Shown: positions 1-57,393 of the stretch, piece after piece
Numbering within the stretch: the first letter of the stretch is position 1
How the letters are laid out: each line of letters starts with the position of its first letter
DNA from: Parasporobacterium sp.
Lineage (GTDB): Bacteria; Bacillota; Clostridia; Lachnospirales; Lachnospiraceae
Direction of reading: 5' to 3'
NCBI GenBank assembly: GCA_017431485.1
Contig: JAFRKZ010000087.1
Location: 1 to 57,393, forward strand
DNA length: 57,393 nucleotides
Notes under the pieces: generated by a model
Database searches by the model: none
The model's input: only the letters and a program-made list of their open reading frames with translations
Told to the model about the DNA's origin: nothing
Made by a program: the position numbers and the translations under genes

Positions 1-1
1 C

Positions 2-553
2 AAAGGGGAGAACGCAAGCGTCTATTTTACCGGGGAAGGATTTGACGAACAGTGGTTCCTGGCAACGCTCAACAGCATTTCCGGAAACCGCAGGGCGTTC
101 AAAGGCAATAATATTTATGTAAAAGGCGCCTGCATTGCAGGACATTTACGAAGCACCGGTATCGTACAGGGATTTCCGATCATCTGCAAAGGAAGGACCA
201 GAGCTGACATTTACCTGCAGGCCTGGGACAACGGAGCGCTCTCCGACATCCTTCTTTCCCCGGCGGCCACGGACTGGTATGACGCAGGTTATGAAGGCGA
301 TTTTATCCTGGAGGAGGAAGAAAAGATCCTTTTCCGGATCGTCTCCATCATGACCGGCGCAGTCACCAATGTGGAACTGGACCTTTCCTCGTTCCCGAAG
401 CGGCCGGCCAAGACGACCAGGATCCGGATAAGGATCTGTTATTCGGGAGAGTACGATTGTGAGATCTCGGCAAAGGACAGGGGATTCGGAGAATTTTTCC
501 CGGATTCCGGCGCACAGGTTTCCAGGAGGATCAACCTGGAAGGATATATTTAA
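2..553 (+). CDS. hypothetical protein, 5'-truncated by the window edge (last 183 aa)
   Basis: Frame 2 is open from nt 2 to TAA 551-553; the track lists only its internal-Met tail, 350..553. The stop lies 3 nt before the next ATG, so the genes look coupled. No family recognised. Confidence 0.45.
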   Translation, partial: KGENASVYFTGEGFDEQWFLATLNSISGNRRAFKGNNIYVKGACIAGHLRSTGIVQGFPIICKGRTRADIYLQAWDNGALSDILLSPAATDWYDAGYEGDFILEEEEKILFRIVSIMTGAVTNVELDLSSFPKRPAKTTRIRIRICYSGEYDCEISAKDRGFGEFFPDSGAQVSRRINLEGYI

Positions 554-556
554 CGT

Positions 557-1354
557 ATGCTGACTGCAACAAAACAGGCGACAACCGGATACTGGATCGA
601 AGCCCTGAAGAAAAATGTGTATTCTCTGGAGGAGATTAACTATTTCCTTTATCATCACATGGATCTGGTCTACAGGGATTTCTTCAGCGACGCCCTGTTC
701 GATTATATCGAACAGGATCTGGAGCAGCCAGCTATCGCGCAGGATCTGAGAGAGATCTCCCTGAGAGACGGCGGGATCGGCGACTTTGTCCGGTATCTCC
801 TGAGCGAATCTTATTATTACAACAGCCGGGAACTGGCGCAGATCTCAGCGCTTGTTGCCGGGATCGATACCATGGGGCAGTCAGAACGGATGAAAGTACA
901 GGGGGATTCCCTGTATCAGTCCGGCTTTCTGAATTCTGCTCTCAGATGCTATCTGGAGATCCTGCAAAGGCGGGAGATAGAACCTGTCAGCGATTCGTTT
1001 TACGCCAGGGTTGCGTATTCGATCGGAACGATCTATGCCAGGCAGTTTATGTGCAGGAGCGCCAATACCTATTTCTCCCTTGCCTATGAACTGTCACCGG
1101 ACCCTGCCTATGCCAGGGCGTGCCTGTACATGAGCCTTCTGACAGGGGATGACGAAGAATTACTTTCTTCCATTGTTAAATACAAGATCAGTGATGATTA
1201 TCTGGATGCCGTACGGCAGAGGATCAAAGCGACCCGGAATGAAACGGAATCTTCCGAAGAAGCGCAGATCTTCTTCCAAAACCTGGAAGACGAGGCGTTT
1301 GCCCGGGACATGCTGGAACAGTGGAAGAATGAATATTATACTATTTTGAAGTAA
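557..1354 (+). CDS. hypothetical protein with helical/TPR-like repeats
   Basis: 265-aa ORF. Its ATG is 3 nt after the upstream stop and it ends 12 nt before valS. The C-terminal half has TPR-like helices (YLEILQRRE, AYSIGTIYARQ, AYELSPDPAYARA). Confidence 0.6.
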   Translation: MLTATKQATTGYWIEALKKNVYSLEEINYFLYHHMDLVYRDFFSDALFDYIEQDLEQPAIAQDLREISLRDGGIGDFVRYLLSESYYYNSRELAQISALVAGIDTMGQSERMKVQGDSLYQSGFLNSALRCYLEILQRREIEPVSDSFYARVAYSIGTIYARQFMCRSANTYFSLAYELSPDPAYARACLYMSLLTGDDEELLSSIVKYKISDDYLDAVRQRIKATRNETESSEEAQIFFQNLEDEAFARDMLEQWKNEYYTILK

Positions 1355-1366
1355 AAGAGGAACACA

Positions 1367-4027
1367 ATGAAGGAATTAGCAAAAACCTACAATCCAAAAG
1401 AGATCGAACAGAGAATCTATGATAACTGGCTGAAGCAGAAGTATTTCCATGCTGCCTGCGATGAGAGCAAAAAGCCGTTTACCATTGTCATGCCGCCTCC
1501 GAATATTACAGGACAGCTCCATATGGGCCATGCCCTGAACAACACGCTGCAGGATATCGTGATCCGGCAGAAGAGGATGCAGGGCTATGATGCCCTGTGG
1601 CAGCCGGGGTGTGACCATGCTTCCATTGCGACAGAGGTCAAGATCATTGAAGCCCTGAAAAAAGAAGGCATTGATAAGCGCGACCTGGGACGGGAGAAAT
1701 TCCTGGAGCGGGCCTGGCAGTGGAAGGAAGAGTATGGCGGCAGGATCGTCAACCAGCTGAAAAAGCTTGGCTCTTCCGCCGACTGGGACAGGGAACGCTT
1801 CACGATGGATGAAGGCCTTTCAGATGCTGTCCTGCAGGTGTTCATCAAAATGTATGAGAAAGGCCTGATCTATAAAGGGACAAAGATCATCAACTGGTGT
1901 CCGAAATGCCTGACTACGGTCTCGGATGCGGAAGTGGAGCATAAGGATACGCCGGGACATTTCTGGCATATCAATTATCCGATCAAGGGCGAAGACCGCT
2001 GCATCGAGATCGCGACCACACGTCCTGAAACTATGCTGGGCGATACGGCGGTGGTGGTGCATCCGGACGATGAGCGGTATCAGGACCTGATCGGAAAGAC
2101 TGCGATCCTGCCGATCGTAAACCGGGAACTGCCGATCATTGCCGATACTTATATCGATCTGGAGGTCGGAACAGGCGCCATGAAGGTGACCCCGGCACAT
2201 GATCCCAATGACTTCGAGCTGGGCAAACGCTACCAGCTGGAAGAGATCTGCGTCTTTACCGACGACGGGCATATCAATGAAAACGGCGGCAAATACGAAG
2301 GCATGACGACCCTGGAATGCCGCAAGGCGATCGTCAAAGAGCTGGATGAGATGGGGCTTTTGGTGAAAGTAAAAGCCTATGAGCACAGCGTGGGCCATCA
2401 TGACCGCTGCGGCTGCATCATCGAACCCATGATCAAACAGCAATGGTTTGTGAAGATGGACGAACTGATCAAGCCGGCGATCAAAGCCGTGGACGAAGGA
2501 GAGATCCGCCTGATCCCTGCCCGTATGAACAAGCTTTACCATAACTGGACGGACAATATCAGGGACTGGTGTATTTCCAGACAGCTGTGGTGGGGACACC
2601 GGATCCCGGCATATTACTGTGAGGGCTGCGGTCATATGACGGTGGCACGGGAGTGCCCCGATGTCTGTCCGGAATGCGGCGGGACTTCCTTCCGGCAGGA
2701 TGAAGACTGCCTGGATACCTGGTTTTCTTCAGCCCTGTGGCCGTTCAGTACTCTGGGCTGGCCGGAGCAGACGCCGGAACTGAAGCATTTCTATCCGACC
2801 AATCTTCTGATCACCGGTTATGATATCATCTTCTTCTGGGTGATCCGGATGATCTTCTCCGGGTATGAGCATATGGGAGAGAAGCCTTTCGACGCCGTGC
2901 TGTTTACCGGTCTTGTCAGGGATGAACAGGGACGGAAGATGAGCAAATCTCTCGGCAACGGCATTGACCCCCTGGAGGTGATCGACAAATACGGCGCCGA
3001 TGCACTCCGGTTTACACTGGTCACCGGAAATTCTCCCGGAAATGACATGCGCTTCTCCTGGGACCGCGTGGAAGCGAACCGGAATTTTGCCAATAAGATC
3101 TGGAACGCATCCAGGTTCATTTTGATGAACCTGCCGGAAGAAGGGGTAAAGACGCCGAAACAAGAGAGCCTGCACGATGCAGATAAATGGATCCTGTCAA
3201 GGGCCAATAAACTGACCCGTGTCGTGACCGAGAACATGGACAAATATGAGATCGGCATGGCAGCAGACAGACTGTATGAATTTATCTGGGATGAGCTGTG
3301 CGACTGGTATATCGAAATGGTGAAGCCGAGACTGTACGGCGAAGACGAAGAAAGCAAGCATGCGGCTTTATATACCCTGCGTACCGTGCTGATGACTTCC
3401 CTGAAACTCCTGCATCCTTATATGCCGTTTGTTACAGAAGCGATCTACGGTTCCCTGCAGCCGCTGGCAGCAGATCTTTATCCGGAAGAGTCCATCATGA
3501 TCTCCGCCTGGCCGGTCTTCGATGAGTCGATGGATTACGAAGAAGCGGAACGAAGGACCCAGATGATCATGGAGGCGGTCAGGGGGATCCGGAATGTCCG
3601 TTCCGGCATGAATGTCCCGCTTTCCCGCAAGTCGAAAGTCTATGTCGTAGCGGAATCCGAAGAGATCCGGGAGATCTTCGAACACGGACGGGTGTTCTTT
3701 GCCACACTGGGAAAAGCCAGTGAAGTAATGATCCAAAAAAATACAGAGGGAATTGAAAAAGATGCCTTGTCAGTTCAGCTGGCTGGTGCTACTATATACA
3801 TTCCTCTGGAGGATCTTGTGGATATCGACAAGGAGATCGAGCGTCTGGAGAAAGAAAAGATCAGGCTGGAGGGCGAGCTGAAGCGTGTCGACGGCATGCT
3901 TTCCAATGAGAGATTCCTTTCCAAGGCTCCTGAAAGCAAGATCCGGGAAGAGCAGGAAAAGAAAGAAAAATATGCAGGCATGATGGCCCAGGTGGAAAGC
4001 CAGCTGGCGTCCCTCAGAAGATCCTGA
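1367..4027 (+). CDS. valS: valine--tRNA ligase
   Basis: 886 aa with the class-I HIGH-type motif PPNITGQLHMGH and KMSKS. It has a ValRS-type editing insertion and a C-terminal coiled coil. AGAGGA RBS upstream. Confidence 0.97.
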   Translation: MKELAKTYNPKEIEQRIYDNWLKQKYFHAACDESKKPFTIVMPPPNITGQLHMGHALNNTLQDIVIRQKRMQGYDALWQPGCDHASIATEVKIIEALKKEGIDKRDLGREKFLERAWQWKEEYGGRIVNQLKKLGSSADWDRERFTMDEGLSDAVLQVFIKMYEKGLIYKGTKIINWCPKCLTTVSDAEVEHKDTPGHFWHINYPIKGEDRCIEIATTRPETMLGDTAVVVHPDDERYQDLIGKTAILPIVNRELPIIADTYIDLEVGTGAMKVTPAHDPNDFELGKRYQLEEICVFTDDGHINENGGKYEGMTTLECRKAIVKELDEMGLLVKVKAYEHSVGHHDRCGCIIEPMIKQQWFVKMDELIKPAIKAVDEGEIRLIPARMNKLYHNWTDNIRDWCISRQLWWGHRIPAYYCEGCGHMTVARECPDVCPECGGTSFRQDEDCLDTWFSSALWPFSTLGWPEQTPELKHFYPTNLLITGYDIIFFWVIRMIFSGYEHMGEKPFDAVLFTGLVRDEQGRKMSKSLGNGIDPLEVIDKYGADALRFTLVTGNSPGNDMRFSWDRVEANRNFANKIWNASRFILMNLPEEGVKTPKQESLHDADKWILSRANKLTRVVTENMDKYEIGMAADRLYEFIWDELCDWYIEMVKPRLYGEDEESKHAALYTLRTVLMTSLKLLHPYMPFVTEAIYGSLQPLAADLYPEESIMISAWPVFDESMDYEEAERRTQMIMEAVRGIRNVRSGMNVPLSRKSKVYVVAESEEIREIFEHGRVFFATLGKASEVMIQKNTEGIEKDALSVQLAGATIYIPLEDLVDIDKEIERLEKEKIRLEGELKRVDGMLSNERFLSKAPESKIREEQEKKEKYAGMMAQVESQLASLRRS

Positions 4028-4088
4028 GCGATGAAACTGCCTGCAGCAGATATGAGAGAAAAGATCAAAAAGAAGATGAGAGGACAAC

Positions 4089-4238
4089 ATGATTAATTTT
4101 GACGAAGCGATCAAACAGTTTCATCCGAGCCTGGAGATCAATGAAGTGGAGCAGGCCGTGAAGAAAGAGAATGCGGTAGAAGACATCACAGACATTATGT
4201 TGGAGATCATGAACCAGACATCCAAGAAGGGCAAATAG
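4089..4238 (+). CDS. small hypothetical protein (49 aa)
   Basis: ORF below the track cutoff. GAGGA lies 4 nt upstream of ATG 4089, and TAG 4236-4238 abuts ATG 4240 of the next gene. Support is positional and RBS only. Confidence 0.3.
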   Translation: MINFDEAIKQFHPSLEINEVEQAVKKENAVEDITDIMLEIMNQTSKKGK

Positions 4239-4239
4239 G

Positions 4240-5661
4240 ATGAAATGCTATAAATGCGGAAGTTTTTTATATGACGGGGAGTACTGCAATACCTGCGGGG
4301 CTGATGTGACCATATACCGGAAGATCGTATTACGATCCAACGATCTGTATAACAGCGGTCTTCAGTTTGCCCGTGACAGGAACCTGAGCAAGGCGGCAGA
4401 ACACCTGAAAATGAGTCTGAAACTCTACAAGGGAAACATCAACGCCCACAATCTTCTGGGCCTGGTGTATTTCGAGCAGGGAGAATACACGCTGGGATTT
4501 GCCCATTGGATCATCAGCAAGAATATCCAGCCGGACAATAATCTGGCCAATCTGTTCCTGGATCAGATCCAGGAAGATAAAGCCTATGTGGATTCCCTGA
4601 ATGCCAATATCAAGAAATACAACAAAGCCATCAGCTATGTGGAGCAGGAAAGCTATGATCTGGCGGAGATCCAGCTGAAAAAGATCCTGAATGACAACAC
4701 CGCCCATATGGTCAAGGCGTATCAGCTTTCCGCCCTTTTAAGGATCCGCAAGAAGAAATATGCAGCGGCAAGAAAGATCCTGGAACGGGCCCAGAGCATC
4801 GACGCCGGGGATCCGACCACCATCGCTCTGATGACTGCTGTAAACAGCCAGATCCGGGAAGAGGAGAAAGATCTTACCACCGGGGAACTGAAGGTCAAGC
4901 GGCAGCAGGAGACGGCGGAAGAAGATCCGCATCTTCCTCTGTCGGGGGATGATGTGATCATTCCCAAGCCTTCTTATAAGGATTACAATCCGACAACGGT
5001 GGCGATCATCCAGATCCTGATCGGTTTTCTGGTCGGCGCTGCACTGATCTTCTTTGTGGTCGTGCCGGCCAAGACCAATTCGATCCGGAATGAGTCCTCG
5101 GCGCTTCAGATGCAGCTGGAGGAACAGGTTTCCATGCTGTCCGAAGAAAACGCCAAGCTGAGTGCGGATGTGGAACAGCAGTCGAAAGCGGCCGAAGACC
5201 TGCAGACCGCAGCCAATGATGCGTCCGCGGCTGCATCTGCGGCAGTGCAGACTTCCCAGGAAGACGAGACGCTTCTCCTGGAAGCGTACGATCTGTTCCA
5301 GAAGGGCGAGAATGAAGCCTGCGGCAACAAACTGCTGGAGATAAGCCATCCGGAATCTTTTACCGGCGCCAATAAAATGGTGTATGATTCCATCAGCTAT
5401 ACCAAGGATGCCATCCCGGATTACTGGTATAACGATGCGATGGCGCTGTTCGAACAGAATGATTTCGCGGAAGCTCTGGAGATGTTTGCCAAGGTCTATG
5501 AAGCAGCCAATACAACAGGAGAATCCTTATACTATATGGGACTTTGCCATTACAATCTGGATCAGACAGACGAAGCGGCTGCCAGATTCCGGGAATATCT
5601 GGAAACGTTCCCGGAGGGACCGCATGTGACAGAATGTGACTGGCTGCTGTCTCAGATGTAG
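4240..5661 (+). CDS. zinc-ribbon / TPR-repeat membrane protein
   Basis: 473 aa. N-terminal CxxC...CxxC ribbon (CYKCG..CNTCG), TPR-like repeats, one TM helix (VAIIQILIGFLVGAALIFFVVV), a coiled coil and a C-terminal TPR. Confidence 0.7.
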   Translation: MKCYKCGSFLYDGEYCNTCGADVTIYRKIVLRSNDLYNSGLQFARDRNLSKAAEHLKMSLKLYKGNINAHNLLGLVYFEQGEYTLGFAHWIISKNIQPDNNLANLFLDQIQEDKAYVDSLNANIKKYNKAISYVEQESYDLAEIQLKKILNDNTAHMVKAYQLSALLRIRKKKYAAARKILERAQSIDAGDPTTIALMTAVNSQIREEEKDLTTGELKVKRQQETAEEDPHLPLSGDDVIIPKPSYKDYNPTTVAIIQILIGFLVGAALIFFVVVPAKTNSIRNESSALQMQLEEQVSMLSEENAKLSADVEQQSKAAEDLQTAANDASAAASAAVQTSQEDETLLLEAYDLFQKGENEACGNKLLEISHPESFTGANKMVYDSISYTKDAIPDYWYNDAMALFEQNDFAEALEMFAKVYEAANTTGESLYYMGLCHYNLDQTDEAAARFREYLETFPEGPHVTECDWLLSQM

Positions 5662-5683
5662 CAGCCTTTATGGAACAGGACAT

Positions 5684-6349
5684 TCAGAACTGATAGGGCA
5701 GGGGCTTTCCTTCTGACAGGATATAAGTCATGGTATCTCCTTCGCAGATCTTTGCCTGCGCATTGGTGGCTTCCGTGACTTTGCGGACAAAAGGATCGAT
5801 CAACTCATCCGGAACGGTCATACGAAATGTGACCTGCTCATCATAGATGGTGTCGGACAATGGGATCAGCATCTGGCTGATCATATACTGGATCTTTCCG
5901 GAAAGATTATAAGAACAGCTGACGGACAGCTCCCTGCCGTGGAAAACGGCCGAGGAGCTGCCGCTTTTTTCTGCCTCGTTCAGCCCTTCCGAGGCTGCCT
6001 GCGTATAAGCGCGCAGAAGACCTCCGGCCCCCAGCAATATCCCTCCGAAATACCTGGTGACCACGATGAGGGTGTTGTGATAGCCCTGTCTGGTCAGAAC
6101 TTCCAGGATCGGCTTTCCTGCTGTGCCCTGAGGCTCCTTGTCATCGGAAAACCGCTGGGTCTCGCTTCGTTCTCCCAACACAAAGGCGTAGCAGTTATGC
6201 CTGGCGTCATAGTACTGTTTTCTTACAGACTCCAGGATCTGAAGGGCTTCTTCCTCAGAATGGATCTCATATACATTTGCGATGAACCGGGACCGTTTCT
6301 CGGTGATTTCCGCCTGAGTGTGTCCCAGCATGACTCTTGTCTCGTTCAT
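5684..6349 (-). CDS. yigZ: YigZ / IMPACT-family protein
   Basis: 221 aa. The N-terminal region ITEKRSRFIANV..ARHNCYAF..DDKEPQGTAGKPIL is typical of UPF0029/YigZ. Confidence 0.85.
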   Translation of the reverse strand: MNETRVMLGHTQAEITEKRSRFIANVYEIHSEEEALQILESVRKQYYDARHNCYAFVLGERSETQRFSDDKEPQGTAGKPILEVLTRQGYHNTLIVVTRYFGGILLGAGGLLRAYTQAASEGLNEAEKSGSSSAVFHGRELSVSCSYNLSGKIQYMISQMLIPLSDTIYDEQVTFRMTVPDELIDPFVRKVTEATNAQAKICEGDTMTYILSEGKPLPYQF

Positions 6350-6486
6350 GCCTGTATCATAACATCATTCTTTTGGATGGTCAAAATAAATGCCTCTTTT
6401 TGACAATAGGGTATGAATAGCGTATAATACCATAGACTATGTGCAGGATTCGCTGCTTTTTTATGCAGCCGGCATGGGAGGTTTTG

Positions 6487-9093
6487 ATGAAACATACTTA
6501 TGAATATCAATACGAAGACGGGTCCGGAAGGATCAGGACCCGCCTGATCAAAGAAAAAAGTGTAGGCGGAAGTGTCCTGAAAGGATTTCTCCTTTTCCTG
6601 CTTTCTGTATTCTGTATCCTCATGAGTATTGTGGCCGGGTCCGCCTTCGGGCTGATCCAGTCGACTCCCCAGATCACTGCGCAGGATGTCAAGCCCAGCG
6701 AGTATCCTTCCCATATCTATGACCGCAACGGCAATGAGATGATCGAGCTGACCACCACCGGATCCAACCGGAAGGAAGCGTCCTATGAAGAGATCCCCGC
6801 CATGCTCAGGGATGCCTTTATCTCCATTGAGGATGAGCGGTTCTATGATCATAACGGCGTTGACCTCAGGGGTATCATCCGTGCTGTTTTCGTAGATATC
6901 GCGGAAGGCAAGAACGAAGGCGCCAGTACGATCACGCAGCAGCTGGTGAAGAACAACGTGATCGAGACCGGCGGCTACGAACGAAGCACCGGATCTTTGC
7001 TTCGAAGAAAAGTCCAGGAATGGGTCATGGCTCTTGATCTGGAAAAGCAGATGAGCAAGAGCGAGATCCTGACCAACTATCTGAATACCATCTATCTCGG
7101 CAGCAACTGCAACGGCGTCAAAGCCGCGGCAGAATACTATTTCGGCAAGAAGGATCTGTACGATCTGACCCTTGCGGAATGTGCTTCCTTAGCTGCCATT
7201 ACCAATAATCCGTCCGCCAATAATCCGGCCAGACATCCGGAAACCAACCGGAAGAGAAGAGATCTGGTCCTGGATTATATGGAGCGGCAGGGCTACATTT
7301 CTCCCGCCCAGTGCGAAGAAGCCAAGCAGGACAATATCTACAGCAGGATCGTGGCGAACACCTCGGAAGAAGCCAGTATCTACACTTATTTTGAAGATGC
7401 GCTGATCTCGGGTGTGCTGAAAGACCTGCAGTCTGTCGGATATACTTATACGCAGGCATACAATCTGCTGTTTTCCGGCGGCGTCTCTATCTATTCCACG
7501 CAGGATACCGCGATCCAGGCGATCATTGAAGAAGAGATCAACAATCCGGTCCACTATCCCATGGAGACTTCCTATTCCATCAGCTGGGACCTGTCGATCC
7601 AGAAGAGCGACGGCACCATGCGGTATTACTATGCAGGCGATATTGCCAGGTATCACCGTAATGAACTCGGCGATGTGGCATACCGTCTGGATTTTGCTAC
7701 GAAAGAGGAAGCAGATGCGGAAGTGGAAGCTTATAAAGCTGTGATCCTGGAAGAGGGCGACCGTATCACCTATGAAGACATTACCTACACCCTGCAGCCG
7801 CAGATCTCCTTTACGGTCATGGATTACACTAACGGCCAGGTGCTGGCTGCGGTGGGCGGACGCGGTGACAAACAGCAGAGCCTTTCCATGAACCGGGCGA
7901 CAGACGTTCTGCGTCAGCCGGGTTCCACACTGAAGGTTCTGGCAGCTTTCGCGCCTGCCATGGATGGGGCCGGCTATACGCTCGCCACGGTACATGATGA
8001 TTCACCGTTTGATTATGAAGGCAATATCAATCGGGAAGTAAAGAACTGGTGGGGAGATTCTTACCGGGGACTCAGCAATATCCGGGACGGTATCCGGGAT
8101 TCCATGAATATCATTGCAGTCAAGACATTGTATGACATCGGGCCGGCAATGGGAGTGAAATACCTGGAAGACTTCGGGTTCGAACACATCGATCCTGTAG
8201 AAGATGCGACACTTCCCACTGCTCTGGGCGGACTTACCAACGGCGTGACCAACCTGGAGCTGTGCGCTGCCTATTCCGCCATTGCAAACCAGGGAACATA
8301 TATTGAGCCGATCATGTATACGAAGATCGTCGGACGGGACGGAACAGTGCTGCTGGAGGCGGACCAGACCACCAGACAGGTGATCCGGCCTACCGTGGCA
8401 GCTCTGCTGACGGACGCCATGGTAGATGTGGTGGAAGAAGGTACCGGAGAAAAGTGCCGGCTGGCTAATGCACCGCTTGCCGGAAAGACGGGAACCACAT
8501 CCAATGATTATGACCTGTGGTTTGCCGGATATGTCCCTGCCGGACTGTGCGGAACGATCTGGGCAGGCTATGATGAGAATATTACCATTGAGCAGGAAGA
8601 ATTCCACAAGGATATGTATGCCGCGATCATGAACCGGATCGTCAATGAACAGGGCTACTGGGGCGGTCAGTTCCTGTGGCCAGCCGGCATCGTACAGGCC
8701 AGCGTGTGCCATAAATCCGGAAAACTCCCGGAAGACTGGCTCTGCGATTATGACCCCACCGGAAAGAGCACTTATATGGAGTACTTCGAGGAAGGAACGG
8801 TCCCGACGGATTACTGTGATGTGCATCTGTCCGCTTATATCTGTTCCGAAACAGGACTTCTTGCCAATGAATACTGTCCAGGATATTATCAGGTATGTAT
8901 CCTCAGGCCAGATGATATCAAGGGCGGACCTCCGAGGGGCTATACCTACGATTCCAATTTTGCTTATCCCGGCATTTACTGCGATCTGCATAATGCTGCA
9001 ACTGCGGCAGGTGCAGGAGAAACCGAAGAGGAAGAGGGAGAAGAAACGCTGGAAGAAGAATACTATGAAGAAGAGTACTATGAAGAGTACTGA
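6487..9093 (+). CDS. class A penicillin-binding protein (PBP1A family transglycosylase/transpeptidase)
   Basis: GT51 motifs EDERFYDHNGVD and GASTITQQL. Transpeptidase motifs STLK, SMN and KTGT. N-terminal TM anchor. Start placed at ATG 6487 (GGGAGG 6 nt upstream) rather than track start 6439. Confidence 0.9.
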   Translation: MKHTYEYQYEDGSGRIRTRLIKEKSVGGSVLKGFLLFLLSVFCILMSIVAGSAFGLIQSTPQITAQDVKPSEYPSHIYDRNGNEMIELTTTGSNRKEASYEEIPAMLRDAFISIEDERFYDHNGVDLRGIIRAVFVDIAEGKNEGASTITQQLVKNNVIETGGYERSTGSLLRRKVQEWVMALDLEKQMSKSEILTNYLNTIYLGSNCNGVKAAAEYYFGKKDLYDLTLAECASLAAITNNPSANNPARHPETNRKRRDLVLDYMERQGYISPAQCEEAKQDNIYSRIVANTSEEASIYTYFEDALISGVLKDLQSVGYTYTQAYNLLFSGGVSIYSTQDTAIQAIIEEEINNPVHYPMETSYSISWDLSIQKSDGTMRYYYAGDIARYHRNELGDVAYRLDFATKEEADAEVEAYKAVILEEGDRITYEDITYTLQPQISFTVMDYTNGQVLAAVGGRGDKQQSLSMNRATDVLRQPGSTLKVLAAFAPAMDGAGYTLATVHDDSPFDYEGNINREVKNWWGDSYRGLSNIRDGIRDSMNIIAVKTLYDIGPAMGVKYLEDFGFEHIDPVEDATLPTALGGLTNGVTNLELCAAYSAIANQGTYIEPIMYTKIVGRDGTVLLEADQTTRQVIRPTVAALLTDAMVDVVEEGTGEKCRLANAPLAGKTGTTSNDYDLWFAGYVPAGLCGTIWAGYDENITIEQEEFHKDMYAAIMNRIVNEQGYWGGQFLWPAGIVQASVCHKSGKLPEDWLCDYDPTGKSTYMEYFEEGTVPTDYCDVHLSAYICSETGLLANEYCPGYYQVCILRPDDIKGGPPRGYTYDSNFAYPGIYCDLHNAATAAGAGETEEEEGEETLEEEYYEEEYYEEY

Positions 9094-9099
9094 TCTTGA

Positions 9100-9933
9100 A
9101 TGAAACTGTCTGCGTCGAACATCTGCTGGGAAGAAAAATACGATGAAGACATGTACCGGTTTCTGAGTGATCAGCGGATCGCATTGGAAGCCGTTCCATC
9201 GAGGATCTTCAAATGGGAGGACAGCCGGCTGAACGGCCGTCCCATCAGTCCTTTTGAGAAAATACAGGATGCAGTGAGCTGGTACCGGATCGTACACCGG
9301 TTTTACGGCCTGGATATCGCTTCCATGCATTCCCTGCTTTATAAGATCGAGGAGAATCTGTTTGCCACGGCAACCTATCGCCGCTATCTGACAGAGTACC
9401 TGAAAAGTGCAGTCCGGTTCGCAGTCCGGATCGGCTGCCCGAATCTGTGTTTCGGCGCGGCGCAGAACAGAAATATCCCTCCACATATCAGTCTGGAGGA
9501 TGCCGGCAGGATCGCGGTCTGTTTTTTTAAGGAACTGGCAGACTATGCCTGGCAGCATCGGGTATGCCTGTCCATCGAGCCGCTCCCGGAGAAATACGGG
9601 ACCAATTTTATCAACTATACTTACCAGGCGTTTGACCTGGTAAAGGCGGTAAACAGTCCGGGCCTGCAGGTAGATGTGGATCTTGGAACGGTCATGACGA
9701 ATCAGGAAGATATCCGGGAGATCTTTACAAAAGAACATATTTCCATGATCCATCACGTCCATTTTTCGGAACCGGATCTCGGGCCGATCCAGGAACGGGA
9801 TATTTATGCAGAAGCGGCAGAACTGCTGAAAAAATGCGGATACAGACGATTTGTTTCCCTGAAGATGCTGGAGTTCCCGGATGTGACCCTGATACAGGGA
9901 GTACTTAGGTATTTCCGGCACCTGACGGTATAA
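9100..9933 (+). CDS. xylose-isomerase-like TIM-barrel protein (putative sugar-phosphate isomerase/epimerase)
   Basis: 277-aa ORF starting 6 nt after the PBP1A stop. The assignment rests on overall resemblance only; no catalytic motif was verified. Confidence 0.55.
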   Translation: MKLSASNICWEEKYDEDMYRFLSDQRIALEAVPSRIFKWEDSRLNGRPISPFEKIQDAVSWYRIVHRFYGLDIASMHSLLYKIEENLFATATYRRYLTEYLKSAVRFAVRIGCPNLCFGAAQNRNIPPHISLEDAGRIAVCFFKELADYAWQHRVCLSIEPLPEKYGTNFINYTYQAFDLVKAVNSPGLQVDVDLGTVMTNQEDIREIFTKEHISMIHHVHFSEPDLGPIQERDIYAEAAELLKKCGYRRFVSLKMLEFPDVTLIQGVLRYFRHLTV

Positions 9934-9937
9934 AGAC

Positions 9938-9966
9938 ACCCCGTTTCTGAGGCGGGGTTTTGTTTT
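9938..9966 (+). terminator. rho-independent terminator
   Basis: ACCCCG-loop-CGGGGT hairpin followed by TTTGTTTT. Confidence 0.75.
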
Positions 9967-9975
9967 ACAGAAAAT

Positions 9976-11253
9976 ATGCAGAAGAAAATCCTGGTGGTCA
10001 GCCGGCATTTCTGGCCGGAATACACAAGACTATATGATCTGTGCGAAAAACTCGTGTCCTTCGGGTTTCGTGTAGATGTACTGTGCGGACAGCCCTCCGG
10101 GGAAGACGGGGAATTCATGAAGGGATACAACTCTTTCAAGGTCCGTCGTGAAACCCATCAGAAACTGAATATCTACAGGACGATCGATGTAAAGAAGGGA
10201 AACTTCTCCCACATCCGGATGTTCCTGGATTACCTGGCATTTCCGCTGATGTCTCTGCGAGTTACAAAAAAACTCGAGGAGAATAGATATGACGCTGTAT
10301 TGATCTACCAGCAGTCTCCGGTCATGATGTGCAGCCCGGGCCTTGCGGTAGCAAAAAAACGGAATATCCCGGCTTATATCTATGCAGCGGAATTGTGGCC
10401 GGAAAGAGTGCTCCTTGATCTGGATGTCCAAAGCAGCCTGTTCCGGAAGTTTTTGTACCGGCTGTCCATGCATTATTACCGGGAAGCCTCCAAAGTGATC
10501 GTGACCTCTTCCGAGATGCGCAGGTATTTTGCGGAACATCTGGGGATGACAGATCAGGAACTTCCGGTCGTGACGGATTTTCCGGATGCATTTTATGAAG
10601 AGGACCAGATCGATGATACGCTGCTGGACAAACTGGCCGGATGCTTTACATTATTGATCCCGGGAGATTTCAGGGAACAGCTTTCCGTGGAAACGATCAT
10701 AAAGACCGCCGAGAAGATCCGCGGCAGCAATGTGAACAATATCCGGTTTGTCGTGATCGGAACAGGGCAGAAGATCGGGCAGCTCCGAAAAAGGGTGCGT
10801 CAGCAGATGCTGGACGATCAGTTCTATTTCGAAGGAAAGGTCCCGGACAAAGAGATCGGAAAGTATCTGCATGTGACGGATATCATCACCGCATTTGTAA
10901 AGCCGGAGAAGATCAGCGAGTATACCATGCCGCATGAGATCATCAATTATCTGGCAGCCGGAAAACCCATTGCCGCGTCCCTGAGCGGTATGGTCCGTGA
11001 GCTGATCCGCAGAGCCGGATGCGGCTTCACAACAGAACCGGAAGATGCTGCAGGTATGTACAGCAGTATCATGAAGATCTATCGGATGAGCGAAGAAGAG
11101 CGGCTGCAGATGGGGCAGAAAGCGCTGGACTGCCGGCAGGCCCATTTCAGCAGGGAGGCTTCAGCACAGAAGATCGCCTGGATCCTGGCCGGGGAGGAAA
11201 TAGAAAATACAGATCCGGATACATCGAGTATCCGCAGGATCGAGACCATGTAA
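9976..11253 (+). CDS. glycosyltransferase family 4-like protein
   Basis: 425 aa. The N-terminus KILVVSRHFWPE and the overall GT-B layout are typical of GT4/WcaI-like enzymes. No clear SD. Confidence 0.7.
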   Translation: MQKKILVVSRHFWPEYTRLYDLCEKLVSFGFRVDVLCGQPSGEDGEFMKGYNSFKVRRETHQKLNIYRTIDVKKGNFSHIRMFLDYLAFPLMSLRVTKKLEENRYDAVLIYQQSPVMMCSPGLAVAKKRNIPAYIYAAELWPERVLLDLDVQSSLFRKFLYRLSMHYYREASKVIVTSSEMRRYFAEHLGMTDQELPVVTDFPDAFYEEDQIDDTLLDKLAGCFTLLIPGDFREQLSVETIIKTAEKIRGSNVNNIRFVVIGTGQKIGQLRKRVRQQMLDDQFYFEGKVPDKEIGKYLHVTDIITAFVKPEKISEYTMPHEIINYLAAGKPIAASLSGMVRELIRRAGCGFTTEPEDAAGMYSSIMKIYRMSEEERLQMGQKALDCRQAHFSREASAQKIAWILAGEEIENTDPDTSSIRRIETM

Positions 11254-11255
11254 AG

Positions 11256-11280
11256 AGATGCTGCGGCATCTTTTTTCTTT
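11256..11280 (+). terminator. rho-independent terminator
   Basis: AGATGC-tgcg-GCATCT followed by TTTTTCTTTT. Confidence 0.7.
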
Positions 11281-11399
11281 TGGAAAAAACGTTCAAAAAT
11301 TTGCCATAATCACATCACAGAATCGACACATTTACTGAATATCATCTGAATCGTAAAAAACAAACGATCCAATCGTTTCGGATAGAAAAGGAGAATACG

Positions 11400-12812
11400 A
11401 TGAACAGATTTGATCATTCAGAATTTGAAAGACAGTTTACAGAGGAACAAAGAACTCCCCGAAAAAGATCCCACAGAAAACTGATCTTTTCTGTGTCAGC
11501 AGTCCTGGTGGCGGCGATCGTCGCTCTGGTTTCCGCAGTCAGTATCAGCGCAGGAACCACAGAGGCTGATACGGCAGTTTTGACACTGGCAGCGCCGGTA
11601 CAGACAGAAGAAACGGCTGCACCGACCGGTTATGTGCTTACAGACGTTTCAGATGTTGTACAGCAGGCACTTCCTTCTGTTGTTTCCATTACCTCAAGAT
11701 CCCTGATCGATTATTACGGCGGTTTCGGCAATGGCGGTTTCGGCGATGGCAGCAGGATCGATGATATCTTCAAGTATTTCTTCGGAGACAGCTTCGGAGG
11801 AAGAAGCGGAGACGGATATTATTACTATGAAGGACCGGGATACCAGACTCCGGAAGCGGCTCCTGAAGCAGAACCGGAAGAATCAGAAAACGGTGAAGAG
11901 ACTGAAGAACATGCCAATGAAGTCGACAGCGGCATGGGATCCGGAACCATCATTTCCCAGAACGATACGGAACTTCTGATCCTCACCAGCTATCATGTTG
12001 TGGAAGGCAGCTCTTCGCTGTATGTCACATTCGTGAATGACGCCAGCGTAGACGGCTATGTCAAGGCGGCAGATGCCAGCGCCGATATCGCGATCGTTGC
12101 AGTTCCGCTGGAAGACATTGATGAAGAGACCCTGAACAGCATCCGGATCGCTACGATCAGCACCGAAGAACCGGAAGTCGGCGACGGCGTAGTCGTGATC
12201 GGCAATGCCCTCGGATACGGCACCAGCGTTACCACCGGTATCGTAAGCGCCCTGAACAGAGAGATCATGGTGGAAGGCATGACACTGAATGTCATTCAGA
12301 CAGATGCAGCGATCAACTTCGGCAATTCCGGCGGCTGCATGCTGAATGCAAAAGGCGAGATCATCGGTATCAGCGAAGCAAAGGCAACCATCAGCTACGT
12401 AGAAGGCATGTGCTATGCGATCCCGGTAGCCTCCAATCTGGAGCTGATCCAGACTCTGCTGAATTCTGATGAAGTGCTCAATGATCCCAGTACGCAGCAG
12501 ACCGGCAATGGTGCTTTCCTCGGGATCCGGGGCAGAGATGTCACAGAAGATCTGTCCGGTGAATTCGAGATGCCGGTAGGCGTTTACGTATCCAGCGTCG
12601 TGATGGGAAGCGGTGCGGAAGAAGCCGGGATCCAGAGCGGCGACATCATCGTCGGCATTGACGGAAAAGATATTACGACCATGCAGCAGTTACAGTATGA
12701 ACTGGCATATCATGAAGCAGGCGATACCGTGACACTGTCGATCAACAGGCTTACAGAAGGTACTTATGAGGTCATTGACATCGAAGTGACCCTGACAGAC
12801 CGCATCAGCTGA
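11400..12812 (+). CDS. S1C (HtrA/DegP-like) serine protease with C-terminal PDZ domain
   Basis: 470 aa with a TM anchor. The triad contexts are TSYHVVEG, SADIAIVAV and GNSGGCML. PDZ-like C-terminus (GIQSGDIIVGIDGKDI). AAGGAG RBS. Confidence 0.85.
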   Translation: MNRFDHSEFERQFTEEQRTPRKRSHRKLIFSVSAVLVAAIVALVSAVSISAGTTEADTAVLTLAAPVQTEETAAPTGYVLTDVSDVVQQALPSVVSITSRSLIDYYGGFGNGGFGDGSRIDDIFKYFFGDSFGGRSGDGYYYYEGPGYQTPEAAPEAEPEESENGEETEEHANEVDSGMGSGTIISQNDTELLILTSYHVVEGSSSLYVTFVNDASVDGYVKAADASADIAIVAVPLEDIDEETLNSIRIATISTEEPEVGDGVVVIGNALGYGTSVTTGIVSALNREIMVEGMTLNVIQTDAAINFGNSGGCMLNAKGEIIGISEAKATISYVEGMCYAIPVASNLELIQTLLNSDEVLNDPSTQQTGNGAFLGIRGRDVTEDLSGEFEMPVGVYVSSVVMGSGAEEAGIQSGDIIVGIDGKDITTMQQLQYELAYHEAGDTVTLSINRLTEGTYEVIDIEVTLTDRIS

Positions 12813-12860
12813 CAGAAGATTTATATGACAAAAGTAAGACCATAGTGTATAATACAGTTT

Positions 12861-12888
12861 GCAAGAGGATGAACCTTCATCCTCTTGC
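12861..12888 (+). terminator. hairpin terminator after the htrA-like gene
   Basis: Perfect 12-bp stem GCAAGAGGATGA/TCATCCTCTTGC with a weak T tract. It lies inside the TTG-extended ORF 12859, which argues against that start. Confidence 0.55.
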
Positions 12889-12930
12889 CGTATATTATCA
12901 GATTGTAATACAAAAAAGAAAGAGAAACGA

Positions 12931-14673
12931 ATGCCTAATAATTCAAACCATGATGACAGAGAATGCGTCTGCAGCGTCTGCCACCGCAGCGAAAGCAAAG
13001 CCGGACAGATGCTGACACTTCCAGGCGGTATATCGATCTGTATGGACTGTCTGCAAAAGACGATCAATAATGTGGATCTGTCCGGCATCGATCCCAGTAT
13101 GCTGGGAGGGATGAACCCGTTCATGGGATTTCCTGCAGCGGGTTTCCCGTTTGCCGGTAATACCCCGGCAGAGCCGGATGAACAGGAAGATGCGGAAGAT
13201 GATCTGATCGAGGAAGAGGAACTTTCCGCGATCACAGATTCACAGGACGCACAGGATACAGAAGGACAGGATGAAGAAGGAAATCCGTCCGGTACCGAAG
13301 ACGGGGAAAACAAACAAGCATCCCCGGGAAATCAGGGCAGTACCCTGGGAAAGATCCATCCGGTCAAGAAGCCTTCTTCCGAAGTCTATCAGGAAGCTCT
13401 GAAACGCAATCAGGAACGCCGGGACCAGATGAAGAAAGAGAAGAAGACGCCGAACATCAGCTTCATCAATCTTTCCGATCTTCAGAATTCATTCGGACGC
13501 CGGCAGCAGATCAAGAGAAAGGATCCTTCCGAACGGAAAGGCCCGCTGGTCGATCCTTCCAAGATCCTTCCTCCTCACAAGCTGAAAGCAAAACTGGATG
13601 AATATGTGGTAGGCCAGGAGAAGGCTAAGAAAGCGATCTCCGTTGCCGTCTACAATCATTACAAAAGGATCCTGGCAGGGGATCGGTTCAAAGACGACGA
13701 TGTGGAGATCGAAAAGTCCAACATGCTCCTCATAGGACCTACCGGCTGCGGAAAGACCTATATTGTAAAAACCTTGGCAAAGCTTTTGGATGTGCCGCTG
13801 GCGATCACAGACGCCACATCCCTGACAGAAGCAGGTTATATCGGCGATGATATCGAATCGGTGCTGTCCAAACTGCTTCAGGCAGCGGACAATGACCTGG
13901 ACAGGGCGGAGATCGGTATTGTCTTTATCGATGAGATCGATAAGATCGCCAAGAAAAACAGCAACCGGGGCAGGGATGTCAGCGGGGAATCTGTACAGCA
14001 AGGACTTTTGAAACTCCTGGAGGGAGCCGAGGTGGAAGTGCCGGTAGGAGCCGCTTCCAAGAATGCGATGGTCCCACTTACCACGGTCAACACAAAAAAC
14101 ATCCTGTTCATCTGCGGCGGTGCCTTTCCGGATCTGGAAGATATCATCAAGGAACGCGTTAAGAAAAAGACTTCTATGGGATTTGGCGCGGAGCTGAAAG
14201 ATGTTTATGAAAATGATGAAAACATCATGGAAAAGGTGACGACGGAGGATCTGCGAAAGTTTGGCATGATCCCAGAATTCCTGGGACGTCTTCCCATCAT
14301 CTGCACGCTGCAGAAGCTTACCGGTGAAATGCTGGTCCAGGTCCTGAAGGAGCCGAAGAACGCCATTTTAAAGCAGTATCAGAAGCTTCTTGAAATGGAT
14401 GAAGTACAGCTGGAATTTGAAGACGATGCGCTGCTGGCCCTGACAGAAAGGGCAGAAGCCCGGGAAACCGGCGCCAGAGGCTTACGGTCGATCCTGGAAG
14501 AGATCATGCTGGATATCATGTATGAGATCCCCAAGGATGACAGCATCGGAAAAGTGATCATCACCAGGGATTATATTGAAAACAACGGCGCTCCGATCAT
14601 TTCCATCAGGAGCAATGAAAAGCAGAACTGGACTCTGCAGCTGCCGCCGCCGCAAACGGTAAATCAGGAGTAG
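12931..14673 (+). CDS. clpX: ATP-dependent protease ATP-binding subunit ClpX (long-linker paralog)
   Basis: C4 zinc-binding domain (CSVC..CMDC). AAA+ core with LDEYVVGQEKAKKAISVAVYNHYKR, Walker A GPTGCGKT, pore loop GYIG, and an MGF tripeptide at the ClpP-docking (IGF) loop. Start placed at ATG 12931. Confidence 0.85.
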   Translation: MPNNSNHDDRECVCSVCHRSESKAGQMLTLPGGISICMDCLQKTINNVDLSGIDPSMLGGMNPFMGFPAAGFPFAGNTPAEPDEQEDAEDDLIEEEELSAITDSQDAQDTEGQDEEGNPSGTEDGENKQASPGNQGSTLGKIHPVKKPSSEVYQEALKRNQERRDQMKKEKKTPNISFINLSDLQNSFGRRQQIKRKDPSERKGPLVDPSKILPPHKLKAKLDEYVVGQEKAKKAISVAVYNHYKRILAGDRFKDDDVEIEKSNMLLIGPTGCGKTYIVKTLAKLLDVPLAITDATSLTEAGYIGDDIESVLSKLLQAADNDLDRAEIGIVFIDEIDKIAKKNSNRGRDVSGESVQQGLLKLLEGAEVEVPVGAASKNAMVPLTTVNTKNILFICGGAFPDLEDIIKERVKKKTSMGFGAELKDVYENDENIMEKVTTEDLRKFGMIPEFLGRLPIICTLQKLTGEMLVQVLKEPKNAILKQYQKLLEMDEVQLEFEDDALLALTERAEARETGARGLRSILEEIMLDIMYEIPKDDSIGKVIITRDYIENNGAPIISIRSNEKQNWTLQLPPPQTVNQE

Positions 14674-14680
14674 ATTTCGG

Positions 14681-14709
14681 TTGACAAAAGAGGGAAGCGC
14701 GAGTAGAAT
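14681..14709 (+). promoter_or_regulatory. sigma-A type promoter TTGACA-17-TAGAAT for tRNA-Arg
   Basis: Hexamers at 14681-14686 and 14704-14709, with the tRNA 5' end 16 nt downstream. Confidence 0.6.
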
Positions 14710-14724
14710 ATCTAGCGTTGACTT

Positions 14725-14798
14725 GTGCATTTAGCTCAGCTGGATAGAGCGTCTGGCTACGGACCAGAAGGTCGGGGGTTCGAATCCTCTAATGCACG
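14725..14798 (+). tRNA. tRNA-Arg (anticodon ACG)
   Basis: Cloverleaf folded by hand. Acceptor GTGCATT/AATGCAC, anticodon stem TCTGG/CCAGA with loop CTACGGA, T-loop GGTTCGAATCC. No encoded CCA. Confidence 0.9.
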
Positions 14799-14807
14799 GA
14801 GCAAAAG

Positions 14808-14836
14808 CTGCTGCTTGATACAGGCAGCAGTTTTTG
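14808..14836 (+). terminator. rho-independent terminator
   Basis: CTGCTGC-loop-GCAGCAG followed by TTTTTGTTT. Confidence 0.8.
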
Positions 14837-14889
14837 TTTATGAAAAAAAGCTTAATAATCGATAATAGTTAGTGTATAATAGTTTCACC

Positions 14890-16026
14890 ATGAAGTTTGA
14901 ACTTCTGGCACCTTGCCATTTCGGGCTGGAATCGGTGCTGAAAAAAGAAATCACAGATCTCGGATATGACATCCTGCAGGTAGAAGACGGCAGGGTGGCT
15001 TTTTGCTGTGATGAGGAAGGGATCCCGCGCAGTAATATTTTTCTGCGGACCTGTGAGAGAGTCTATCTGAAGGTGGGCAGCTTTCACGCGGAGACCTTCG
15101 ATGAACTGTTTGAAGGAACAAAAGCCATTGACTGGAAACAGTATATTCCGGAAGACGGCAGATTCTGGGTCCGGAAAGCCCGTTCCGTCAAGTCAAAGCT
15201 GTTCAGTCCATCCGATATCCAGAGCATCGTCAAAAAAGCCGTAGTGGAAAAACTGAAAGAAACCTACCACAAAGAATGGTTTGAAGAGACCGGGTGCGAT
15301 TATCCCCTGTGGGTGTTCATCCATAAAGACGAGGTGACGATCGGGATCGATACCACCGGAGAATCCCTGCATAAAAGAGGCTATCGGGCGATCGCGTCGG
15401 AAGCGCCGATCTCGGAGACTCTGGCTGCAGCGATGATCATGCTGACGCCCTGGAAGAAAGACCGCATCCTGGTGGATCCTTTCTGCGGCAGCGGAACGAT
15501 CTGTATCGAGGCTGCCATGATGGCTGCCAATATCGCGCCTGGCAGGGGAAGAGATTTTCTGAGCCAGGAATGGGAACACCTGATCCCGAAGAAGGCATGG
15601 TACCATGCGATCACAGAAGCGCAGGATCTGGTCTGTAAAGAGATACAGACGGATATCCAGGGATATGATATTGATGCGGATGTTCTCCGGGTTGCAAGGC
15701 ATAATGCGAAGCTCGCAGGGGTAGAGGATCTGATCCATTTTCAGCAACGGGCAGTAAAGGCATTGAGCCATCCGAAAAAGTACGGATTTGTGATCACCAA
15801 TCCGCCTTACGGGGAGCGGCTGGAAGATCAGAAGACCCTGCCTTCCATTTACCGGGATTTCGGAGAGCAGTTCCGGAAACTGGATTCCTGGTCCGCATTT
15901 TTTATTACTTCCTATGAAGACGCACAGCGGTATTTCGGAGGAAAAGCATCCAAAAACCGCAAGATTTATAATGGTATGATCAAAACGTATTATTATTCCT
16001 ATTTGGGGCCGAAACCGAGAACATGA
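14890..16026 (+). CDS. THUMP-domain class I SAM-dependent RNA methyltransferase (RlmL/YpsC-like)
   Basis: N-terminal THUMP-like region, SAM-binding DPFCGSGT and catalytic NPPYGERL. ATG 14890 is preferred over GTG 14872. Confidence 0.85.
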   Translation: MKFELLAPCHFGLESVLKKEITDLGYDILQVEDGRVAFCCDEEGIPRSNIFLRTCERVYLKVGSFHAETFDELFEGTKAIDWKQYIPEDGRFWVRKARSVKSKLFSPSDIQSIVKKAVVEKLKETYHKEWFEETGCDYPLWVFIHKDEVTIGIDTTGESLHKRGYRAIASEAPISETLAAAMIMLTPWKKDRILVDPFCGSGTICIEAAMMAANIAPGRGRDFLSQEWEHLIPKKAWYHAITEAQDLVCKEIQTDIQGYDIDADVLRVARHNAKLAGVEDLIHFQQRAVKALSHPKKYGFVITNPPYGERLEDQKTLPSIYRDFGEQFRKLDSWSAFFITSYEDAQRYFGGKASKNRKIYNGMIKTYYYSYLGPKPRT

Positions 16027-17378
16027 AGAAGCTGACACCTTTTTTATTCTGCCTGCTCGTGGTCGTGGTTGGAGCGCTCTTTGCCTTTAATTTTCTGGGC
16101 ATAACAGAGCCGGCTCTGTATTATTCCACGATCGAGGGGCAAAAGACAACTTCCGGGATCCCGGTCATAGAAGCGGAGGACTTCAGCAATCTGGTCCTTC
16201 CGGCTTATTATAACTGCCTGGAATCCGGAAAGCTCAATAAGACAAGAGATCAGGGCGAACTTGGCGCATGCTGGGCGTTTGCGGCCAACACAGCATTGGA
16301 AAGCCGTCTGCTCCCCTGGGAACAGTGGGATTTCTCGGAAGATCATATGCTGAAGAACAACGGCTTTTACGGCAACGATTCCGAAGGCGGGGATTTTTAT
16401 ATGGCAGTTGCCTATTTGGCGTCCTGGAACGGACCTGTCACGGAAGAAGACGATCCGTACAATGACGGCGAGACCAATCCCTCCGCATCGGTAGTCAAGC
16501 ATGTACAGGAAGTTCTTTTTTTGAATGATGGAGATTTTGAGGCGATCAAGAAAATGGTCTATCTGTATGGTGCCGTAGAAAGTTCGATCCATATTTCCAT
16601 CGATGCCGAACAGTATATTGACGAGACTTATTATAACCGGTATAAGCACACCTACTGTTATGATCAGGATGATGAAGCGAACCATGAGATCGTGATCGTG
16701 GGATGGGATGACCGCTACTCAGCCGATAACTTCAATACCGGCGCCACATCGGACGGCGCATTCATCTGCCTGAACAGCTGGGGATCGGAATTCGGTGATA
16801 ACGGGATCTTCTATGTTTCCTACGAGGACGCCTGCATCGGGAAAACAGCGGAAGTCTACTCCCGGGTTGAGGAAAACGATAATTATGACCATCTTTATCA
16901 GAATGATGAGCACGGATGGGTCGGCCGGATGGGATTTGATGAATCTTCCGCTTATTTCGCCAATGTGTTCATGGCGTCAGGCAAACAGGAACTGAAAGCA
17001 GTATCCTTCTATGCGACAGACAGAAATACTTCCTACAGCGTTTATGTCTGCCGGCATTTTACTTCTGAAAATGACCTCCTTGCAGAACGGGTGATCAAAG
17101 CCCAGGGCGAGTTTTACTATCCGGGCTATTATACCGTGGAACTGGACCGCAGCGTCCCCCTGGAGGACGGGGAACGGTTTGCCGTGATCGTACAGATCGA
17201 AACGCCCGGCAGTCAGCACCCGGTGGCAGTGGAAATGGATACCGGAGAAGGAAGGACCGGGGAGATCATCCTGCGGGGCAGGGAAAGCTATATCAGTCCC
17301 AACGGACGGGTCTGGGAAAATACCCAGAAAGACTCAGGCTGCAATATCTGCCTGAAAGCATTTACAAAAGACAGATAG
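16023..17378 (+). CDS. C1 (papain-like) cysteine peptidase, membrane-anchored/secreted
   Basis: Signal/TM N-terminus. Active-site contexts QGELGACWAFA (Cys), NHEIVIVGWDD (His) and NSWGSEFGDNG (Asn). Its ATGA overlaps the upstream stop. Confidence 0.85.
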   Translation: MKKLTPFLFCLLVVVVGALFAFNFLGITEPALYYSTIEGQKTTSGIPVIEAEDFSNLVLPAYYNCLESGKLNKTRDQGELGACWAFAANTALESRLLPWEQWDFSEDHMLKNNGFYGNDSEGGDFYMAVAYLASWNGPVTEEDDPYNDGETNPSASVVKHVQEVLFLNDGDFEAIKKMVYLYGAVESSIHISIDAEQYIDETYYNRYKHTYCYDQDDEANHEIVIVGWDDRYSADNFNTGATSDGAFICLNSWGSEFGDNGIFYVSYEDACIGKTAEVYSRVEENDNYDHLYQNDEHGWVGRMGFDESSAYFANVFMASGKQELKAVSFYATDRNTSYSVYVCRHFTSENDLLAERVIKAQGEFYYPGYYTVELDRSVPLEDGERFAVIVQIETPGSQHPVAVEMDTGEGRTGEIILRGRESYISPNGRVWENTQKDSGCNICLKAFTKDR

Positions 17379-17387
17379 GAGAAAGTG

Positions 17388-17981
17388 ATGCAGATCATCA
17401 TGGCGACATCCAATATGGATAAAGTAAAGGAGATCCGGCAGATCCTGGAGGGAACGGAGTTTCAGATCCTGTCCCTGAAGGAAGCCGGGATCACCCTGGA
17501 CATAGAAGAGACCGGGACCACATTTGAGGAAAATGCAGCCATCAAGGCAGAAGCGGTGCGAGATCTTACCGGTCAGCTTGCCATCGCGGATGACTCCGGT
17601 CTGGTCATTGATTATCTGGACGGTGCACCTGGGATCTATTCCTCCCGGTTCATGGGAGAAGATACGCCGTATCCGGAAAAAAACCGGGCGATCCTGAAGA
17701 TGCTGGAGAAAGCGGAAGGACAGGAAAGAAGCGCGCGGTTTGTCTGTGCGATGGCGATCGCCTGGCCTGATGGACACACGGATATCCGCAGGGGCGTCAT
17801 GGAAGGCAGGATCGCTTATGAGATCGCGGGCGAGGGGGGATTCGGCTACGACCCGATCTTCTATCTGCCGGAACGGGGCTGTACATCGGCACAGCTTACC
17901 GCACAGGAGAAAAATGCCATCAGCCATCGGGGAAAGGCACTCCGGGAGGCGGTTTCCGTTTTAAAAGCGAGTATCGCCTGA
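17388..17981 (+). CDS. rdgB: XTP/dITP diphosphatase (RdgB/HAM1 family)
   Basis: MATSNMDKVKEI N-terminus, FEENA, DDSGL, GFGYDPIF and SHRG motifs. AGGAGA RBS 6 nt upstream of ATG 17388. Confidence 0.9.
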   Translation: MQIIMATSNMDKVKEIRQILEGTEFQILSLKEAGITLDIEETGTTFEENAAIKAEAVRDLTGQLAIADDSGLVIDYLDGAPGIYSSRFMGEDTPYPEKNRAILKMLEKAEGQERSARFVCAMAIAWPDGHTDIRRGVMEGRIAYEIAGEGGFGYDPIFYLPERGCTSAQLTAQEKNAISHRGKALREAVSVLKASIA

Positions 17982-18007
17982 ACGAAGGAAAAACTGAAAA
18001 AATATTA

Positions 18008-18036
18008 TTGACATGGGCATTTAATTAATATATAAT
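18008..18036 (+). promoter_or_regulatory. consensus sigma-A promoter TTGACA-17-TATAAT for the tRNA operon
   Basis: Perfect hexamers at 18008-18013 and 18031-18036, with a 17-nt spacer. Confidence 0.75.
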
Positions 18037-18058
18037 CCCTCTTGCGTCACGGTTGAAA

Positions 18059-18133
18059 CGGGGTGTAGCTCAGTTTGGCTAGAGCGCTTGATTTGGGATC
18101 AAGAGGCCGCAGGTTCAAGTCCTGTCACCCCGA
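18059..18133 (+). tRNA. tRNA-Pro (anticodon TGG)
   Basis: Acceptor CGGGGTG/CACCCCG, anticodon loop TTTGGGA, T-loop GGTTCAAGTCC. Confidence 0.9.
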
Positions 18134-18177
18134 TTCCAGAAAGAGCAGCAGCGGATGACGCAAGCGGTTTTGATCAT

Positions 18178-18248
18178 GCGGGTGTAGTTCAATGGTAGAA
18201 CACCAGCCTTCCAAGCTGGACACGTGGGTTCGATTCCCATCACCCGCT
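18178..18248 (+). tRNA. tRNA-Gly (anticodon TCC)
   Basis: Acceptor GCGGGTG/CACCCGC, anticodon stem CCAGC/GCTGG with loop CTTCCAA, T-loop GGTTCGATTCC. Confidence 0.9.
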
Positions 18249-18282
18249 TTTGATTTGCCAAAACGGCAGATTGGATGCATTA

Positions 18283-18356
<74 letters not shown>

Positions 18357-18394
18357 TTGGGCGGCAGGAAGGTTACAGGCACGCTTGATGATAT

Positions 18395-18470
18395 GGTGGA
18401 TATGGCGCAGTTGGCTAGCGCGCCAGATTGTGGCTCTGGAGGCCAAGGGTTCGAGTCCCTTTATCCACCC
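18395..18470 (+). tRNA. tRNA-His (anticodon GTG)
   Basis: Extra 5' G(-1), anticodon stem CCAGA/TCTGG with loop TTGTGGC, T-loop GGTTCGAGTCC. Confidence 0.88.
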
Positions 18471-18482
18471 TTTCCTTTTTAA

Positions 18483-18554
18483 AGGGCTATCGCCAAGCGG
18501 TAAGGCACAGGACTTTGACTCCTGCATTCGCTGGTTCGAATCCAGCTAGCCCTG
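18483..18554 (+). tRNA. tRNA-Gln (anticodon TTG)
   Basis: Acceptor AGGGCTA/TAGCCCT, anticodon stem CAGGA/TCCTG with loop CTTTGAC. Confidence 0.88.
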
Positions 18555-18561
18555 TTTGAAT

Positions 18562-18634
18562 GGGCCATTAGCTCAGGTGGTAGAGCACTTGACTTTTAAT
18601 CAAGTTGTCCGGGGTTCGAGTCCCCGATGGCTCA
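18562..18634 (+). tRNA. tRNA-Lys (anticodon TTT)
   Basis: Acceptor GGGCCAT/ATGGCTC, anticodon stem CTTGA/TCAAG with loop CTTTTAA. Confidence 0.9.
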
Positions 18635-18642
18635 CGAAAAAG

Positions 18643-18675
18643 CGGGATCTCAGTTGATGAGGTCCCGTTTTTTTG
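18643..18675 (+). terminator. rho-independent terminator of the tRNA operon
   Basis: CGGGATC-loop-GGTCCCG followed by TTTTTTTG. Confidence 0.75.
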
Positions 18676-18699
18676 TTGCCCGTTTGTTCCGATGAGGCA

Positions 18700-19143
18700 A
18701 AGGCTTCTTGTTTTTTTCAGTTGGCGATTTTGAGAATAGTCGGGTATCCCTGATTTCGCCTGATGCTGATTTTGAGAATAGTGGGGTATCCTCATTTTCA
18801 CCAGATACTTTTTTTGAGAATAGTGGACTATCCTTATTTTCACCAGATGTTGATTTTGAGAATAGTCAAGTATACTTAATATCGACGGATGTTGATTTTA
18901 AGAATAGTCGATTATTCTTGTTTTAACTAAATGTCGATTTTGAGAATAGTTGGGTATCCCTGTTTCATCTAAATATCGGTTTTGAGAATAGTGGACCATA
19001 CTCATTTTCACCAGATACTTTTTTTGAGAATAGTGGACCATCCTTATTATTACCAGATGTTGATTTTGAGAATAGTCAAGTATAATATCGGCTGATGCTT
19101 TTTTTGAGAATGGTCTGGTATCCTCAAAGCAACGGTGACAGGA
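18700..19143. repeat. tandem array A: 10 units of a 42-nt hairpin repeat, core TTTTGAGAATAGT
   Basis: The core starts at 18728, 18770, 18812, 18854, 18896, 18938, 18980, 19022 and 19064, each exactly 42 nt apart, then at 19102. Units 2-4 resemble units 7-9, giving a 210-nt super-repeat. Confidence 0.9.
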
Positions 19144-19168
19144 TAACACCGGATAACACACTTTTTTG

Positions 19169-19197
19169 TTGAATTTGCCTGCGTTTAATTGTATCAT
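19169..19197 (+). promoter_or_regulatory. promoter TTGAAT-17-TATCAT for rnpB
   Basis: Hexamers at 19169-19174 and 19192-19197. The P1 helix of RNase P RNA starts about 8 nt downstream. Confidence 0.55.
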
Positions 19198-19204
19198 ATA
19201 AATT

Positions 19205-19550
19205 CGAGCAGGCTGAATGGTCGCGCTGTGCGTGTGCTTGCATGCGCAGGTGAGGAAAGTCCGGGCTTCACAGGGCAGGATGCCAGATAACGTCTGGCGG
19301 GAGCGATCCCAGGACAAGTGCAACAGAAAGGATACCGCCCGCAAGGGTAAGGGTGAAATGGCAGTGTAAGAGACTACCGGTCCGACGGCAACGCCGGATG
19401 CAATGTAAACTCCATCCGAAGCAAGACCAAACAGATGGCGCTGAGGCGGCCCGCTTAGCCATCGGGTAGGTTGCGAAGAGACGGCTGGCGACAGCCGGAC
19501 AAGATAGATGACCATTTTCAATGACAGAACCCGGCTTACAGGCCTGCTCG
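19205..19550 (+). ncRNA. rnpB: RNase P RNA, bacterial type A
   Basis: P1 pairing CGAGCAGGC/GCCTGCTCG. Universal blocks GAGGAAAGTCCGGGC and ACAGAACCCGGCTTA. Type-A-like CAGGGCAGGATGCCAGATAACGTCTGG, GTGCAACAGAAAG and GGTAAGGGTGAAA. Confidence 0.93.
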
Positions 19551-19638
19551 CCTTTTCTGATCCTATCAGGAGCTTGATAAGAAGCATCGAAAGAACCGAA
19601 AGCCAGAATAAAGGGCGGCTGACACGGAGGATGTACCC

Positions 19639-19878
19639 ATGGAACATAACGAAGCAGAAGTATGGTATGAAAAGTTTCTGGATTCCAGACTGATCAGGGA
19701 AAAACGGGAGATCCTTCAGAGGATCTACCGGGAAGGGATCCTTACCGACAAGATGATCGATGATTTTGCGGTGACCCTGGATATCGTGATCCCTCAGGCA
19801 GATCTGGAGAATCGGTATTATGATCTGTTGCGGTGCCTGGATTCCCTGGCGAAATTTGAGACCACAGGCCTTCGGTAA
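19639..19878 (+). CDS. small hypothetical protein (79 aa)
   Basis: GGAGG 8 nt upstream of the ATG and a helical, charged sequence. No family recognised. Confidence 0.5.
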   Translation: MEHNEAEVWYEKFLDSRLIREKREILQRIYREGILTDKMIDDFAVTLDIVIPQADLENRYYDLLRCLDSLAKFETTGLR

Positions 19879-19960
19879 TGAACGGTGTAATAAGAACACA
19901 GAAGCATAGCTGTCCGATAAACCGGACAGGAAAGTATCTATACTGACAAAGAGGTTATAT

Positions 19961-21448
19961 ATGGAAATCAGATACAAGAGCACAAGAGGAGACGGAACAC
20001 TGATCAGCGCCAGCCAGGCAGTCCTGCAGGGACTGGCTCCGGACGGCGGCCTTTATGTACCGGATGCAATCCCTTCCCTGGATACGCCGCTTCAGGATCT
20101 GGCGGAAATGGAATATAAAGAGATCGCTTACCTGGTCATGAGTAAGTATCTGTCTGATTATACGGAAGCAGAATTGAAGGAGTGTATCGAAAAAGCCTAC
20201 GACAGCAAGTTCGATACCGATCAGATCGCTCCGGTAGTCCTGAAAGGGCAGGCGTATTATATGGAACTGTTCCACGGCGCCACCATTGCCTTTAAGGATA
20301 TGGCGCTTTCTATCCTTCCGCATCTGCTTACCAAAGCGGCGCAGAAGAACAAGATCACGGATGAGATCGTGATCCTCACTGCAACCTCCGGGGATACGGG
20401 AAAAGCTGCCCTGGCAGGATTTGCTGACGTAGAGGGCACGAAGATCGCGGTCTTTTATCCCAAGGGCGGCGTCAGCCGCATCCAGGAGCTGCAGATGGTG
20501 ACCCAGAAAGGGGATAATACCTTTGTGGCAGGCGTACGCGGCAATTTCGATGACGCCCAGACCGGCGTGAAGAAGATGTTCAACGATACCCGCCTGAAGC
20601 AGGAACTGAAAGAGCGGGGATTCAGGTTCTCATCCGCCAACTCCATCAATATCGGACGTCTGGTACCGCAGATCGCCTACTATGTCTGGGCTTATTCGAG
20701 GCTTGTAAAGGACGGCACCGTAAAAGCCGGTGATAAGATCAATTTTGTAGTTCCCACAGGCAATTTCGGCAATATCCTGGCCGGCTACTATGCAAAACTC
20801 ATGGGCCTGCCGGTACATAAGCTGATCTGTGCTTCCAATGACAATAAAGTCCTGTATGATTTCTTCCGGACAGGGATCTATAACCGGAACCGGGAATTTA
20901 TCCTGACCACATCCCCGTCCATGGATATCCTGATCTCCAGCAACCTGGAACGGCTGATCTTCAAGGTCTGTGCCTTTTCTCCGGAGCAGAACCGCCAGTA
21001 TATGAAGGAACTGGCGGAGAAGGGCGTTTATACCCTGACTCTGAACCAGATCGCGCAGCTGGAAGATTTTGTACCGGGCTATGCCGATGAAAAGGAAGAT
21101 GCGCAGGAGATCCGGCAGATGTATGAGGAGACGGGTTATGTGATGGATCCGCATACTGCCGTAGCATCTGCCGTATACCGGAAGTATCTGAAGGAAACAG
21201 AAGATACCACCCCGGCAGTGATCGTTTCCACGGCAAGCCCTTACAAATTTGCCCGTTCCGTCATGACGGCCATTGATCCGGCATATGATCAGATGGATGA
21301 CTTTGCCTTGATCGAGGAACTTCGGAAAACATCGAAGATCCCCGTCCCGAACGCTATCCGGGAGATCCTGGATGCGCAGATCCGGCATGACCATGTATGC
21401 GGGATCGATGAGATGGAAGCAGCAGTAAAAGGGTTTCTTAAAGTATGA
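19961..21448 (+). CDS. thrC: threonine synthase
   Basis: 495 aa. N-terminus YKSTRG..QAVLQGLAPDGGLYVP and PLP-lysine context TIAFKDMAL. Confidence 0.93.
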   Translation: MEIRYKSTRGDGTLISASQAVLQGLAPDGGLYVPDAIPSLDTPLQDLAEMEYKEIAYLVMSKYLSDYTEAELKECIEKAYDSKFDTDQIAPVVLKGQAYYMELFHGATIAFKDMALSILPHLLTKAAQKNKITDEIVILTATSGDTGKAALAGFADVEGTKIAVFYPKGGVSRIQELQMVTQKGDNTFVAGVRGNFDDAQTGVKKMFNDTRLKQELKERGFRFSSANSINIGRLVPQIAYYVWAYSRLVKDGTVKAGDKINFVVPTGNFGNILAGYYAKLMGLPVHKLICASNDNKVLYDFFRTGIYNRNREFILTTSPSMDILISSNLERLIFKVCAFSPEQNRQYMKELAEKGVYTLTLNQIAQLEDFVPGYADEKEDAQEIRQMYEETGYVMDPHTAVASAVYRKYLKETEDTTPAVIVSTASPYKFARSVMTAIDPAYDQMDDFALIEELRKTSKIPVPNAIREILDAQIRHDHVCGIDEMEAAVKGFLKV

Positions 21449-21948
21449 ACGGCATTATTAACTGGATCGCGCAGACGTTTGCGGGATGGAATCATGAACT
21501 GGTGATCTTTATCATCTCCCTGTTCCCGATCCTGGAACTTCGGGGAGGGCTGATCGCAGCCGCCCTGCTGCAGGTGCCTTATGTAAAAGCACTGATCATC
21601 TGCATGATCGGAAACATTATCCCGATCCCCTTTATCCTGCTTCTGATCGAAAAGATCTTTCAATGGATGAAGAAGTTCAAGACCGCAGGACGGTTTGTGA
21701 ATTTCCTGGAGACAAAGACCCTGAAGAAAAGAGACCGGATCGACAAATGGGGATTCTGGGGCCTCGTGCTGTTTGTGGGGATCCCGCTTCCCGGCACAGG
21801 CGGATGGACAGGCGCTTTATTGGCATCGCTGCTTCGTATCCCTGTAAAAAGATCAGCGCCTGCTATCGGGATCGGCATCTGTCTGGCAGCTGCCATCATG
21901 AGTTTTATCACCTATGGGATTCCCTGGCTGGTCTCCGTATTCGGATAA
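21445..21948 (+). CDS. small multidrug export-like membrane protein (COG2426 family)
   Basis: 167 aa with 4 TM helices and the ELRGG motif near the N-terminus. It overlaps the thrC stop by 4 nt. Confidence 0.7.
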   Translation: MNGIINWIAQTFAGWNHELVIFIISLFPILELRGGLIAAALLQVPYVKALIICMIGNIIPIPFILLLIEKIFQWMKKFKTAGRFVNFLETKTLKKRDRIDKWGFWGLVLFVGIPLPGTGGWTGALLASLLRIPVKRSAPAIGIGICLAAAIMSFITYGIPWLVSVFG

Positions 21949-21978
21949 GGGCAGCCCGGAAGGAAAAGGAACAGATCA

Positions 21979-22575
21979 ATGGATCAGAACAGCAACTTCT
22001 TTGCCATGCTTTCCCGCATGAAATATGTGAACCGGTGGGGACTGATGAGAAATACGATCCCGGAATCCCTCTCGGACCATACCATGGATGTAGTCATTAT
22101 CGCCCATGCACTGGCCGTGATCGCCAATCTGTATTTCGGAAAAGAGATCGATGAGAACAGGACCGCGCTGCTGGCAGCCTTCCACGATGCGCCGGAGATC
22201 CTGACGGGCGATATGCCGACTCCGGTCAAGTATTATGACCCTCAGGTCCGGCAGTCCTATGCCAAAGTGGAAGAAGCGGCCACGGAAAAGATGCTGGATG
22301 CGCTGCCTTCAGAAATGAAAGAGCATTACCGGGATCTGATGAAGGGAGACAGCGAGGAAGACCTCTTGCTTCACCGTTATGTCAAAGCGGCTGATAAAAT
22401 ATCTGCCCTCATCAAATGTATTGAGGAAGAGCAGATGGGAAACCGTGATTTCATCAGGGCCAAGGAAGCCACACAGAAGATCATCGATGGACTTGATATG
22501 CCGGAAGTGAAGTTCTTTATGGAACATTTCATGCCAGGATATTATAGAACACTGGACGAGCAGACGCTTCGATAG
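21979..22575 (+). CDS. yfbR: HD-domain 5'-deoxynucleotidase (YfbR-like)
   Basis: LSRMKYVNRWGLMRN, SDHTMDV and FHDAPEILTGDMPTP motifs. Confidence 0.85.
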   Translation: MDQNSNFFAMLSRMKYVNRWGLMRNTIPESLSDHTMDVVIIAHALAVIANLYFGKEIDENRTALLAAFHDAPEILTGDMPTPVKYYDPQVRQSYAKVEEAATEKMLDALPSEMKEHYRDLMKGDSEEDLLLHRYVKAADKISALIKCIEEEQMGNRDFIRAKEATQKIIDGLDMPEVKFFMEHFMPGYYRTLDEQTLR

Positions 22576-22578
22576 AGC

Positions 22579-23067
22579 TTAGTCTTTCAATGCCTGCCGG
22601 TAGGCTTCGTCGATCCGGTCGGCATCTTCGTGCACCACATAAAGGAGAAAATTCCCCTGCAGATCGATCACTGCATTGCGGCAGAGTTCATACTGGGGAG
22701 GTGCATACCCCTCATAGATATTCATCTGGGATTCCAGACGCTTTTCCACGGATGCCACCAGTTCATCCGCCTGTTCCTCGCTTTTGAGTTTCACGAGCAG
22801 AAGCTCCTCCGCATCCATATTGGAGATCGGGGAGTATAAGATCACGCCGTCATAATCCCTTGCATTAAAGCCGTAATGTTTCTTGAACATCCGCTCCTGG
22901 CTCAGCGAGGACCGTTCGTTTTCAAACAGACCGGTGATCTGTGCGGCAACTTCTTCGGCAGAACGGCGGCTGCCGCTGCTGCGCGTCAGATAAACGATGA
23001 TCACGACAAGAAGGGCCAGGACCATCAGTATACTGATTATTCTTAACAGAAACGCTCTTTTAGTCAT
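22579..23067 (-). CDS. DUF4358-like membrane-anchored protein
   Basis: 162 aa. N-terminal TM, then a region resembling DUF4358 (YGFNARDYDGVILYSPISNMDAEELLLVKLKSEE..). It overlaps the upstream gene by 8 nt. Confidence 0.65.
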   Translation of the reverse strand: MTKRAFLLRIISILMVLALLVVIIVYLTRSSGSRRSAEEVAAQITGLFENERSSLSQERMFKKHYGFNARDYDGVILYSPISNMDAEELLLVKLKSEEQADELVASVEKRLESQMNIYEGYAPPQYELCRNAVIDLQGNFLLYVVHEDADRIDEAYRQALKD

Positions 23068-23866
23068 TAAACACCATCGTATCCTTTAAATATTGTTTTA
23101 AGATCCTTTCTGCCAACAGAGGATAGAACGGAGCGTAGAAGTGCGATCCATCCTCTCCGAACAGATCTTCATTTTCCTCCACAAGATCAGACACGTCGAT
23201 CGTATTGTATCCCCGTTCCTCATAGATCTGCATGGATACTTCATCCCAGGTAATGGCTTTCTGTACGAGCCCCGGTATATTATAAAAGTCTTCCACACGT
23301 TCCCTTGGGATCAGGATGGACTGGATATAGATGCGGGCATCCGGAAGATGCTCCTGGATATAATCCACGTATTCCATTTCGATCTCAGCGTATTCCGCCG
23401 GGTCATAACACAGCCAGTCAATATCATTCAGGCCATAAGCGAGTACGATCAGACTGGGATTGGCAGCCCATAATTCCTCGAAATGGTCTTCTATACCGCG
23501 AATAGTCTTCCCGCCTTCTGCCAGGACCCGGCTTGCATCCATGAATCCATAGGAAGCGAAGGCCATTGTTCTGGAGTCTCCCATCATAATGGTCCCGATC
23601 TGGTCCAGGGCAGTCCAGACATAGTCGGGATCCTCCTCGATCTTTTCGTCCAGATCCTCAAAAAAGAGGGACTGTCTGACAGCGTTGACTTCTTTTTCCA
23701 CCGCATTGACATCCAAGGATTCCATGCTCCGGATATATTCCAGGCCTTCCGTGATCTGTGCATCCTGCCGGCCCGGTTTTGCAAGGACCAGGATCAGGAC
23801 AACAATTGCCGCTATGACGGCAAGTGAGAGGAATATGAAGATGTATTTCCGATGGTTGCGGTTCAT
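23060..23866 (-). CDS. SGNH/GDSL hydrolase-family protein, membrane-anchored
   Basis: TM anchor. SGNH blocks MMGDSRT (I), YGLNDI (III) and EDGSHF (V). Confidence 0.8.
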   Translation of the reverse strand: MNRNHRKYIFIFLSLAVIAAIVVLILVLAKPGRQDAQITEGLEYIRSMESLDVNAVEKEVNAVRQSLFFEDLDEKIEEDPDYVWTALDQIGTIMMGDSRTMAFASYGFMDASRVLAEGGKTIRGIEDHFEELWAANPSLIVLAYGLNDIDWLCYDPAEYAEIEMEYVDYIQEHLPDARIYIQSILIPRERVEDFYNIPGLVQKAITWDEVSMQIYEERGYNTIDVSDLVEENEDLFGEDGSHFYAPFYPLLAERILKQYLKDTMVFND

Positions 23867-23869
23867 AGG

Positions 23870-25033
23870 TTATGATTCAGCCGTTAAAGCGCCGGCTATG
23901 GAATTGTCTTCCACAAAGGTATTTACATTGTACAGGAACAGGATATCCGTGATCTCCGAGGTGGTGACCAACTGGTCCAGATCATCGCTGTAATAACGCG
24001 GATCGACGATATAGATCGATCCGAAATGGGGAAGAAGGAACTGGACAAAAGCATTGGCGTAGGAATCCTTGATCAGGAGAAGGTTTTTCTTGTTCGCCGC
24101 CGTTGTCCTGATCCTGATGAGCGGATGATTTCCTCCGAGGAACACTTCATATTGATTGTTTGTATCAAGGGCAGAAGAACTGTACATGGTAGCGGTTTTT
24201 CTGCTTTCACCGACATATTCGACGACATACTGGATATCGCTGTCCGGAACATACAGATCGATCACATCCCGTACGTTTGAAGCGCCGGAAGCAGAAGCGA
24301 GGGTTCCGGAAAAACGGTCGGTTGCTTCGTATTTCGTGTACGATAATACAGGATCTGTGATGCCAAGGGAGGGACACAGGGCTTCAAAAGCATATCTGGC
24401 TCCCAGACTGGTCCAGTGATGATCGCTTTTATAGAATATGTATTCCGTACGATGTGCCATAAGATCCTGCGTCAGATCGACAAAATGAAGGCCGGATCCT
24501 AATGTATCCGAGATCTTGCGGAGGATCTCCTCCTGATCGATGGACGGAGCTCCGGGAGGAAGAAGATGACGAAGGACACAGACTGCATTGGGGATCACCG
24601 TCATAACGATATTCTGATCTCCCGCATGCCGAAGGGCAAAATCCCGGATGGCATCCAGGTTCCTTTCAAAATCTTCCTCTGCCGGTTTCTTGGCCTGTTC
24701 GATCAGGTATCCCTGTTTTCCGAGGTAGACGCCGTTGGATTCCTTTTTGCCCAGCAGTTTATCTGTATTCAGTTTGTAGGTGATCCAGCCGTCCCGCAGA
24801 AAGAACTGGTCGGAGACAAAGCTTTCTGCCTTGGTCATGTATTTGCCGGAGATGATATTTGAAGCAGTCAGAACAGGCGGCTTGGCCAGTACCCGGTTCT
24901 CCCGTTCCGAAAACTGCCGGTTGTGGTCCGCCAGCAGGAAAATGTCTGCCAGGATGATGATCGCAGCAAACAGGACCAGCGTTGTGATCCTGATAAAGCG
25001 GTTTTTTTGTTTTTGCTGCGTTTTTCTGTCCAT
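23870..25033 (-). CDS. DHHW-family protein (AlgJ/AlgX-like acyltransferase partner)
   Basis: Literal YKSDHHWTSLG motif and an N-terminal TM. Start set at Met62 of the track ORF (ATG 25033, AAGGAAGG RBS), 11 nt after the MBOAT stop. Confidence 0.8.
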   Translation of the reverse strand: MDRKTQQKQKNRFIRITTLVLFAAIIILADIFLLADHNRQFSERENRVLAKPPVLTASNIISGKYMTKAESFVSDQFFLRDGWITYKLNTDKLLGKKESNGVYLGKQGYLIEQAKKPAEEDFERNLDAIRDFALRHAGDQNIVMTVIPNAVCVLRHLLPPGAPSIDQEEILRKISDTLGSGLHFVDLTQDLMAHRTEYIFYKSDHHWTSLGARYAFEALCPSLGITDPVLSYTKYEATDRFSGTLASASGASNVRDVIDLYVPDSDIQYVVEYVGESRKTATMYSSSALDTNNQYEVFLGGNHPLIRIRTTAANKKNLLLIKDSYANAFVQFLLPHFGSIYIVDPRYYSDDLDQLVTTSEITDILFLYNVNTFVEDNSIAGALTAES

Positions 25034-25044
25034 AAAGCCTTCCT

Positions 25045-26457
25045 TTAAAACTTGAAATAAAGAAACGGATTGTAGGTCGCGTTTACCAGATATGCCAGGG
25101 ATGTCACAAACAGCAGGACATAAACGGCAGAGGCGACGATCTGGCCCCATCGTTTTCCTGCCTGCGATATCATGCCAAACAGTCTGCGGACCAGCGGAGT
25201 GGAGCAAAGAACGCACAATATCAGCAGGATAAGGTAAGAGGTCAGGTAATACCAGGTTGCGGGATCCGAAAACCCGTTGCCCAGCAGACCGAACAGGGCT
25301 TTGAAATTATCCCAGAGTCCGGGTACGGACGGGGCGGTAAAGATCAGCCATCCGATCACAAAAAAGAAGATCGTATAAATATGCTGGAAAACCCGGGGGG
25401 ATCTCCGGAGGGCTCTTCCCCAGATGTATTTCTCCAGCAGAAGAAGGATCCCGTAATACAGTCCCCAGAGAATATAACACCAGGCGGCTCCGTGCCAGAG
25501 ACCGGTGAGCGCCCAGACGACCATGATATTCCTGATATGGCGAAGGGGATTGACCCGGTTGCCTCCCAGGGGGATATAGACGTATTCCCGGAACCAGGTG
25601 CTCAGGGAGATATGCCATCTGCGCCAGAATTCCGTAATGCTCCGGGAGATATAGGGATGATCGAAGTTCTGTGAGAAGGTAAACCCCAGCATCCGGCCCA
25701 GGCCGATCGCCATGTCAGAGTAGCCTGAGAAATCAAAATAGATCTGGAAGGTGTAGGCGATGATCCCGATCCAAGCCGTAAGGGCAGGCCGCTGTGCGGC
25801 GGGGATGGCAGAAACCGTATCAAAGAGCATGCCGATGTTGTTGGCCAGCAGCACTTTCTTTGCAAGGCCGCGGATAAAAAAGACCGCACCGTCTGCCGCC
25901 TTGTCCAGCGTGATCGTCCTTTTCTTCAGCTGCTGACGGATCTCCTCGTATCGCACAATAGGGCCTGCGATCAGCTGCGGGAACATGGTGATATAGGCGC
26001 CGAAATCGATGATGTTGTACTGAACGTTCACCTTTCCCCAGTAAACATCGATCACATAGGACAGGATCTGGAAAGTATAGAAGGAAATTCCAATGGGAAG
26101 CGGCAGATCCCTGATCGGGATATGGGTCCCTAAAAGAGCATTTAAATTGGTCAGGAAAAAACCGTAGTATTTGAAAAAGCAGAGGATCCCGATGTTGACG
26201 GCGACTGTAAAGACAAAGACGTGCTTTCTGGTTTTGCGGACCCTGCGTGACGTCAGGTCGCCCAGCTGAATGCCTGCAAAATAGTTAAAGACGATACTGA
26301 ACATCATCAGCAGCACATAGACAGGCTCACCCCAGGCATAAAAGACCAGGCTCGCCAGAAGAAGGAGAGCATTCTTAAACCTGAAGGGGAGAATGTAGTA
26401 CAATATTAATGTGACCGGTAAAAAAACGCACAAAAAAAAGGTGCTGCTGAAAATCAT
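25045..26457 (-). CDS. MBOAT-family O-acyltransferase (AlgI/DltB-like)
   Basis: 470 aa, polytopic. Conserved FWRRWHISLSTWFREYVYIPLGGN block with the MBOAT catalytic His. Confidence 0.9.
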   Translation of the reverse strand: MIFSSTFFLCVFLPVTLILYYILPFRFKNALLLLASLVFYAWGEPVYVLLMMFSIVFNYFAGIQLGDLTSRRVRKTRKHVFVFTVAVNIGILCFFKYYGFFLTNLNALLGTHIPIRDLPLPIGISFYTFQILSYVIDVYWGKVNVQYNIIDFGAYITMFPQLIAGPIVRYEEIRQQLKKRTITLDKAADGAVFFIRGLAKKVLLANNIGMLFDTVSAIPAAQRPALTAWIGIIAYTFQIYFDFSGYSDMAIGLGRMLGFTFSQNFDHPYISRSITEFWRRWHISLSTWFREYVYIPLGGNRVNPLRHIRNIMVVWALTGLWHGAAWCYILWGLYYGILLLLEKYIWGRALRRSPRVFQHIYTIFFFVIGWLIFTAPSVPGLWDNFKALFGLLGNGFSDPATWYYLTSYLILLILCVLCSTPLVRRLFGMISQAGKRWGQIVASAVYVLLFVTSLAYLVNATYNPFLYFKF

Positions 26458-26486
26458 ACGGATTCCCCAGGGTGTTATTTTCGGGT

Positions 26487-26515
26487 ATTATATCACACTC
26501 TGCCTGATTTGCTAT
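26487..26515 (-). promoter_or_regulatory. extended -10 promoter (TGaTATAAT) of the MBOAT-DHHW-SGNH-DUF4358 operon
   Basis: The minus strand reads ATAGCA-17-TATAAT with TGn immediately upstream of the -10, about 30 nt before ATG 26457. Confidence 0.55.
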
Positions 26516-26583
26516 CCTTTTTCTTCTGCGCCTCAGAAAACTGCAATGTACGGGGAAAAGACACAGCACAAAAGAAGTAACGG

Positions 26584-26612
26584 TTGTCATTCGCACCGGG
26601 AAATGGTATGAT
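26584..26612 (+). promoter_or_regulatory. candidate promoter TTGTCA-17-TATGAT (TG-extended)
   Basis: Hexamers at 26584-26589 and 26607-26612 with TGg just upstream of the -10. It points into an ORF-free region that ends in a strong terminator. Confidence 0.45.
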
Positions 26613-26618
26613 AAAGAC

Positions 26619-26829
26619 GCCCGGACCGGCTGATATTTTGAACCTACATCGATTAATAGGGATTCCAATATTTTTTAGCCTATGACATGCCTCGTTCGTG
26701 TGGACTTCAGAAGTTAAAGTGCGGTAAAACCCACCTGGCAAACGCTAGGGATCAAAATTCAGCTCAGGTTTTGGGCATTGTTTTTTCAGATGACAGGCTG
26801 TTTCTTCTTTGAAGAGACAGCCTTTTTAT
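26619..26829 (+). ncRNA. candidate structured sRNA (~210 nt), family unassigned
   Basis: The unit is bounded by the promoter above and a terminator. Bases 26619-26644 can pair with 26749-26776 in a long interrupted helix. There is no RBS-preceded ORF. Confidence 0.4.
26795..26829 (+). terminator. strong, plus-strand-specific rho-independent terminator
   Basis: 13-bp stem AGGCTGTTTCTTC/GAAGAGACAGCCT followed by TTTTATT. The opposite strand has no T run. Confidence 0.8.
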
Positions 26830-26857
26830 TGACACCACCCGGCAACTGTACTAAAAT
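26829..26857 (+). promoter_or_regulatory. promoter TTGACA-17-TAAAAT for pheST
   Basis: Hexamers at 26829-26834 and 26852-26857. The leader to ATG 26944 is about 80 nt. Confidence 0.65.
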
Positions 26858-26943
26858 CTTATGCACGTGTGCACTTGCTGCACTCTATTCGTGTAGCTTC
26901 AAATATCATTAGACATTCTTTACTTATATAAGGGGATAAGAAT

Positions 26944-27963
26944 ATGCTGGAAAAATTAGTGAAAATCAGACAGGAAGCGATGGAACAGATCTTAAGCGCT
27001 TCTTCTGCGGATTCCCTGAATGATCTCAGAGTCCGGTACCTTGGAAAAAAAGGACTGCTGACAGAGGTTCTGAAAGGGATGAAGGATGTGTCCGCCGAGG
27101 AAAGACCTCGTGTGGGACAGCTGGTCAATGATGCCAGAAAAGAGATCGAAAACAATCTGGATTCCATGCGGACGGAGTTTGAGAACAGGCTGATGCAGGC
27201 AAGGCTGCAGGCAGAAGAGATCGATGTGACGCTTCCCGGGAAAAAGACCGCCCTCGGACACAGTCATCCGAACAATGTGATCCTGAGACAGGTGGAAGAT
27301 ATCTTTGTCGGAATGGGCTATGAAGTGGTATCGGGACCGGAGATCGAATACGATTACTACAATTTTGAAGCTCTGAATATTCCTGCGAACCATCCGGCGA
27401 AGGATGAGCAGGATACATTCTATATTAATAATGATATCCTTCTGCGGACACAGACGTCCTCCGTACAGATCCATGAAATGGAGCGGGGCGTCCTTCCGAT
27501 CCGTATGATCGCTCCCGGAAGGGTATTCCGTGCGGACGAAGTGGATGCGACCCACTCCCCGTCCTTCCATCAGATCGAAGGTCTGGTCATCGATAAGGGG
27601 ATCACATTTGCCGATCTGAAGGGAACGCTGGATGAATTTGCCAAGAGGTTCTTCGGACCGGACACAAGGACCAAATTCCGTCCCCATCATTTCCCGTTTA
27701 CGGAGCCTTCCGCGGAAGTGGATGTCAGCTGCTTCAAGTGCGGCGGAAAGGGCTGCCGTTTCTGCAAGGGAGAAGGCTGGATCGAGATCCTGGGCTGCGG
27801 CATGGTTCATCCGCATGTTCTGGAGATGGCAGGGATCGACCCGGATGTGTATTCCGGATTTGCCTTTGGAATGGGTCTGGAAAGACTTACCCTTCTGAAA
27901 TGCGAGATCGACGACATGAGACTTTTGTATGAAAACGATATGAGATTTTTGAAACAATTCTAA
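26944..27963 (+). CDS. pheS: phenylalanine--tRNA ligase alpha subunit
   Basis: 339 aa with class-II motifs (FRPHHFPFTEPSAEVD, GFAFGMGLERL). AAGGGGA RBS. Confidence 0.96.
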   Translation: MLEKLVKIRQEAMEQILSASSADSLNDLRVRYLGKKGLLTEVLKGMKDVSAEERPRVGQLVNDARKEIENNLDSMRTEFENRLMQARLQAEEIDVTLPGKKTALGHSHPNNVILRQVEDIFVGMGYEVVSGPEIEYDYYNFEALNIPANHPAKDEQDTFYINNDILLRTQTSSVQIHEMERGVLPIRMIAPGRVFRADEVDATHSPSFHQIEGLVIDKGITFADLKGTLDEFAKRFFGPDTRTKFRPHHFPFTEPSAEVDVSCFKCGGKGCRFCKGEGWIEILGCGMVHPHVLEMAGIDPDVYSGFAFGMGLERLTLLKCEIDDMRLLYENDMRFLKQF

Positions 27964-27978
27964 GAAAGGAGAGAAGTA

Positions 27979-30396
27979 ATGAACGCATCATTATCATGGA
28001 TCAGATCATATGTGCCGGAACTTGAATGTTCCTATCAGGAGTTCAGGGATGCGATGACTCTCTCCGGTACGAAGGTGGAAGGATATAAAGTGTTTGATGA
28101 AGATCTGGATAAGATCGTCATCGGCCAGGTCGTTTCCATGGAAAAACACCCGGATGCAGATAAACTGCAGATCTGTCAGGTGAATGTGGGAACGGAAACG
28201 ATCCAGATCGTCACCGGCGCTCCGAATGTCTTTGAAGGAGCCAAGGTTCCGGTGGTGCTGGACGGCGGAAGAGTTGCCGGAGGACATGACGGCAATATGA
28301 CTCCCGGCGGTATCAAGATCAAAAAAGGCAAATTAAGAGGAGTGGAGTCCTTCGGCATGATGTGCTCCATCGAAGAGCTTGGTTCTACCAGGGAAATGTA
28401 TCCGGACGCTCCGGAGAACGGCCTTTATATCCTGCCGGAAGATGCACCGGTGGGGGAGAGTGCCACCTCTTATCTGGGGCTTTGCGATGCCAATTACGAG
28501 TTCGAGATCACATCCAACAGAGTTGACTGCTACAGCGTACTGGGGATTGCCAGGGAAGCTGCCGCAACCTTCCGTAAACCTTTTGTGAATGAAGAACCGA
28601 AGATCCGGAAAACCGAAGGGGATATCCGTGATCTTCTGGAAGTAGAAGTGAAAGATACCGATCTTTGCCCGCGTTATACCGCAATGATGGTGAAAAACAT
28701 CAGGCTTGCCCCGTCCCCGAGATGGCTGCGGCAGCGCCTCGCCAGCAACGGGATCCGTCCCATCAACAATGTGGTGGATATCACCAATTATGTAATGGAA
28801 GAATACGGCCAGCCGATGCATGCGTTTGATTACGATACCATCAAAGGGCATAAGATCGTAGTCAAGAGAGCACAGGACGGTGAGAAGTTTGTAACGCTGG
28901 ACGGCCAGGAACGTACCCTTGACAAAGATATCCTGATGATCTGCGATGCGGAACGTCCGATCGGCATTGCCGGCATCATGGGCGGCGAGGAGTCCAAGAT
29001 CACGGATGATGTCAAAACACTGGTCTTTGAAAGCGCCTGCTTTGACGGGACAAACAACCGTTTATCAGCCAGGAGGCTGGGACTTCGGACCGATGCTTCC
29101 GGTAAATATGAGAAGGGACTGGATCCCAACAATACCGTTCCCGCCATCATCAGAGCCTGCCAGCTGATCGAAGAACTGGACGCCGGCGATGTGGTGGGAG
29201 GCATGATCGACCTCTATCCGGAACCGGTACAGGAAAAGAAGATTGCATTTGATCCGGAGAGGATCAACGCCTACCTGGGCACAGATATTTCCAAAGAGAA
29301 AATGCTTTCCTATTTCCCGGCACTGGAGATCGGGTATGAGGAGGAAAGTAATCTGCTGACCATTCCGTCCTTCCGGCAGGATCTTCTGCGGGGAGCCGAT
29401 ATCGCTGAGGAGATCGCCAGATTCTACGGGTATGACAAGATCCCGACCACGCTCCCGGCGATGAAGGGAGCCAGCGGGAAACTGACCTATAAGTTCCAGG
29501 TGAATGAAGTGATCCGGGAGCAGATGCAGGCAGCGGGCTATTCGGAAGCCATGACTTATTCCTTCGAAAGCCCGAAGGTATTTGACAAATGTCTTCTGGA
29601 TCCCGAAGATCCCCACAGACAGGCGATCGTGATCAGCAATCCGCTGGGAGAGGATTACAGTATTATGAGGACTTCCCTCCTGAACGGACTGTTCACCTCC
29701 CTTGCGACCAATTACAACCGCAGGAACAAAGAGGCGGCTCTTTACGAACTGTCCAATGTCTATATCGCAAAGCAGCTGCCGCTTACCGAACTTCCGGACG
29801 AGCGCATGACACTGTCCCTGGGCTTTTTCGGAGAGGGCGATTTCTTCAACCTGAAAGGTGCTGTGGAAGAGCTGTTTGACGGACTGGGGCTCACAGGACA
29901 CCGCAGGTATGATAATACAGGAGAACTTCCGTTTTTCCATCCGGGACGTCAGGCGATCCTTTCCTACGAAGGCACTCCCGTGGCTATCCTCGGAGAAGTC
30001 CATCCGACCGTCGTGAAAAACTATGGCCTGGCAAAGAGAACCTATGCCGCCCAGATCGATGTGGAAGGATTGTATGAAAAGGTCTCCTTTGCAAGGAAGT
30101 ATCAGGGAATCCCCAAATACCCGGCGGTCTCCAGGGACCTGAGCCTTGTCATGGACAGAAGCGTTCGTGCCGGACAGATCGAAGAGATCATTGAATCCTG
30201 CGGCGGAAAACTGCTGGAGCATTATGAACTGTTTGATATCTATGAAGGAGAGCAGGTGGGAGCAGGCAGAAAATCCCTTGCCTATACCGTCCGGTTCCGC
30301 GCCAGCGACAGAACGCTGGAAGACGGGGACGTGACCCCGATCATGGAAAAGATCGTCAAAAAACTCGGCGAGATCGATGTCTTTTTGAGAAGCTGA
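27979..30396 (+). CDS. pheT: phenylalanine--tRNA ligase beta subunit
   Basis: 805 aa with an N-terminal tRNA-binding (OB) domain, B3/4 and B5 domains and a C-terminal FDX-ACB. It starts 15 nt after pheS. Confidence 0.96.
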   Translation: MNASLSWIRSYVPELECSYQEFRDAMTLSGTKVEGYKVFDEDLDKIVIGQVVSMEKHPDADKLQICQVNVGTETIQIVTGAPNVFEGAKVPVVLDGGRVAGGHDGNMTPGGIKIKKGKLRGVESFGMMCSIEELGSTREMYPDAPENGLYILPEDAPVGESATSYLGLCDANYEFEITSNRVDCYSVLGIAREAAATFRKPFVNEEPKIRKTEGDIRDLLEVEVKDTDLCPRYTAMMVKNIRLAPSPRWLRQRLASNGIRPINNVVDITNYVMEEYGQPMHAFDYDTIKGHKIVVKRAQDGEKFVTLDGQERTLDKDILMICDAERPIGIAGIMGGEESKITDDVKTLVFESACFDGTNNRLSARRLGLRTDASGKYEKGLDPNNTVPAIIRACQLIEELDAGDVVGGMIDLYPEPVQEKKIAFDPERINAYLGTDISKEKMLSYFPALEIGYEEESNLLTIPSFRQDLLRGADIAEEIARFYGYDKIPTTLPAMKGASGKLTYKFQVNEVIREQMQAAGYSEAMTYSFESPKVFDKCLLDPEDPHRQAIVISNPLGEDYSIMRTSLLNGLFTSLATNYNRRNKEAALYELSNVYIAKQLPLTELPDERMTLSLGFFGEGDFFNLKGAVEELFDGLGLTGHRRYDNTGELPFFHPGRQAILSYEGTPVAILGEVHPTVVKNYGLAKRTYAAQIDVEGLYEKVSFARKYQGIPKYPAVSRDLSLVMDRSVRAGQIEEIIESCGGKLLEHYELFDIYEGEQVGAGRKSLAYTVRFRASDRTLEDGDVTPIMEKIVKKLGEIDVFLRS

Positions 30397-30470
30397 TATT
30401 ATTTGTAGACAACACAGGGCTGAAATGTTAAAATACCCCAGTTAAACTGATTCTGGAAAGAGGAAGGGAT

Positions 30471-32780
30471 ATGAAAAGAACAAAACATGTTATTATCTTT
30501 ATCATCTCGATAATCGTGATTATCGGATGCTGTCTGGTCGCCGGCATCGGATTCGGCGGCGGACACATTGGTGCAGCTAGAAACATTACCCTCGGCCTCG
30601 ACTTAAGAGGCGGTGTCAGCGTGACATACCAGACGGTGGAGGAGAATCCTTCCGCAATGGATATGGCGGACACGATCTACAAGTTGCAGCTGCGTGTGCA
30701 GCAGTACAGTACGGATGCATCTGTCTATCAGGAAGGTACCAACCGGATCACCGTAGAGATCCCGGGTGTTTATGATACCCAGACTGTGATCGATGAACTG
30801 GGACGCCCCGGTTCCTTACAGTTTGTCACCTATGACCAGACGACAGAATCAGGAGCGACTGATTACGACAATCCGACTGTCTGGGTCTCCGGTACAGATA
30901 TTGCCAATGCACAGGCGGCAAGCCAGTCCGATCAGAGAACGGGTTCTTCTGAATTTGTTGTACAGCTCCAGCTGAATGAGGAAGGGGCAGCAAAATTCGC
31001 GGATGCAACAGCCAAGTATCTGAACCAGATCATCTATATCGTATATGACGGCGAGGTGGTCAGCAGCCCGAGAGTACAGTCTGTGATCTCCGACGGCAAC
31101 TGTATCATCGAAGGTATGGAATCTTATGAAGCAGCCACTACGCTGGCTTCCACGATCCGTATCGGTTCCCTGAGCCTGGAACTGGAGGAAGTATCTTCCA
31201 AAGTCGTTTCCGCAAAACTGGGCGACAACGCGATCAGTACTTCCCTGATCGCCGGCCTGATCGGCATCCTGCTGATCATGATCTTCATGATCATCTACTA
31301 CAGGATCCCGGGTCTTGCGGCTGCACTGGCCATGATCTTCTATACCGCAGCGATGCTTCTGCTGCTGAACGCATTTAACCTGACCCTTACGATCTCGGGT
31401 ATCGCCGGTATCATACTGACCATCGGTATGGCAGTAGACGGCAACGTGATCATCAATGCCCGTATCAAGGAAGAGATCAATGCCGGCTATTCCATTGAAC
31501 AGTCGATCAAGAATGGTTTCAGGAAATCCACTTCTGCCATCCTGGACGGCAATATCACGACCCTGATCGTCGCTATTGTTCTTATGATCTTCGGATCAGG
31601 TACGGTTAACGGTTTCGGTATGACCCTGGCCATCGGTATCGTGCTCAGCGTCATCACCTCCCTTCTGGTCACCAGAGTGTTAATGTTCAGCATGCTCTAT
31701 ATGGGCTGCGACAAACCTTCCATGTTCGCTTCCGCAAAGAAGTCTGTGAAGCAGGCGTTCGACTTTGTCGGAAAGAGAGCGGTAGCATTTATCATTGCGA
31801 TCGTCTGCATCTGTGCAGGTATCGTGGCCATGATCGTCGGCGGCGCTTCCGGCAACCGTGCTCTGAACATGAGCATTGAATTTGTCGGCGGTGTCAGCAC
31901 CACCGTGGACTTCCCGGAAGACGTTACGATCGATTCGTTCAACAATGAGATCAAACCGGCGATTGCCGAAGTGATCGGAAGCAATGATATCGAAGGACAG
32001 AAAGTTACCGGTTCTACCCAGTACGTGATCAAGACCCAGACCCTGGATGTGGACAAGAGAGAGGCAATGCAGACGCTTCTGGAGGAAACCTATGGTGCCG
32101 ATCCGGAAAGCTTCGAGACAACTTTCATCAGTTCCACGATCAGTTCGGAACTGTTAAGAGACGCTTATGTTTCCCTGATCATTGCGGCAGTCCTGATGCT
32201 GCTTTACATCTGGATCCGGTTCCGCAAGTTCAAATTCGCCATCTCTTCCGTGATCTGTCTTCTGCATGATGTTATGATCGTTATCGCCTTTTTCGCGATC
32301 TTCCGGCTGTCTGTAGGCAATTCCTTTATCGCCTGCATCCTGACGATCGTCGGTTATTCGATCAATGCCACCATCGTTATCTTCGACCGTATCAGGGAGA
32401 ACCTGGCGGATGCCACGATCAATCACGACCTGAAATTTGTAGTCAACAGAAGTATCTCCCAGTCCATGACCAGGAGTATCTTGACTTCGGCGACTACCTT
32501 CGTGACCGTCCTGTTCCTGTATATCCTGGGCGTTGAGTCCATGAAGGCATTTGCTCTTCCGCTTGCAGTCGGTATCATAGCCGGTGCATTCTCCTCCGTC
32601 CTTCTGGCAGGCTCTCTCTTCTATATGCTCCATAAGAAGAATGACCGTCTGGACGTAAAAGGCGTCAAGGCTGTCAAGCCCGCTGTCGAAGGCCCCGCAG
32701 AAAAAGCCAAGGAAACGGTTCAGGAAGTGAAGAAGATCACAGCGAACCCGAACCGTAAGAAGAAAAACCGCAAACAGTAA
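30471..32780 (+). CDS. secDF: protein translocase subunit SecDF (fused SecD/SecF)
   Basis: 769 aa. A SecD-type periplasmic domain plus 6 TM is followed by a SecF-type half plus 6 TM. Confidence 0.92.
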   Translation: MKRTKHVIIFIISIIVIIGCCLVAGIGFGGGHIGAARNITLGLDLRGGVSVTYQTVEENPSAMDMADTIYKLQLRVQQYSTDASVYQEGTNRITVEIPGVYDTQTVIDELGRPGSLQFVTYDQTTESGATDYDNPTVWVSGTDIANAQAASQSDQRTGSSEFVVQLQLNEEGAAKFADATAKYLNQIIYIVYDGEVVSSPRVQSVISDGNCIIEGMESYEAATTLASTIRIGSLSLELEEVSSKVVSAKLGDNAISTSLIAGLIGILLIMIFMIIYYRIPGLAAALAMIFYTAAMLLLLNAFNLTLTISGIAGIILTIGMAVDGNVIINARIKEEINAGYSIEQSIKNGFRKSTSAILDGNITTLIVAIVLMIFGSGTVNGFGMTLAIGIVLSVITSLLVTRVLMFSMLYMGCDKPSMFASAKKSVKQAFDFVGKRAVAFIIAIVCICAGIVAMIVGGASGNRALNMSIEFVGGVSTTVDFPEDVTIDSFNNEIKPAIAEVIGSNDIEGQKVTGSTQYVIKTQTLDVDKREAMQTLLEETYGADPESFETTFISSTISSELLRDAYVSLIIAAVLMLLYIWIRFRKFKFAISSVICLLHDVMIVIAFFAIFRLSVGNSFIACILTIVGYSINATIVIFDRIRENLADATINHDLKFVVNRSISQSMTRSILTSATTFVTVLFLYILGVESMKAFALPLAVGIIAGAFSSVLLAGSLFYMLHKKNDRLDVKGVKAVKPAVEGPAEKAKETVQEVKKITANPNRKKKNRKQ

Positions 32781-32814
32781 TCACCTTCCTGTGTAGATCA
32801 GGGAAATAATGATT

Positions 32815-32880
32815 CCGGAGACCCTGCATCGGTCAAAAAGTTCAATATCATTCGCTTTTTGACCGGTGCAGGGTCTCCGG
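32815..32880 (+). terminator. 26-bp inverted repeat (probable secDF terminator/processing hairpin)
   Basis: CCGGAGACCCTGCATCGGTCAAAAAG pairs with CTTTTTGACCGGTGCAGGGTCTCCGG (one G-U) around a 14-nt loop. The downstream T tract is weak. Confidence 0.55.
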
Positions 32881-32909
32881 GATTTATTCATGTGATACAA
32901 GGAGAAAAA

Positions 32910-33887
32910 ATGTTAATCCCGATTTTGTTATTTATACTGGGACTGATCTGCCTGATCAAAGGCGGCGACTGGTTTGTAGACGGAGCTGTAAGCCTTGCCC
33001 ACAGACTGAACCTGCCGGAGATCCTGATCGGAGCAACGGTCGTTGCCATCGGCACGACCCTTCCGGAAGTCATGGTATCAGCTACTTCGGCAGCTACCGG
33101 ACATGGGGACCTGGCTTACGGAAATGCCATCGGATCTATTATCTGCAACACAGCGCTGATCTCGGCGCTTACCATGGCAATCCGTCCTGCAAAGATCGAA
33201 CGAAAGAACCTGGTCGTTCCTTCCATTGCATTTTTCGCAGCGGCTGCCGTGTATTGTGTGATCTCTTATATCACAAAGACCTTTACCAGAGTGACAGGGA
33301 TCATTCTGCTTGCGATGTTTGTTGCCTATATGGCCATCAGTGTAAAGCAGAGCTTTGGAAAGAGCAAGATCAGCGCTGCAGCGGAAACACAGGAGAAGAA
33401 ACCTGAAGGAAAAGAACTGCCTGTCTGGAAAATGATCCTGTTCCTGGTCCTGGGGGCTGCCCTGATCGCTGTCGGTGCCAGGCTCCTGGTAGATAACGGA
33501 ACAAAGATTGCGGAAGGGTTTGGCGTTCCGGAGACTGTGATCGCCCTGACCTTTGTTGCGCTGGGAACATCCCTTCCGGAACTTGTCACAGCCATTACTT
33601 CACTGGCAAAAGGTCATGGGGCACTTTCCGTCGGCAATATCATCGGCGCGAACCTGTTCAATCTGGTGCTTGTAAGCGGGATCTCCATTACGATCCAGCC
33701 CTTTGACCTTCCGTCCTCCAAAATGCTGTGGGGACATAACGCTTCCCTTGTACTGGACCTTCCCCTGATGCTCCTGGTCATGCTGATCATGGTCGTACCG
33801 GCACTTGTAAAGGGCAGGCTCTATCGTTGGCAGGGGATCGTGCTCCTTGTATTATACGCAGGATTCTGCGCCGTGCAGATGATCTGA
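32910..33887 (+). CDS. CaCA-family cation/Ca2+ antiporter (YrbG-like)
   Basis: Two alpha-repeats, GTTLPEV and GTSLPEL, and 10 TM helices. Start set at ATG 32910 (GGAGAA RBS). Confidence 0.85.
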   Translation: MLIPILLFILGLICLIKGGDWFVDGAVSLAHRLNLPEILIGATVVAIGTTLPEVMVSATSAATGHGDLAYGNAIGSIICNTALISALTMAIRPAKIERKNLVVPSIAFFAAAAVYCVISYITKTFTRVTGIILLAMFVAYMAISVKQSFGKSKISAAAETQEKKPEGKELPVWKMILFLVLGAALIAVGARLLVDNGTKIAEGFGVPETVIALTFVALGTSLPELVTAITSLAKGHGALSVGNIIGANLFNLVLVSGISITIQPFDLPSSKMLWGHNASLVLDLPLMLLVMLIMVVPALVKGRLYRWQGIVLLVLYAGFCAVQMI

Positions 33888-33892
33888 CGAAT

Positions 33893-35623
33893 ATGGAAGT
33901 CTGGAAAATCTATTCGAAAAAGGCAGATTTTGCCGGTATATCAAAACAGTTCCAGATCAGCCCGCTTCTTGCCCGGATCCTCAGAAACCGGGATATTGAA
34001 GGACCGGAGCAGATCCGGAAATATCTTCATGCAGATGTATCAGATCTGTATGATCCGTTTCTGATGAAGGGAATGGAGGAGGGCGTCCGGATCACACATG
34101 ATACCATCCAAAACGGCGGACGCATCCGAATTATGGGAGATTATGATACCGACGGTGTCTGTGCCAGTTATATCCTGGAGCAGTTCCTGACCGCGGCGGG
34201 GGCTCATGCAGATGTCAGGCTGCCGGACCGTATGTCGGAAGGTTATGGTATGAGCACGGTGATGGCGGAAGAAGCAAATGAGAATAAGATCTCTCTGATC
34301 ATTACCTGCGATAACGGGATCTCTTCCTTCGATGCCGTAGAAGCCGCCAGGAAATACGGGATCGATGTGGTCGTGACAGATCATCATGAACCGACAGAAA
34401 ACCTGCCGAATGCCAATGTGATCATTGACGCCAAGCAGAAAGACTGCTCTTATCCCTTCCGGGAACTTTGTGGGGCAGGCGTTGCTTATAAATTCGTCCA
34501 GGCATACAACAGACTGTTTCAAACCGGTCTGGACGATCTGCTGGACGATCTGCTTCAGTATGCGGGGATCGCTACGATCGCGGATATCGTACCGTTAAAA
34601 GACGAGAACAGGATCTTTGCTTCCGAAGGGATCAGAAGACTTCGCAATACGAACAGCCCCGGCCTTCTTGCCCTGGCACAGGAACGCGGAATGGATATGT
34701 CCTTAATGGATTCCCGTTCGATCGCGTATATCCTGTCGCCCTGCATCAATTCTGCCGGAAGACTGAAAAATGCCGGACTGGCCTATGAACTTCTATGTGA
34801 AAAAGATCCGCAGAAAGCCCGGATGCTGGCAAAGGAACTGTCAGAGCTGAACGAGCAGAGAAAGACCATGACATCCGCCTGTGAAAGAGAAGCCATTGAG
34901 ATGATCCGGCAAAAAGAGCAGGCAGGACCGTCGCAGGACAGCATCCTGGTAGTGTTTCTTCCTATGGCCCATGAAAGTATCGCCGGCATCCTGGCCGGAA
35001 GGTTAAAGGATGAATACAACAGACCGGCGATCGTGATCACCAGGTCGCAGAATGCTCTGAAAGGTTCAGGGCGCTCCATAGATTCTTATAATCTGATCGA
35101 AGGCCTCAGAGAACATCCGGAATTATTTGAAAAATGCGGAGGACATGCCAAGGCCTGCGGTTTTACATTAAAGTCTGCAGGGACGGATGAAGAAACCGTC
35201 AGCCGGTTTGCAAAGTGCCTGAATGCCTCCTGCCGGCAGGATCTTGCTGATCTGGAGAGGGTCGTCTGGATCGATATGGCTCTTCCTTTTAAATACATTA
35301 ATGAGGTCTTCACAAAGGAACTGGATCTTCTGGAACCTTTCGGAACAGATAATGAAAAACCGGTTTTCGGACAGAATAAGGTCACAGTATTGAGAAAAAG
35401 TATCTTAGGCAGAAACAGGAACGTGCTGAAGCTGTCCCTGCAGGATGAAAGCGGTTTCGTAGCAGACGGCATCATGTTCGGCCAGGAAGATCATATCCGT
35501 CAGCAATATGAGAAACTGGAAGACGGCAGTCTCATCTCGATCCTTTATTATCCGATGATCAATGAATTCCGGGGGAACACTACCCCCCAGGCGGTCATCT
35601 CGGCATTCCGCATCATGGAATAA
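33893..35623 (+). CDS. recJ: single-stranded-DNA-specific exonuclease RecJ
   Basis: DHH-family motifs (GDYDTDGV, DNGIS, VTDHHEP) and DHHA1 GGHAKACG. Start set at ATG 33893. Confidence 0.9.
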   Translation: MEVWKIYSKKADFAGISKQFQISPLLARILRNRDIEGPEQIRKYLHADVSDLYDPFLMKGMEEGVRITHDTIQNGGRIRIMGDYDTDGVCASYILEQFLTAAGAHADVRLPDRMSEGYGMSTVMAEEANENKISLIITCDNGISSFDAVEAARKYGIDVVVTDHHEPTENLPNANVIIDAKQKDCSYPFRELCGAGVAYKFVQAYNRLFQTGLDDLLDDLLQYAGIATIADIVPLKDENRIFASEGIRRLRNTNSPGLLALAQERGMDMSLMDSRSIAYILSPCINSAGRLKNAGLAYELLCEKDPQKARMLAKELSELNEQRKTMTSACEREAIEMIRQKEQAGPSQDSILVVFLPMAHESIAGILAGRLKDEYNRPAIVITRSQNALKGSGRSIDSYNLIEGLREHPELFEKCGGHAKACGFTLKSAGTDEETVSRFAKCLNASCRQDLADLERVVWIDMALPFKYINEVFTKELDLLEPFGTDNEKPVFGQNKVTVLRKSILGRNRNVLKLSLQDESGFVADGIMFGQEDHIRQQYEKLEDGSLISILYYPMINEFRGNTTPQAVISAFRIME

Positions 35624-35687
35624 GAGCCTGTGTTAAAAGGAAATTCTTGAAAAAATGTATGGAAATTGTGCAGATTCTGTGATAAAT

Positions 35688-35716
35688 TTGACCTTTGGGT
35701 TCAAGGATAGTACAAT
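35688..35716 (+). promoter_or_regulatory. promoter TTGACC-17-TACAAT of the envelope operon
   Basis: Hexamers at 35688-35693 and 35711-35716, about 30 nt upstream of ATG 35748. Confidence 0.55.
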
Positions 35717-35747
35717 AACTTGAAAACATACACAGCAGGAAGTAGCT

Positions 35748-37256
35748 ATGCGTACCGGATCAGGTAAAAGATCTTCATATAACAGAACGACCGGAAGCAG
35801 GACTGCGAGGCTGTATTCCCGCAGGACTGCTAAAAAGATAAATAAAATATATCTGAACGAAGAGGCAAAGATCATTCGGACAGAAGAGTACTATGGTGAA
35901 TCAAGGACAGCAGCCCGCAGTTTCGGTGCCGATGAGTACAACGACTATTACGATGATCTTTCCAGAGACAGAAAGAGCGGAGCAAAAACAAAGATCTCGA
36001 CGATCATTATCACGGCTTCGCTTATTATTGTGGTCCTGGCTCTTGTGATCGCAGGACTGGCCCTCTTAAAGCCAAAGGACAATGTGGTCACGGATCTCGT
36101 AAAAGCTCCGAAGACGGAACCGGAGTCCGTTCCGGCATCTTCCCTGTATGGAGATTCCGCCGCTCCCGAAATCTTTGGCGTGATCCCGATCGTCGTTTAC
36201 GCCGGCAACTCGGTTGCCTATAAAGACGGCGTCTATCTGGAGGATGATAACGATCCTTCCCCGGTCCTGGAGATCGAGAACGAAGGAGTGGATCTTACCA
36301 CTCCCGGTATTTATCCGATCACTTATGTCGCCAGAGACGCGGACGGCAATGTTACCAGAGAGGTGACGACAGTGACGGTTCTTGCCGGCACGAACCTGAT
36401 CAGCCAGGAAGAGATCAATAAACTGGCGGATCTGGTGTTGGAAACGATCATTCCGGATGATACGATCTCCGATGAAATGAAATGCCTGAAAGTTTATGAG
36501 TATCTTCATGCCATCGGATATGTGGACGAGGTCCATTCAGAGGACTGGATGCAGAACGCTTACTGGATGCTGACAAAGAGGGAAGGAGACTGCTTCTGTT
36601 ATTACTCCGCTTCCAGGCTGCTCCTTTCCAGGCTCGGCTATGAAGTGATGGAGGTCCGGAACAACAACAACTATGTGCATTACTGGTGTCTGGTCAGTAT
36701 TGACGGCGGCGCGACCTGGTGGCATTTTGACCCCTGCTGCTGGAGCTGGGGGGAAGATGGGATCCTGTGCCTTGTCAGCGACAAATATCTGTCAGAGTTT
36801 ACCAGAAGACATATTACTTCGGACGGACGGCTGATCCACGCCTGGGATCTGGTCAATTATCCTTCTACACCTGAGGCGGACTTCTGGACAGATGAAGACC
36901 GTGAGGTGATCTATGAAGGCGGCCTGATCGATGTGGAAGCACAGTACGACCCGAATGACGAAAGATGGAACAACGATGGCTGGGAGTCCTATCAGGTACC
37001 GAATTACTGGGAAGCATCTGACTGGACGGAATACGACTACAATTATGATGACACTGCTTATGATCCGGCTGCGTATGAAGAGTCCTATGTCGGGGCTGAA
37101 GATATGGTTTCGGAAGATTATGATGTTCCGGCTGATCCCGGTTCCTATGAAGAAGCGGATCCTGCTCCCGGAGTGATCGAAGAGATCCCATATGAAGAAG
37201 AATATGTGGAACAGGTTTTTGAAGATACCGAAACCGGATTTGAAGGTGACAATTGA
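35748..37256 (+). CDS. membrane-anchored Ig-like (DUF5011-type) + transglutaminase-like cysteine peptidase-fold protein
   Basis: Arg-rich N-terminus plus TM. Ig-like GVDLTTPGIYPITYVARDADGNVTREVTTVTV. Cys/His/Asp contexts EGDCFCY, HYWCLV and WWHFDPC. Acidic, Tyr-rich tail. Confidence 0.75.
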   Translation: MRTGSGKRSSYNRTTGSRTARLYSRRTAKKINKIYLNEEAKIIRTEEYYGESRTAARSFGADEYNDYYDDLSRDRKSGAKTKISTIIITASLIIVVLALVIAGLALLKPKDNVVTDLVKAPKTEPESVPASSLYGDSAAPEIFGVIPIVVYAGNSVAYKDGVYLEDDNDPSPVLEIENEGVDLTTPGIYPITYVARDADGNVTREVTTVTVLAGTNLISQEEINKLADLVLETIIPDDTISDEMKCLKVYEYLHAIGYVDEVHSEDWMQNAYWMLTKREGDCFCYYSASRLLLSRLGYEVMEVRNNNNYVHYWCLVSIDGGATWWHFDPCCWSWGEDGILCLVSDKYLSEFTRRHITSDGRLIHAWDLVNYPSTPEADFWTDEDREVIYEGGLIDVEAQYDPNDERWNNDGWESYQVPNYWEASDWTEYDYNYDDTAYDPAAYEESYVGAEDMVSEDYDVPADPGSYEEADPAPGVIEEIPYEEEYVEQVFEDTETGFEGDN

Positions 37257-38446
37257 GTACGAGTGAGAACGCACAGCTGAATGAAATATACAGACAGAGG
37301 AAACTGTTCCGGAATGACAGAAGACGCACAATGAGATTTATCTCCGCGTTTGCTGTGATGCTGGTTTTGTTAGGCGCTGTGATCGCGGTGACAGGCCTCC
37401 TTTATATTGTTAAGAATTCTCCTGATCATGACCTGATCGTCCTGCGGGACAGAAAACCGCCGGTGGTTTCTGTTCATGACGCGGTTTCCGCAAACGGAAA
37501 GGTCTACAGTATAGAGGAGTTTGCAGACAGTATCAGCGATATTTCAGATGTCCGGATGAGCTATATCAAGGAACCGGATTTTGAAGCGGACGGCATCCAG
37601 GATATCGTCATACGTTTTACAGATGAAGCAGGCAATTATACAGATAAGAACCTGAAACTGGAGGTATATCATGATACCTCGGCACCGGTCATCTATGTGG
37701 ACGATGATATTTATGTTTTCTGGAACGATGCGATCTCTTATAAAAGCTTTGCCGAAGTGGAAGACGATTATGACGAAGATCTGGATCTTGAGATCGATAA
37801 CAGCGAAGTGGATGTGACGAAGATCGGGACCTATCCGGTAATTTACAGTGCGACGGACAGTGTGGGAAACACCACAAGCAAGACCGTCAATATTCATGTC
37901 ATGGAACCGGATTCAGATGAATATTACCTGATGAAGGCCAATGAACTGTGCGATATCATCATCTCTCAGATCACTTATGACGGTATGGACGATCTTCACA
38001 AAGTATGGGCAGTCTACAATTATGTCCGGGAGATCCCTTATGTTCTGACGGATTATACCAGAAATTATATCCGGGAAGGCTATAAGATGCTGAGTGAATA
38101 CCGCGGTGACTGTTACGGAAGCTATGCTTCTGTCAAACTTCTGCTGGACCGTCTGGGGATCATGAATATACCGATCCAGACCGATGAAGCCTATACCAGA
38201 CATTTCTGGAATATGGTCTCATTGGACGGCGGCAATACCTGGTATCATGTAGATGCCACCAACTGGACGGAATGGAGTCAGCGACCGAATATGTGCATGA
38301 TCAGCGATGGCCGGCTGGATGAGATCTCGGCACAGCACGGAGGGACTCATTACCATATCAAGTCTGATTATCCTGCGACCCCGTATAACAGCATGCCGGT
38401 ACCGGAGGATATTTCCGCACAGTACGGTGTGTATGACTGGAGCTGA
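37253..38446 (+). CDS. paralogous membrane-anchored Ig-like + transglutaminase-like protein
   Basis: Same layout as the upstream gene: DVTKIGTYPVIYSATDSVGNTTSKTVNIHV, then RGDCYGSY, HFWNMV and WYHVDAT. The start is uncertain: TTG 37253 overlapping the upstream stop, or ATG 37331. Confidence 0.7.
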   Translation: MSTSENAQLNEIYRQRKLFRNDRRRTMRFISAFAVMLVLLGAVIAVTGLLYIVKNSPDHDLIVLRDRKPPVVSVHDAVSANGKVYSIEEFADSISDISDVRMSYIKEPDFEADGIQDIVIRFTDEAGNYTDKNLKLEVYHDTSAPVIYVDDDIYVFWNDAISYKSFAEVEDDYDEDLDLEIDNSEVDVTKIGTYPVIYSATDSVGNTTSKTVNIHVMEPDSDEYYLMKANELCDIIISQITYDGMDDLHKVWAVYNYVREIPYVLTDYTRNYIREGYKMLSEYRGDCYGSYASVKLLLDRLGIMNIPIQTDEAYTRHFWNMVSLDGGNTWYHVDATNWTEWSQRPNMCMISDGRLDEISAQHGGTHYHIKSDYPATPYNSMPVPEDISAQYGVYDWS

Positions 38447-38484
38447 TCATGTGTTGACGCCTTTAGAAGGCTGGAGGAGCAGGA

Positions 38485-39216
38485 ATGGTAAATGGTAAGA
38501 AAGTACTTGGCGTGATCGGGGGCATGGGTCCCATTGCGACGTCTTTTTTTATGGAACTGGTGATCAAGATGACAGATGCTTCCACGGATCAGGATCATCT
38601 GGACATGATCATTTATAATATCCCGTCCATACCTGACCGAACATCTTACATTCTGGACCATACCAAGAAAAGTCCGCTGCCGGTCATTCTTAATATCGCG
38701 GCAAAGCTGGAAGAGCAGGGAGTAGAATTTCTTGCCATGCCCTGCTGCACAGCCCACTATTTCCAGGAGGAACTGGAACAGTCCCTCCACAAACCCTTTG
38801 TGAATATCATACGGGCAACGGTTCACTATCTGAAGGAACGGGGGATCACAAAGGTCGGCGTCATGGCAACAGACGGCACCATGAATACCGGACTGTTCCG
38901 CAAGGAACTGGAAGAAAACGGCATGCAGATCGTCTGTCCCTCTAAGGAGCGGCAGAAAGACGTTATGCATGTGATCTATCAGAATGTGAAGGCAAACCGT
39001 CCGGTGGAGATGGACCGGTTCCGGGCTGTCGGCGACGAACTGAAAGCCAACGGAGCGGAGGCGATCATCCTGGGATGTACGGAGCTGTCCCTGGTGAAGC
39101 GAGACTATGATATCGGACCGGGATATATCGACGCTATGGAGGTTCTTGCCCAGCAGTCCCTGATCTCATGCGGATCTGTATTGAAAGAAGAATATAAAGA
39201 GCTGATCACAGCTTGA
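38485..39216 (+). CDS. Asp/Glu-racemase-family amino-acid racemase (aspartate-racemase-like)
   Basis: GVIGGMGPIATSFF N-terminus and both catalytic Cys motifs, MPCCTAH and LGCTE. GGAGGAGCAGGA RBS. Confidence 0.85.
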   Translation: MVNGKKVLGVIGGMGPIATSFFMELVIKMTDASTDQDHLDMIIYNIPSIPDRTSYILDHTKKSPLPVILNIAAKLEEQGVEFLAMPCCTAHYFQEELEQSLHKPFVNIIRATVHYLKERGITKVGVMATDGTMNTGLFRKELEENGMQIVCPSKERQKDVMHVIYQNVKANRPVEMDRFRAVGDELKANGAEAIILGCTELSLVKRDYDIGPGYIDAMEVLAQQSLISCGSVLKEEYKELITA

Positions 39217-39233
39217 TCGATGGAGTGATTATC

Positions 39234-40751
39234 ATGCAGTATACAAATATTTTGCAGTATCTGGAAGAAACCGTTCTGAAGGTGCCGGACAAACCGGCAT
39301 TCTGCGCACAGGACAGCACACTGACGTTCCGTCAGACTTATGAGGCGTCCCGGGCAGTCGGTTCTTTTCTGTATCAGAAGGGCTACTATAAAAAACCGGT
39401 CGTTGTCTTTATGAAAAAGACACCGGAAGCGATCGCTGCCTATCTGGGCGTGATCTATGCCGGCTGTTTTTATGTGGCGTTGGATGAAGAGATGCCGAAG
39501 CACAGGATCGAACTGATCATCCAGACCGTGAAGGCAGGTATGGTCATCTGTGATGAGACCACAGGGGAGATGATCCGGGAATACGGCTTTGACGGGGAAG
39601 TCTGTCAGTACAGCCAGATCGTTCAGACAGGGATCGATGAAGAAGCGCTTGAAAAAGTGCGTGATGCCCAGACCGATATAGATCCTATTTACGCGGTCTT
39701 TACTTCAGGTTCCACAGGAGTGCCCAAAGGAGTGCTGGCCTGCCACCGGTCTGTGATCGATTATATTGAAAACCTGTCGGAAGTGCTTCAGTTTGATTCC
39801 GATACGGTATACGGAAACCAGGCGCCGTTCTATTTTGACGCCGCATTGAAGGAGATCGTGCCCACCATGAAATTCGGCGCCACGACTCATATTATCCCGA
39901 AATCCCTGTTCATGTTCCCGATCAAGCTGGTGGAATTCCTGAATGAACATAAGATCAACACCATCTGCTGGGCGGCATCAGCCCTGACGATCGTTTCCTC
40001 TTTCCGGACGTTTGAGAAGATCCGGCCGGAATATATCAAACGTGTTGTATTCGTGGGAGAAGTCTTTCCGATCAAACAGCTGAACATGTGGAAAGAAGTC
40101 CTGCCGGATGCTCTGTATGTCAATCTTTACGGACCGACAGAGACGACAGGGGTATGCTGTTATTATAAAGTGGACCGGGAATTTGCGCTGGACGAGACCC
40201 TTCCGGTAGGAAGACCCTTCCACAATACCTCCATTCTTCTTCTGAATGATGATCTTACACAGACTCCTTTCGGTGAGGTGGGTGAGATCTGCGTAAAGGG
40301 AACCTGCCTGACGCTCGGCTATTACAACAATCCGGAGAAGACCAGGGAAGCGTTTATCCAGAACCCTCTTAACGACATGTATCCGGAGACCATCTACAGG
40401 ACAGGAGATCTGGGAAGGTACAATGAGCGGGGAGAACTGTGTTATGTTTCCCGCAAGGACTATCAGATCAAACACATGGGACACCGTATTGAACTGGGCG
40501 AGATCGAAGTCGTTGTGAATATGCATAAAGGGATCCGGACAAATTGCTGCATATTTGATGACATTAAGAAGAAAATCGTGTTATACTATGTCGGCGATGC
40601 AACGAGGGCGGAAGTGGCGGAATTCACCAAGGAAAAACTTCCCAGATATATGTTCCCGAATGTGATTGTCCAATTGGAGAATATGCCCTATACTGCTAAC
40701 GGAAAGATCGACAGAGTCTCATTGAAAAATAAATATAACGAGGAAAAATAA
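39234..40751 (+). CDS. DltA-like stand-alone amino-acid adenylation enzyme (carrier-protein ligase)
   Basis: A-domain core motifs TSGSTGVPKG, NQAPFYFDAALKE, YGPTETTG, YRTGDLG, QIKHMGHRIELGEIE and NGKIDR. Start set at ATG 39234 (GGAGTG RBS). Confidence 0.85.
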   Translation: MQYTNILQYLEETVLKVPDKPAFCAQDSTLTFRQTYEASRAVGSFLYQKGYYKKPVVVFMKKTPEAIAAYLGVIYAGCFYVALDEEMPKHRIELIIQTVKAGMVICDETTGEMIREYGFDGEVCQYSQIVQTGIDEEALEKVRDAQTDIDPIYAVFTSGSTGVPKGVLACHRSVIDYIENLSEVLQFDSDTVYGNQAPFYFDAALKEIVPTMKFGATTHIIPKSLFMFPIKLVEFLNEHKINTICWAASALTIVSSFRTFEKIRPEYIKRVVFVGEVFPIKQLNMWKEVLPDALYVNLYGPTETTGVCCYYKVDREFALDETLPVGRPFHNTSILLLNDDLTQTPFGEVGEICVKGTCLTLGYYNNPEKTREAFIQNPLNDMYPETIYRTGDLGRYNERGELCYVSRKDYQIKHMGHRIELGEIEVVVNMHKGIRTNCCIFDDIKKKIVLYYVGDATRAEVAEFTKEKLPRYMFPNVIVQLENMPYTANGKIDRVSLKNKYNEEK

Positions 40752-40979
40752 ATGGAACAGTTATTAGAAATTCTTGAAGGATTACATCCGGAAGTGGACT
40801 TCGAACTTGCAGACGACCTGATCGACGGCAAGATCTTTGATTCTTTTGATATCGTTACCCTGGTGGCAGAGATCAACGCAGAATTCGATGTGGCGATCCC
40901 GGCAGAGGAACTGATCCCTGAAAACTTTAATTCTGCTGAAGCGATCTGGGAGCTGATCCAGAGACTGGACGAAGAATAA
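40752..40979 (+). CDS. DltC-like aminoacyl carrier protein
   Basis: 75 aa with the phosphopantetheine Ser in a DltC-like context, KIFDSFDIVTLV. Its ATG follows the upstream TAA directly. Confidence 0.8.
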   Translation: MEQLLEILEGLHPEVDFELADDLIDGKIFDSFDIVTLVAEINAEFDVAIPAEELIPENFNSAEAIWELIQRLDEE

Positions 40980-40982
40980 AGA

Positions 40983-42551
40983 ATGTCCTTTACATCAATT
41001 GATTTTCTTGCATTTTTCGGTATACTGATCATCCTGTACTATGCACTGCCTAAAAAGATACAGTGGATAGTACTTCTTGTTGCCAGTTATACTTTTTATA
41101 CACTTGCAGGCCTGAAATATATAGGCTTTATTCTGTTCACCACCATCACAACCTATCTCGTGACACGGCATATGGACGAGAATCTTCAGAGACAGGATCT
41201 GTATCTGAAGAAACATAAGGCTGAGATGTCCAAGGAAGAGAAAAAGGCATATAAAAAAGAGGTGAAATCCAGGAACCGGCTGTGGTTTGTGATCACGATC
41301 GTGGTGAATTTCGGGATCCTCTTTTTCTGCAAAGCATGTCTGGTGGATCCGCTGCACAGCATGAGCGGATCACCGGTCTTTTCCTTTCTTTCGGTAGGGC
41401 TGCCTTTTGGTATTTCCTTTTATATGTTCCAGTCCATGGGATATGTGATCGATGTATACCGGGGCAAGGCACAGGCGGAACGCAATTTCTTCCGGCTGGC
41501 GCTGTTCGTGTCCTTCTTCCCGCAGCTTGTACAGGGGCCCATCAGTAAATGGGAGCAGCTCAAAGATTCCCTGTTTTCGCCGCATGCATTTGACCGCAGA
41601 CAGGTAGCGTTCGGACTCCAGAGAGTCCTGTGGGGCTTTTTCAAAAAGCTGGTGATCGCAGACCGGATCGCGGTTGCGATCGGAACGCTGAAAGGAACAG
41701 AGTATACCGGCGTTTCCTTCTTCGTGCTGACGGTGTTTTATGCCGTGCAGATCTACGGCGATTTTACCGGTGGTATCGATATTGCGATCGGCGTAGGTGA
41801 GACGCTGGGTGTTAAGATGCCTGAAAACTTCATCCGGCCGTTCTTCTCCAAGAATATCGCGGAATACTGGCGCAGATGGCATATCTCCCTGAATGAATGG
41901 ATGAAGAGCTATATCTTCTATCCGATCACGGTCTCCGGTCCCATGCTGAAGCTGGCGCTGAAGACAAGGGCAAAACTGGGCCGGTTCGGTATGCGGATCC
42001 CGGTTTATATCGGCTCTTTGCTGACCTGGCTGGGAACAGGCGTTTGGCATGGATTCAATTTCCATTTTATCCTGTGGGGACTGATCAACTGTGTGGTGAT
42101 CGTGATCTCAGAAGAACTGAATCCTGCCTATGAAAGGTTTCATGATCGCTTTTCCTGGTCAAACAAAAGGGGCTATAACGTTTTCCAGATCATCCGGATG
42201 TTTGTCCTGATGAACCTGATCAGGGCAACCGACCTGTTCAATGATGTCGGCGATTATTTCCGGCGGATCGGATCCCTTGCATGGCAGTTCAATTTCCATG
42301 TACTGTGGGACGGAACGCTGATGAACCTCGGCCTTACCGCGGCGGATTATATCATCCTGATCTGCGGCATTATCATAATGTTCCTGGTGAGCTTTTTCAG
42401 CAGGGATAACGTGAGTTTTCGGGTGAAGTTCCAGAAGGTTCCGAGAGTACTTCGCTATGTACTGCTTTTCCTTTTGCTGCTGTCCGTGATCCTGTTCGGA
42501 AGTTACGGCATCGGCTATGATGCAAGCAGTTTTATTTACAACCAGTTCTGA
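40983..42551 (+). CDS. MBOAT-family O-acyltransferase (DltB/AlgI-like)
   Basis: 522 aa, polytopic. Conserved YWRRWHISLNEWMKSYIFYP block with the MBOAT His. Confidence 0.9.
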   Translation: MSFTSIDFLAFFGILIILYYALPKKIQWIVLLVASYTFYTLAGLKYIGFILFTTITTYLVTRHMDENLQRQDLYLKKHKAEMSKEEKKAYKKEVKSRNRLWFVITIVVNFGILFFCKACLVDPLHSMSGSPVFSFLSVGLPFGISFYMFQSMGYVIDVYRGKAQAERNFFRLALFVSFFPQLVQGPISKWEQLKDSLFSPHAFDRRQVAFGLQRVLWGFFKKLVIADRIAVAIGTLKGTEYTGVSFFVLTVFYAVQIYGDFTGGIDIAIGVGETLGVKMPENFIRPFFSKNIAEYWRRWHISLNEWMKSYIFYPITVSGPMLKLALKTRAKLGRFGMRIPVYIGSLLTWLGTGVWHGFNFHFILWGLINCVVIVISEELNPAYERFHDRFSWSNKRGYNVFQIIRMFVLMNLIRATDLFNDVGDYFRRIGSLAWQFNFHVLWDGTLMNLGLTAADYIILICGIIIMFLVSFFSRDNVSFRVKFQKVPRVLRYVLLFLLLLSVILFGSYGIGYDASSFIYNQF

Positions 42552-42559
42552 TACATTTT

Positions 42560-43636
42560 ATGAAAAAGAAACTGATCCTCATTATTGTCATAACGGTATT
42601 GGCGGCAGCCGGACTTCTGTTCCTGGTGCAGGGACTTTTAATGCCCAAATTTATGTCAGAGATCCCGGAAGGTGCCATGATCCAGGAGTATTATGAAAAT
42701 GCGGGCGGCAACGATGTGATCTTTATCAGTGACTGCGAAGTGTACGAGAATTTCTCTCCCGTCACGTTGTGGGAAGAGTACGGGATCACATCCTATATCA
42801 GAGGATCTGCCCAGCAGCTGATCTGGCAGTCTTATTACCTGATGGAAGAAACCTTCAAGTATGAAACGCCGGATATCATGGTCTTCAATGTCCTGGAAAT
42901 GAAATACAACACGCCTTCCGATACCGGTGCCTCCAGCCAGCGGGAAGCATATAACCGCATGACCCTGGATGGTATGCGCTGGTCATCCAGCAAATGGAAT
43001 TCCATCTATGCCTCCATGACAAAAGAGGAGAGATCCAAAGACGGCGTATGGAGTTATATTTTCCCGATCCTGCGCTACCATGACCGCTGGTCGGAATTGT
43101 CAGGGGAAGATTTCCGATATCTGTTTACCAGAGATCAGGTGACGGACAACGGATACCTGATGCAGGTCAAGGTCAATCCCGTCGGAGATGAGTATCCGGT
43201 GATCCCGCTTGTGGATTATTCCTTTGGGGATAATGCCTACTATTATCTTGATAAGATGGTCGAACTCTGTGAGGAGCATGGAACACAGCTGGTCCTTGTC
43301 AAGGCTCCGACTCTTTCTCCGATCTGGTATGATCAGTGGGAAGAGCAGATGGAACAGTATGCTCAGGAACACGGGCTGTTGTATTTTAATTTCCTGGAAA
43401 AACAGGATGAGATCGGGATCGACTGGAATACGGATACCTATGACCAGGGTCTGCATCTGAATGTTTACGGCGCCGAAAAGCTCTCCCGTTACTTTGGAAA
43501 GATCCTTTCGGAAGAACTGGGGGTTAAGGATCACAGAGGGGAAGAAGAGACCGCCCGGAAGTGGGAACAAAAATGTGAAACTTATATGAACCGCAAAGAA
43601 AGACTTGAAAAAGAACTGACAAACATAGTAGAATGA
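42560..43636 (+). CDS. membrane-anchored SGNH-like protein (DltD-position partner)
   Basis: N-terminal TM. Block I-like VIFISDCEVYE and block V-like DTYDQGLHLNVYGAEKL. The family assignment is tentative. Confidence 0.6.
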   Translation: MKKKLILIIVITVLAAAGLLFLVQGLLMPKFMSEIPEGAMIQEYYENAGGNDVIFISDCEVYENFSPVTLWEEYGITSYIRGSAQQLIWQSYYLMEETFKYETPDIMVFNVLEMKYNTPSDTGASSQREAYNRMTLDGMRWSSSKWNSIYASMTKEERSKDGVWSYIFPILRYHDRWSELSGEDFRYLFTRDQVTDNGYLMQVKVNPVGDEYPVIPLVDYSFGDNAYYYLDKMVELCEEHGTQLVLVKAPTLSPIWYDQWEEQMEQYAQEHGLLYFNFLEKQDEIGIDWNTDTYDQGLHLNVYGAEKLSRYFGKILSEELGVKDHRGEEETARKWEQKCETYMNRKERLEKELTNIVE

Positions 43637-43691
43637 CCATTGCGGTCTGCGGACCATATAACAGTAATAGATCCTGAAGGAGAGAATTAAT

Positions 43692-44267
43692 ATGAAAAAA
43701 ATGATTTGTTTACTGATCGCAGCGGTCCTGGCAGCAGGAATGCTGACTGCCTGCGATTCAGGAGATAGCAGCGCTAAAAAAGATGACCAGGCGACTACTG
43801 TCGCTGCTGCAGCTGCAGACACGACACCGGCGGCTGATGAGACTGCACAGGCCCAGGATGCACAGACGGATCGATTTACCTTTACGTATAAAGGTACTCC
43901 GATCACCATGAAGGCTGAAGCAGCTCCGATCTGCGAAGCTCTGGGTGACGCAAAGAGCTATACAGAGGAAACAAGCTGCGCATTTGACGGCCTGGATAAG
44001 AATTACACCTTTACCAGCTTTATCATGACGACCTATCCGGATGGCGACAAGGACAGAGTCAATTCCCTGACGCTCCTGGATGATACCGTTTCTACTGCGG
44101 ACAAGATCAGTATCGGAGACTCCAAGGAAAAAGTGGAAGAAGTCTACGGAGCCGACAGTTTTAACGGTGTCAACGCCTATATCCTGACGGAAGGAGATGC
44201 ACAGCTTACCGTGATCATCGACGGCGACAAAGTATCTTCCATCCAGTATACGGCAGTGTTTGAGTAA
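43692..44267 (+). CDS. lipoprotein, function unknown
   Basis: Signal peptide with lipobox LTAC, then an Ala/Thr/Asp-rich linker and a ~130-aa domain. GGAGAG RBS. Confidence 0.7.
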   Translation: MKKMICLLIAAVLAAGMLTACDSGDSSAKKDDQATTVAAAAADTTPAADETAQAQDAQTDRFTFTYKGTPITMKAEAAPICEALGDAKSYTEETSCAFDGLDKNYTFTSFIMTTYPDGDKDRVNSLTLLDDTVSTADKISIGDSKEKVEEVYGADSFNGVNAYILTEGDAQLTVIIDGDKVSSIQYTAVFE

Positions 44268-44293
44268 ACACATTTTTCAATTACGACAAGAAG

Positions 44294-44323
44294 GCCAGCA
44301 TGCAGATGTCATGCTGGCTTTTT
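44294..44323 (+). terminator. rho-independent terminator of the envelope operon
   Basis: GCCAGCATG-loop-CATGCTGGC followed by TTTTT. Confidence 0.85.
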
Positions 44324-44603
44324 CCTTGTTTTCGCAGTGTGCTCAATTTGAGGAGGGTAGACCCTCCTTGTTTTCACGGTGAGTCTAATATGAGGAGGGT
44401 TTACCCTTCTTGTTTTCGCGGTGCGCTCAATTTGAGGAGGGTAGACCCTTCTTGTTTTTGCGGTGTGTTTAATTTGAGAAGGGTGGCCCCTTCTTGTTTT
44501 TACGATGTCCCCGATTTGAGAAGGGTGTCCCCGACTTGTTTTTGCGATGTCCCCATTTTGAGGAGGGTAGACCCTTCTTGTTTTCAAGATGAGATTAATT
44601 TAA
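44318..44603. repeat. tandem array B: 7 units of a 42-nt hairpin repeat, core TTTGAGGAGGGT..ACCCTTCTTGTTTT
   Basis: Unit starts at 44347, 44389, 44431, 44473, 44515, 44557 and 44599, all exactly 42 nt apart. Each unit is an AGGAGGGT/ACCCTCCT-type hairpin plus a T run. Confidence 0.9.
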
Positions 44604-44604
44604 G

Positions 44605-44637
44605 AAGGGTATAGGCTCGGAAAGAGCCTATACCCTT
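44605..44637 (-). terminator. 14-bp hairpin terminator of the ABC-F/PHP/hydrolase operon (also the last repeat unit)
   Basis: AAGGGTATAGGCTC-ggaaa-GAGCCTATACCCTT, 7 nt downstream of the hydrolase stop. Confidence 0.7.
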
Positions 44638-44643
44638 ATGGTT

Positions 44644-45867
44644 TTATAGTCCATCTGTGATATTTGGATCGATCTTAAATCCATCGAAATCATCGAGAGG
44701 ATGAAATTCTTCCTCCGGCGGGGTTTTCTGTGAAGCAGGGGTTGATCCTTCAGAGTCAGAAGAAGCTGAACTTTCTTCGGAACCGGCCCCGGAGATCACT
44801 GCTTCGATGTCGGCAAAGTCGATCATCTCCACCTTCGGATGGGCATCCTTGTCGATATATTCTTCCAGGTTCAGTTTTTCATCCCGGACCATTGGTCTGT
44901 CGATCTCCGGATCCACAAAATCCTCCAGGACAATGTGTTTCGGAGTGGCGGCGGCTTTTTCCGGAACGTCCGGGATCGCTGCCAGGCAGGATTCAACCTG
45001 TTCAAGGAGATCCTGCCAGATCTTTTCCCTGCAGAAATCCTGAAACAGTTCATGGCGCTGTCCCGGATAAATGATGTATCCCACATCTGTATATCCATTA
45101 TCAGAAAAGAGGTGGACTGTCTTCAGAACACCGTTTTTGCCTGCAGCACAGGAATCTTCTTCTCCCCAGAACAGACGGATGGGAAGCCCAGTGTGTTTTT
45201 TGATCCAGCTTCCTTTTGTATAGGTGCGGTTCATGAGATCCAGGATGGTCTTGAAACCGTTTATGGTATAGATATATCCGCATTTCGGGTTGATCTCATA
45301 TTTCAGGACACTGTCCCGGTCAGAAGACAGCCAGGCGAATTCGGATCCTTCCCTGGCAAATGGCCTGTAGTAAGATCCCATGATCAGATAATTGAGCAGG
45401 GAAGAACGATGATATTCCCCGCGCATAGCCATCAGCACCATCGTCAGCAGGTCAGCAGCAGGACGAAGCGGTTTGTCCGCCGGCATGCCGCAGAGAAACA
45501 GTCCGTCAATATAGTTGTCGTATTTTTTGATATAGACCGTGGCAAGAAGCGCTCCGATCCCATGTCCGAACAAAAAGCAGGGAATATGGGGAAAATGATC
45601 TTTGATATATTGCGTGATATCGTGAACGTCGCCAACCAGTCTGGAAACAGCGTTATCCCCGAAAAAACCAAGTTCTGTTTCCCGGGCAGTATTGATCCCG
45701 TGGCCTCTCAGGTCGCTGGTAACGACTGCGAAACCATGTTCCGCAAGGAAATGAGCAAATTCACGGTATCTTCCCTGATATTCGGCCATCCCGTGAAGGA
45801 TATGAAAGACTGCCCTGACTTCGCCGTCAGGCATATAAATGATCGCGTTTTTCGTTAATTCAGACAT
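44644..45867 (-). CDS. alpha/beta-hydrolase-fold protein (lysophospholipase/MGL-like) with Gly at the nucleophile position and an acidic C-terminal extension
   Basis: HGMAEYQGRY..SDLRGHG entry motifs of the Hydrolase_4 type. The elbow reads GHGIG instead of GHSxG. About 120 aa of acidic tail. Confidence 0.75.
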   Translation of the reverse strand: MSELTKNAIIYMPDGEVRAVFHILHGMAEYQGRYREFAHFLAEHGFAVVTSDLRGHGINTARETELGFFGDNAVSRLVGDVHDITQYIKDHFPHIPCFLFGHGIGALLATVYIKKYDNYIDGLFLCGMPADKPLRPAADLLTMVLMAMRGEYHRSSLLNYLIMGSYYRPFAREGSEFAWLSSDRDSVLKYEINPKCGYIYTINGFKTILDLMNRTYTKGSWIKKHTGLPIRLFWGEEDSCAAGKNGVLKTVHLFSDNGYTDVGYIIYPGQRHELFQDFCREKIWQDLLEQVESCLAAIPDVPEKAAATPKHIVLEDFVDPEIDRPMVRDEKLNLEEYIDKDAHPKVEMIDFADIEAVISGAGSEESSASSDSEGSTPASQKTPPEEEFHPLDDFDGFKIDPNITDGL

Positions 45868-45900
45868 AGTCTAATCCTAATAAGTATAAAGTAATATAAG

Positions 45901-46731
45901 TCAGTTCAGGCTTTCCAGGATCTCCTGCGGGATCATCAGATTTCCTCTTCCGGTACCGATATCGATCCCCGGTTTTAACATCCCGTGAAAATCCGATCCT
46001 CCGGTTATGAACATGTGGAGCTCTTGTGCCATAGAGCGGAACTTCTGCTCATCTTCTGCAGTATTGGTGGGATAGATCGCTTCAATACCCCGGATCCCCA
46101 TTGTCTTTAACATCGTAAAAAGCTGAAGATATCCCTGATCGGTCAGTTTGTACTGGACCGGATGGGCAAGTACAGCAATGCCTCCCGCCTGTTGAATGAT
46201 CCTGACGGCATCTGCGGTGCTGACTCTGCGCATAGGGATAAAGCAGGGCCGGTTCTTGGCCAGAAAACGGTCGAAGGCATCACGGATCGATCCCGCATAC
46301 CCTCCGGCAACCAGAAATGCCGCAATATGTTCCCTGGTGATCATTCTGCATCCGGCTGCGGCGCGGACAGCCTCGTAATCGATGTCCACATCGTAGGCAC
46401 GGAGTTGGGAGCAGATCCTGATGTTCCTTTCTTCCCGGAACTGAGCGATCGAATGCAGGATATCCTGGAAACGAAGGTCTGTATAATCCACATGATACCC
46501 GAGTATATGAAGCTCTTTGCCGGCCAGTTCGGAGGAAATCTCCACTCCCGGAATGATCCTGACCGGAAAAGAATGTGACGCCAGCAAGGCACTGGGGATC
46601 CCGGCAACACTGTCGTGGTCGGTCAGCGAGAAAGCATACAGCCCTTTTTCGCATGCCATGCGGACAAGATCAGAAGGAGAGTAAGATCCGTCGGAAATAT
46701 TGGAATGTACATGAAGGTCAATAAATCCCAT
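45901..46731 (-). CDS. PHP-domain phosphoesterase (TrpH/YciV-like)
   Basis: The N-terminal IDLHVHSNISDGS motif and further His clusters are typical of PHP. Confidence 0.85.
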   Translation of the reverse strand: MGFIDLHVHSNISDGSYSPSDLVRMACEKGLYAFSLTDHDSVAGIPSALLASHSFPVRIIPGVEISSELAGKELHILGYHVDYTDLRFQDILHSIAQFREERNIRICSQLRAYDVDIDYEAVRAAAGCRMITREHIAAFLVAGGYAGSIRDAFDRFLAKNRPCFIPMRRVSTADAVRIIQQAGGIAVLAHPVQYKLTDQGYLQLFTMLKTMGIRGIEAIYPTNTAEDEQKFRSMAQELHMFITGGSDFHGMLKPGIDIGTGRGNLMIPQEILESLN

Positions 46732-46733
46732 GA

Positions 46734-48368
46734 TCAGTCCTCATCCTCAGACACATTCACCGTATAAACAGAACGTTTTCTTGCCGAAATATCTGCAGCA
46801 AGATATTCATCATAGGTCGTGATCTTATCAATGAGCTTTCCGTCCACGATCTCCATGATGCGGTTGGCAGTTGTCTGCACAAACTGATGGTCGCGGCAGG
46901 CAAACAGCACGACGCCCGGATATTTGATCAGGCCGTTGTTAAGGGCTGTGATGGATTCCATATCCAGATGGTTTGTAGGCTCATCAAAGATCAGCACGTT
47001 GGCTCCGGAGATCATCATTTTGGAAAGAAGACACCGGACTTTTTCTCCTCCCGATAAGACACGGAGTTTTTTTACGCCGTCATCGCCGGCAAAAAGCATA
47101 CGTCCAAGGAATCCCCTGACATAGGTGGCGTCTTTGATAGCAGAATAGCCGGTCAGCCAGTCGGCTATGGTCAGGTCTGAATCAAATTCTTTGGAATAGT
47201 CTCTTGGGAAATAAGCTCTGGAGGTTGTGACGCCCCATTTGAAGGTGCCGGAATCCGGCTTCATTTCATCCATCAGGATCTGGAACAAAGTGGTCTTGGC
47301 CAGCTCATTGGAACCGACAAAAGCGACCTTGTCATCATGCCCGAGGGTGAAGGTAATGTTATCCAGCACTTTCACGCCGTCGATCGTCTTGGTAAGACCT
47401 TCCACCTGCAAAACTTCATTGCCGATGGTGCGGTCCGGGCGGAAATCAATAAACGGGTATTTGCGGCTGGAGGGACGGATCTCATCCAGTTCGATCTTTT
47501 CCAACGCACGTTTCCTGGAAGTTGCCTGCTTTGCTTTGGAGGCATTGGCAGAGAACTTCTGGATGAATTCCTGGAGTTCCTTGATCTTTTCCTCTTTCTT
47601 TTTGTTGGCTTCCTTCATCTGCTTGATGATCAGGGCAGAGGATTCCACCCAGAAATCATAGTTTCCGGCATACAGCTGGATCTTGGCGTAATCGATATCC
47701 GCGATCTGTGTGCAGACTTTATTCAGGAAGTACCTGTCATGGGAGACGACGATAACGGTATTGTCAAAATTGATCAGGAATTCTTCCAGCCATGCGATGG
47801 CGTCCAGATCCAGGTGGTTGGTGGGCTCGTCGAGAAGAAGGATATCGGGATTGCCGAACAGGGCTCTCGCAAGAAGGACCTTGACCTTTAAAGGCCCCGG
47901 CAGGTCTTTCATAAGGGTGTAATGGAATTCCGTTTCCACACCGAGACCGTTCAGCAAAGTGGCGGCGTTGCTTTCTGCCTCCCAGCCGTCCATTTCAGCA
48001 AATTCAGATTCCAGTTCACTGGCCCGTATCCCGTCTTCCTCGGTAAAATCTTCTTTTGCATAGATGGCTTCTTTTTCCTTCATGATCTCATAAAGACGGG
48101 CATTTCCCTGGATCACGGTATCCATAGCCGTAAGATCATCGTATTTGAAATGATCCTGCTCCAGGAAAGACAGACGCTGTCCTTTGGTGATCGTCACATC
48201 GCCTTTGGAAGGCTCGAGCTGCCCGGTCAGGATCTTAAGAAACGTGGATTTGCCGGCCCCGTTGGCGCCGATGAGACCATAGCATTCTCCTTCTACAAAT
48301 TTGATATTTACATCCTCAAACAGAGCTTTTTTGCCGAATCGGAGGGTAACATTATTGACACTGATCAT
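46734..48368 (-). CDS. ABC-F family ATPase (YbiT-like translation factor type)
   Basis: Two ABC cassettes (GANGAGKST; LSGGEK) joined by a charged linker, with no TM domain. Start set at ATG 48368 (AAGGAGA RBS). Confidence 0.88.
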   Translation of the reverse strand: MISVNNVTLRFGKKALFEDVNIKFVEGECYGLIGANGAGKSTFLKILTGQLEPSKGDVTITKGQRLSFLEQDHFKYDDLTAMDTVIQGNARLYEIMKEKEAIYAKEDFTEEDGIRASELESEFAEMDGWEAESNAATLLNGLGVETEFHYTLMKDLPGPLKVKVLLARALFGNPDILLLDEPTNHLDLDAIAWLEEFLINFDNTVIVVSHDRYFLNKVCTQIADIDYAKIQLYAGNYDFWVESSALIIKQMKEANKKKEEKIKELQEFIQKFSANASKAKQATSRKRALEKIELDEIRPSSRKYPFIDFRPDRTIGNEVLQVEGLTKTIDGVKVLDNITFTLGHDDKVAFVGSNELAKTTLFQILMDEMKPDSGTFKWGVTTSRAYFPRDYSKEFDSDLTIADWLTGYSAIKDATYVRGFLGRMLFAGDDGVKKLRVLSGGEKVRCLLSKMMISGANVLIFDEPTNHLDMESITALNNGLIKYPGVVLFACRDHQFVQTTANRIMEIVDGKLIDKITTYDEYLAADISARKRSVYTVNVSEDED

Positions 48369-48421
48369 ATATGAGTTCTCCTTTTGAACGGATTGATGAT
48401 AATAGTAACTGTAACTGAATA

Positions 48422-48450
48422 ATACTAACATTTTACAAAATGTTAGTCAA
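48422..48450 (-). promoter_or_regulatory. promoter TTGACT-17-TAGTAT of the ABC-F operon, with a perfect palindrome filling the spacer
   Basis: The minus strand reads TTGACT aacattttgtaaaatgt TAGTAT. CTAACATTTT-gt-AAAATGTTAG (minus-strand reading; plus strand has ac at the centre) is a 10-2-10 inverted repeat at 48425-48446. Confidence 0.55.
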
Positions 48451-48551
48451 AAAAATAGAGTTAGAAAATTCTCCGGATTTCCGCAGTTTTTTAAGCATTC
48501 TGACGAATCCTGACAGAGCGGAAAGTATGTTAAATAATCTACAAAAAGGAT

Positions 48552-48579
48552 TTGACTATCTTATAAGATAATCTATAAT
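48552..48579 (+). promoter_or_regulatory. promoter TTGACT-16-TATAAT for rex-alr
   Basis: The -10 ends 7 nt before ATG 48587 and there is no SD between them, so the mRNA may be leaderless. Confidence 0.5.
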
Positions 48580-48586
48580 AATTAAC

Positions 48587-49216
48587 ATGAACAACAAGAT
48601 TTCCAAGGCAGTGATTTCCAGATTGCCAAGGTATTACAGGTACCTGAAAGAATTAATCGACCAGGGGGCAGAAAGGATCTCCTCTGAAGAACTTAGCCGT
48701 CTCATGAAGGCTACTGCATCTCAGATCAGACAGGACCTGAACCACTTTGGCGGATTTGGGCAGCAGGGATATGGCTATAATGTAAAAAGCCTGTATAAAG
48801 AGATCGGGAAGATACTGGGCGTGGAGGAGGATCATCATATCATTGTTCTCGGCGCCGGAAATCTGGGCCGTGCTCTTGTAAAATACAACGGCTTTTCTGA
48901 ACATGGGTTTGTTTTCTGCAGCCTGTTCGATGTGGACGAATCCTTATGCGGAAAAAGCGTTAACGGGGTGCGTATCCGCGCGATCTCAGAAGCGGAAGAG
49001 TATGTAAAGACCCATAATATTGATATCGCAGCACTGACGATCCCGGTGGAAAGAGCAAGGGAAATGTCTGTTCTTCTGTATCGTGCAGGGATCCGCTATT
49101 TCTGGAACTTTACCAATATCGATCTTCAGCTTCCGGAGGACGCGATCGTCAAGGATGTGCATCTTCTGGATTCTCTTCTGGAACTGTCATACCGGATATG
49201 CAATGAGAAAAAATAA
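48587..49216 (+). CDS. rex: redox-sensing transcriptional repressor Rex
   Basis: ISRLPRYYRYL winged-helix N-terminus and the Rossmann motif VLGAGNLGRAL. Confidence 0.93.
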   Translation: MNNKISKAVISRLPRYYRYLKELIDQGAERISSEELSRLMKATASQIRQDLNHFGGFGQQGYGYNVKSLYKEIGKILGVEEDHHIIVLGAGNLGRALVKYNGFSEHGFVFCSLFDVDESLCGKSVNGVRIRAISEAEEYVKTHNIDIAALTIPVERAREMSVLLYRAGIRYFWNFTNIDLQLPEDAIVKDVHLLDSLLELSYRICNEKK

Positions 49217-49231
49217 CAGGGGTTTAGGAGT

Positions 49232-50395
49232 ATGCCTGAAAAATATCAGTATTACAGATTGTGGGCGGATGTGGATCTGAATGCCATCCGCTCTAATATT
49301 TTGAAAGTACAGAAAAATCTCTCGGAACATGTCAGGACCTGCGCTGTCGTCAAAGCAGACGGATACGGGCACGGGGCCGTACAGGTCGCGGAAGCAGTAT
49401 CGGATCTGGTGGATTTTTATGCTGTGGCGACGATCGAGGAAGGACTGGAGCTGAGGGAACATCAGATCTGGAAGCCTGTTCTCGTCCTGGGATATGTCCA
49501 TCCTTCCATGTATGAGTCAGCCATTATGAACGGGATCCGCCTGACGGTCTATGATCTTTCGATCGCCAAAGGTCTGTCGGCTGCTCATGAACGGCTTATT
49601 TCCCAGGCAGGAAGCGAGCAGGTGAAGGATGCGCCAATCCATATCAAAGTGGATACCGGCATGAGCAGGATCGGCTTTTTCCCGTCCAGGGAATCTGTAC
49701 AGGTCCTGAAAGAGATCGCCTCCCTGCCCGGGATCCGGATGGAAGGGATCTTTACGCATTTTGCCAATGCAGATGACGAAACGACGGAACGGGCACTTGA
49801 TCAGCTGGATGTGTTCAGACGGTTCCTGTCTGAACTGGAGGCGGAGGGACTTCATTTCCCGGTCAGACACTGTGCGAACAGCGCTGCCGCAACCTGTCTT
49901 CAGGAGGCGCAGCTGGACATGGTGCGGCTTGGGATCTCCATGTACGGTCTTTATCCTTCCTGCTATGTCAGGCAGATCCCGCTGGAGCCTGCGATGTCCC
50001 TCAGAAGCCATGTGATCATGGTGAAAAAGATCCCGGCAGGAACTCCTGTCGGATACGGGAGCACCTGGACGGCTCCGGAAGAAAGCGTGATCGCGACCAT
50101 ACCGACCGGCTATGCGGACGGTTATAACAGAGGCTTGTCCAATAAAGGCTATGTACTGATAGGAGGAGCCAAATATCCTGTCGTCGGAAGAGTCTGCATG
50201 GACCAGATGATGGTTGATGTGACGAACCCCCTGGAAGGAAAGGGCGGGGAAGTCCGCGAAGGCGATGAGGTCATCCTGGTGGGACGATCCGGGGATCTGT
50301 ACATCACAGCGGAGGAGATCTCTGAACTTGCAGGCTCCTTTAATTATGAGTTTGTCTGCGGTATTTCGAAGCGGGTACCGCGTATCTATCACTGA
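49232..50395 (+). CDS. alr: alanine racemase
   Basis: 387 aa. PLP-Lys context AVVKADGYGHG and the C-terminal catalytic Tyr region. It starts 15 nt after rex. Confidence 0.92.
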   Translation: MPEKYQYYRLWADVDLNAIRSNILKVQKNLSEHVRTCAVVKADGYGHGAVQVAEAVSDLVDFYAVATIEEGLELREHQIWKPVLVLGYVHPSMYESAIMNGIRLTVYDLSIAKGLSAAHERLISQAGSEQVKDAPIHIKVDTGMSRIGFFPSRESVQVLKEIASLPGIRMEGIFTHFANADDETTERALDQLDVFRRFLSELEAEGLHFPVRHCANSAAATCLQEAQLDMVRLGISMYGLYPSCYVRQIPLEPAMSLRSHVIMVKKIPAGTPVGYGSTWTAPEESVIATIPTGYADGYNRGLSNKGYVLIGGAKYPVVGRVCMDQMMVDVTNPLEGKGGEVREGDEVILVGRSGDLYITAEEISELAGSFNYEFVCGISKRVPRIYH

Positions 50396-50451
50396 TCTTT
50401 TTCATTGCGTAATAGTTACGGATTTGGTAAAATGAATCAGGGTCTGCATTT

Positions 50452-51345
50452 ATGCAGACTACTACTGCTGAAAAAAGGAGATACATATTTTATATGGAAG
50501 ATGGCAGTCGATCGGGTATTTTTTCAAGACTGTTCCGATCTAAGAAGGGCACCCAGGTAGAGGAAGAAATTGTATCCATGCTGGAAGAAAGCCAGGATCA
50601 GGGACTGATCAAGGAAAGCGAAGCCGAGATGATCAGTAACATATTTGACCTGGATGAAACTTCCGCGTCGGAGATCATGACCCACAGAAAGAATATCCGT
50701 GCCGTGGAAAGCACCTGGACGCTGCAGGAAACGATGGATTTCATTACCAAAGAGCAGTATTCCAGATTCCCGGTTTGTCATGAAAACATCGATAATATTA
50801 TCGGTATCCTGCATATCAAAGATGCGATCACCTATTATATGGATCCTGCCAACCGGGACAAACAGATCCTAGAGATCGACGGGATCATGCAGAAGGCTTA
50901 TTTTATTCCCGAAACGTCCAAGATCGATTCTGTTTTCAAGAATATGCAGTCCAGCAAGACGCATATGGAGATCGTGGTGGATGAATATGGACAGACGTCC
51001 GGACTGATCGCCATGGAAGATATCCTGGAAGAGATCGTGGGAAATATCTTTGATGAGCACGATAAAGTGGAATACAATATCTTCAAGGTTTCAGATACGG
51101 TATACAATGTCAGGGGCCTTACGCCTCTTTCCGAGATCGAAGAGGAACTGGGGATCGTCTACGACGATGAAGAAAATGACACTCTTAACGGGTTCCTTGT
51201 TTCAAAACTGGACAGGATCCCGGAAAATGACGAAGGCACGGAAGTGCTCGATGACAATGTAAAATACAAGATCCTGTCTGTGAAGGATAAGACAATCGAT
51301 CTGGTAAGGATCGAACTTCCCGGACGGACAGAACAAAATGATTGA
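50452..51345 (+). CDS. CorC/HlyC-type CBS-pair domain protein (no DUF21 membrane domain)
   Basis: CBS pair ([11 protein letters not shown]..) plus a CorC_HlyC C-terminal domain. The start is uncertain: ATG 50452 sits inside a hairpin, and ATG 50494 is the alternative. Confidence 0.8.
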
Positions 51346-51356
51346 AAGAGGTATCT

Positions 51357-52085
51357 ATGTCAGGACATTCAAAATTTGCCAACATTAAGCACAAAAAGGA
51401 AAAAAACGATGCGGCAAAGGGTAAGATGTTTACCATCATCGGTAAGGAGATCGCTATTGCCGTCAAGGAAGGAGGACCGGATCCCTCCAACAATTCCAAA
51501 CTTCGTGACGTGATCGCAAAAGCCAAAGCAAACAATATGCCCAATGACACCATTGAAAGAGGCATTAAGAAAGCAGCCGGCGCAGAAGGCTCCGTTAACT
51601 ATGAGCAGATCACCTATGAAGGATACGGCCCCAGCGGCATCGCCATTATCGTAGAAACGCTGACGGATAACAAGAACCGTACCGCAGCCAATGTAAAGCA
51701 CGCTTTTTCCAAGGGCGGTGGCAATGTGGGAACGCCGGGATGTGTTTCCTATATGTTCGACAAGAAAGGTGAGATCGTCATTGATAAGGAAGAGGTGGAA
51801 ATGGATGCCGATTCCCTGATGATGCTTGCCCTTGATGCGGGAGCGGAAGATTTCGAGGACGAGGAGGATGCTTACACGGTCTACACCTCTCCCGATGATT
51901 TCAGTATGGTAAGGGAAGCGCTGGAAAAGGAAAATATCCCGATGGTTTCCGCTAATATTTCCATGATCCCGCAGAACTATGTCGCCCTTACAGATGAGGA
52001 TTCCGTCAAGGAGCTGAACCGGATCCTGGATATGCTGGACGACGACGATGACGTTCAGGAAGTCTTCCATAACTGGGACGAGTAA
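51357..52085 (+). CDS. yebC: YebC/PmpR-family transcriptional regulator
   Basis: [15 protein letters not shown]-terminus. Start set at ATG 51357. Confidence 0.92.
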
Positions 52086-52106
52086 TCAAAGGTCTGAAAA
52101 CCTTCA

Positions 52107-52147
52107 GCGGGTCCGATGTCTTCTGGGATCGGACCCGTATGTTATTT
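52107..52147 (+). terminator. rho-independent terminator
   Basis: 10-bp stem CGGGTCCGAT/ATCGGACCCG followed by TATGTTATTTT. Confidence 0.7.
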
Positions 52148-52170
52148 TCCGGAAAGCATGAGCAAACCGA

Positions 52171-53592
52171 ATGCAGATTATTAAGCGGATCACTCCGGGC
52201 TCCATAGCCGAAGAACTGAATATCGAACCCGGGTCAAAGCTCCTTCGGATCAACGGGGAAGAAGTGGAGGATATCTTTGATTACCGGTTTCTGATCGATG
52301 AGGAATATATCGAACTGGAGATCGAGAACCCTGACGGCGAAGTGGATCTGTATCCGATCGAGAAGGACGAGGATGAAGAGATGGGACTGGAGTTTGCCAG
52401 CTCCCTGATGGATGATTATCGAAGCTGTTCCAATAAGTGTCTGTTCTGCTTTATCGATCAGATGCCGAAAGGGATGAGAAAAACCCTGTATTTTAAGGAT
52501 GATGATTCCCGGCTGTCATTTCTGCAGGGAAACTATATCACCCTGACCAATATGAAGGAACATGATATTGACCGTATCATCCGCTATCGTATGTCCCCGA
52601 TCAATATCTCCGTACATACCACAAATCCGGAACTGAGGTGCCGGATGCTGCGGAACCGGTTTGCCGGAGATGTCCTTGCGTATATGGACAGATTGTTTGA
52701 AGCCGGGATACGGATGAACGGGCAGATCGTTCTGTGCAAAGGGATCAACGACGGAGCAGAGCTGGAAAAGACGATCCGTGATCTTGGAAAATATGCTCCC
52801 GTGATGGAAAGCGTTTCCGTTGTTCCGGTGGGCCTGACAAAATACCGGGAAGGGCTTTACCCGCTGGAACCAATTGAAAAAGAAGATGCCAAAGCAGTGA
52901 TCCGTACGGTCGAGACGTATCAGCGGAAGTTTTATGAACAACTGGGACTGCATTTTATCCATGCCAGCGATGAATTCTATCTGCTGGCTGAAAGGGAAGT
53001 GCCGGAAGAAGAACGCTATGACGGCTATCTGCAGCTGGAAAACGGCGTGGGAATGTTAAGGCTCCTGAAAGAAGAGTTTCATAATGCCTTACAGGAGCGG
53101 GCAGCAGATGCAAAAGAAAACCGTCAGATACATCCCGCTTTAGACGTTAAGAGCAGAAAAGTCAGTATCGCGACAGGAAAACTGGCTTATGATACGATCC
53201 GGGAACTGATCTTTCGGGCGAAGAAAGTCTGGGACGAAGAGGATCTTCCCGGGAACTGGCCGGAAGTTACGTGCTATGCCATTTCCAATCGCTTCTTCGG
53301 GGAAAGGATCACCGTATCCGGTCTGGTATGCGGCTGCGATATCATCAGCCAGCTGAAAGGAAAAGATCTGGGAGAGGAACTTCTTCTCCCGATCAATATG
53401 ATGCGGGCAGGGGAGCAGTATTTTCTGGATGATGTAACCATTTCCCAGCTGCAGAAAGAGCTGGGGATCAAAGTAACGACAGTCCCTTCCGACGGAGAGT
53501 CCCTGCTGCGGGCAATCCTGGGAGAGGAGCTGATAACAGGAGGAAGACAGTTATATGAGCAAGCCGATCGTGGCGATAGTCGGACGTCCTAA
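52171..53592 (+). CDS. DUF512-domain (radical-SAM-like) protein with N-terminal PDZ-like domain
   Basis: Cys cluster CSNKCLFCF followed by YFKDDDSRLSFLQGNYITLTN. It overlaps der by 38 nt. Confidence 0.8.
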   Translation: MQIIKRITPGSIAEELNIEPGSKLLRINGEEVEDIFDYRFLIDEEYIELEIENPDGEVDLYPIEKDEDEEMGLEFASSLMDDYRSCSNKCLFCFIDQMPKGMRKTLYFKDDDSRLSFLQGNYITLTNMKEHDIDRIIRYRMSPINISVHTTNPELRCRMLRNRFAGDVLAYMDRLFEAGIRMNGQIVLCKGINDGAELEKTIRDLGKYAPVMESVSVVPVGLTKYREGLYPLEPIEKEDAKAVIRTVETYQRKFYEQLGLHFIHASDEFYLLAEREVPEEERYDGYLQLENGVGMLRLLKEEFHNALQERAADAKENRQIHPALDVKSRKVSIATGKLAYDTIRELIFRAKKVWDEEDLPGNWPEVTCYAISNRFFGERITVSGLVCGCDIISQLKGKDLGEELLLPINMMRAGEQYFLDDVTISQLQKELGIKVTTVPSDGESLLRAILGEELITGGRQLYEQADRGDSRTS

Positions 53593-54877
53593 TGTAGGAA
53601 AGTCCACATTATTCAACCATCTGGCAGGCGCCAATATTTCCATTATCAAAGATACGCCCGGTGTGACCCGTGACCGGATCTATGCGGCAGCCAGCTGGCT
53701 GGACCGGGAGTTTACCCTGATCGATACCGGAGGGATCGAACCGGATTCCGGGGATGTGATCCTTTCGCAGATGCGGGAACAGGCACAGACTGCTATTGAT
53801 ACGGCGGACGTGATCATTTTTATGACCGATGTCCGGCAGGGTGTGGTGGATGCCGATGATAAAGTGGCCGATATGCTGCGGCGCAGCCGGAAACCGGTGG
53901 TGCTGTGCGTCAACAAAGTAGATAATTTTACGAAACAGCAGGCGGACGTTTACGAATTCTACAGCCTGGGACTGGGAGATCCTGTCCCGATCTCCGCAGT
54001 GAGCAAGCAGGGGCTGGGAGATCTGCTGGATGAAGTCATAAAGTATTTTGATCCGGATCAGACAGAGGAAGAGGAGGACCTGAGGCCGAAGGTTGCTGTG
54101 ATCGGCAAGCCCAACGCCGGCAAGTCTTCGATCGTAAATGCCCTGGCAGGCGAGAAAAGGATGATCGTTTCCGACATTCCGGGGACGACCAGGGATGCCA
54201 TTGACACGGTGATCACCCACGGGGACAAAGAGTACATCTTTATCGATACCGCCGGCCTCAGGCGTAAGGCAAAGATCAAAGAAGAACTGGAACGCTACAG
54301 CATTATCCGCGCGGTATCTGCCGTAGAAAGAGCGGATGTGGTGCTGATGGTCATAGACGCCGTGGAAGGGGTTACCGAACAGGACGCCAAGATCGCCGGA
54401 ATTGCCCATGAACGGGGAAAAGGGATCATCATCGTGGCAAACAAATGGGATGCTGTGGAAAAGGATGATAAGACCATTTACCGTCAGACAGAAAAGATCC
54501 GCCAGACCCTCTCCTTCATGCCGTATGCGAGACTTCTGTTCGTTTCTGCAAGGACCGGTCAGAGACTGGATAAACTGTTTGATCTGATCGATGTGATCGT
54601 GGAAAATCAGACCCGCAGGATCCAGACAGGCGTTCTGAATGAGATCATCACAGAAGCCCTGGCGCTGACTCCGCCGCCTTCCGACAAGGGCAAGCGCCTG
54701 AAACTGTTCTATGCGACACAGACGGGCGTAAAGCCGCCGGCGTTTGTATTGTTTGTAAACGATAAAGAACTGATGCATTTTTCCTATCTCCGGTATCTGG
54801 AAAACAAGATCCGGGAAGCCTTTGGTTTTGAAGGAACTGCACTCAAATTTTATATAAGAGAACGGGGTGAAAAATGA
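53555..54877 (+). CDS. der: ribosome biogenesis GTPase Der (EngA)
   Basis: Two tandem GTPase domains (GRPNVGKST, GKPNAGKSS) plus a KH-like C-terminus. AGGAGG RBS. Confidence 0.95.
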   Translation: MSKPIVAIVGRPNVGKSTLFNHLAGANISIIKDTPGVTRDRIYAAASWLDREFTLIDTGGIEPDSGDVILSQMREQAQTAIDTADVIIFMTDVRQGVVDADDKVADMLRRSRKPVVLCVNKVDNFTKQQADVYEFYSLGLGDPVPISAVSKQGLGDLLDEVIKYFDPDQTEEEEDLRPKVAVIGKPNAGKSSIVNALAGEKRMIVSDIPGTTRDAIDTVITHGDKEYIFIDTAGLRRKAKIKEELERYSIIRAVSAVERADVVLMVIDAVEGVTEQDAKIAGIAHERGKGIIIVANKWDAVEKDDKTIYRQTEKIRQTLSFMPYARLLFVSARTGQRLDKLFDLIDVIVENQTRRIQTGVLNEIITEALALTPPPSDKGKRLKLFYATQTGVKPPAFVLFVNDKELMHFSYLRYLENKIREAFGFEGTALKFYIRERGEK

Positions 54878-55923
54878 CAGAGAGACTGATTTGCCTGGCA
54901 TGTCTGGTAATCGGTTACGGTTTCGGACTGCTTCAGGTAGCGCATATTTATTCCAAAGCCAAAAATATCAATATCCGGGAAAAGGGAAGCGGAAACGCAG
55001 GAACGACGAACATGTTCCGTGTCATGGGGATCAAGGCAGGGATCATAACCCTGGTCGGCGACTGTGCCAAATTAGTGGCTGCCGTGATCTTTACAAAACT
55101 GATCTTCCTCACAGGACTGGGATTTCAGATCGATCCGACGGCGCTTGCTCTTTATACAGGGCTCGGATGCGTTCTGGGACATGATTTTCCGTTCTATTTT
55201 CATTTTAAAGGCGGAAAAGGCATGGCAAGCACGGCGGCTCTGGTCTGCTGCCTTGGAAACTGGCAGATGATCCTGATCGGAGTTGCTGTCTTCTTCGGTA
55301 TCGTGATCGCGACAAAGTATGTGTCTTTAGGATCCATGATAACCGTGTGTACGGAATTTGTTCTTTTTATCCTGTTCACGCAGATCGGATGGTTTCCTCT
55401 TCAGAGCGCCTGGATGCCTGACTGCTATATCCTTTTCTTCCTGTTGGCGGCTTTGCTGGTCTTCCAGCACAGAAAAAATATCAACAGGCTGATGAATCAT
55501 AAGGAAACCCGGTTCTATTTTCGTACTTCCAGCCAGATCAAAGAGGAAGAGGCTGCCCACAGGGAGAACCAGACGAACGCCAAGATCGAGCATGTGCAGC
55601 AGAAGGCGGAAAAGAAAATGGACAAACTGCAGTACAAGGCAGAGAAGAAGATCGCCAATGCCCAGAATAAAGCAGAACTGGTCCAGACGAAACTGGAACA
55701 GGTCCAGAATAAGGCGGATTACAAATACCGGAAAGTGCAGCTGAAAGCGGAACTGAAAGAAGAAAAAACAAGGAACTGGGCGGGAAAGATCGCCGACCAT
55801 GCGCCGAAATCTTTCCGGCTGCAGGATGAGAACCCTCAGCAGAACCTCCTGGAGGATAAGGAACCGATCGACCTTCCGGAAGGAGAAGAACAGACCGCAC
55901 CGGAAGAGCAGAAGGAGGAGTAA
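54874..55923 (+). CDS. plsY: glycerol-3-phosphate acyltransferase PlsY with ~135-aa C-terminal repeat extension
   Basis: The PlsY core carries the GSGNAGTTN motif and ends near QHRKNINRLMNHKETRF. A Lys/Gln/Glu-rich tail follows. Confidence 0.88.
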   Translation: MTERLICLACLVIGYGFGLLQVAHIYSKAKNINIREKGSGNAGTTNMFRVMGIKAGIITLVGDCAKLVAAVIFTKLIFLTGLGFQIDPTALALYTGLGCVLGHDFPFYFHFKGGKGMASTAALVCCLGNWQMILIGVAVFFGIVIATKYVSLGSMITVCTEFVLFILFTQIGWFPLQSAWMPDCYILFFLLAALLVFQHRKNINRLMNHKETRFYFRTSSQIKEEEAAHRENQTNAKIEHVQQKAEKKMDKLQYKAEKKIANAQNKAELVQTKLEQVQNKADYKYRKVQLKAELKEEKTRNWAGKIADHAPKSFRLQDENPQQNLLEDKEPIDLPEGEEQTAPEEQKEE

Positions 55924-55930
55924 GATTCAC

Positions 55931-57393
55931 ATGACATTTCAGATTGACGATATCACCTGGAATGATCTTTCTATGGATCAGGTCTGTGAAAAGATCAATA
56001 CTGCCAAGTCGTCTGTGGGTCAGGAATATCTTGTGAGGACCTTGAAAACACTGCTGCTGGAGGAAAAGGAGCTGTCTGGAAGGGCTGAACGGGTTTCCTG
56101 CGTGGGACGGGATCCGGAACTTGCTGCCAGGCTGCAGAAGATCTACAAAGATCTCGGCAGGACAAAGAAGATCTCCCTGTATGATTATATCTTCCGGTTT
56201 CATGAGATCAAACCGGCAGGCAATGCTCTGCATTATGTTTTAGGCATCCTGCTGCTTGCAGCGATCCTTCTTGTCTTTCTTCGTCCGGTGATCGGGATCA
56301 TTGCACTTGTCGTCATGTTCGTGATCAATATCTCGGTGTATTTCAAGTACAAGGCAGCGATCGAAGGCTATTTCATGTGCTTTAAGTATATCGTCCGGAT
56401 GATCCAGGCGGCTTCACGCATCCTGAAGACAGATCTGGAAAAAGAAGAACCCTTTCAGAAACTGGTGGAGGGACTTCGCTCAGATGTAAAGGAACTTGCC
56501 CCGATCCGCAGGGGTTCCTGGCTGCTGACCAATTCCGTATCCGGCTCTCTTGTGGATGTAGTCATGGATTACGTCCGGATGCTGTTTCATGTGGATATCA
56601 TCCGGTTTAACAGTATGCGAAAGCTCGCGGCAGAGAAGTCCCAGACCATTGATCACCTGTTCTGCAGCCTGGGCGAGATCGAAACGGATATGTGTATCAG
56701 TTCTTTCCGGGATACTCTGGATCACTGGTGCCTTCCTGTATTCTGCAAGGGAAAAGATCATCCTTCCCTTAAGATCACGGGCATGTATCATCCCCTGACT
56801 CCCACGGTGGTGACCAACGATCTTTCCGTGAACAGATCGGTCCTTCTGACAGGTTCCAATGCTTCCGGAAAATCCACTTTCCTGAAACAGCTCGCCATCA
56901 ACCAGATCCTTGCCCAGACCATCAGCACCTGTCTGGCAGATGAATATGAGACAGCCTTCTGTAAAGTTATGTCGTCCATGGCGCTTACTGATAATATCCT
57001 GAACGGAGAAAGCTACTTCATCGTAGAGATCAGATCCCTGAAACGGATCTTCGATGAGATCGGAAAAGAAGAGCAGGTCCCTGTCATGTGCTTTATCGAT
57101 GAAGTCCTGCGGGGAACCAATACAAAGGAAAGGATCGCTGCTTCCAGCCAGATCCTGAAGCAGATCTCCGGGATGAATGCCCTGTGCTTTGCGGCAACAC
57201 ATGATATTGAACTGACCAGGATCCTGGAAAGTTACATGGACAATTATCATTTTGAAGAATATGTGGAAGGAAATGATGTGCGGTTTGATTACAAGCTGAA
57301 GGAAGGCCCTGCAAAGACGCGCAACGCGATCCGGCTGATGAAAGCCTACGGATTTGATCCGTCGATCACCGACGCTGCGGAACAGCTGGCCGG
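55931..57393 (+). CDS. MutS-domain-V (MutS-related) membrane protein, 3'-truncated by the window edge
   Basis: The frame is open from ATG 55931 to the window end; it is absent from the track because no stop is reached. TM helices are present. Motifs: Walker A TGSNASGKSTFLKQ, Walker B FIDEVLRGTN, ATHD. Confidence 0.8.
   Translation, partial: MTFQIDDITWNDLSMDQVCEKINTAKSSVGQEYLVRTLKTLLLEEKELSGRAERVSCVGRDPELAARLQKIYKDLGRTKKISLYDYIFRFHEIKPAGNALHYVLGILLLAAILLVFLRPVIGIIALVVMFVINISVYFKYKAAIEGYFMCFKYIVRMIQAASRILKTDLEKEEPFQKLVEGLRSDVKELAPIRRGSWLLTNSVSGSLVDVVMDYVRMLFHVDIIRFNSMRKLAAEKSQTIDHLFCSLGEIETDMCISSFRDTLDHWCLPVFCKGKDHPSLKITGMYHPLTPTVVTNDLSVNRSVLLTGSNASGKSTFLKQLAINQILAQTISTCLADEYETAFCKVMSSMALTDNILNGESYFIVEIRSLKRIFDEIGKEEQVPVMCFIDEVLRGTNTKERIAASSQILKQISGMNALCFAATHDIELTRILESYMDNYHFEEYVEGNDVRFDYKLKEGPAKTRNAIRLMKAYGFDPSITDAAEQLA

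Follow-up and report, generated by a model that had tools for sequence, protein, structure and literature searches.

A 42-nt tandem array between a tRNA operon and rnpB belongs to a dispersed family of terminator-like repeats in a Parasporobacterium-like Lachnospiraceae

The tRNA operon-rnpB interval

The window, i.e., the whole stretch of DNA that was analysed, comprises 57,393 nt of contig JAFRKZ010000087.1 (assembly GCA_017431485.1) of Parasporobacterium sp. (Lachnospiraceae); the host species is a Parasporobacterium-like Lachnospiraceae from animal guts. On the plus strand, a Pro-Gly-Arg-His-Gln-Lys tRNA operon (18059-18635) is followed by its intrinsic terminator (18636-18674), in which a 17-bp stem lies between an A-run and a U-run and folds at -24.6 kcal/mol (z = -6.75). 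The RNase P RNA gene rnpB (class A, 19205-19554, plus strand; Rfam RF00010, 296 bits) is preceded by a promoter-like site on the same strand (19169-19197; TTGAAT, 17 nt, TATCAT). The interval between operon and rnpB measures 570 nt and contains array A, whose ten A-type units of 42 nt span 18725-19140 (plus strand), with unit 9 reduced to 38 nt.

An A-type unit is composed of the core TTTTGAGAATAGT and a variable loop, followed by a right arm that has decayed, then by a T-run and a spacer. TRF reports the array at 18726-19083 with a period of 42, 8.5 copies and 74% matches, and a repeat search yields ten in-register copies, spaced by 42 nt eight times and then by 38 nt, with no inverted repeats reported. 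The repeat search agrees with a previous sequence-only reading of this DNA, which had described ten phased units with a single 38-nt step. The core that it saw recurring is present in all ten units, exactly in eight of them and with one mismatch in each of the units at 18896 (TTTTAAGAATAGT) and 19102 (TTTTGAGAATGGT). The hexamer TTTGAG is found at 18729, 18771, 18813, 18855, 18939, 18981, 19023, 19065 and 19103; in shuffles of the window, the expected number of triplets of such hexamers spaced by 42 nt is 0.00, and 6 matches are observed.

The leading part-unit reported by the same reading is real, yet the start of the array is to be placed a further degenerate unit upstream, at about 18690. 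This unit 0 (~18690-18724, plus strand) consists of TGAGGCAAAGGCTTCTTGTTTTTTT and a spacer, is of the B-type described below, and is placed in the register of array A by a repeat copy at 18711-18752; a consensus scan flags it as terminator-like at 18694-18707, with a weak fold of -6.3 kcal/mol. Within the array, a five-unit block of 210 nt is duplicated, the second copy (18915-19084, plus strand) being 85% identical to the first (18705-18874) at an offset of 210. Downstream, 28 nt separate the array end (19140) from the start of the rnpB -35-like hexamer (19169), where the sequence-only reading had given about 25 nt. This stretch includes a direct repeat detected by TRF, GGATAACACC in 1.9 copies (19141-19159, plus strand), which lies outside the 42-nt family and is present with variations in conspecific contigs.

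Mismatches are unevenly distributed along the units of array A: 2/117 positions in the 13-nt core, against 14/72 in the right arm (Fisher p = 3e-5) and 74/261 in the remainder of the unit (Fisher p = 2e-11). Hence, the unit is not evolving uniformly. The hairpins of the array are weak, from -1.8 to -8.1 kcal/mol with an A-type mean of about -3.4, and a terminator scan flags none of the ten units.

Array B and the repeat family

A second array, array B, lies on the plus strand between convergent genes. The primary intrinsic terminator of ORF 43692-44267 (44289-44323, plus strand; fold of -21.9 kcal/mol) is followed by a leading half unit and six B-type units of 42 nt (44325-44594), laid out as TTTGAG-GAGGGT-NNNA-CCCTTCTT-GTTTT plus a spacer, and then by a last unit (44595-44650, plus strand), beyond which lies a convergent alpha/beta hydrolase gene. 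The last unit carries an extra inner palindrome within its arms, which produces a 14-bp hairpin between the convergent genes, folds at -26.0 kcal/mol and is flagged as terminator-like. TRF assigns array B a period of 42 and 6.4 copies. Its hairpins range from -5.9 to -13.6 kcal/mol, and some units are flagged as terminator-like, on the plus strand alone.

In a direct comparison, the consensus units of A and B agree at 26/42 positions in register and have a common layout: TTTGAG, left arm, 4-nt loop, right arm, TTGTTTT or TTATTTT, and a variable stretch of ~12 nt. The difference between them is mainly one of paired stem changes, AATAG/CTATC in A and GAGGG/CCCTC in B. Partial resemblances of the core to a DnaA box, a CodY box, a TRAP site and a CsrA site were noted by eye and dropped, as B-type units do not have them.

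JGI metagenomes were scanned for two consecutive units, with only the letters TTTGAG, GT and TTTT fixed. The scan returned ten loci, eight of them from a single assembly, R26. Two of these eight contigs hold arrays A and B themselves, with flanks 98.5-99.0% identical to the window, and are therefore orthologues from the same species; the other six are new array loci with 3, 11, 8, 8, 6 and 8 units. Individual 38-nt and 41-nt units aside, every array keeps strictly to a period of 42 bp, and within each array the units are arranged as direct repeats without exception. Array A thus belongs to a dispersed family and is not tied to the tRNA operon and rnpB, the context to which the sequence-only reading had linked it. 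One of the R26 loci, L150, shifts from B-type left arms to A-type units and contains the 41-nt unit. Given this gradation and the B-type unit 0 of array A, the A-type derives from the commoner B-type.

A total of 63 units were collected, 59 of which were aligned. The family register consists of TTTTGAG, an 8-bp hairpin, TTGTTTT and a variable spacer of ~12 nt. Positions T5, T7, A9, G10 and A12 are invariant across the 59 aligned units, and conservation reaches 90% or more at T6, G15, T16, T23, C25, T27, T30 and T31; conservation along the unit shows no codon periodicity. Identity of the module is 0.84 within arrays vs 0.73 between them, and identity of the spacer is 0.60 vs 0.42, a pattern that marks arrays as amplified and homogenised locally.

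In the hairpin, formed by columns 8-15 with 20-27, 89.6% of the cells pair, compared with 82.2% in shuffles and 53-76% when the partners are slid. The sequence-only reading had suggested looking for covariation across units, and this was found at pairs 13-22 (GC 38, UA 18), 14-21 (GC 33, AU 15, GU 6) and 11-24. Most of it reflects the single split between A- and B-types, however, and the hybrid units of L150 pair poorly, so the covariation appears supportive of the hairpin rather than decisive.

Stability depends on unit type and strand. For B-type hairpins the mean is -10.3 kcal/mol on the unit strand vs -8.2 on the complement, and for A-type hairpins it is -3.4 vs -4.0. Of the 63 units, 43 are more stable on the unit strand and 18 on the complement (Wilcoxon p = 0.001), and G.U pairs favour the hairpin of the unit strand. 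The strongest units of the family reach -13.6 to -16 kcal/mol, as compared with -24.6 and -21.9 kcal/mol for the genuine terminators of the tRNA operon and of ORF 43692-44267, and -26.0 kcal/mol for that formed by the extended last unit of array B. B-type units look like modest intrinsic terminators, with stems of 8-9 bp (about -10 to -16 kcal/mol) and a tail, TTGTTTT, and the terminator scan flags some of them, on the repeat strand only. The claim that every unit can form a hairpin followed by a T-run is valid for the family as a whole, but in array A itself the hairpins are weak.

Genomic setting of the arrays

Four arrays lie between tandem genes: one is preceded by the tRNA operon and followed by rnpB, one separates hpf from secA, one stands between a carrier-protein gene and its downstream neighbour, and one between a 1206-aa gene and a small downstream ORF that resembles a GntR-type regulator by eye. 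In 4/4 of these contexts the units are co-directional with the upstream gene (p about 0.06). Three further arrays lie between convergent genes, and array orientation matches the facing upstream gene end in all seven such loci, the four tandem contexts being the informative ones. The location is thus that of intrinsic terminators, at the end of a transcription unit and in its orientation. The exception is L155, whose array sits between two divergent promoter-like sites, outside any obvious transcript.

Five arrays start within ~0-30 nt of the T-run of a canonical terminator, and two (L148 and L152) shortly after a stop codon, without a separate terminator. Every array starts with a right arm and T-run and ends with a left arm. 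Arrays often stop 26-90 nt upstream of promoters, as is the case with rnpB, secA and both promoters at L155. A comparison of ten arrays at their 5' and 3' flanks revealed neither a shared terminal module nor a target duplication.

Strain variation and distribution

Array A was compared among contigs whose ThrC is identical to that of the window and whose flanks are 99.7-99.9% identical to it at the nucleotide level. Ten units are present in L122 and L123, and exactly five in L124, where a hybrid of units 3 and 8 at the junction marks the gain or loss of a 210-nt block; this five-unit difference, together with the 85% identity given above, bears out the five-unit duplication that had been read from the window. 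In L121 and L126 the array is rearranged and both contigs have a 75-nt remnant of an IS end, an rve-family IS being inserted in L121 at the T-run of a unit. The variation in unit number that the sequence-only reading advised looking for is therefore found between nearly identical strains, which have ten units, five, or an IS-disrupted array. Five near-clonal contigs have one and the same array B; it has seven units in the window vs eight in the R26 strain (98.5% identical), with differing interior units.

The closest named relatives by ThrC are Parasporobacterium sp. MAGs, at 83% identity. Upstream of rnpB, the relatives with 83% and 79% ThrC identity have no array and no tRNA operon, while the synteny rnpB-orf79-thrC is kept. 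In sister species, the spacer at the 3' end of the hydrolase gene (124-134 nt) contains no units, and the hpf-secA spacer of relatives with 89% and 82% HPF identity has a terminator and promoter, or a small gene, and no units. Contigs with ThrC homologues at 94% and 85% identity break inside rnpB and are uninformative on the array.

A covariance model built on the 42-nt unit matches every unit of the focal species. In array A, nine units are matched with E = 2.8e-13 to 4.8e-9, the last one (19099) with 0.009 and the 38-nt unit with 0.78; in array B, E values range from 1.8e-14 to 1.3e-10. In ~100 kb from sister species the model found zero matches, and in ~0.9 Mb of unrelated loci it found one at chance level (an Alistipes contig, 19.3 bits, E = 0.03). 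BLAST of array B against plasmid and phage collections returned nothing similar, and a scan of viral contigs gave seven matches, all unrelated. A scan of reference genomes for TTTGAG-N36-TTTGAG-N36-TTTGAG was also performed; the matches listed were mostly unrelated repeats with periods of 7, 14, 21 or 42. Among the matches listed were Nostoc heptamers and coiled-coil genes, the pattern being too generic. One Faecalicatena contig among them (L036) was superficially similar and was rejected, as the covariance model did not match it. In this sample, which is not exhaustive, the family appears restricted to a narrow lineage. A literature search on 42-nt repeats and on clostridial terminator minisatellites found nothing relevant.

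Transcription

The RNA data consist of assembled contigs from four bovine rumen metatranscriptomes, i.e., from complex communities, for which a depth of 0 is not proof of absence. Within these limits, the interval 18638-19222, which includes the whole of array A, has depth 0 in all four, while these runs do contain abundant tRNA-Lys and, in most bins, species-specific parts of rnpB at a word depth of ~10-640. At array B, RNA contigs cover the 3' half of ORF 43692-44267 and end at 44249-44295, at the foot of its own terminator; none of the four metatranscriptomes has contigs over the convergent hydrolase gene or over array B. Neither array is likely to give rise to an abundant structured RNA. 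In a further RNA run (X23), low-depth contigs cover part of array A, at a depth close to that of the neighbouring CDS and only ~3x below that of rnpB; given this pattern, the signal was judged to be DNA carry-over and was discarded.

Discussion

Our preferred reading, with a probability of about 0.6, is that array A is a member of a dispersed minisatellite family that is specific to this lineage, consists of terminator-like modules and changes in length by unequal recombination. The ancestral unit would have been a terminator-like module with a 5' TTTTGAG, a stem of 8 bp closed by a loop of 4 nt, TTGTTTT, and a freely evolving spacer of ~12 nt. Arrays of 3-11 units, head to tail, occupy intergenic DNA, most of them beginning just past a gene's own terminator or stop codon and in the orientation of that gene. 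Unequal recombination or slippage between units would make the arrays grow, shrink and become locally homogeneous, which would account for the duplication and loss of the 210-nt block and for the fast turnover between strains, and the arrays tolerate IS insertion. Array A represents the derived A-type, in which the left arm and the 5' T-run were kept while the right arm drifted, so that its hairpins became marginal.

Array A lies behind the strong terminator of the tRNA operon and before the rnpB promoter and has no detectable transcription. It probably does little at its site; at most, it would be a weak back-up terminator or a spacer against read-through into rnpB. It is apparently not a specialised device associated with the genes of stable RNAs. 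Given that arrays A and B both lie behind strong terminators, that sister species do without arrays, that unit number is unconstrained, and that the L155 array has nothing to terminate, whatever termination activity the arrays have is probably incidental and weak. The sequence-only reading had held that absence from close relatives, together with the lack of a transcript signal, would point to neutral expansion, and this is largely what was found. Pure neutrality, however, does not predict an invariant core. A terminator needs no specific 5' TTTTGAG, yet TTTTGAG and the left arm are conserved, which suggests a sequence-specific constraint on the module, exerted by a host factor or by the mechanism of spreading. 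Some spreading mechanism is in any case implied by near-identical modules at no fewer than eight loci.

The sequence-only reading had proposed three functions for the array, among them an insulator of stacked weak terminators. Selected by the host, such stacks would block read-through from the tRNA operon into rnpB, or between convergent genes. The one-stranded hairpin and U-run of the family, with its G.U pairs on the same side, the co-orientation in all four tandem contexts and the lack of RNA beyond the first terminator are consistent with it, and the case is strongest for B-type arrays such as those of L148 and L152, which directly follow a stop codon. At arrays A and B, however, little RNA polymerase should arrive past terminators of -24.6 and -21.9 kcal/mol, and the hairpins of array A, at about -3.4 kcal/mol, are nearly gone. 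Near-identical strains differ by a halving or doubling of unit number and by an IS in the array; sister species have no arrays at the same three sites, and L155 lies between divergent promoters. We therefore regard selection for insulation as rather unlikely; the module as such is terminator-like at the level of the family. A protein-binding DNA array, in which TTTTGAG and the stem are read on one helical face every four turns by a nucleoid or regulatory protein, or by a copying or mobilising enzyme comparable to RAYT on REP or to SopB on sopC, would explain why the core stays constant as its pairing partner drifts, why the same positions are invariant family-wide, and why the 42-bp period is so strict. 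Arrays ending just upstream of promoters would fit it as well, and identical modules at many loci require some agent of spreading. Nevertheless, no candidate or cognate protein gene was seen among the neighbours of any array, some arrays lie between convergent genes, where there is no promoter, and copy number is unconstrained. The 10.5-bp harmonic of A/T tracts is modestly raised, within the highest 3.8% (A) and 0.5% (B) of the window background, but it is weaker than the 14-, 21- and 42-bp harmonics and follows automatically from the 42-bp period. This alternative is, in our view, improbable.

The two remaining alternatives concern what the array might encode. A modular non-coding RNA or RNA sponge, binding a protein or the ribosome through its hairpins or the Shine-Dalgarno-like GGAGG of B-type units, or acting as a repeat RNA of the type III antitoxin kind, could be read into the repeated hairpins and into the whole-array fold of array A, which departs from shuffles with z = -4.1 on the plus strand and -5.0 on the minus strand. 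This fold is uninformative on function because it is low on both strands and dominated by pairing between units, and low folding energy is expected of any repeat of an imperfect palindrome. Moreover, Rfam 15 has nothing at gathering score for either array, and even at E <= 10 it gives chance-level eukaryotic snoRNA and miRNA matches only; no promoter-like site was found before array A or B, both of which follow strong terminators; and downstream of them lie rnpB and the convergent hydrolase gene instead of a ToxN-like or other partner gene. In type III systems, tandem repeats of about 35-45 nt are transcribed directly upstream of a gene for a ToxN-family endoribonuclease. With zero RNA contigs over A or B in four metatranscriptomes in which the flanking genes are represented, the RNA proposed by the sequence-only reading is very unlikely, in its ToxI-like form as well. 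As for protein, 42 nt are 14 codons and ORFs traverse both arrays, as had been noticed, so that a repeat of 14 residues could be imagined, as could a degenerate CRISPR-like array, given that a conserved module alternates with a variable "spacer". These ORFs are spurious, as the same reading held: the 38-nt unit of array A and the 41-nt unit of L150 break the frame, the array B ORF starts within a terminator hairpin, and the units lack codon periodicity. Unlike CRISPR spacers, which are unrelated to one another and of similar length, the variable parts are ~12 nt long and homologous within an array (0.60 identity), the neighbours are housekeeping genes, and there are no cas genes nearby. Either of these two possibilities is hardly credible.

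If the minisatellite reading is right, it explains why metagenome assemblies of the species break at the arrays, many contigs ending inside or beside them, and it provides VNTR markers for strain typing of a rumen and gut Lachnospiraceae. The conserved 5' half of the unit is the feature that could make the family more than junk. It would do so if a sequence-specific factor recognised the conserved module of TTTTGAG and hairpin, either as an enzyme that seeds or amplifies arrays at terminator T-tracts or as a DNA-binding protein that insulates or tunes promoters through the four-turn phasing. We hold such a factor to be a long shot. The enzyme would mean an unfamiliar route of mobilisation for tandem terminator-like cassettes, and with either of the two the repeats would form an active system instead of inert minisatellite DNA.

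Comparison with known systems

The family has the properties of small interspersed repeats, being found at multiple unlinked intergenic loci, with a copy number that varies between strains, and within a narrow lineage. In its strict phasing it resembles sopC, the centromere of plasmid F, where SopB binds an inverted repeat within each of 12 tandem repeats of 43 bp: both have tandem units of about 42-43 bp, each with a short inverted repeat. However, sopC is a single plasmid locus by sopAB, whereas the arrays described here occupy many chromosomal loci, with diverged units and no partition genes.

Some REP/BIME elements are targeted by IS elements. The REP/BIME elements of enterobacteria are clustered extragenic palindromes, some of which are attenuators (PMC3049150). 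The likeness lies in palindromes clustered between genes; the difference is that REPs alternate in orientation and have a tetranucleotide read by RAYT, while here the units are direct repeats only and no RAYT gene was seen nearby. In the Mycobacterium tuberculosis complex, MIRUs are tandem units of 40-100 bp at many intergenic loci, with a high rate of copy-number mutation, and are used for strain typing (PMC3635867). They share with the present family the tandem short units at multiple intergenic loci and the variable copy number, but they are thought to be transcribed within operons, have no module of hairpin and U-tract, and belong to another phylum, with no homology.

The boxB module, with a length of ~45 nt, is close to the present unit in its tandem behaviour. 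Modules of boxB in BOX elements are intergenic and vary in number between strains, more so in longer arrays, each module folding alone (PMC3049150). Tandem intergenic modules in strain-variable number are therefore common to both, although BOX has terminal boxA and boxC with inverted-repeat ends, of which the flanks of the ten arrays share none. A likeness in the unit itself, compared by description, is to the pneumococcal SPRITE, a dispersed intergenic stem with a U-rich tract, enriched just 3' of CDS and maybe co-opted as a terminator (PMC3049150). Both are dispersed, species-restricted and intergenic, with a stem followed by a U-rich tract near the 3' ends of CDS; SPRITE, however, is single-copy and has an 18-bp stem, whereas the stem here has 8 bp and units occur only in head-to-tail arrays of 3-11. 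Given the lack of boxA and boxC ends, the confinement of units to arrays and the different lineage, the family is not a member of SPRITE, BOX or MIRU, its three nearest analogues in structure and function. It is a new family, though of a kind of element already known, and, if our reading is right, it adds an example from the Clostridia to the few terminator-like dispersed repeats and combines a SPRITE-type unit with tandem amplification of the boxB or MIRU type.

Surroundings of array A

Between the final unit of array A and the -35-like hexamer of rnpB lies a perfect 10-nt direct repeat, GGATAACACC-GGATAACAC (window 19141-19159), which is varied in conspecifics: it reads GGATAACACCGGATGACGCAC in contigs L121 and L126, and GATAACACCATAGGACGCAC in the strain of metagenome assembly R26. 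A possible role for this direct repeat is as a promoter element of the upstream kind or as a binding site for a factor. On the other side of rnpB, before thrC, a 79-aa ORF (19639-19878, plus strand) with a good Shine-Dalgarno sequence has no Pfam family. An ORF is called in this position in every relative, including those whose ThrC is only 79% identical, and its length is 78-81 aa in most of them.

In one strain, array A is interrupted by an insertion sequence (L121 239-1689) encoding HTH and rve transposase proteins. The insertion point is the T-run of an array A unit, with an apparent GTTT duplication, and a 75-nt solo copy of the element's left end is located two units beyond it (L121 about 1903-1980; L126 about 7-90). 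The sample that yielded this strain also gave near-identical contigs of the hydrolase locus (L137), and in these array B is intact.

In short-read public assemblies of the species, contigs systematically end in or beside array A, or within rnpB (conspecific contigs L123-L127, L134 and L135); the repeats are a practical cause of contig breaks.

An expressed ORF and the repeat of a sister species

Four bovine metatranscriptomes show expression of the 191-aa ORF at window 43692-44267 (plus strand), whose RNA contigs end at the ORF's own terminator. The ORF has no Pfam match, and the genes around it form a dlt-like or MBOAT cluster.

A sister species, represented by a Parasporobacterium sp. MAG, has its own intergenic repeat, ...CGCAATGCTGCATTTTTTCGGC..., unrelated to the 42-nt family (L128 3407-3497; L158 11620-11760). 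This repeat has a period of 31 at one locus, and one occurrence is in the orthologous position to that of array B. Therefore, the private repeat family seems to differ between related species.

Other 42-nt arrays

Short 42-nt arrays of like build, combining TTTGAG with a hairpin and a variable part, were found in unrelated genomes, namely a Tetragenococcus MAG (L002, about 4392-4560, minus strand), a Prevotella (L027) and an IMG/VR contig (L145, about 3884-4050, minus strand), all three being retrieved solely because the search required TTTGAG spaced 42 nt apart.

Faecalicatena absiana (L036, JAEDAG010000006.1, minus strand, about 6688-7190) carries two neighbouring 42-nt arrays in opposite orientations, of 5 and then 5-6 units, whose unit gave no match to R1, the covariance model of the unit of the array A and B family. 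The two arrays adjoin a terminator hairpin, an apparent 5S rRNA gene and an apparent tRNA gene; this locus is a further noncoding 42-nt array adjoining stable-RNA genes within Lachnospiraceae.

Follow-up and report, generated by a model that had tools for sequence, protein, structure and literature searches.

A conserved, racemase-linked gene cassette of Clostridia with a probable carrier-dependent MBOAT/SGNH-type role in attaching an acidic D-amino acid to the cell envelope

The six co-oriented genes previously described as a Dlt-like operon in the window (the whole 57,393-nt stretch of DNA analyzed here) were all recovered in the open reading frame translations at the positions first assigned to them, together with the motifs GGMGPIAT, MPCCTAH, LGCTE, and FDSFD. 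From the racemase to the lipoprotein gene the successive gaps are 17, 0, 3, 8, and 55 nt, with the carrier ATG starting directly behind the adenylation stop codon, and a single terminator follows the lipoprotein gene. Although these genes and junctions held, the extent proposed in the initial annotation left out two upstream genes encoding transglutaminase-like proteins, the second of which lies 38 nt upstream of the racemase gene with no terminator between them. The unit is probably larger than six genes, comprising eight (35748-44267), with the following features:

35688..35716, + strand: TTGACC-17 nt-TACAAT, promoter-like by consensus match only (10/12 positions), located between recJ and the unit's first gene
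35748..37256, + strand: paralogue 1, Ig-like and transglutaminase-like, membrane-anchored, 502 aa (Pfam-type profile matches, alignment)
37253..38446, + strand: paralogue 2, Ig-like and transglutaminase-like, membrane-anchored, 397 aa (profiles, AlphaFold, Foldseek, synteny)
38485..39216, + strand: PLP-independent two-Cys racemase of the aspartate-racemase subfamily, 243 aa (profiles, 1JFL, conserved residues)
39234..40751, + strand: stand-alone NRPS-type amino-acid adenylation enzyme, 505 aa (TIGR01733, specificity positions)
40752..40979, + strand: acidic carrier protein, 75 aa, phosphopantetheine Ser31 in FDSFD (PP-binding, conserved residues)
40983..42551, + strand: MBOAT, AlgI/PatA-like, 522 aa (MBOAT profile, conserved His300 and His356)
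42531..42548, + strand: FIYNQF at the MBOAT C-terminus, a fused acyl-shuttle hexapeptide of the FxYxxF type with Tyr519
42560..43636, + strand: predicted SGNH-fold protein, signal-anchored, 358 aa (AlphaFold model, Foldseek, conserved blocks)
43692..44267, + strand: lipoprotein, 191 aa, lipobox LTAC, Cys21 (present in 55/61 related loci)
44289..44323, + strand: terminator-like hairpin of 14 pairs with a T-rich tail, end of the unit

The ATG of the adenylation gene is preceded by GGAG 9 nt upstream and gives a product of 505 aa, one residue shorter than first annotated (506 aa); with the alternative TTG start at 39213, the product would have 512 aa. The separate alr at 49232-50395 encodes a genuine alanine racemase, scoring 363 bits against the equivalog cut-off of 168.

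The gene order transglutaminase-like, racemase, adenylation enzyme, carrier, MBOAT, SGNH-fold protein, lipoprotein recurs in 86 loci of Lachnospiraceae, Oscillospiraceae, and other Clostridia; because the same order is found in different families and between different flanking genes, the arrangement cannot be attributed to chance. The racemase gene adjoins the adenylation gene in 73/85 loci and lies elsewhere in the locus in four more, which supports, as far as sequence can show, the earlier view of it as a genuine conserved part of the system. Adjacency counts were also high for the transglutaminase-like (75/78), carrier (76/82), MBOAT (69/71), SGNH-fold (59/64), and lipoprotein (55/61) genes, and the same cassette was present in 78 of 80 metagenome loci, with relatives of the adenylation enzyme in at least 581 species genomes. 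As read from these sequences, the operon is conserved and widespread in gut and rumen Clostridia, Cuneatibacter sp. NSJ-177 (L015) being an example of a carrier in culture. In about 10-15% of the related loci, the adenylation enzyme keeps its D-A-K-C specificity residues although no racemase gene lies close by (L009, L016, L030, L057, L058, L064, L065, L079, L095, L096, L103, L106, L114, and L141), the carrier gene being missing too from L009, L016, and L030; a racemase gene in cis is thus not an absolute requirement.

The racemase matches Asp_Glu_race (3e-45), and its best solved relative is the aspartate racemase of Pyrococcus horikoshii (1JFL, 3e-51). Its two catalytic residues, identified from sequence as Cys87 and Cys198, are each at least 95% conserved among 74 homologues, as are Arg52 and Lys169, which correspond to Arg48 and Lys164 of the P. 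horikoshii enzyme and, by analogy with it, presumably bind the beta-carboxylate. Scores were 226 bits for TIGR00035 and 220 bits for CuyB, the NCBIfam cysteate racemase equivalog (cut-off 190, passed), and far lower, 31 bits, for glutamate racemase models. CuyB belongs to the aspartate-racemase family and its substrate is an Asp analogue (PMC11193023).

The adenylation enzyme matches AMP-binding (2.8e-63) and passes TIGR01733 (329 bits), but scores 268 bits on the DltA equivalog, well under its cut-off of 560, and is nearer to NRPS adenylation domains (LgrA, 351 bits; GrsA, 229) than to DltA (183). The Stachelhaus code was read in verified GrsA numbering and showed D/A/K/C/K at positions 235/236/239/278/517, of which D235, A236, K239, and C278 are invariant across 86 related loci. 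The retained Asp235 and Lys517 suggest an alpha-amino acid substrate. The code of B. subtilis DltA is DLMTMCTAVK (sequence checked against 3E7W). In DltA, the methyl group of D-Ala is cupped by Leu197, Met200, and Cys268 (PMC8972799). These correspond to positions 236, 239, and 301, here Ala, Lys, and a small residue (positions 299-331 of the code vary with alignment gapping), so that a positively charged Lys replaces the Met touching the D-Ala methyl; judged by its sequence, the pocket is non-DltA. Lys239 marks the NRPS Glu code DAKDLGVVDK, the Gln code being DAQDLGVVDK. The substrate clues partly disagree, the racemase being of the Asp type and the adenylation code most like that for Glu. 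The carrier protein (pI 4.05) matches PP-binding at 8e-5, above the Pfam cut-off, with D30, S31, F32, and D33 each at least 95% conserved; its best NCBIfam match was AmcB, DltC coming second with 30 bits against a cut-off of 68.

The MBOAT protein matches the MBOAT profile (8.5e-16) but misses the DltB equivalog (139 bits; cut-off 375) and is nearer to an AlgI-like MBOAT than to DltB. His300 and His356 are conserved, the latter aligning with the His of the WHG motif of DltB, and residues 59-100 form a basic loop of 42 aa. Its C-terminus reads FIYxxF in 69/69 homologues. The FxYxxF motif is an established acyl shuttle in DltX and PatA (PMC12148441); here it is fused to the MBOAT, whereas in Dlt it is carried by the separate DltX, and we found no description in the literature of a carrier-protein-served MBOAT with this fusion.

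For the 358-aa protein, the sole Pfam match was a weak one to GDSL_2; its sequence profile found no SGNH protein among solved structures, and there was no sequence match to DltD. Its AlphaFold model (pLDDT 85) fold-matches SGNH hydrolases, DltD, and PatB with weak Foldseek E-values (6e-4 to 5e-2), and on this model we regard it as a predicted SGNH-fold protein, with blocks at Cys59 (S/G-D-C-E), Gly82, Asn110, and Asp295...His299, the last a DxxxH in place of the canonical DxxH. Cys59 (GDCE) occurs in 60/60 cassette homologues, whereas the nucleophile is Ser (GSS/GNS/GDS) in 90 more distant relatives (51 Cys versus 90 Ser representatives). Racemase, transglutaminase-like, and lipoprotein genes accompany the Cys59 variant but are all missing from the Ser-type sister cassette (L087, L099).

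In paralogue 2, an N-terminal transmembrane helix is followed by two Rib/Ig-like domains and then by a papain/transglutaminase-like core at the C-terminus, in which Cys287, His332, and Asp334 are conserved; D286, C287, H317, H332, and D334 are invariant in the transglutaminase-like alignment. In its AlphaFold model (pLDDT 88; Foldseek matches to Rib/InlK domains), the core would be held on two Ig-like stalk domains pointing away from the membrane. Paralogue 1, which was aligned with paralogue 2, matches Bact_surface_Ig-like (1.4e-5) and, weakly, Transglut_core (1e-3). The C-terminal domain of the lipoprotein is conserved in the related loci.

Taken together, we consider it rather likely that the eight-gene operon encodes a carrier-dependent MBOAT/SGNH-type pathway placing a D-amino acid with an acidic side chain (D-aspartate being the most probable) onto an extracytoplasmic envelope component. 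A Dlt-type route distinct from ordinary D-alanylation, as proposed in the initial annotation, is upheld, as far as sequence can show, by the stand-alone adenylation enzyme, carrier, MBOAT, and extracytoplasmic SGNH-fold protein on the one hand, and by the missed Dlt cut-offs and replaced D-Ala pocket residues on the other. An acidic D-amino acid is still the best guess for the cargo, given the Ala/Lys/small pocket and a racemase nearest to aspartate racemase, and D-aspartate is probably its identity, although D-Asp, D-Glu, and cysteate are not separable by this analysis. Orthology to DltA/B/C/D was rejected, as all DltA, DltB, and DltC equivalog cut-offs were missed and DltD gave no sequence match. 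A literature search found no account of this racemase-linked Dlt-like system, in line with the earlier remark that no characterized example was known.

If the transfers run as in Dlt and PatAB, the AspR-type racemase would make the D-enantiomer in the cytoplasm, and the adenylation enzyme would activate its alpha-carboxyl and load it as a thioester onto the phosphopantetheine arm of the carrier. The carrier would dock on the MBOAT from the cytoplasmic side, possibly through the conserved basic loop, and His356 would shift the aminoacyl group onto the MBOAT's own Tyr519 (FIYNQF), making a separate DltX unnecessary. Cys59 of the SGNH-fold protein would then receive the group as a thioester and hand it to the acceptor. 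We infer that the lipoprotein and the anchored Ig-like/transglutaminase-like proteins have this acceptor or modification as their extracellular target, perhaps recognizing, trimming, or processing it; an envelope component as acceptor, and esterification of an envelope polymer, are likewise conjectural.

The same machinery could carry D-glutamate, D-cysteate (or cysteine sulfinate), or another polar D-amino acid, a tentative and rather unlikely alternative. Lys239 with Ala236 is a hallmark of the NRPS Glu code, with which the code here has D/A/K/aliphatic/small/aliphatic/K in common, and racemase-less loci are most simply explained if the D-form is ready-made, as D-Glu from MurI. However, MurI already provides peptidoglycan-containing bacteria with D-Glu, which would leave a dedicated racemase, conserved in 73/85 loci, with little to add, and the racemase scores poorly on glutamate racemase models. 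D-cysteate would fit the CuyB equivalog match, but no cuyA or sulfonate genes were found near the racemase in the window or related loci.

The invariant Ser-to-Cys change, and its travelling with the racemase, transglutaminase-like, and lipoprotein genes, would suit amide rather than ester bonds, with the Cys59 thioester aminoacylating an extracellular amine (for example, an amino sugar or the side chain of Lys, Orn, or DAP in peptidoglycan stem peptides) and the transglutaminase-like enzyme, its core held away from the membrane, trimming or cross-linking. Sortases, L,D-transpeptidases, and transglutaminases, which are thioester enzymes, typically acylate amines. D-Asp is already known as a peptidoglycan cross-bridge residue, but those bridges are joined through the beta-carboxyl, and an ATP-grasp ligase assembles them in the cytoplasm (PMC13631041), whereas the adenylation enzyme would activate the alpha-carboxyl. 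A Cys nucleophile could equally serve O-acylation, and we consider amide formation unlikely.

Production of a secreted or membrane small molecule (an aminoacyl lipid or NRPS-like product) instead of envelope decoration is very unlikely. The adenylation enzyme is of the NRPS type, genome-mining tools would flag an NRPS-like fragment, and MBOATs also acylate lipids, but profile searches found no condensation, thioesterase, or reductase domains and four of the eight products are predicted to be anchored outside the membrane. The acyl-shuttle Tyr motif, moreover, serves an extracytoplasmic SGNH partner (PMC12148441).

Ordinary teichoic-acid D-alanylation by divergent Dlt proteins with a bystander racemase shares the overall logic, the best full-length NCBIfam matches (DltA, DltB), and the DltD fold match, but is highly improbable given the wide cut-off misses (268/560, 139/375, and 30/68), the three replaced pocket residues, the AlgI-like MBOAT, and a racemase kept adjacent across families.

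For the acidic D-residue favored here, activation of the alpha-carboxyl would leave the free amine and the side-chain carboxylate on the attached residue. Such an alpha-linked residue would be zwitterionic, with a net charge of about 0, and would therefore not reverse surface charge, contrary to the opposite-charge effect first proposed: D-Ala adds +1, whereas the acidic D-residue would fail to add +1 but would add no negative charge.

Analysis of the window recovered the six co-oriented open reading frames, the catalytic motifs and the hairpin that the initial annotation had placed between 38485 and 44323, and its family assignments were upheld by Pfam and NCBIfam. The view of these six genes as the full operon is probably too narrow, as two genes encoding paralogous transglutaminase-like (TGase-like) proteins adjoin them upstream, ending 38 nt 5' of the racemase gene with no terminator in between.

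Features of the cassette
35688-35716, plus strand: promoter-like sequence TTGACC-17-TACAAT (consensus match), 3' of recJ
35748-37256 and 37253-38446, plus strand: two paralogous TGase-like genes, directly 5' of the racemase gene
38485-39216, plus strand: racemase, 243 aa
39234-40751, plus strand: stand-alone adenylation enzyme, 505 aa from an ATG with GGAG 9 nt upstream
40752-40979, plus strand: carrier protein, 75 aa
40983-42551, plus strand: MBOAT protein, 522 aa
42560-43636, plus strand: signal-anchored protein of predicted SGNH fold, 358 aa
43692-44267, plus strand: lipoprotein, 191 aa, lipobox LTAC
44289-44323, plus strand: terminator-like hairpin read from the sequence, 14 pairs and a T-rich tail

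Because the upstream pair lacks a terminator, is preceded by the promoter-like site and has counterparts in related loci, where a TGase-like gene lies directly 5' of the racemase or adenylation gene in 75 of 78 cases (denominators of the adjacency counts being the loci with room for the gene in question), the operon most likely comprises eight genes (35748-44267). Gaps from the racemase through the lipoprotein gene are 17, 0, 3, 8 and 55 nt; an alternative in-frame TTG at 39213 would extend the adenylation enzyme to 512 aa. No riboswitch or other RNA regulator was found near the operon.

The order TGase-like, racemase, adenylation enzyme, carrier, MBOAT, SGNH-like protein and lipoprotein was kept across a set of 86 related loci, with differing flanks. 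The racemase gene lies beside the adenylation gene at 73/85 loci (and elsewhere in the locus at 4 more), in agreement with the proposal that it is part of the system; adjacency was also found for the carrier (76/82), MBOAT (69/71), SGNH-like (59/64) and lipoprotein (55/61) genes. The same cassette was present in 78 of 80 metagenome loci from human gut, rumen and bioreactor contigs. When a single genome was screened for each species, relatives of the adenylation enzyme turned up in at least 581 genomes, among them those of Agathobacter, Roseburia, Cuneatibacter sp. NSJ-177, Acetatifactor, Lachnobacterium, Faecousia and other Oscillospiraceae, Mageeibacillus, and Erysipelotrichaceae-like MAGs. 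Relatives number thousands at about 65% identity, labelled merely "amino acid adenylation domain-containing protein".

Ordinary D-alanylation was rejected in view of the equivalog scores and pocket residues; no protein of the cassette reaches a Dlt equivalog cut-off. The adenylation enzyme missed both DltA models (TIGR01734, 268.2 bits, cut-off 559.85; PRK04813, 287.8 bits, cut-off 476) and passed the NRPS adenylation-domain model TIGR01733 (328.8 bits, cut-off 317.4); against PDB sequences it scored 351 bits with LgrA adenylation domains, 229 with GrsA and 174-183 with DltA. The carrier protein missed the DltC models (PRK05087, 30.5 bits, cut-off 68; TIGR01688, 20.8 bits, cut-off 52.35) and passed PF00550 (23.2 bits, cut-off 20.8). 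The serine of its DS motif is the predicted phosphopantetheine site, D30 and S31 being at least 95% conserved in 71 homologues, and the protein is strongly acidic (pI 4.05-4.29).

Specificity positions were read from an alignment with GrsA (identical to 1AMU) and B. subtilis DltA (differing from 3E7W at three residues, away from the code positions) as references. As positions 299-331 shift with alignment settings, only 235, 236, 239, 278 and 517 were used as the code. The window enzyme has D235, A236, K239, C278 and K517; the first four are invariant (86/86 loci) and all five are unchanged in 85/86, locus L023 reading Leu at 517. DltA has D, L, M, T and K at the same positions, and Cys at 301. 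When D-Ala-AMP is bound to DltA, the D-Ala methyl group enters a cavity lined by Leu197, Met200 and Cys268 (B. cereus numbering), and Cys268 makes the choice of enantiomer (PMC8972799). These residues correspond to Stachelhaus positions 236, 239 and 301, where the window enzyme, in contrast, has Ala, Lys and Val (the third being Ala, Ser or Gly in homologues); such a replacement of Leu/Met/Cys by Ala/Lys/small would enlarge the cavity and place a positive charge at the site of the beta-substituent. The retention of Asp235 (alpha-amino contact) and Lys517 (carboxylate contact) points to an alpha-amino acid as the probable substrate. NRPS codes read DAKDLGVVDK for Glu and DAQDLGVVDK for Gln, and Lys239 paired with Ala236 marks the Glu code.

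The racemase scored 155 bits with PF01177 (cut-off 31) and 225.9 with the aspartate-racemase subfamily model TIGR00035 (cut-off 93.1), and its best PDB match was the P. horikoshii aspartate racemase PhAspR (1JFL, 3e-51). Catalytic Cys87 and Cys198 show at least 95% conservation among its homologues, as do the equivalents of PhAspR Arg48 and Lys164, presumably the binders of the beta-carboxylate. It also scored 220.4 bits with the model of the cysteate racemase CuyB (NF052483, cut-off 190), so that automatic pipelines may call it a cysteate racemase. CuyB, a member of this family too, has an Asp analogue as substrate and is encoded in a context of genes for CuyA (D-cysteate sulfo-lyase), a transporter and RidA (PMC11193023); no CuyA-like, transporter or RidA gene was found near the window racemase. 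The separate alr gene at 49232-50395 is, as annotated initially, a bona fide alanine racemase equivalog.

Taken together, the Lys239 pocket and the aspartate-racemase-type racemase make an acidic D-amino acid the most likely cargo, as had been proposed. Within that class the clues are not fully concordant, the racemase being of Asp type and the adenylation code Glu-like. D-Asp is favored, since MurI already provides D-Glu, with D-Glu and D-cysteate as further candidates. At about 10-15% of loci the DAKC code is kept with no racemase nearby, and in three of these (L009, L016 and L030) the carrier gene is absent as well. The reduced cassette (7689-13835 in L009, also in L016 and L030) consists of TGase-like, adenylation enzyme, MBOAT, SGNH and lipoprotein genes; it is flanked by housekeeping genes, and the 9-nt gap from the adenylation gene to the MBOAT gene holds no carrier gene.

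The MBOAT protein was recognized by PF03062 (58.6 bits, cut-off 27) and missed the DltB equivalog TIGR04091 (139.2 bits, cut-off 375). His356 aligns with the catalytic His of the DltB WHG motif and His300 with that of RWHxSL, both at least 95% conserved. An AlgI-like MBOAT encoded elsewhere in the window (30% identity, 167 bits) is a nearer relative than DltB (79 bits). This AlgI-like protein belongs to a second, conventional MBOAT system (22579-26457, minus strand) that has no adenylation enzyme or carrier.

Features of the second MBOAT system
25045-26457, minus strand: AlgI-like MBOAT, 470 aa, ending NPFLYFKF (FxYxxF)
23870-25216, minus strand: DHHW/AlgX-like SGNH protein
23060-23866, minus strand: GDSL-like protein
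22579-23067, minus strand: DUF4358 protein

Without those two components it presumably carries out polymer O-acylation of the acetyl-CoA type, and it provides a useful internal comparator for the cassette. The cassette MBOAT ends in FIYNQF, and FIYxxF is terminal in 69/69 homologues. In DltX and PatA the tyrosine of FxYxxF serves as acyl shuttle, and in non-Dlt MBOAT/SGNH pathways, which have no carrier protein, the motif forms part of the MBOAT itself (PMC12148441). A carrier-fed MBOAT with a fused motif would thus make the cassette a hybrid of the Dlt and PatA types. A separate DltX microprotein was rejected, as a six-frame search of the window for F.Y..F ends gave just the two MBOAT C-termini. 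Residues 59-100 of the cassette MBOAT form a Lys-rich basic loop of 42 residues with 13 K/R (homologue median, 12), in which Lys79, Lys88, Lys91 and Lys95 each reach 95% conservation or more. This loop, longer than the matching region of the AlgI-like MBOAT, may serve as a docking site for the acidic carrier.

The AlphaFold model of the 358-aa protein (pLDDT 85) supports a flavodoxin-like fold of SGNH type. Foldseek matched it to many SGNH enzymes (prob 0.9-1.0; target-normalised TM 0.5-0.74), with GDSL/SGNH acylhydrolases, TesA, DltD and PatB among the fold matches; those of DltD type were 6pfx, 7dxm and 3bma (E 0.01-0.04). At the sequence level, GDSL_2 of Pfam scored 20.2 (cut-off 32.9), DltD (PF04914) gave no match in Pfam or NCBIfam, and kinship with DltD or PatB was discarded because a profile compared with PDB sequences returned noise only. 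The predicted SGNH assignment thus holds at fold level only. In block I, Cys59 follows strand 1 within S/G-D-C-E and is Cys in 60/60 cassette homologues; the other blocks hold Gly82 (60/60), Asn110 (58/60) and His299 (60/60), with a conserved Asp295 giving the acid residue the spacing DxxxH. A search of 1.84 billion representatives placed 7411 members in this family at E <=1e-3. Among the best 150 of the 7411, the 51 closest members have Cys in the Cys59 column and 90 that are more distant have Ser (GSS/GNS/GDS), a pattern which suggests that Cys has replaced the Ser nucleophile of the family.

A metagenome scan for Ser-type relatives returned mostly the Cys-type cassette again and two Ser-type loci (L087, 1458-5902; L099, 3492-8029), both with the order adenylation enzyme, carrier, MBOAT and SGNH protein. 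This sister cassette has the code DAIRIGIGVK (Ile239, Arg278), an MBOAT ending in DFIYMQF and an SGNH protein with GSST, and lacks racemase, TGase-like and lipoprotein genes. Its identity to the window proteins is 61-63% for the carrier, 46% for the adenylation enzyme, 37-38% for the MBOAT and 34-36% for the SGNH protein. On the contrast provided by these two loci, the racemase and the extracytoplasmic accessories appear to go together with the Cys and the Lys239 pocket. The sister cassette is predicted to be another carrier-fed MBOAT system, uncharacterised as well. In L099, a gene for a 733-aa membrane protein overlaps the start of the adenylation gene.

In the TGase-like proteins, an N-terminal TM helix and Ig/Rib-like domains are followed at the C-terminus by a putative transglutaminase/papain-like core. 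The window pair scored 22.5 and 19.8 bits with PF01841 (cut-off 23), and homologues pass this model in precomputed Pfam assignments. Cys287, His332 and Asp334 are invariant in an alignment (A2) that includes both window paralogues. In a fold search the Ig/Rib domains dominated, and no match was informative on the catalytic core or its substrate. The lipoprotein gave no usable match in Pfam at E up to 10.

In the mechanism that we propose, the racemase would convert an L- into a D-acidic amino acid, and the adenylation enzyme would form the aminoacyl-AMP and then the thioester on the carrier protein. Through MBOAT His356 the group would be esterified to Tyr519 on the outer face, then become a thioester on Cys59 of the SGNH-fold protein and finally reach an acceptor. 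This acceptor, or the product, would be the target of the TGase-like enzymes and the lipoprotein. Domain chemistry underlies the first steps, and the order of the transfers is drawn by analogy with Dlt and PatAB. As the alpha-carboxyl is the group activated, the attached residue would keep its amine and its side-chain carboxylate. It would be zwitterionic once alpha-linked, and the reversal of surface charge that the initial annotation had predicted is hence not expected.

A more specific, and rather improbable, version of this route is amide-forming aminoacyl transfer outside the cytoplasm, in which D-Asp or D-Glu would pass from the Tyr ester through the Cys-SGNH thioester to wall amines, for example those of peptidoglycan stem peptides or amino sugars, with editing or cross-linking by the stalked TGase-like enzyme. 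If true, wall peptides would be built or remodelled outside the cell, at a ligation site without ATP or tRNA.

Among known systems, D-alanylation of LTA and WTA in Bacillota by DltX-DltA-DltB-DltC-DltD shares with the proposed route of the cassette a stand-alone adenylation enzyme that charges its small dedicated carrier with a D-amino acid, an MBOAT whose catalytic His serves aminoacyl transfer across the membrane, an FxYxxF tyrosine shuttle and a membrane-anchored protein outside the cell, for which the SGNH fold is predicted in the cassette. Unlike Dlt, the cassette has the shuttle motif fused to the MBOAT instead of on a DltX microprotein, Cys instead of Ser as nucleophile, and its own racemase, TGase-like and lipoprotein genes. 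The O-acetylation systems PatA/PatB (peptidoglycan), AlgI/AlgJ/AlgX (alginate) and Firmicutes MBOAT/DHHW resemble the cassette in the two extra C-terminal MBOAT helices ending in FxYxxF and in having a partner of SGNH fold (predicted in the cassette), whereas the cassette has adenylation and carrier genes directly 5' of the MBOAT gene and a conserved basic loop. Those systems use acetyl-CoA as donor, with no adenylation enzyme or carrier (PMC12148441). RacD with the D-aspartate ligase (Aslfm/AslA) forms the D-Asp cross-bridge route for peptidoglycan of Enterococcus faecium and Lactococcus, in which an aspartate racemase of the same family as in the cassette provides D-Asp for the cell wall (PMC13631041). 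In contrast to the cassette, that route has a cytoplasmic ATP-grasp ligase, which activates the beta-carboxyl and works on UDP-MurNAc-pentapeptide, with no carrier or MBOAT. Outside Firmicutes, AlmEFG of Vibrio cholerae, which places glycine on lipid A, and the Dlt-like dra locus of Bordetella also re-use a DltA-like adenylation enzyme and a carrier for an envelope component, and AlmE illustrates the use of an amino acid other than D-Ala. AlmG is a lipid A acyltransferase on the cytoplasmic face and not an MBOAT/SGNH pair, and we know of no racemase, fused shuttle motif or Cys-type SGNH protein in AlmEFG or dra.

Literature searches, with most subscription journals outside their reach, found no racemase-linked or non-D-Ala Dlt-like pathway, no D-aspartylation or D-glutamylation, and no teichoic acids that carry D-Asp or D-Glu in ester linkage. 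A review of microbial D-Asp from October 2026 covers cross-bridges, sensing, catabolism and metabolites, and no such route (PMC13631041). NCBIfam holds no specific model for any cassette protein. We rate the cassette, from its gene content, as a widespread and uncharacterised variant of MBOAT/SGNH envelope acylation, of which a prior description is possible. D-alanylation by Dlt is textbook surface tuning in Gram-positive bacteria and a drug target, and, as far as the literature searched shows, Dlt is the sole worked-out carrier-fed MBOAT/SGNH pathway in bacteria; the cassette suggests a second use of its logic, with a different and probably acidic D-amino acid as cargo. Hundreds of species among the dominant Clostridia of gut and rumen carry the cassette, with Agathobacter, Roseburia and Faecousia as examples. 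If this reading holds, the cassette would represent an unrecognised surface modification of major commensals, with relevance for resistance to antimicrobial peptides, recognition by phages and the immune system, and the source of gut D-amino acids. It would also be the first natural hybrid of Dlt-type (carrier-fed) and PatA-type (fused shuttle) MBOATs, and would offer a naturally occurring SGNH transferase with Cys for studies of acyl-shuttle chemistry.

The GC content of the cassette is that of the window. Seven tRNA genes (14725-14798, and six at 18059-18634) and the RNase P RNA gene (19205-19554) cluster at 14725-19554, which indicates a core chromosomal context. Between the convergent genes for the lipoprotein and an alpha/beta-hydrolase (44644-45867, minus strand) lies a tandem array (44325-44611) of 6.4 copies of a 42-nt unit at about 79% identity, some units of which hold a terminator-like hairpin and a T-run, for example TGAGGAGGGTAGACCCTTCTTG TTTTT.

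Follow-up and report, generated by a model that had tools for sequence, protein, structure and literature searches.

The window, a contig of 57,393 nucleotides from Parasporobacterium sp., carries on its forward strand a cassette that encodes a transglutaminase-like surface protein, an Asp-type racemase, an adenylation enzyme (A enzyme), a DltC-like carrier, an MBOAT, an SGNH-fold protein and a lipoprotein. Before tg1, probably the first gene of the operon, a promoter-like site spans 35688-35716, and the neighbours of the cassette in the window are housekeeping genes. The following features were assigned:

35748-37256, + strand: tg1, surface protein with a Bact_surface_Ig-like domain, paralogue of tg2 (Pfam)
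37253-38446, + strand: tg2, with an N-terminal transmembrane segment, Ig-like domains and a transglutaminase-like (papain-fold) core (PF16403, PF01841)
38485-39216, + strand: PLP-independent Asp-type amino acid racemase, 243 aa (PF01177, TIGR00035)
39234-40751, + strand: stand-alone NRPS-type adenylation enzyme, 505 aa (PF00501, TIGR01733)
40752-40979, + strand: DltC-like carrier, 75 aa, with phosphopantetheine Ser31 (nt 40842-40844) in a D-S-F motif (PF00550)
40983-42551, + strand: MBOAT, 522 aa, with a DltB-like core and His300 in WHISL (nt 41880-41882) (PF03062)
42531-42548, + strand: C-terminal acyl-shuttle motif of the MBOAT, FIYNQF, with Tyr519 (motif match)
42560-43636, + strand: membrane-anchored SGNH-fold protein, 358 aa (weak PF13472 match, names of NCBI homologues, AF2/Foldseek)
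43692-44267, + strand: lipoprotein, 191 aa, with a signal peptide ending in LTAC
44289-44323, + strand: terminator-like hairpin closing the operon, a 14-bp stem followed by a T-run

The open reading frame enclosing the A gene runs from 39213 to 40751 with a TTG start. The ATG at 39234 is the likely start, since a GGAG lies 8 nt upstream and the resulting 505 aa resemble the homologues in length (503-507 aa). The product passed the NRPS adenylation model TIGR01733 (328.8 against a cut-off of 317.4) and carries the core motifs TSGSTGVPKG (A3), FD (A4), YGPTE (A5), YRTGD (A7), KDYQIKHMGHRIELGEIE (A8) and NGKIDR (A10). Its AF2 model (pLDDT 83) gave PheA (1AMU) as top fold match with a TM-score of 0.85, compared with 0.80-0.82 for DltA. 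By sequence and predicted fold the A enzyme is thus an NRPS-type amino acid adenylation domain of the ANL superfamily. On the DltA equivalog TIGR01734 it scored 268.2 bits, far below the cut-off of 559.85, and this score, together with a fold as near to PheA as to DltA, argues that it is not a DltA. When the A enzyme was searched against protein representatives, the best 150 matches were without exception very large multi-module NRPS; their scores add up over the modules and drown out those of single-domain relatives, so that the family could not be delimited in this way. From 39 of these unrelated NRPS sequences 217 A domains were taken as a background sample.

To locate the substrate pocket, the A enzyme was aligned (MAFFT) with three proteins of known structure, namely PheA (1AMU), B. 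subtilis DltA (3E7W) and B. cereus DltA (BcDltA, 3FCC), in their PDB sequences. The motifs FYFDAALKEI and VVFVGEVF lie where the original prediction had placed them, and the peptides there read APFYFDAALKEIVP and KRVVFVGEVFPIK. Counted from the Met at 39234, the codons of Asp202 (gac), Ala203 and Lys206 (aag) are at 39837-39839, 39840-39842 and 39849-39851, and that of Val274 (gtg) is at 40053-40055, followed by Gly275 and Glu276. The alignment is free of gaps around A4 and the xxFxGE motif, and it bore out the proposed correspondence of Asp202, Ala203, Lys206 and Val274 to PheA Asp235, Ala236, Trp239 and Ala301 and to BcDltA Asp197, Leu198, Met201 and Cys269; Lys206 and Val274 align with pocket positions 239 and 301. 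The code residues (PheA numbering in brackets) are:

39837-39851, + strand: A4 code residues Asp202 (235), Ala203 (236) and Lys206 (239) (alignment; invariant in 120 homologues and 80 loci)
39966-39968, + strand: Cys245 (278) (alignment; family-invariant)
40047-40055, + strand: Val272 (299) and Val274 (301, the position of the DltA Cys) (alignment)
40125-40154, + strand: Leu298 (322), the YGPTE A5 motif, Gly306 (330) and Val307 (331) (alignment, phmmer)
40704-40706, + strand: Lys491, the catalytic A10 lysine (PheA Lys517) (alignment)

For positions 330 and 331 the MAFFT alignment gave Val307 and Cys308, with a one-residue gap in PheA before Ile330. This register was rejected in favour of the gap-free one (Gly306 and Val307), because BcDltA Val301, the gap-free equivalent, contacts the amino group and because the phmmer alignment of NRPS positions 330 and 331 agrees with it. 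The ambiguity has no effect on Lys206 or Val274.

In BcDltA the cavity for the methyl group of D-Ala is formed by Leu198, Met201 and Cys269, the Cys acting as enantiomer selector. All three are replaced in the A enzyme, by Ala203, Lys206 and Val274, in agreement with the proposal that its pocket is not D-Ala-like. The B. subtilis DltA motifs FSFDLSVM and FMFCGE had been quoted correctly, as judged from the PDB sequence, but Cys269 is the B. cereus numbering and the corresponding residue of B. subtilis is Cys268. The D-Ala-selecting Cys had been described as lost, with Val in its place; it is indeed absent from position 301, in none of the 80 species-level loci is a Cys found there, and "lost" is nevertheless not the best word, the Cys being better seen as a DltA speciality foreign to this lineage. 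Nor is Val a hallmark: position 301 is Gly in 55 loci, Ala in 23 and Val in two, and Gly or Ala is the normal state among the 217 background A domains.

Lys206, on the other hand, was invariant in all 120 homologues and all 80 loci, compared with a Lys at position 239 in 4/217 background domains (1.8%), indicating conservation beyond chance. Two of these four background domains carry Glu-like codes, D[GS]KDLGVV[DN]. Asp, Ala, Lys and Cys at positions 235, 236, 239 and 278 were all invariant in the 120 homologues and the 80 loci, and no Asp or Glu that might partner Lys206 was found at any other code position in the 80 loci. The full code of the A enzyme is DAKCVVLGVK. As generally quoted, the Asp code is DLTKVGHIGK and the Glu code DAKDLGVVDK. 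The suggested likeness to the Glu code held for the first three residues, whereas the next positions (Cys, Val, Val, Leu, Gly and Val) differ, so that matches fall at positions 235, 236, 239 and 517 only. Outside Asp-Ala-Lys the family code (Cys, Val/Ala, Val/Ala/Gly, Leu, Gly, Val/Ile/Met) matches neither the Asp nor the Glu code as quoted, which speaks against the explanation that we prefer below. Position 299 is Ala outside the clade of the A enzyme and Val272 within it; this clade packs Val272, Val274 and Val307 into the pocket, while in most family members small residues line it (Ala236, Ala299, Gly/Ala301).

As had been predicted, a racemase is encoded directly upstream, its gene ending 18 nt before the start codon of the A enzyme. 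It matched PF01177 with 155 bits and TIGR00035 with 226, and its best PDB match was the P. horikoshii aspartate racemase (PhAspR, 1JFL; E = 3e-51). The match to the glutamate racemase MurI was much weaker (E = 1.7e-8), with 31 bits on TIGR00067 against a cut-off of 147. The original label "Asp/Glu-type" can thus be narrowed, the closest characterized relative being an aspartate and not a glutamate racemase, which favours D-Asp over D-Glu. Cys87 and Cys198, the predicted catalytic pair, and Arg52 and Lys169, which correspond to PhAspR Arg48 and Lys164, were invariant in 120 homologues. PhAspR (1JFL/2DX7) and BwCuyB have the same fold and two-Cys mechanism, although the identity to them is only moderate and the genomic role of the window's racemase would be building-block supply, not catabolism. 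The racemase is nonetheless a divergent family member (PhAspR scored 378 bits on TIGR00035), and in its clade a hydrophobic residue or Cys stands in place of PhAspR Asn83 and an Asp in place of Thr125, leaving its specificity uncertain. This divergence, and three loci (L003, L010 and L024) that have the cassette without racemase and without carrier, count against our preferred explanation; the flanks of the racemase-less L003 held housekeeping genes only, and no substitute racemase or transaminase was found there. The racemase also passed the NCBIfam cysteate racemase model CuyB (NF052483) with 220 bits against a cut-off of 190. This match was rejected as specific evidence for D-cysteate, since the genuine aspartate racemase 1JFL passes the same cut-off with a higher score (248 bits).

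The carrier scored 30.5 bits on the DltC model NF003464, below the cut-off of 68, and its DSF motif was invariant in 73 loci. The MBOAT fell far below the cut-off of the DltB equivalog TIGR04091 (139 against 375 bits); its best PDB match was DltB (6BUG; E = 2.5e-21), and the WHxSL His is kept. In 66 of 66 complete orthologues the MBOAT ends in FxYxxF, an acyl-shuttle motif that works through an acyl-Tyr mechanism (PMC12148441). No small DltX-like open reading frame ending in this motif was found within 35000-45000, and the presence of the shuttle within the MBOAT itself would make a DltX microprotein unneeded. The SGNH-fold protein, whose homologues are named 'SGNH/GDSL hydrolase family protein' by NCBI, matched no DltD model of Pfam or NCBIfam and nothing in a PDB sequence search. 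Its AF2 model (pLDDT 83) has a strand at residues 53-56 and then a helix from 59, a strand-helix pattern which suggests that Cys59 (nt 42734-42736) takes the place of the block I nucleophile (S/G-D-C-E). Asp295 and His299 form a block-V-like motif, and Asp58, Cys59, Glu60, Asp295 and His299 were invariant. Foldseek searches with this model gave GDSL proteins and PatB, and DltD weakly.

The cassette was found in at least 581 Clostridia species, and one isolate that bears it is Cuneatibacter sp. NSJ-177 (locus L009). The order A enzyme, carrier, MBOAT is that of the window and of most of the 80 loci; the racemase gene adjoins the A gene upstream in about 70 of the 80, and in most of them tg2 immediately precedes the racemase or A gene. 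The lipoprotein is likewise syntenic in most of these loci and matched no family among the Pfam and NCBIfam profiles, and tg1 is present in only some related loci. We found no literature description of a cassette combining a DltA-like enzyme, an Asp racemase and an MBOAT; the lipocone paper of Aravind mentions MBOAT-SGNH contexts, this cassette not among them, and it is apparently undescribed.

Our best explanation, which we hold with moderate confidence, is that the A enzyme carries out the activating step of a Dlt-like envelope acylation that delivers an acidic D-amino acid (D-Asp, most probably) and not D-Ala. The analysis established how the residues map and how far they are conserved, the synteny, the motifs and the fold assignments; the identity of the substrate, the order of transfer and the acceptor are inferred. 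The two-Cys racemase would provide the D-enantiomer; in the A enzyme, Asp202 would bind its alpha-amino group and the invariant Lys206, at the floor of the pocket, its anionic side chain. The resulting aminoacyl-AMP would load the Ser31-phosphopantetheine of the carrier, and the MBOAT would pass the aminoacyl group through the His300 funnel to Tyr519 of its own C-terminal FxYxxF. From this shuttle the group would move to Cys59 of the extracytoplasmic SGNH-fold protein and then to a hydroxyl of an envelope polymer. The proposed cargo is supported by the invariance of Asp-Ala-Lys-Cys, the rarity of Lys239, the lack of an acidic residue to neutralize it and the linkage to an Asp-type racemase, and the proposed delivery by the invariant Ser of DSF, the DltB-nearest MBOAT, its terminal FxYxxF, the SGNH fold and the occurrence of the cassette in at least 581 species.

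The same pathway might instead carry D-Glu, whose gamma-carboxylate would pair with Lys206 in the manner of Glu-activating NRPS domains, a reading that we consider unlikely. Asp-Ala-Lys opens the canonical Glu code, the only background Lys239 domains with a recognizable code were Glu-like, and the small residues lining the pocket in most family members suggest that it may be deeper than D-Asp needs, so that D-Glu or a longer anionic substrate could fit. The linked racemase is, however, of the Asp type, with a match to MurI that is weak by E value and by TIGR00067 score, the Glu code is not reproduced at positions 278, 299, 330 and 331, and a dedicated racemase would presumably be redundant in cells that already make D-Glu for peptidoglycan. 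It is decidedly unlikely that the pathway transfers a different anionic D-amino acid (D-cysteate, D-cysteine sulfinate or a 3-substituted D-Asp, for example) produced by a CuyB-like cysteate racemase. CuyB belongs to the same family as the window's racemase, which passes its cut-off, and a sulfonate would also pair with Lys206; yet the CuyB model does not discriminate against 1JFL, and no CuyA sulfo-lyase or other sulfonate-related gene was found in the cassette or nearby, in the window or the 80 loci.

The cassette could also be a divergent dlt operon whose enzyme has kept to a small neutral D-amino acid such as D-Ala or D-Ser, with Lys206 structural or facing away from the substrate. Its logic of A enzyme, small DltC-like carrier and DltB-like MBOAT would suit this, as would the narrowing of the pocket by Val272, Val274 and Val307 in the clade of the A enzyme. 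We think it unlikely, since none of the three residues of the D-Ala cavity is retained, the scores on the DltA, DltB and DltC equivalogs are all far below their cut-offs, and a hydrophobic methyl side chain would sit badly with an invariant Lys on the pocket floor that no acidic residue compensates; moreover, the racemase of the operon is not an alanine racemase, and a separate PLP alanine racemase is encoded at 49232-50395. Most improbable is that the stand-alone A domain and carrier feed a secondary-metabolite or lipid pathway or, as a variant, that the L-enantiomer is activated and the racemase serves another purpose. The match to the generic NRPS A-domain model and the structural closeness to PheA would agree with such a pathway, but condensation, thioesterase and reductase domains were absent from the 80 loci, the invariant partners comprise a shuttle-bearing MBOAT, a membrane-anchored SGNH-fold protein, a surface Ig/transglutaminase-like protein and a lipoprotein, and the cassette sits among housekeeping genes.

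Acylation of the envelope with an acidic D-amino acid, as we prefer to read the cassette, has parallels in several known systems. PatA/PatB and AlgI/AlgJ/AlgX also combine an MBOAT of about 520 aa, extra C-terminal helices and a terminal FxYxxF with a separate SGNH-fold partner, but they use acetyl-CoA and no carrier (PMC12148441). In the cassette, the genes of the A enzyme and the carrier adjoin that of the MBOAT, so that the donor should be an aminoacyl-S-carrier, and an invariant Cys59, at a position assigned from the strand-helix pattern, stands where PatA/PatB systems have a block-I Ser nucleophile. With the Dlt pathway (DltA/DltC/DltB/DltX/DltD) the cassette shares a stand-alone A enzyme, a small DSF carrier, a DltB-nearest MBOAT, an extracytoplasmic SGNH-fold protein and a D-enantiomer, implied here by the linked racemase. 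It differs in its pocket (Ala/Lys/Val instead of Leu/Met/Cys), in that each of the four NCBIfam/Pfam Dlt models is failed or not matched, in the fusion of FxYxxF to the MBOAT in place of DltX, in the Cys instead of Ser at the SGNH nucleophile position, and in having its own Asp-type racemase, transglutaminase-like protein and lipoprotein. In Vibrio cholerae, AlmE/AlmF/AlmG reportedly contain a DltA-like enzyme and carrier re-tuned to glycine for lipid A modification. They set an example of envelope modification served by a DltA-type enzyme and its carrier with altered amino-acid specificity, although AlmG does not belong to the MBOATs and it is glycine that is transferred, to lipid A of a Gram-negative bacterium. 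Asp235, Ala236 and Lys239 are common to the A enzyme and Glu-activating NRPS A domains (SrfA-A module 1), in which a basic residue at 239 pairs with the anionic side chain; the A enzyme differs from these in standing alone, without condensation partners, and in the implied D-enantiomer.

In the textbook view, Gram-positive bacteria use Dlt D-alanylation to adjust their surface charge, their resistance to antimicrobial peptides and host signalling. Carrier-dependent MBOAT acylation has been held to be peculiar to Dlt and to need DltX, other MBOAT-SGNH systems using acyl-CoA (PMC12148441). On paper the cassette breaks both rules, with a carrier-dependent MBOAT outside Dlt and without DltX, and it points to an acidic D-amino acid cargo in Clostridia that rank among the most abundant commensals of human and ruminant guts. 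More tentatively, hundreds of gut and rumen Clostridia species may put ester-linked D-Asp or another acidic D-amino acid on an envelope polymer by an undescribed route that uses an aminoacyl-carrier donor, a self-shuttling MBOAT and a Cys-nucleophile SGNH transferase. Groups named for this reading are Lachnospiraceae, Oscillospiraceae, Agathobacter, Roseburia and Faecousia. If true, this would be a new kind of envelope modification whose effect on charge is different, a zwitterionic and not cationic counterpart of D-alanylation, and a possible source of microbial D-Asp; it would also be a natural example of a DltA-like enzyme re-tuned by three substitutions (Leu to Ala, Met to Lys, and Cys to Gly, Ala or Val). 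In this reading the linked transglutaminase-like surface enzyme may act next on the aminoacylated polymer, processing or cross-linking it; its candidate residues Cys287, His317 and Asp334 were picked out purely by motif (GDCYG, HFWN and HVD).

The gene of the stand-alone adenylation enzyme (A enzyme) was called mechanically from the raw sequence as an ORF at 39213-40751 (+ strand), with a TTG start overlapping the stop of the upstream racemase gene (window 39213-39233). An ATG at 39234, preceded by GGAG 8 nt upstream, gives a product of 505 aa, and nearly all homologues are 503-507 aa long; this ATG with its GGAG is the better candidate start, since it would match the homologue lengths more closely than the TTG. 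At least one database entry (homologue P0001, 512 aa) likewise begins at a TTG overlapping the racemase stop. Numbered from the ATG-39234 Met, D202, K206 and V274 are encoded at nt 39837-39839, 39849-39851 and 40053-40055, within the peptides APFYFDAALKEIVP and KRVVFVGEVFPIK. Translation of the raw sequence reproduced exactly the motifs and coordinates of the original prediction.

Reference sequences of Bacillus subtilis DltA (3E7W), Bacillus cereus DltA (3FCC) and GrsA-PheA (1AMU) were retrieved from the PDB sequence library and aligned with the query and 120 homologues using MAFFT. The alignment was gap-free around the A4 motif (FDxxxx) and the xxFxGE strand. It placed D202, A203, K206 and V274 on D235, A236, W239 and A301 of PheA, on D197, L198, M201 and C269 of B. 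cereus DltA and on D196, L197, M200 and C268 of B. subtilis DltA, confirming the predicted assignment to specificity positions 235, 236, 239 and 301. The other code residues were C245 (278), V272 (299), L298 (322) and K491 (517). A gap introduced by MAFFT at 330/331 was rejected for the gap-free register G306/V307, because Val301 of B. cereus DltA, a reported contact of the substrate's amino group, is the gap-free equivalent of PheA Ile330, and because phmmer puts 330/331 of ordinary NRPS domains on G306/V307. The full Stachelhaus code, whose extraction by alignment with DltA and PheA had been proposed, is therefore DAKCVVLGVK, with K206 at 239 and V274 at 301. The AlphaFold2 model of the enzyme (pLDDT 83) superposed best on PheA (1AMU, TM 0.85) and nearly as well on DltA (TM 0.80-0.82); transfer of the code from both structures is therefore legitimate.

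No substitution of D-A-K-C at 235/236/239/278 was seen among the 120 best protein homologues (64-99% identity) or across 80 loci, one per GTDB species (the best 80 of at least 581). Of 217 A domains taken from unrelated multi-module NRPS as background, 4 (1.8%) have Lys at 239, so the predicted pocket Lys stands as an invariant and rare feature. Two of these 4 domains have D[GS]KDLGVV[DN] codes, a pattern that we take to denote Glu. No Asp or Glu was found at any other code position of the A-enzyme family, so that the charge of Lys206 is uncompensated inside the pocket.

In DltA the D-Ala methyl points into a cavity built by exactly residues 236, 239 and 301, and a Cys selects the enantiomer. 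The original prediction had Val replacing this Cys, numbered Cys269 in B. subtilis. The role of the Cys was correct, but Cys269 is the B. cereus residue and Cys268 that of B. subtilis. The Val holds for the query but is no conserved determinant, since position 301 is Gly in 55, Ala in 23 and Val in 2 of the 80 loci, both of the latter from the query's own clade, and Gly and Ala predominate in the NRPS background, where Cys is rare (3/217). Judged from these alignments, Cys at 301 is a DltA speciality absent from the A-enzyme lineage. Position 301 co-varied with residue 307 across the 80 loci (G+M, A+I, V+V), involving the following sites.

40047-40055 and 40152-40154, + strand: co-varying pocket positions 299, 301 and 307 (loci L001-L080)

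By clade these positions read A/G/M, A/A/I or, in the query clade, V/V/V, with D-A-K-C fixed throughout. Compared with A+G+M or A+A+I, the V+V+V of the query clade has the larger summed side chains, and its pocket should be the smallest; this difference in volume could mean a slightly different substrate for that clade.

The A enzyme passed the generic adenylation-domain model TIGR01733 (328.8 against a cut-off of 317.4) and fell far under the cut-off of the DltA equivalog model (268 against 560). Its neighbours were identified with Pfam and NCBIfam profiles.

Cassette genes around the A-enzyme gene (window positions)
35748-38446, + strand: tg1 and tg2, paralogous membrane-anchored surface proteins with Ig-like domains, upstream of the racemase
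38485-39216, + strand: racemase, PF01177 (Pfam/NCBIfam)
Downstream of the A enzyme, + strand: carrier protein, 75 aa, weakly DltC-like (Pfam/NCBIfam)
C-terminus at 42531-42548, + strand: MBOAT, 522 aa, weakly DltB-like (139 against a cut-off of 375)
42560-43636, + strand: membrane-anchored protein, 358 aa, faint GDSL signal
Downstream in the cassette, before the hairpin terminator, + strand: lipoprotein

With one genome scanned per species, at least 581 species had a relative. The hosts include Lachnospiraceae, Oscillospiraceae, Faecousia, Agathobacter, Roseburia, Acetatifactor and related taxa, and the nearest among the matches listed were Anaerotignum and Parasporobacterium MAGs (83% identity). 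In the best 80 of these loci the order tg2, racemase, A enzyme, carrier, MBOAT, SGNH-like protein, lipoprotein was strikingly kept while the flanks varied. Most of the 80 loci have a tg2 orthologue ahead of the racemase or A gene, which makes tg2 a probable functional component of the system; besides its Ig-like domains it carries a transglutaminase-like core, in which Cys287/His317/Asp334 are candidate residues on motif grounds only. Loci L003, L010 and L024 have no racemase or carrier gene within the cassette, the A gene being followed directly by that of the MBOAT, and L003 is flanked by housekeeping genes only, including two D-Ala-D-Ala carboxypeptidases and an aspartokinase. In the window the flanks are also housekeeping genes (pheST, secDF, recJ, ABC-F, rex, alr), and the cassette is bounded by a promoter-like site 5' of tg1 and a strong hairpin terminator 3' of the lipoprotein gene. 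Between this terminator and a convergent alpha/beta-hydrolase gene, a 42-nt unit is repeated in tandem about 6.4 times (44325-44611; 79% matches). Every unit includes a short hairpin with T-runs after it, and the array yields spurious repeat-containing ORFs on both strands.

The best solved relative of the racemase was Pyrococcus horikoshii aspartate racemase (1JFL, E = 3e-51), against only 1.7e-8 for MurI-type glutamate racemase. Both catalytic Cys and the equivalents of Arg48 and Lys164 of the P. horikoshii enzyme were invariant in 120 homologues. Where that enzyme has Asn83 they carry a hydrophobic residue or Cys, and in place of Thr125 they have Asp. The racemase passed the NCBIfam equivalog for the cysteate racemase CuyB (220, cut-off 190). 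That label was rejected as specific evidence, since authentic 1JFL scored higher (248) and no CuyA gene was found near the cassette; as this experimentally characterised enzyme passes the cut-off, Asp-type racemases may wrongly receive the cysteate racemase label in automated annotation. D-Ala supply is independent of the cassette racemase, since a PLP-dependent alanine racemase is encoded separately at 49232-50395, about 8.5 kb downstream and adjoining a Rex-like regulator.

Pocket and racemase point to an acidic D-amino acid as the probable cargo of the A enzyme, with D-Asp itself about an even call. D-Glu, which the Lys239 background codes recall and the distant MurI match does not, looks doubtful. 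The three valines filling the query-clade pocket would suit a neutral small D-amino acid; with the uncompensated Lys206 beside them, this appears unlikely. Another anionic analogue, of the kind the CuyB match would name, is quite improbable, and a non-envelope role for a cassette with such membrane and surface proteins is very unlikely.

The Ser of the carrier D-S-F motif was invariant. The nearest structure to the MBOAT was DltB, and the WHxSL histidine is kept. DltB hands D-Ala to the Tyr of an FxYxxF motif in the microprotein DltX, whereas all other bacterial MBOAT-SGNH systems have FxYxxF fused at the MBOAT C-terminus and use an acyl-CoA donor without a carrier protein (PMC12148441). The window MBOAT ends in ...SSFIYNQF (FIYNQF, 42531-42548), FxYxxF was terminal in 66/66 complete orthologues (loci L002-L080), and no DltX-like ORF was found in the cassette. 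Unlike published non-Dlt MBOAT-SGNH systems, the cassette thus encodes a carrier and an adenylating enzyme beside an MBOAT with fused FxYxxF, and this carrier-linked MBOAT with a fused shuttle goes against the rule that such systems lack a carrier protein. The protein encoded at 42560-43636 is predicted to adopt an SGNH fold interrupted by insertions (pLDDT 83); Foldseek matched it to GDSL hydrolases, TesA, DltD and PatB. Its block-I motif, (S/G)-D-C-E, was invariant, as were D295 and H299. Going by the predicted strand-helix pattern, Cys59 (nt 42734-42736) is placed where SGNH enzymes have the Ser nucleophile, which suggests a thioester acyl-enzyme intermediate.

From residue mapping, conservation, synteny, motifs and folds we infer a substrate, intermediates and an acceptor as follows. 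L-Asp would be racemised to the D-form, which the A enzyme would adenylate while binding its amine through Asp202 and its side-chain carboxylate through Lys206. The D-aminoacyl group would be thioesterified onto the carrier protein and carried across the membrane by the MBOAT to its own Tyr519. The SGNH-fold protein would accept it, probably on Cys59, and esterify a polymer.

No published description of the cassette was found in the literature searched, which does not prove that none exists. Its front end would work like Dlt and its back end like PatA/PatB or AlgI/AlgX. The A enzyme differs from DltA in model score and pocket residues, the MBOAT and the SGNH-fold protein fail the DltB and DltD model scores, and DltX is missing; PatAB-type systems have a Ser nucleophile and no carrier protein, whereas the cassette has a carrier and a Cys at the putative nucleophile position. 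The nearest parallel for re-tuning of a DltA-like enzyme is Vibrio cholerae AlmE, which reportedly uses glycine.

Follow-up and report, generated by a model that had tools for sequence, protein, structure and literature searches.

A dispersed, lineage-specific family of 42-nt head-to-tail hairpin repeats in Parasporobacterium

Introduction

The REP/BIME elements of Enterobacteria and Pseudomonas are imperfect palindromes of ∼35–40 nt that are mobilised by RAYT transposases, and for which roles in termination and in the stabilisation of mRNA 3′ ends have been proposed. The NIME of Neisseria are composed of heterogeneous units of 50–150 bp bounded by dRS3 inverted repeats; dRS3, a 20-bp motif, is also an integration site for phages or IS110-type elements. 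Intergenic direct tandem repeats of ∼40–100 bp include MIRU, in Mycobacterium, and STAR, in Staphylococcus aureus. MIRU carry small ORFs that overlap the flanking genes, not terminator hairpins, and STAR consist of a GC-rich direct motif that recurs at ∼40-nt intervals without a conserved hairpin and T-tract. Among the Type III toxin–antitoxin (TA) systems, cptIN has been described in a member of the Lachnospiraceae.

Here we describe array B, a locus flanked by a lipoprotein gene and, convergent with it, a hydrolase gene in a 57,393-nt stretch of Parasporobacterium DNA, referred to below as ‘the window’. It belongs to a dispersed and lineage-specific family of 42-nt hairpin repeats, arranged head to tail and carried by a rumen/gut species of Parasporobacterium and its close relatives. 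The family is previously undescribed, and adds to a class of bacterial repeat DNA that is already familiar; searches of the literature on intergenic tandem hairpin or terminator repeats, on 42-bp repeats and on Parasporobacterium found no description of it.

Like REP/BIME, the repeats are short, imperfect palindromes restricted to intergenic DNA, often close behind the 3′ ends of genes, and they are clustered, lineage-specific and conserved as hairpins. They differ in that units are joined only head to tail, at exactly 42 nt, where REPIN are inverted pairs and BIME alternate; in carrying TTTGAG instead of a 5′ GTAG; in having no solo copies; and in occurring as tens of arrays in a Firmicute host, rather than as hundreds of copies. 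With NIME they share intergenic arrays of modules that have short inverted-repeat ends, hairpins formed between neighbouring modules, and strain variation, but the modules here are a uniform 42 nt and include a T-tract. With MIRU and STAR they share multiple intergenic loci, polymorphic unit number and units that are homogenised within each locus; every unit here, however, is a hairpin followed by a U-tract. The arrays have the properties of VNTRs, namely direct repeats of constant length in non-coding DNA that are polymorphic between strains in whole units. The unit itself partly resembles an intrinsic terminator: a G+C-rich stem of 6–8 bp, a tetraloop and UUGUUUU, positioned 3′ of genes and mostly co-oriented with them. 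Array stems are weaker than those of the real terminators that flank them, however (approximately −11 versus −20 to −26 kcal/mol), and some contexts are not those of a terminator. Tandem terminators, moreover, are usually two unrelated hairpins, whereas here 3–10 homologous copies of one sequence are found at 15 loci.

The antitoxin arrays of Type III TA systems (ToxI, CptI and TenpI) are likewise tandem direct repeats, of ∼36–45 nt (PMC3401426). No ToxN-, CptN- or TenpN-like gene follows any of our arrays, however, the downstream genes being unrelated or convergent, and the arrays occur at many loci per genome as simple T-tract hairpins rather than pseudoknots. CRISPRs are similar in their regular period and in the alternation of a conserved, palindromic part (∼28 nt here) with a variable part. 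They are distinguished from the present arrays in that the variable part here is 14 nt and related from unit to unit, and in that the arrays lie at many loci behind terminators; no cas domains were found in the genes neighbouring the arrays. PADLOC, applied to the surroundings of the arrays, gave no match to a defence system, and the neighbours are housekeeping genes; Type III TA, CRISPR and defence contexts were rejected on these grounds. A DNA uptake sequence was rejected as well: within the 57-kb window, every copy of TTTGAGGAGGGT (≤1 mismatch) and of GAGGAGGGT lies in array B.

Structure of array B

The gene upstream of array B (43692–44267, + strand) encodes a lipoprotein of 191 aa, with a signal peptide and the lipobox MKKMICLLIAAVLAAGMLTAC, and is the last gene after a dlt-like operon. 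A Pfam search with the lipoprotein gave no match. Genes upstream of it encode AMP-binding and MBOAT domains (Pfam), and an upstream, dltC-like ORF of 75 aa matches PP-binding weakly, and only in the precomputed gene calls of relatives. The lipoprotein gene is followed by an intrinsic terminator (44289–44323, + strand; terminator scan, inverted repeat I16) of 14 pairs and then TTTTT, with an energy of −20.2 kcal/mol. Array B lies directly 3′ of this terminator, the position from which an earlier note on this DNA had described it as growing out. It opens with a 3′ half-unit, CTTGTTTT, and a tail, CGCAGTGTGCTCAA, that lack a 5′ arm (44325–44346, + strand; register listing); in the edge analysis, the 5′ part of this left edge matches at 4 of 12 positions, and the 3′ part at 11 of 14.

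Six full 42-nt units follow (44347–44598, + strand), beginning at 44347, 44389, 44431, 44473, 44515 and 44557. Each is laid out as TTTGAG, an 8-bp stem (positions 4–11 paired with 16–23), a 4-nt loop, TTGTTTT and a variable tail of 14 nt, and the units score 42.9–53.4 bits with the covariance model. The register listing gives the same six starts, and the same step, as the earlier note. A direct-repeat finder reports a start-to-start spacing of 42 nt five times over, and TRF a period of 42 at 44325–44591 (6.4 copies, 79% matches, 0% indels), with higher-order periods of 84 and 126 also present. A degenerate pattern of the unit has 10 matches in the window, all of them within array B and a sister array, A; the expected number is 0.00. 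The array had been credited with seven units, of which the six full ones are real; the ‘seventh’, at 44599, is only a 12-nt 5′ half-unit, TTTAAGAAGGGT (44599–44610, + strand); each of the 15 arrays examined has this type of end. Eight independent metagenome contigs carry the whole intergenic region in identical form, and array B is therefore not an assembly artefact.

The hairpins of units 1–6 have energies of −13.6, −11.5, −10.7, −11.1, −5.9 and −10.7 kcal/mol, respectively, the stem of unit 5 being broken. The stem changes reported earlier are all present: GGAGGG/CCCTCC in unit 1, GAAGGG/CCCTTC in unit 4, and a G·T pair in units 2, 3 and 6. AGGAGG, on the other hand, which was said to occur in each unit, is confined to units 1, 2, 3 and 6; in units 4 and 5, and in the half-unit, AGAAGG stands in its place. 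The + strand folds at −161.4 kcal/mol, versus −132.3 kcal/mol for the − strand.

At the right edge, the arm of the last half-unit is extended into a perfect 14-bp hairpin (44605–44637; inverted repeat I7; AAGGGT...ACCCTT) that lies 6 nt from the stop codon of the hydrolase gene and is identical in strain L147. This hairpin had been taken for the terminator of the hydrolase operon. The hairpin is real, but its role as that terminator is uncertain because the T-tract sits on the + strand (ATGGTTTTAT on the + strand, CTTAAATTAAT on the − strand). The terminator scan flags the + strand only, and the energies are −26.0 (+) versus −24.5 (−) kcal/mol. Beyond it lies the gene for an alpha/beta hydrolase (44644–45867, − strand; Hydrolase_4 by Pfam, with orthologues), the first of a group with PHP and ABC-F genes. 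A scan found no promoter in front of array B, which sits behind a strong terminator. Searched with Rfam 15 at the gathering score, the window yields only tRNAs and RNase P; the best sub-threshold match over array B reaches 28 bits, versus a gathering score of 52. Neither the gathering score nor an E-value threshold brought up a family over the arrays.

The repeat family and its hairpin

Array A, the sister of array B, comprises about nine A-type units, with arms GAGAATAGT/ACTATYCTT (18729–19100, + strand; tandem-repeat, pattern and register analyses). It lies between the terminator of a tRNA operon (−24.6 kcal/mol) and the promoter (promoter-like sites) of rnpB, the RNase P RNA gene, at 19205–19554. 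The consensus sequences of the two arrays agree at 25 of 42 positions, much as had been estimated (∼24), and their arms covary as proposed, GAGAATAGT/ACTATTCTT in A corresponding to GAGGAGGGT/ACCCTCCTT in B. The stems of most units of array A are weak (mean −3.9 kcal/mol), and the array is kept in two strains despite hairpins too weak to terminate.

The same 28-nt core (TTTGAG, 8-bp stem, 4-nt loop and TTGTTTT), joined to a 14-nt tail peculiar to each array, is found at 15 distinct loci, in agreement with the proposal of a single repeat family. A scan of genomes identified three arrays in Parasporobacterium sp. RGIG5915 (a MAG) and one in Clostridiales SIG387; a scan of metagenomes identified arrays on 15 R26 contigs (14 loci) of the same species, 97.6–98.0% identical to the window. 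Neighbouring units are spaced by exactly 42 nt in 87 of 88 steps. Thus both further members and conserved phasing, whose absence elsewhere was to count against the family, were found. When 230 kb was scanned with the covariance model only arrays were detected; there were no solo units and no inverted copies, and all units have one orientation. About 100 pattern matches outside the R26 assembly were rejected as chance, since they score ≤27 bits with the covariance model versus 31–61 for real units. Viral contigs, searched with two-unit and single-unit patterns, gave single, chance-like matches only, and no link to phage. A second family (E), of ∼41–42 nt, is present in the same genome.

Across the family, 91.8% of stem cells are paired, and none of 500 shuffles reaches the observed covariation score, which bears out the claim of a conserved and covarying hairpin; the covariation itself rests on only two or three independent events. 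At pair 9–18, 76 units have GC and 14 have UA; at pair 10–17, 68 have GC and 13 have AU. At pair 7–20, a U–A variant occurs in three units of L035, the orthologue of which, L058, has mostly G–C. RNAalifold independently recovers pairs 8–19, 9–18 and 10–17, and in A-type arrays three stem pairs are changed by compensatory substitution. The argument that G·T pairs reveal the strand on which the hairpin matters has only modest force: G·T exceeds A·C on the T-tract strand (97 versus 31), but 66 of the G·T pairs come from one fixed terminal pair. Unit positions 13 and 14 are the least conserved (0.17 and 0.08 bits), and the invariant stem bases A5, G6, A8, T19 and C21 amount to more than pairing alone requires.

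Genomic context and array edges

Arrays usually begin right after the terminator of the upstream gene, and at 10 of 13 independent loci the strand that carries the T-tract runs in the same direction as the gene or tRNA operon upstream. The three exceptions are L032, which lies antisense between two − strand genes, and L042 and L126, which lie behind divergent gene starts. The neighbours are unrelated housekeeping genes, those downstream including the convergent hydrolase, rnpB, secA, EamA and GntR. No neighbouring gene is conserved across loci, and no transposase or recombinase gene was found beside any of the 15 loci, in the ∼8–14 kb around each array. About half of the loci have a positive local GC skew and the remainder a negative one; the skew mostly tracks the coding strand, and so is uninformative on how the arrays are oriented to replication.

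Arrays always begin with a 3′ arm and finish with a 5′ arm. At left edges, the 3′ part averages 9.1 of 14 matches and the 5′ part 4.3 of 12; at right edges, the 5′ part averages 11.5 of 12 and the 3′ part 4.9 of 14 (edge analysis). L032 and L047 each finish in a unit that is a perfect 26-bp palindrome (TTTGAGGAGGGT-NN-ACCCTCCTCAAA), and array A ends in a near-palindrome. Several right flanks begin alike, with a GCAG.AAATG-like sequence.

Strain variation

Ten contigs that encode an identical lipoprotein proved to be one sequence, without strain variation; variation was obtained instead by way of the conserved 75-aa dltC-like protein and the R26 contigs. Array B counts seven units in the window and eight in L147, a 42-nt indel between flanks that are 98% identical, and a third strain type occurs in L163. 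Unit 2 of the window is an in-register chimera, in which the head of L147 unit 2 is joined to the tail of L147 unit 4. Arrays change, then, through in-register unequal recombination or slippage, in 42-nt steps. Divergence between strains is 4.0% at 4-fold degenerate sites, 7.1% in the array core, and 32.3% in the loop and tail. The hairpin and T-tract are thus held while loop and tail drift. Core identity is 0.91 inside array B and 0.84 from array to array; the corresponding values for the rest of the unit are 0.55 and 0.44. Tails are 55–93% identical between the units of one array.

Two proposals of the earlier note find no support in these comparisons. Selection for exact 42-nt phasing is unsupported because in-register unequal recombination, of the kind observed in these arrays, yields a fixed period by default. 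And seeding of each array from an intrinsic terminator is at odds with the core and period that all arrays have in common, and which make them dispersed copies of one element that landed next to terminators. Within the species, we found no pair of empty and filled sites. In more distant relatives, the orthologous site has only terminators (L154, L156 and L157) or a different repeat (L153); the hydrolases of these relatives are 57–65% identical, too diverged for insertion boundaries to be defined, and the array is not conserved at the site.

Origin and function of the arrays

The interpretation we favor, and to which we assign roughly an even chance, is that the family is a terminator-like hairpin minisatellite (a VNTR) that probably spreads selfishly, and that serves as a back-up stack of terminators when it is transcribed. 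Each B-type unit would be a weak Rho-independent terminator, so that an RNA polymerase that ran past a gene's own terminator would meet 3–10 further terminators, or 3′-end hairpins, and the array would then act as a one-directional, fail-safe terminator or insulator. B-type stems of −10.7 to −13.6 kcal/mol, followed by UUGUUUU(U/C), are terminator-like in this respect, and a simple terminator scan of array B flags two of the six units, on the + strand only. A stack of terminators, or an insulator, is a plausible candidate function. Against it, the arrays come after terminators that are themselves strong (−20 to −26 kcal/mol), so little read-through may reach them; the hairpins of array A are too weak to terminate; and three of the 13 loci (L032, L042 and L126) do not suit a terminator role. 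The arrays probably perform no dedicated host function tuned by copy number. The family is probably maintained and spread for the most part as selfish or near-neutral repeat DNA, and would be tolerated because units that look like terminators do no harm in 3′ intergenic regions. Slippage alone leaves dispersal to at least 15 loci unexplained. The sharp, loop-centred boundaries and the 26-bp palindromes at some right ends hint at an enzyme-mediated process, and conservation of the core could reflect the needs of such a process, or recent common descent, rather than termination.

It is possible, if rather unlikely, that the units are mobile modules of the REP/NIME kind, copied or inserted by an enzyme that acts on hairpins or palindromes. 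The element would then be the 40-nt, loop-to-loop sequence ACCCTCCTT-GTTTT-tail-TTT-GAGGAGGGT, with 9-nt inverted ends and a variable dinucleotide between modules; the hairpin would be kept as the substrate of the enzyme, and its likeness to a terminator would be incidental, or camouflage. Candidate enzymes are an HUH/Y1 (RAYT or IS200-like) transposase, or a serine recombinase acting on the 12+2+12 palindrome, which presumably resembles hix/gix sites; alternatively, the loop might be cleaved by SbcCD and then repaired. One core at 15 loci, with tails specific to each array, suggests dispersal followed by local amplification, and array edges fall in the loop, where positions 13–14 are the least conserved. 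The perfect terminal palindromes of L032 and L047 and the near-palindrome of array A point the same way, as do the common start of the right flanks, as if flank had been co-transferred, and the stem bases held invariant beyond the needs of pairing. Yet none of the 15 loci adjoins a transposase or recombinase gene, the solo units and inverted pairs known in REP/REPIN families are absent, as is a GTAG-type motif, the species has yielded no empty/filled site pair, and decay of edge units could also produce loop-centred edges. A more specific version, which we consider distinctly improbable, is that the arrays were left behind by a DNA process of Clostridia that is directed by hairpins and has yet to be described, a Firmicute counterpart of REP/RAYT with a new, head-to-tail architecture. 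A 40-nt module with a 2-nt variable junction would be copied or inserted beside terminator hairpins by a Y1/HUH transposase, a serine recombinase, or loop cleavage and fold-back repair. Directional growth would leave a decayed 3′-arm edge on one side, and a sharp 5′-arm edge, sometimes a 26-bp palindrome, on the other; the E family might share the machinery.

The remaining readings fare less well. That the arrays are phased platforms for a dimeric protein that recognises the palindrome GAGGAGGGT-NN-ACCCTCCTT is very unlikely. At 10.5 bp per turn, 42 bp is 4.0 helical turns, which would set the dimers on one face of the helix, and the resulting nucleoprotein filament might serve as a roadblock, a boundary or a nucleoid anchor. 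The strictness of the spacing (87 of 88 steps), the conservation of several stem positions in sequence beyond pairing, and the different orientation relative to neighbouring genes at 3 of 13 loci would suit this. Against it, in-register recombination should keep the period constant with no help from selection, and the compensatory changes at three stem pairs of A-type units keep the hairpin, but would destroy a sequence-specific site. The palindrome is also asymmetric: G·T pairs are confined to one strand, and one side alone has the T-tract, the opposite side having TTTGAG. We know of no candidate protein. Slighter still is the chance that the arrays act as functional RNA, whether an SD-mimic, a ribosome or protein sponge, a processed sRNA array, or an RNA like a Type III antitoxin. 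B-type units have AGGAGG, the + strand folds more stably than the − strand, and tandem repeats of ∼36–45 nt resemble the ToxI and CptI antitoxin arrays (PMC3401426). But A-type units lack AGGAGG, the basis of the earlier suggestion of an SD-mimic, as do 38 of 102 units overall, and in the 64 that carry it, it is buried in the stem. No toxin-like or conserved gene follows the arrays and PADLOC finds no match; array B lacks a promoter in front, lies behind a strong terminator and matches no Rfam family; and tails are related within each array, and so are not guide- or spacer-like. Lastly, 42 nt is 14 codons, and a 104-aa ORF with LRRVxPSCF repeats (44300–44614, + strand; ORF list) runs through array B, as would a protein-coding, 14-residue repeat. 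The frame is open, or nearly so (0–1 stop codons), in 9 of 17 tabulated arrays; gene callers place a 90-aa ORF over the array in L004/L160, and a 103-aa ORF in the intergenic region of L153, which holds a different repeat. The other eight arrays (winA, L035, L039, L042, L044, L058, L068 and L126) have two to six stop codons, however, and variation is hairpin-like rather than codon-like: arms covary, and loop and tail vary freely. The start of the ORF falls within the upstream terminator, and array A lies between tRNA genes and rnpB. The ORF is a spurious product of the period, not a gene, and the stop codons in orthologous and sister arrays effectively refute a coding reading, leaving it with next to no probability.

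Implications

Arrays of this family break short-read assemblies (seven contigs end inside one), cause false ORF calls of 90–104 aa, and could be mis-called as CRISPRs in MAGs of rumen and gut Lachnospiraceae. Their variability at the level of strains makes them usable as VNTR markers by which the strains of an uncultured Parasporobacterium could be followed. They also offer a natural series, from 1 to 10 units, of two stem types and in both orientations, in which the behavior of stacked, weak terminators could be tested, and their loop-centred boundaries raise the question of how modules come to occupy new sites near terminators. Should only the ordinary reading be true, this is one more lineage-specific family of bacterial repeats; with it, the repeat families built from terminator-like hairpins gain a Firmicute example.

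Array B and its surroundings

The 42-nt repeats of array B belong to a dispersed, lineage-specific hairpin minisatellite that adjoins terminators; strains differ from one another by whole units, and the hairpin and T-tract are retained. On the + strand, 5' of the array, lie a dlt-like operon (AMP-binding protein, 75-aa carrier protein, MBOAT and 358-aa protein), a gene whose 191-aa product carries a lipoprotein signal (lipobox LTAC), and the 14-pair terminator of that gene, also + (-20.2 kcal/mol). The genes 3' of the array are convergent, and encode an alpha/beta hydrolase, a PHP protein and an ABC-F ATPase. On some database contigs with an identical lipoprotein, the MBOAT (dltB-like) protein is called as two pieces (L001:3292-4860; L002/L162:488-2067) of 128 or 141 aa and 375 or 371 aa, versus 522 aa intact, which suggests a frameshift/stop variant or a sequencing error.

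The tandem array occupies 44325-44640 with a period of 42 nt (TRF: 6.4 copies, 79% matches, 0% indels); TRF adds two higher-order periods, 84 and 126 nt, and all five start-to-start distances found with a direct-repeat finder are 42 nt. The intergenic sequence is identical across eight independently assembled metagenome contigs, and so array B is no assembly artefact. The earlier note's description was largely correct, and the array is real. Its unit starts (44347, 44389, 44431, 44473, 44515 and 44557) agree with our register listing, as do its compensatory stem states: GGAGGG/CCCTCC in unit 1, GAAGGG/CCCTTC in unit 4, and a G.T intermediate in units 2, 3 and 6. The stem of unit 5 is broken. 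Folding energies of units 1-6 are -13.6, -11.5, -10.7, -11.1, -5.9 and -10.7 kcal/mol. Six of the seven units proposed are full; the 'seventh' is a 12-nt 5' half-unit only, TTTAAGAAGGGT, whose arm runs on into a perfect 14-bp hairpin (44605-44637). That hairpin had been taken for the hydrolase terminator, a role that is uncertain because its T-tract and the only call of the terminator scan here are both on the + strand. The motif AGGAGG, ascribed to every unit, occurs in four of the six full units and is missing from the half-unit.

Array A (18729-19100) follows the terminator of a six-tRNA operon (-24.6 kcal/mol) and precedes the RNase P RNA promoter. Its consensus agrees with that of array B at 25/42 positions, where the earlier note had about 24. 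Scanned with up to three mismatches, the degenerate unit pattern TTTGAGNANNGTNGACNNTNCTTNTTTTCAC has 10 matches in the 57-kb window versus 0.00 expected, all confined to the two arrays. The order across 18008-19554 is tRNA promoter, tRNA genes, strong terminator, array A, promoter-like site, rnpB. A perfect sigma-70-like promoter (TTGACA, 17 nt, TATAAT; 18008-18036) drives the tRNA genes (Pro, Gly, Arg, His, Gln and Lys), and the promoter-like site (19169-19197) precedes the class A RNase P RNA gene (19205-19554). In the stretch 19101-19160, array A closes with a near-palindromic unit, TTTGAGAATGGTCTGGTATCCTCAAA, and two copies of a 10-nt direct repeat, GGATAACACC, come next (TRF 19141-19159), just 5' of the promoter-like site. 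From its class A RNase P, gene content and database matches, the window can be assigned to Parasporobacterium (Lachnospiraceae) of the ruminant gut.

Unit anatomy and hairpin conservation

Positions 1-12 of the unit (TTTGAG and the 5' arm) and 15-28 (the 3' arm and TTGTTTT) are conserved; the loop centre, 13-14, is free (0.17 and 0.08 bits), and the tail, 29-42, is array-specific. Core identity is 0.91 within array B and 0.84 between independent arrays; outside the core the values are 0.55 and 0.44. The stem pairs positions 4-11 with 16-23 and is paired in 91.8% of cells; slid registers are only 55-79% paired, and none of 500 shuffles reached the observed covariation score. Both bases have changed at pair 9-18 (GC in 76 units, UA in 14), at pair 10-17 (GC in 68, AU in 13), and likewise at pair 7-20. 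These counts stem from few independent events, among them the A-type stem lineage (array A, L068 and L103) and a U-A variant at pair 7-20 in locus L035, whose orthologue L058 is mostly G-C. In L068, some units are hybrids that join a B-type 5' arm to an A-type 3' arm. RNAalifold, used alone, retains only three pairs of this register, 8-19, 9-18 and 10-17. Folding is more favourable for the + than for the - strand. The earlier strand argument from G.T pairs holds modestly: the T-tract strand has 97 G.T versus 31 A.C pairs, 66 of the former from one fixed terminal pair.

Members of the family

A genome scan found the unit at three further loci of the Parasporobacterium MAG RGIG5915 (L025, L032 and L035) and in the Clostridiales genome SIG387 (L029); the remaining matches were unrelated coding repeats or chance. 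A metagenome scan with a single-unit pattern, no spacing presupposed, returned 116 loci, and every real array was on contigs of one assembly, R26. This is the window's species: identity to the window is 98.0% for L147 (over 11.7 kb) and 97.6% for L103 (over 7.8 kb). A covariance model trained on 94 distinct units scored real units at 31-61 bits and the other metagenome pattern matches at 27 bits or less, and found no solo units in 230 kb of sequence. Viral contigs gave single chance-like matches only. With orthologues taken once, there are 15 distinct array loci of 1-10 full units apiece: A/L103, B/L147, L025/L077, L032, L035/L058, L029/L038, L039+L044 (one locus), L042, L047, L068, L075, L116, L122, L126 and L149. 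Of 88 steps between adjacent unit starts, 87 measure exactly 42 nt; the few indels within arrays are all in edge units. Together with the paired stem, these loci bear out the earlier claim of one repeat family with a hairpin and a constant register.

No Rfam family matched over the arrays, and literature searches turned up no account of this family. Known classes were rejected. The array B open frame holds 2-6 stop codons in 8 of 17 tabulated arrays, against a protein-coding role; a CRISPR would not have a 14-nt variable part whose copies resemble each other within an array, and the neighbouring genes include no cas gene; no toxin gene lies 3' of the arrays, which rules out a Type III antitoxin array; and the core 12-mer is absent from the window outside array B, against a dispersed uptake sequence. 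Unlike REP/BIME elements, the family lacks the GTAG motif and inverted or solo copies, and its units run head to tail only.

Because 42 nt is 14 codons, hairpin arrays yield long open frames that gene callers annotate, artefactually, as proteins: 104 aa in the window (44300-44614, +) and 90 aa in L004/L160. Many metagenome contigs end inside an array (L004, L010, L039/L044, L103, L116, L158 and L163), and one array is apparently split across L039 and L044. Hairpin arrays fragment short-read assemblies, and the family may be under-represented in MAGs.

Genomic context and array edges

The T-tract strand is co-directional with the upstream gene or tRNA operon at 10 of 13 independent loci, and such arrays usually begin directly after the upstream gene's terminator. 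Three loci depart from this pattern: L032 is antisense, flanked by two genes on the - strand, and L042 and L126 are each situated behind divergent gene starts. The adjoining genes are unrelated (HPF to secA; pyruvate:ferredoxin oxidoreductase to GntR; SpoU methylase; cyclase and ABC exporter; YkuD and peptidoglycan-binding protein; EamA; serine dehydratase). Defence models matched none of the neighbouring genes, and local GC skew gave no consistent orientation relative to replication.

To the left of the first full unit, 9 of 14 arrays retain the 3' part (at least 11/14 positions) and not the 5' part (means, 9.1/14 versus 4.3/12). On the right, the last unit of all 15 arrays fits the 5' part (mean 11.5/12) and then diverges (4.9/14). 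Arrays thus open with a 3' arm and close with a 5' arm; the repeated module spans loop to loop, with 9-nt inverted ends. The last unit in L032 and L047 is a perfect 12+2+12 palindrome, TTTGAGGAGGGT-NN-ACCCTCCTCAAA; array A terminates in a near-palindrome, and the last arm of array B is lengthened into the 14-bp hairpin. Several right flanks resemble one another at their start (GCAG.AAATG-like). The same species also has a second repeat family, 'E' (TGCAACGAATTGGCGGGTATGCATG-like), whose copies are both direct and inverted and are spaced by about 41-42 nt (L039:4300-4520; L042:9612-9735; L047 locus coordinates 3126-3185). They lie directly 3' of the array's right end in L042 and L047, and form a separate cluster after a gene end in L039. 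The E family was not found in the window.

Strain variation and age

The flanks of array B are 98.1% and 96.4% identical between the window and L147, with 4.0% of 4-fold degenerate sites differing; the array core differs by 7.1% and loop plus tail by 32.3%, and the arrays are one 42-nt indel apart. Unit 2 of the window combines the head of L147 unit 2 with the tail of L147 unit 4, and is an in-register recombination product. L158 shares the array type of L147, and L163 represents a third. Across 39213-45867, identity to L147 drops toward the array: dltA-like 99.6%, 75-aa protein 100%, MBOAT 99.4%, 358-aa (dltD-like) protein 98.5%, lipoprotein 94.7%, hydrolase 96.4%. The pattern is suggestive of a recombination tract or of a local rise in diversity, with the lipoprotein gene and array at its centre. 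At other loci flank identity is 96.1% (L025/L077) and 88.7% (L035/L058).

More distant relatives (hydrolase 57-65% identical) keep the gene order with a different intergenic region. The orthologous sites in L154, L156 and L157 have one or two terminators only; such arrayless sites indicate that array B is young and species-specific. In L153, a related Parasporobacterium (hydrolase 58% identical), the site (5609-6078) holds several copies of a different hairpin repeat, GCCGAAAAAATGCAGCAATGCGTGAGATTTTCGGCA (TRF: period 31, 3.2 copies), and about two copies of a 23-nt repeat; a 103-aa ORF is called in this region. The same convergent spacer has been colonised independently by different repeats. 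The hairpin family is common to a narrow clade.

Possible function and origin

The earlier note's interpretation is supported in part. A B-type unit, whose stem (about -11 kcal/mol) precedes UUGUUUU, is predicted to be a weak intrinsic terminator, and the array would be a one-directional fail-safe stack against read-through from the upstream gene. This reading has weak points: three loci (L032, L042 and L126) are in the wrong context, A-type hairpins are weak (mean -3.9 kcal/mol in array A), arrays sit behind already strong terminators, and dispersal to other loci is left unaccounted for. The family as a whole probably survives as selfish or near-neutral DNA that 3' intergenic regions can tolerate.

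The main rival, a REP/NIME-like mobile module processed by a hairpin-directed enzyme, draws on array edges centred on the loop and on palindromic array ends; we consider it rather improbable. A phased protein-binding platform is unlikely given the compensatory stem changes, and so is an SD-mimic, a candidate of the earlier note, or an RNA sponge, given the A-type units and the burial of the SD-like motif within the stem. Neither selection for exact 42-nt phasing nor independent seeding of arrays from local terminators, both proposed before, is supported.

The family adds to the known bacterial intergenic hairpin repeats and minisatellites, and the most interesting question it raises is the spread of loop-bounded modules to new terminator-proximal sites.
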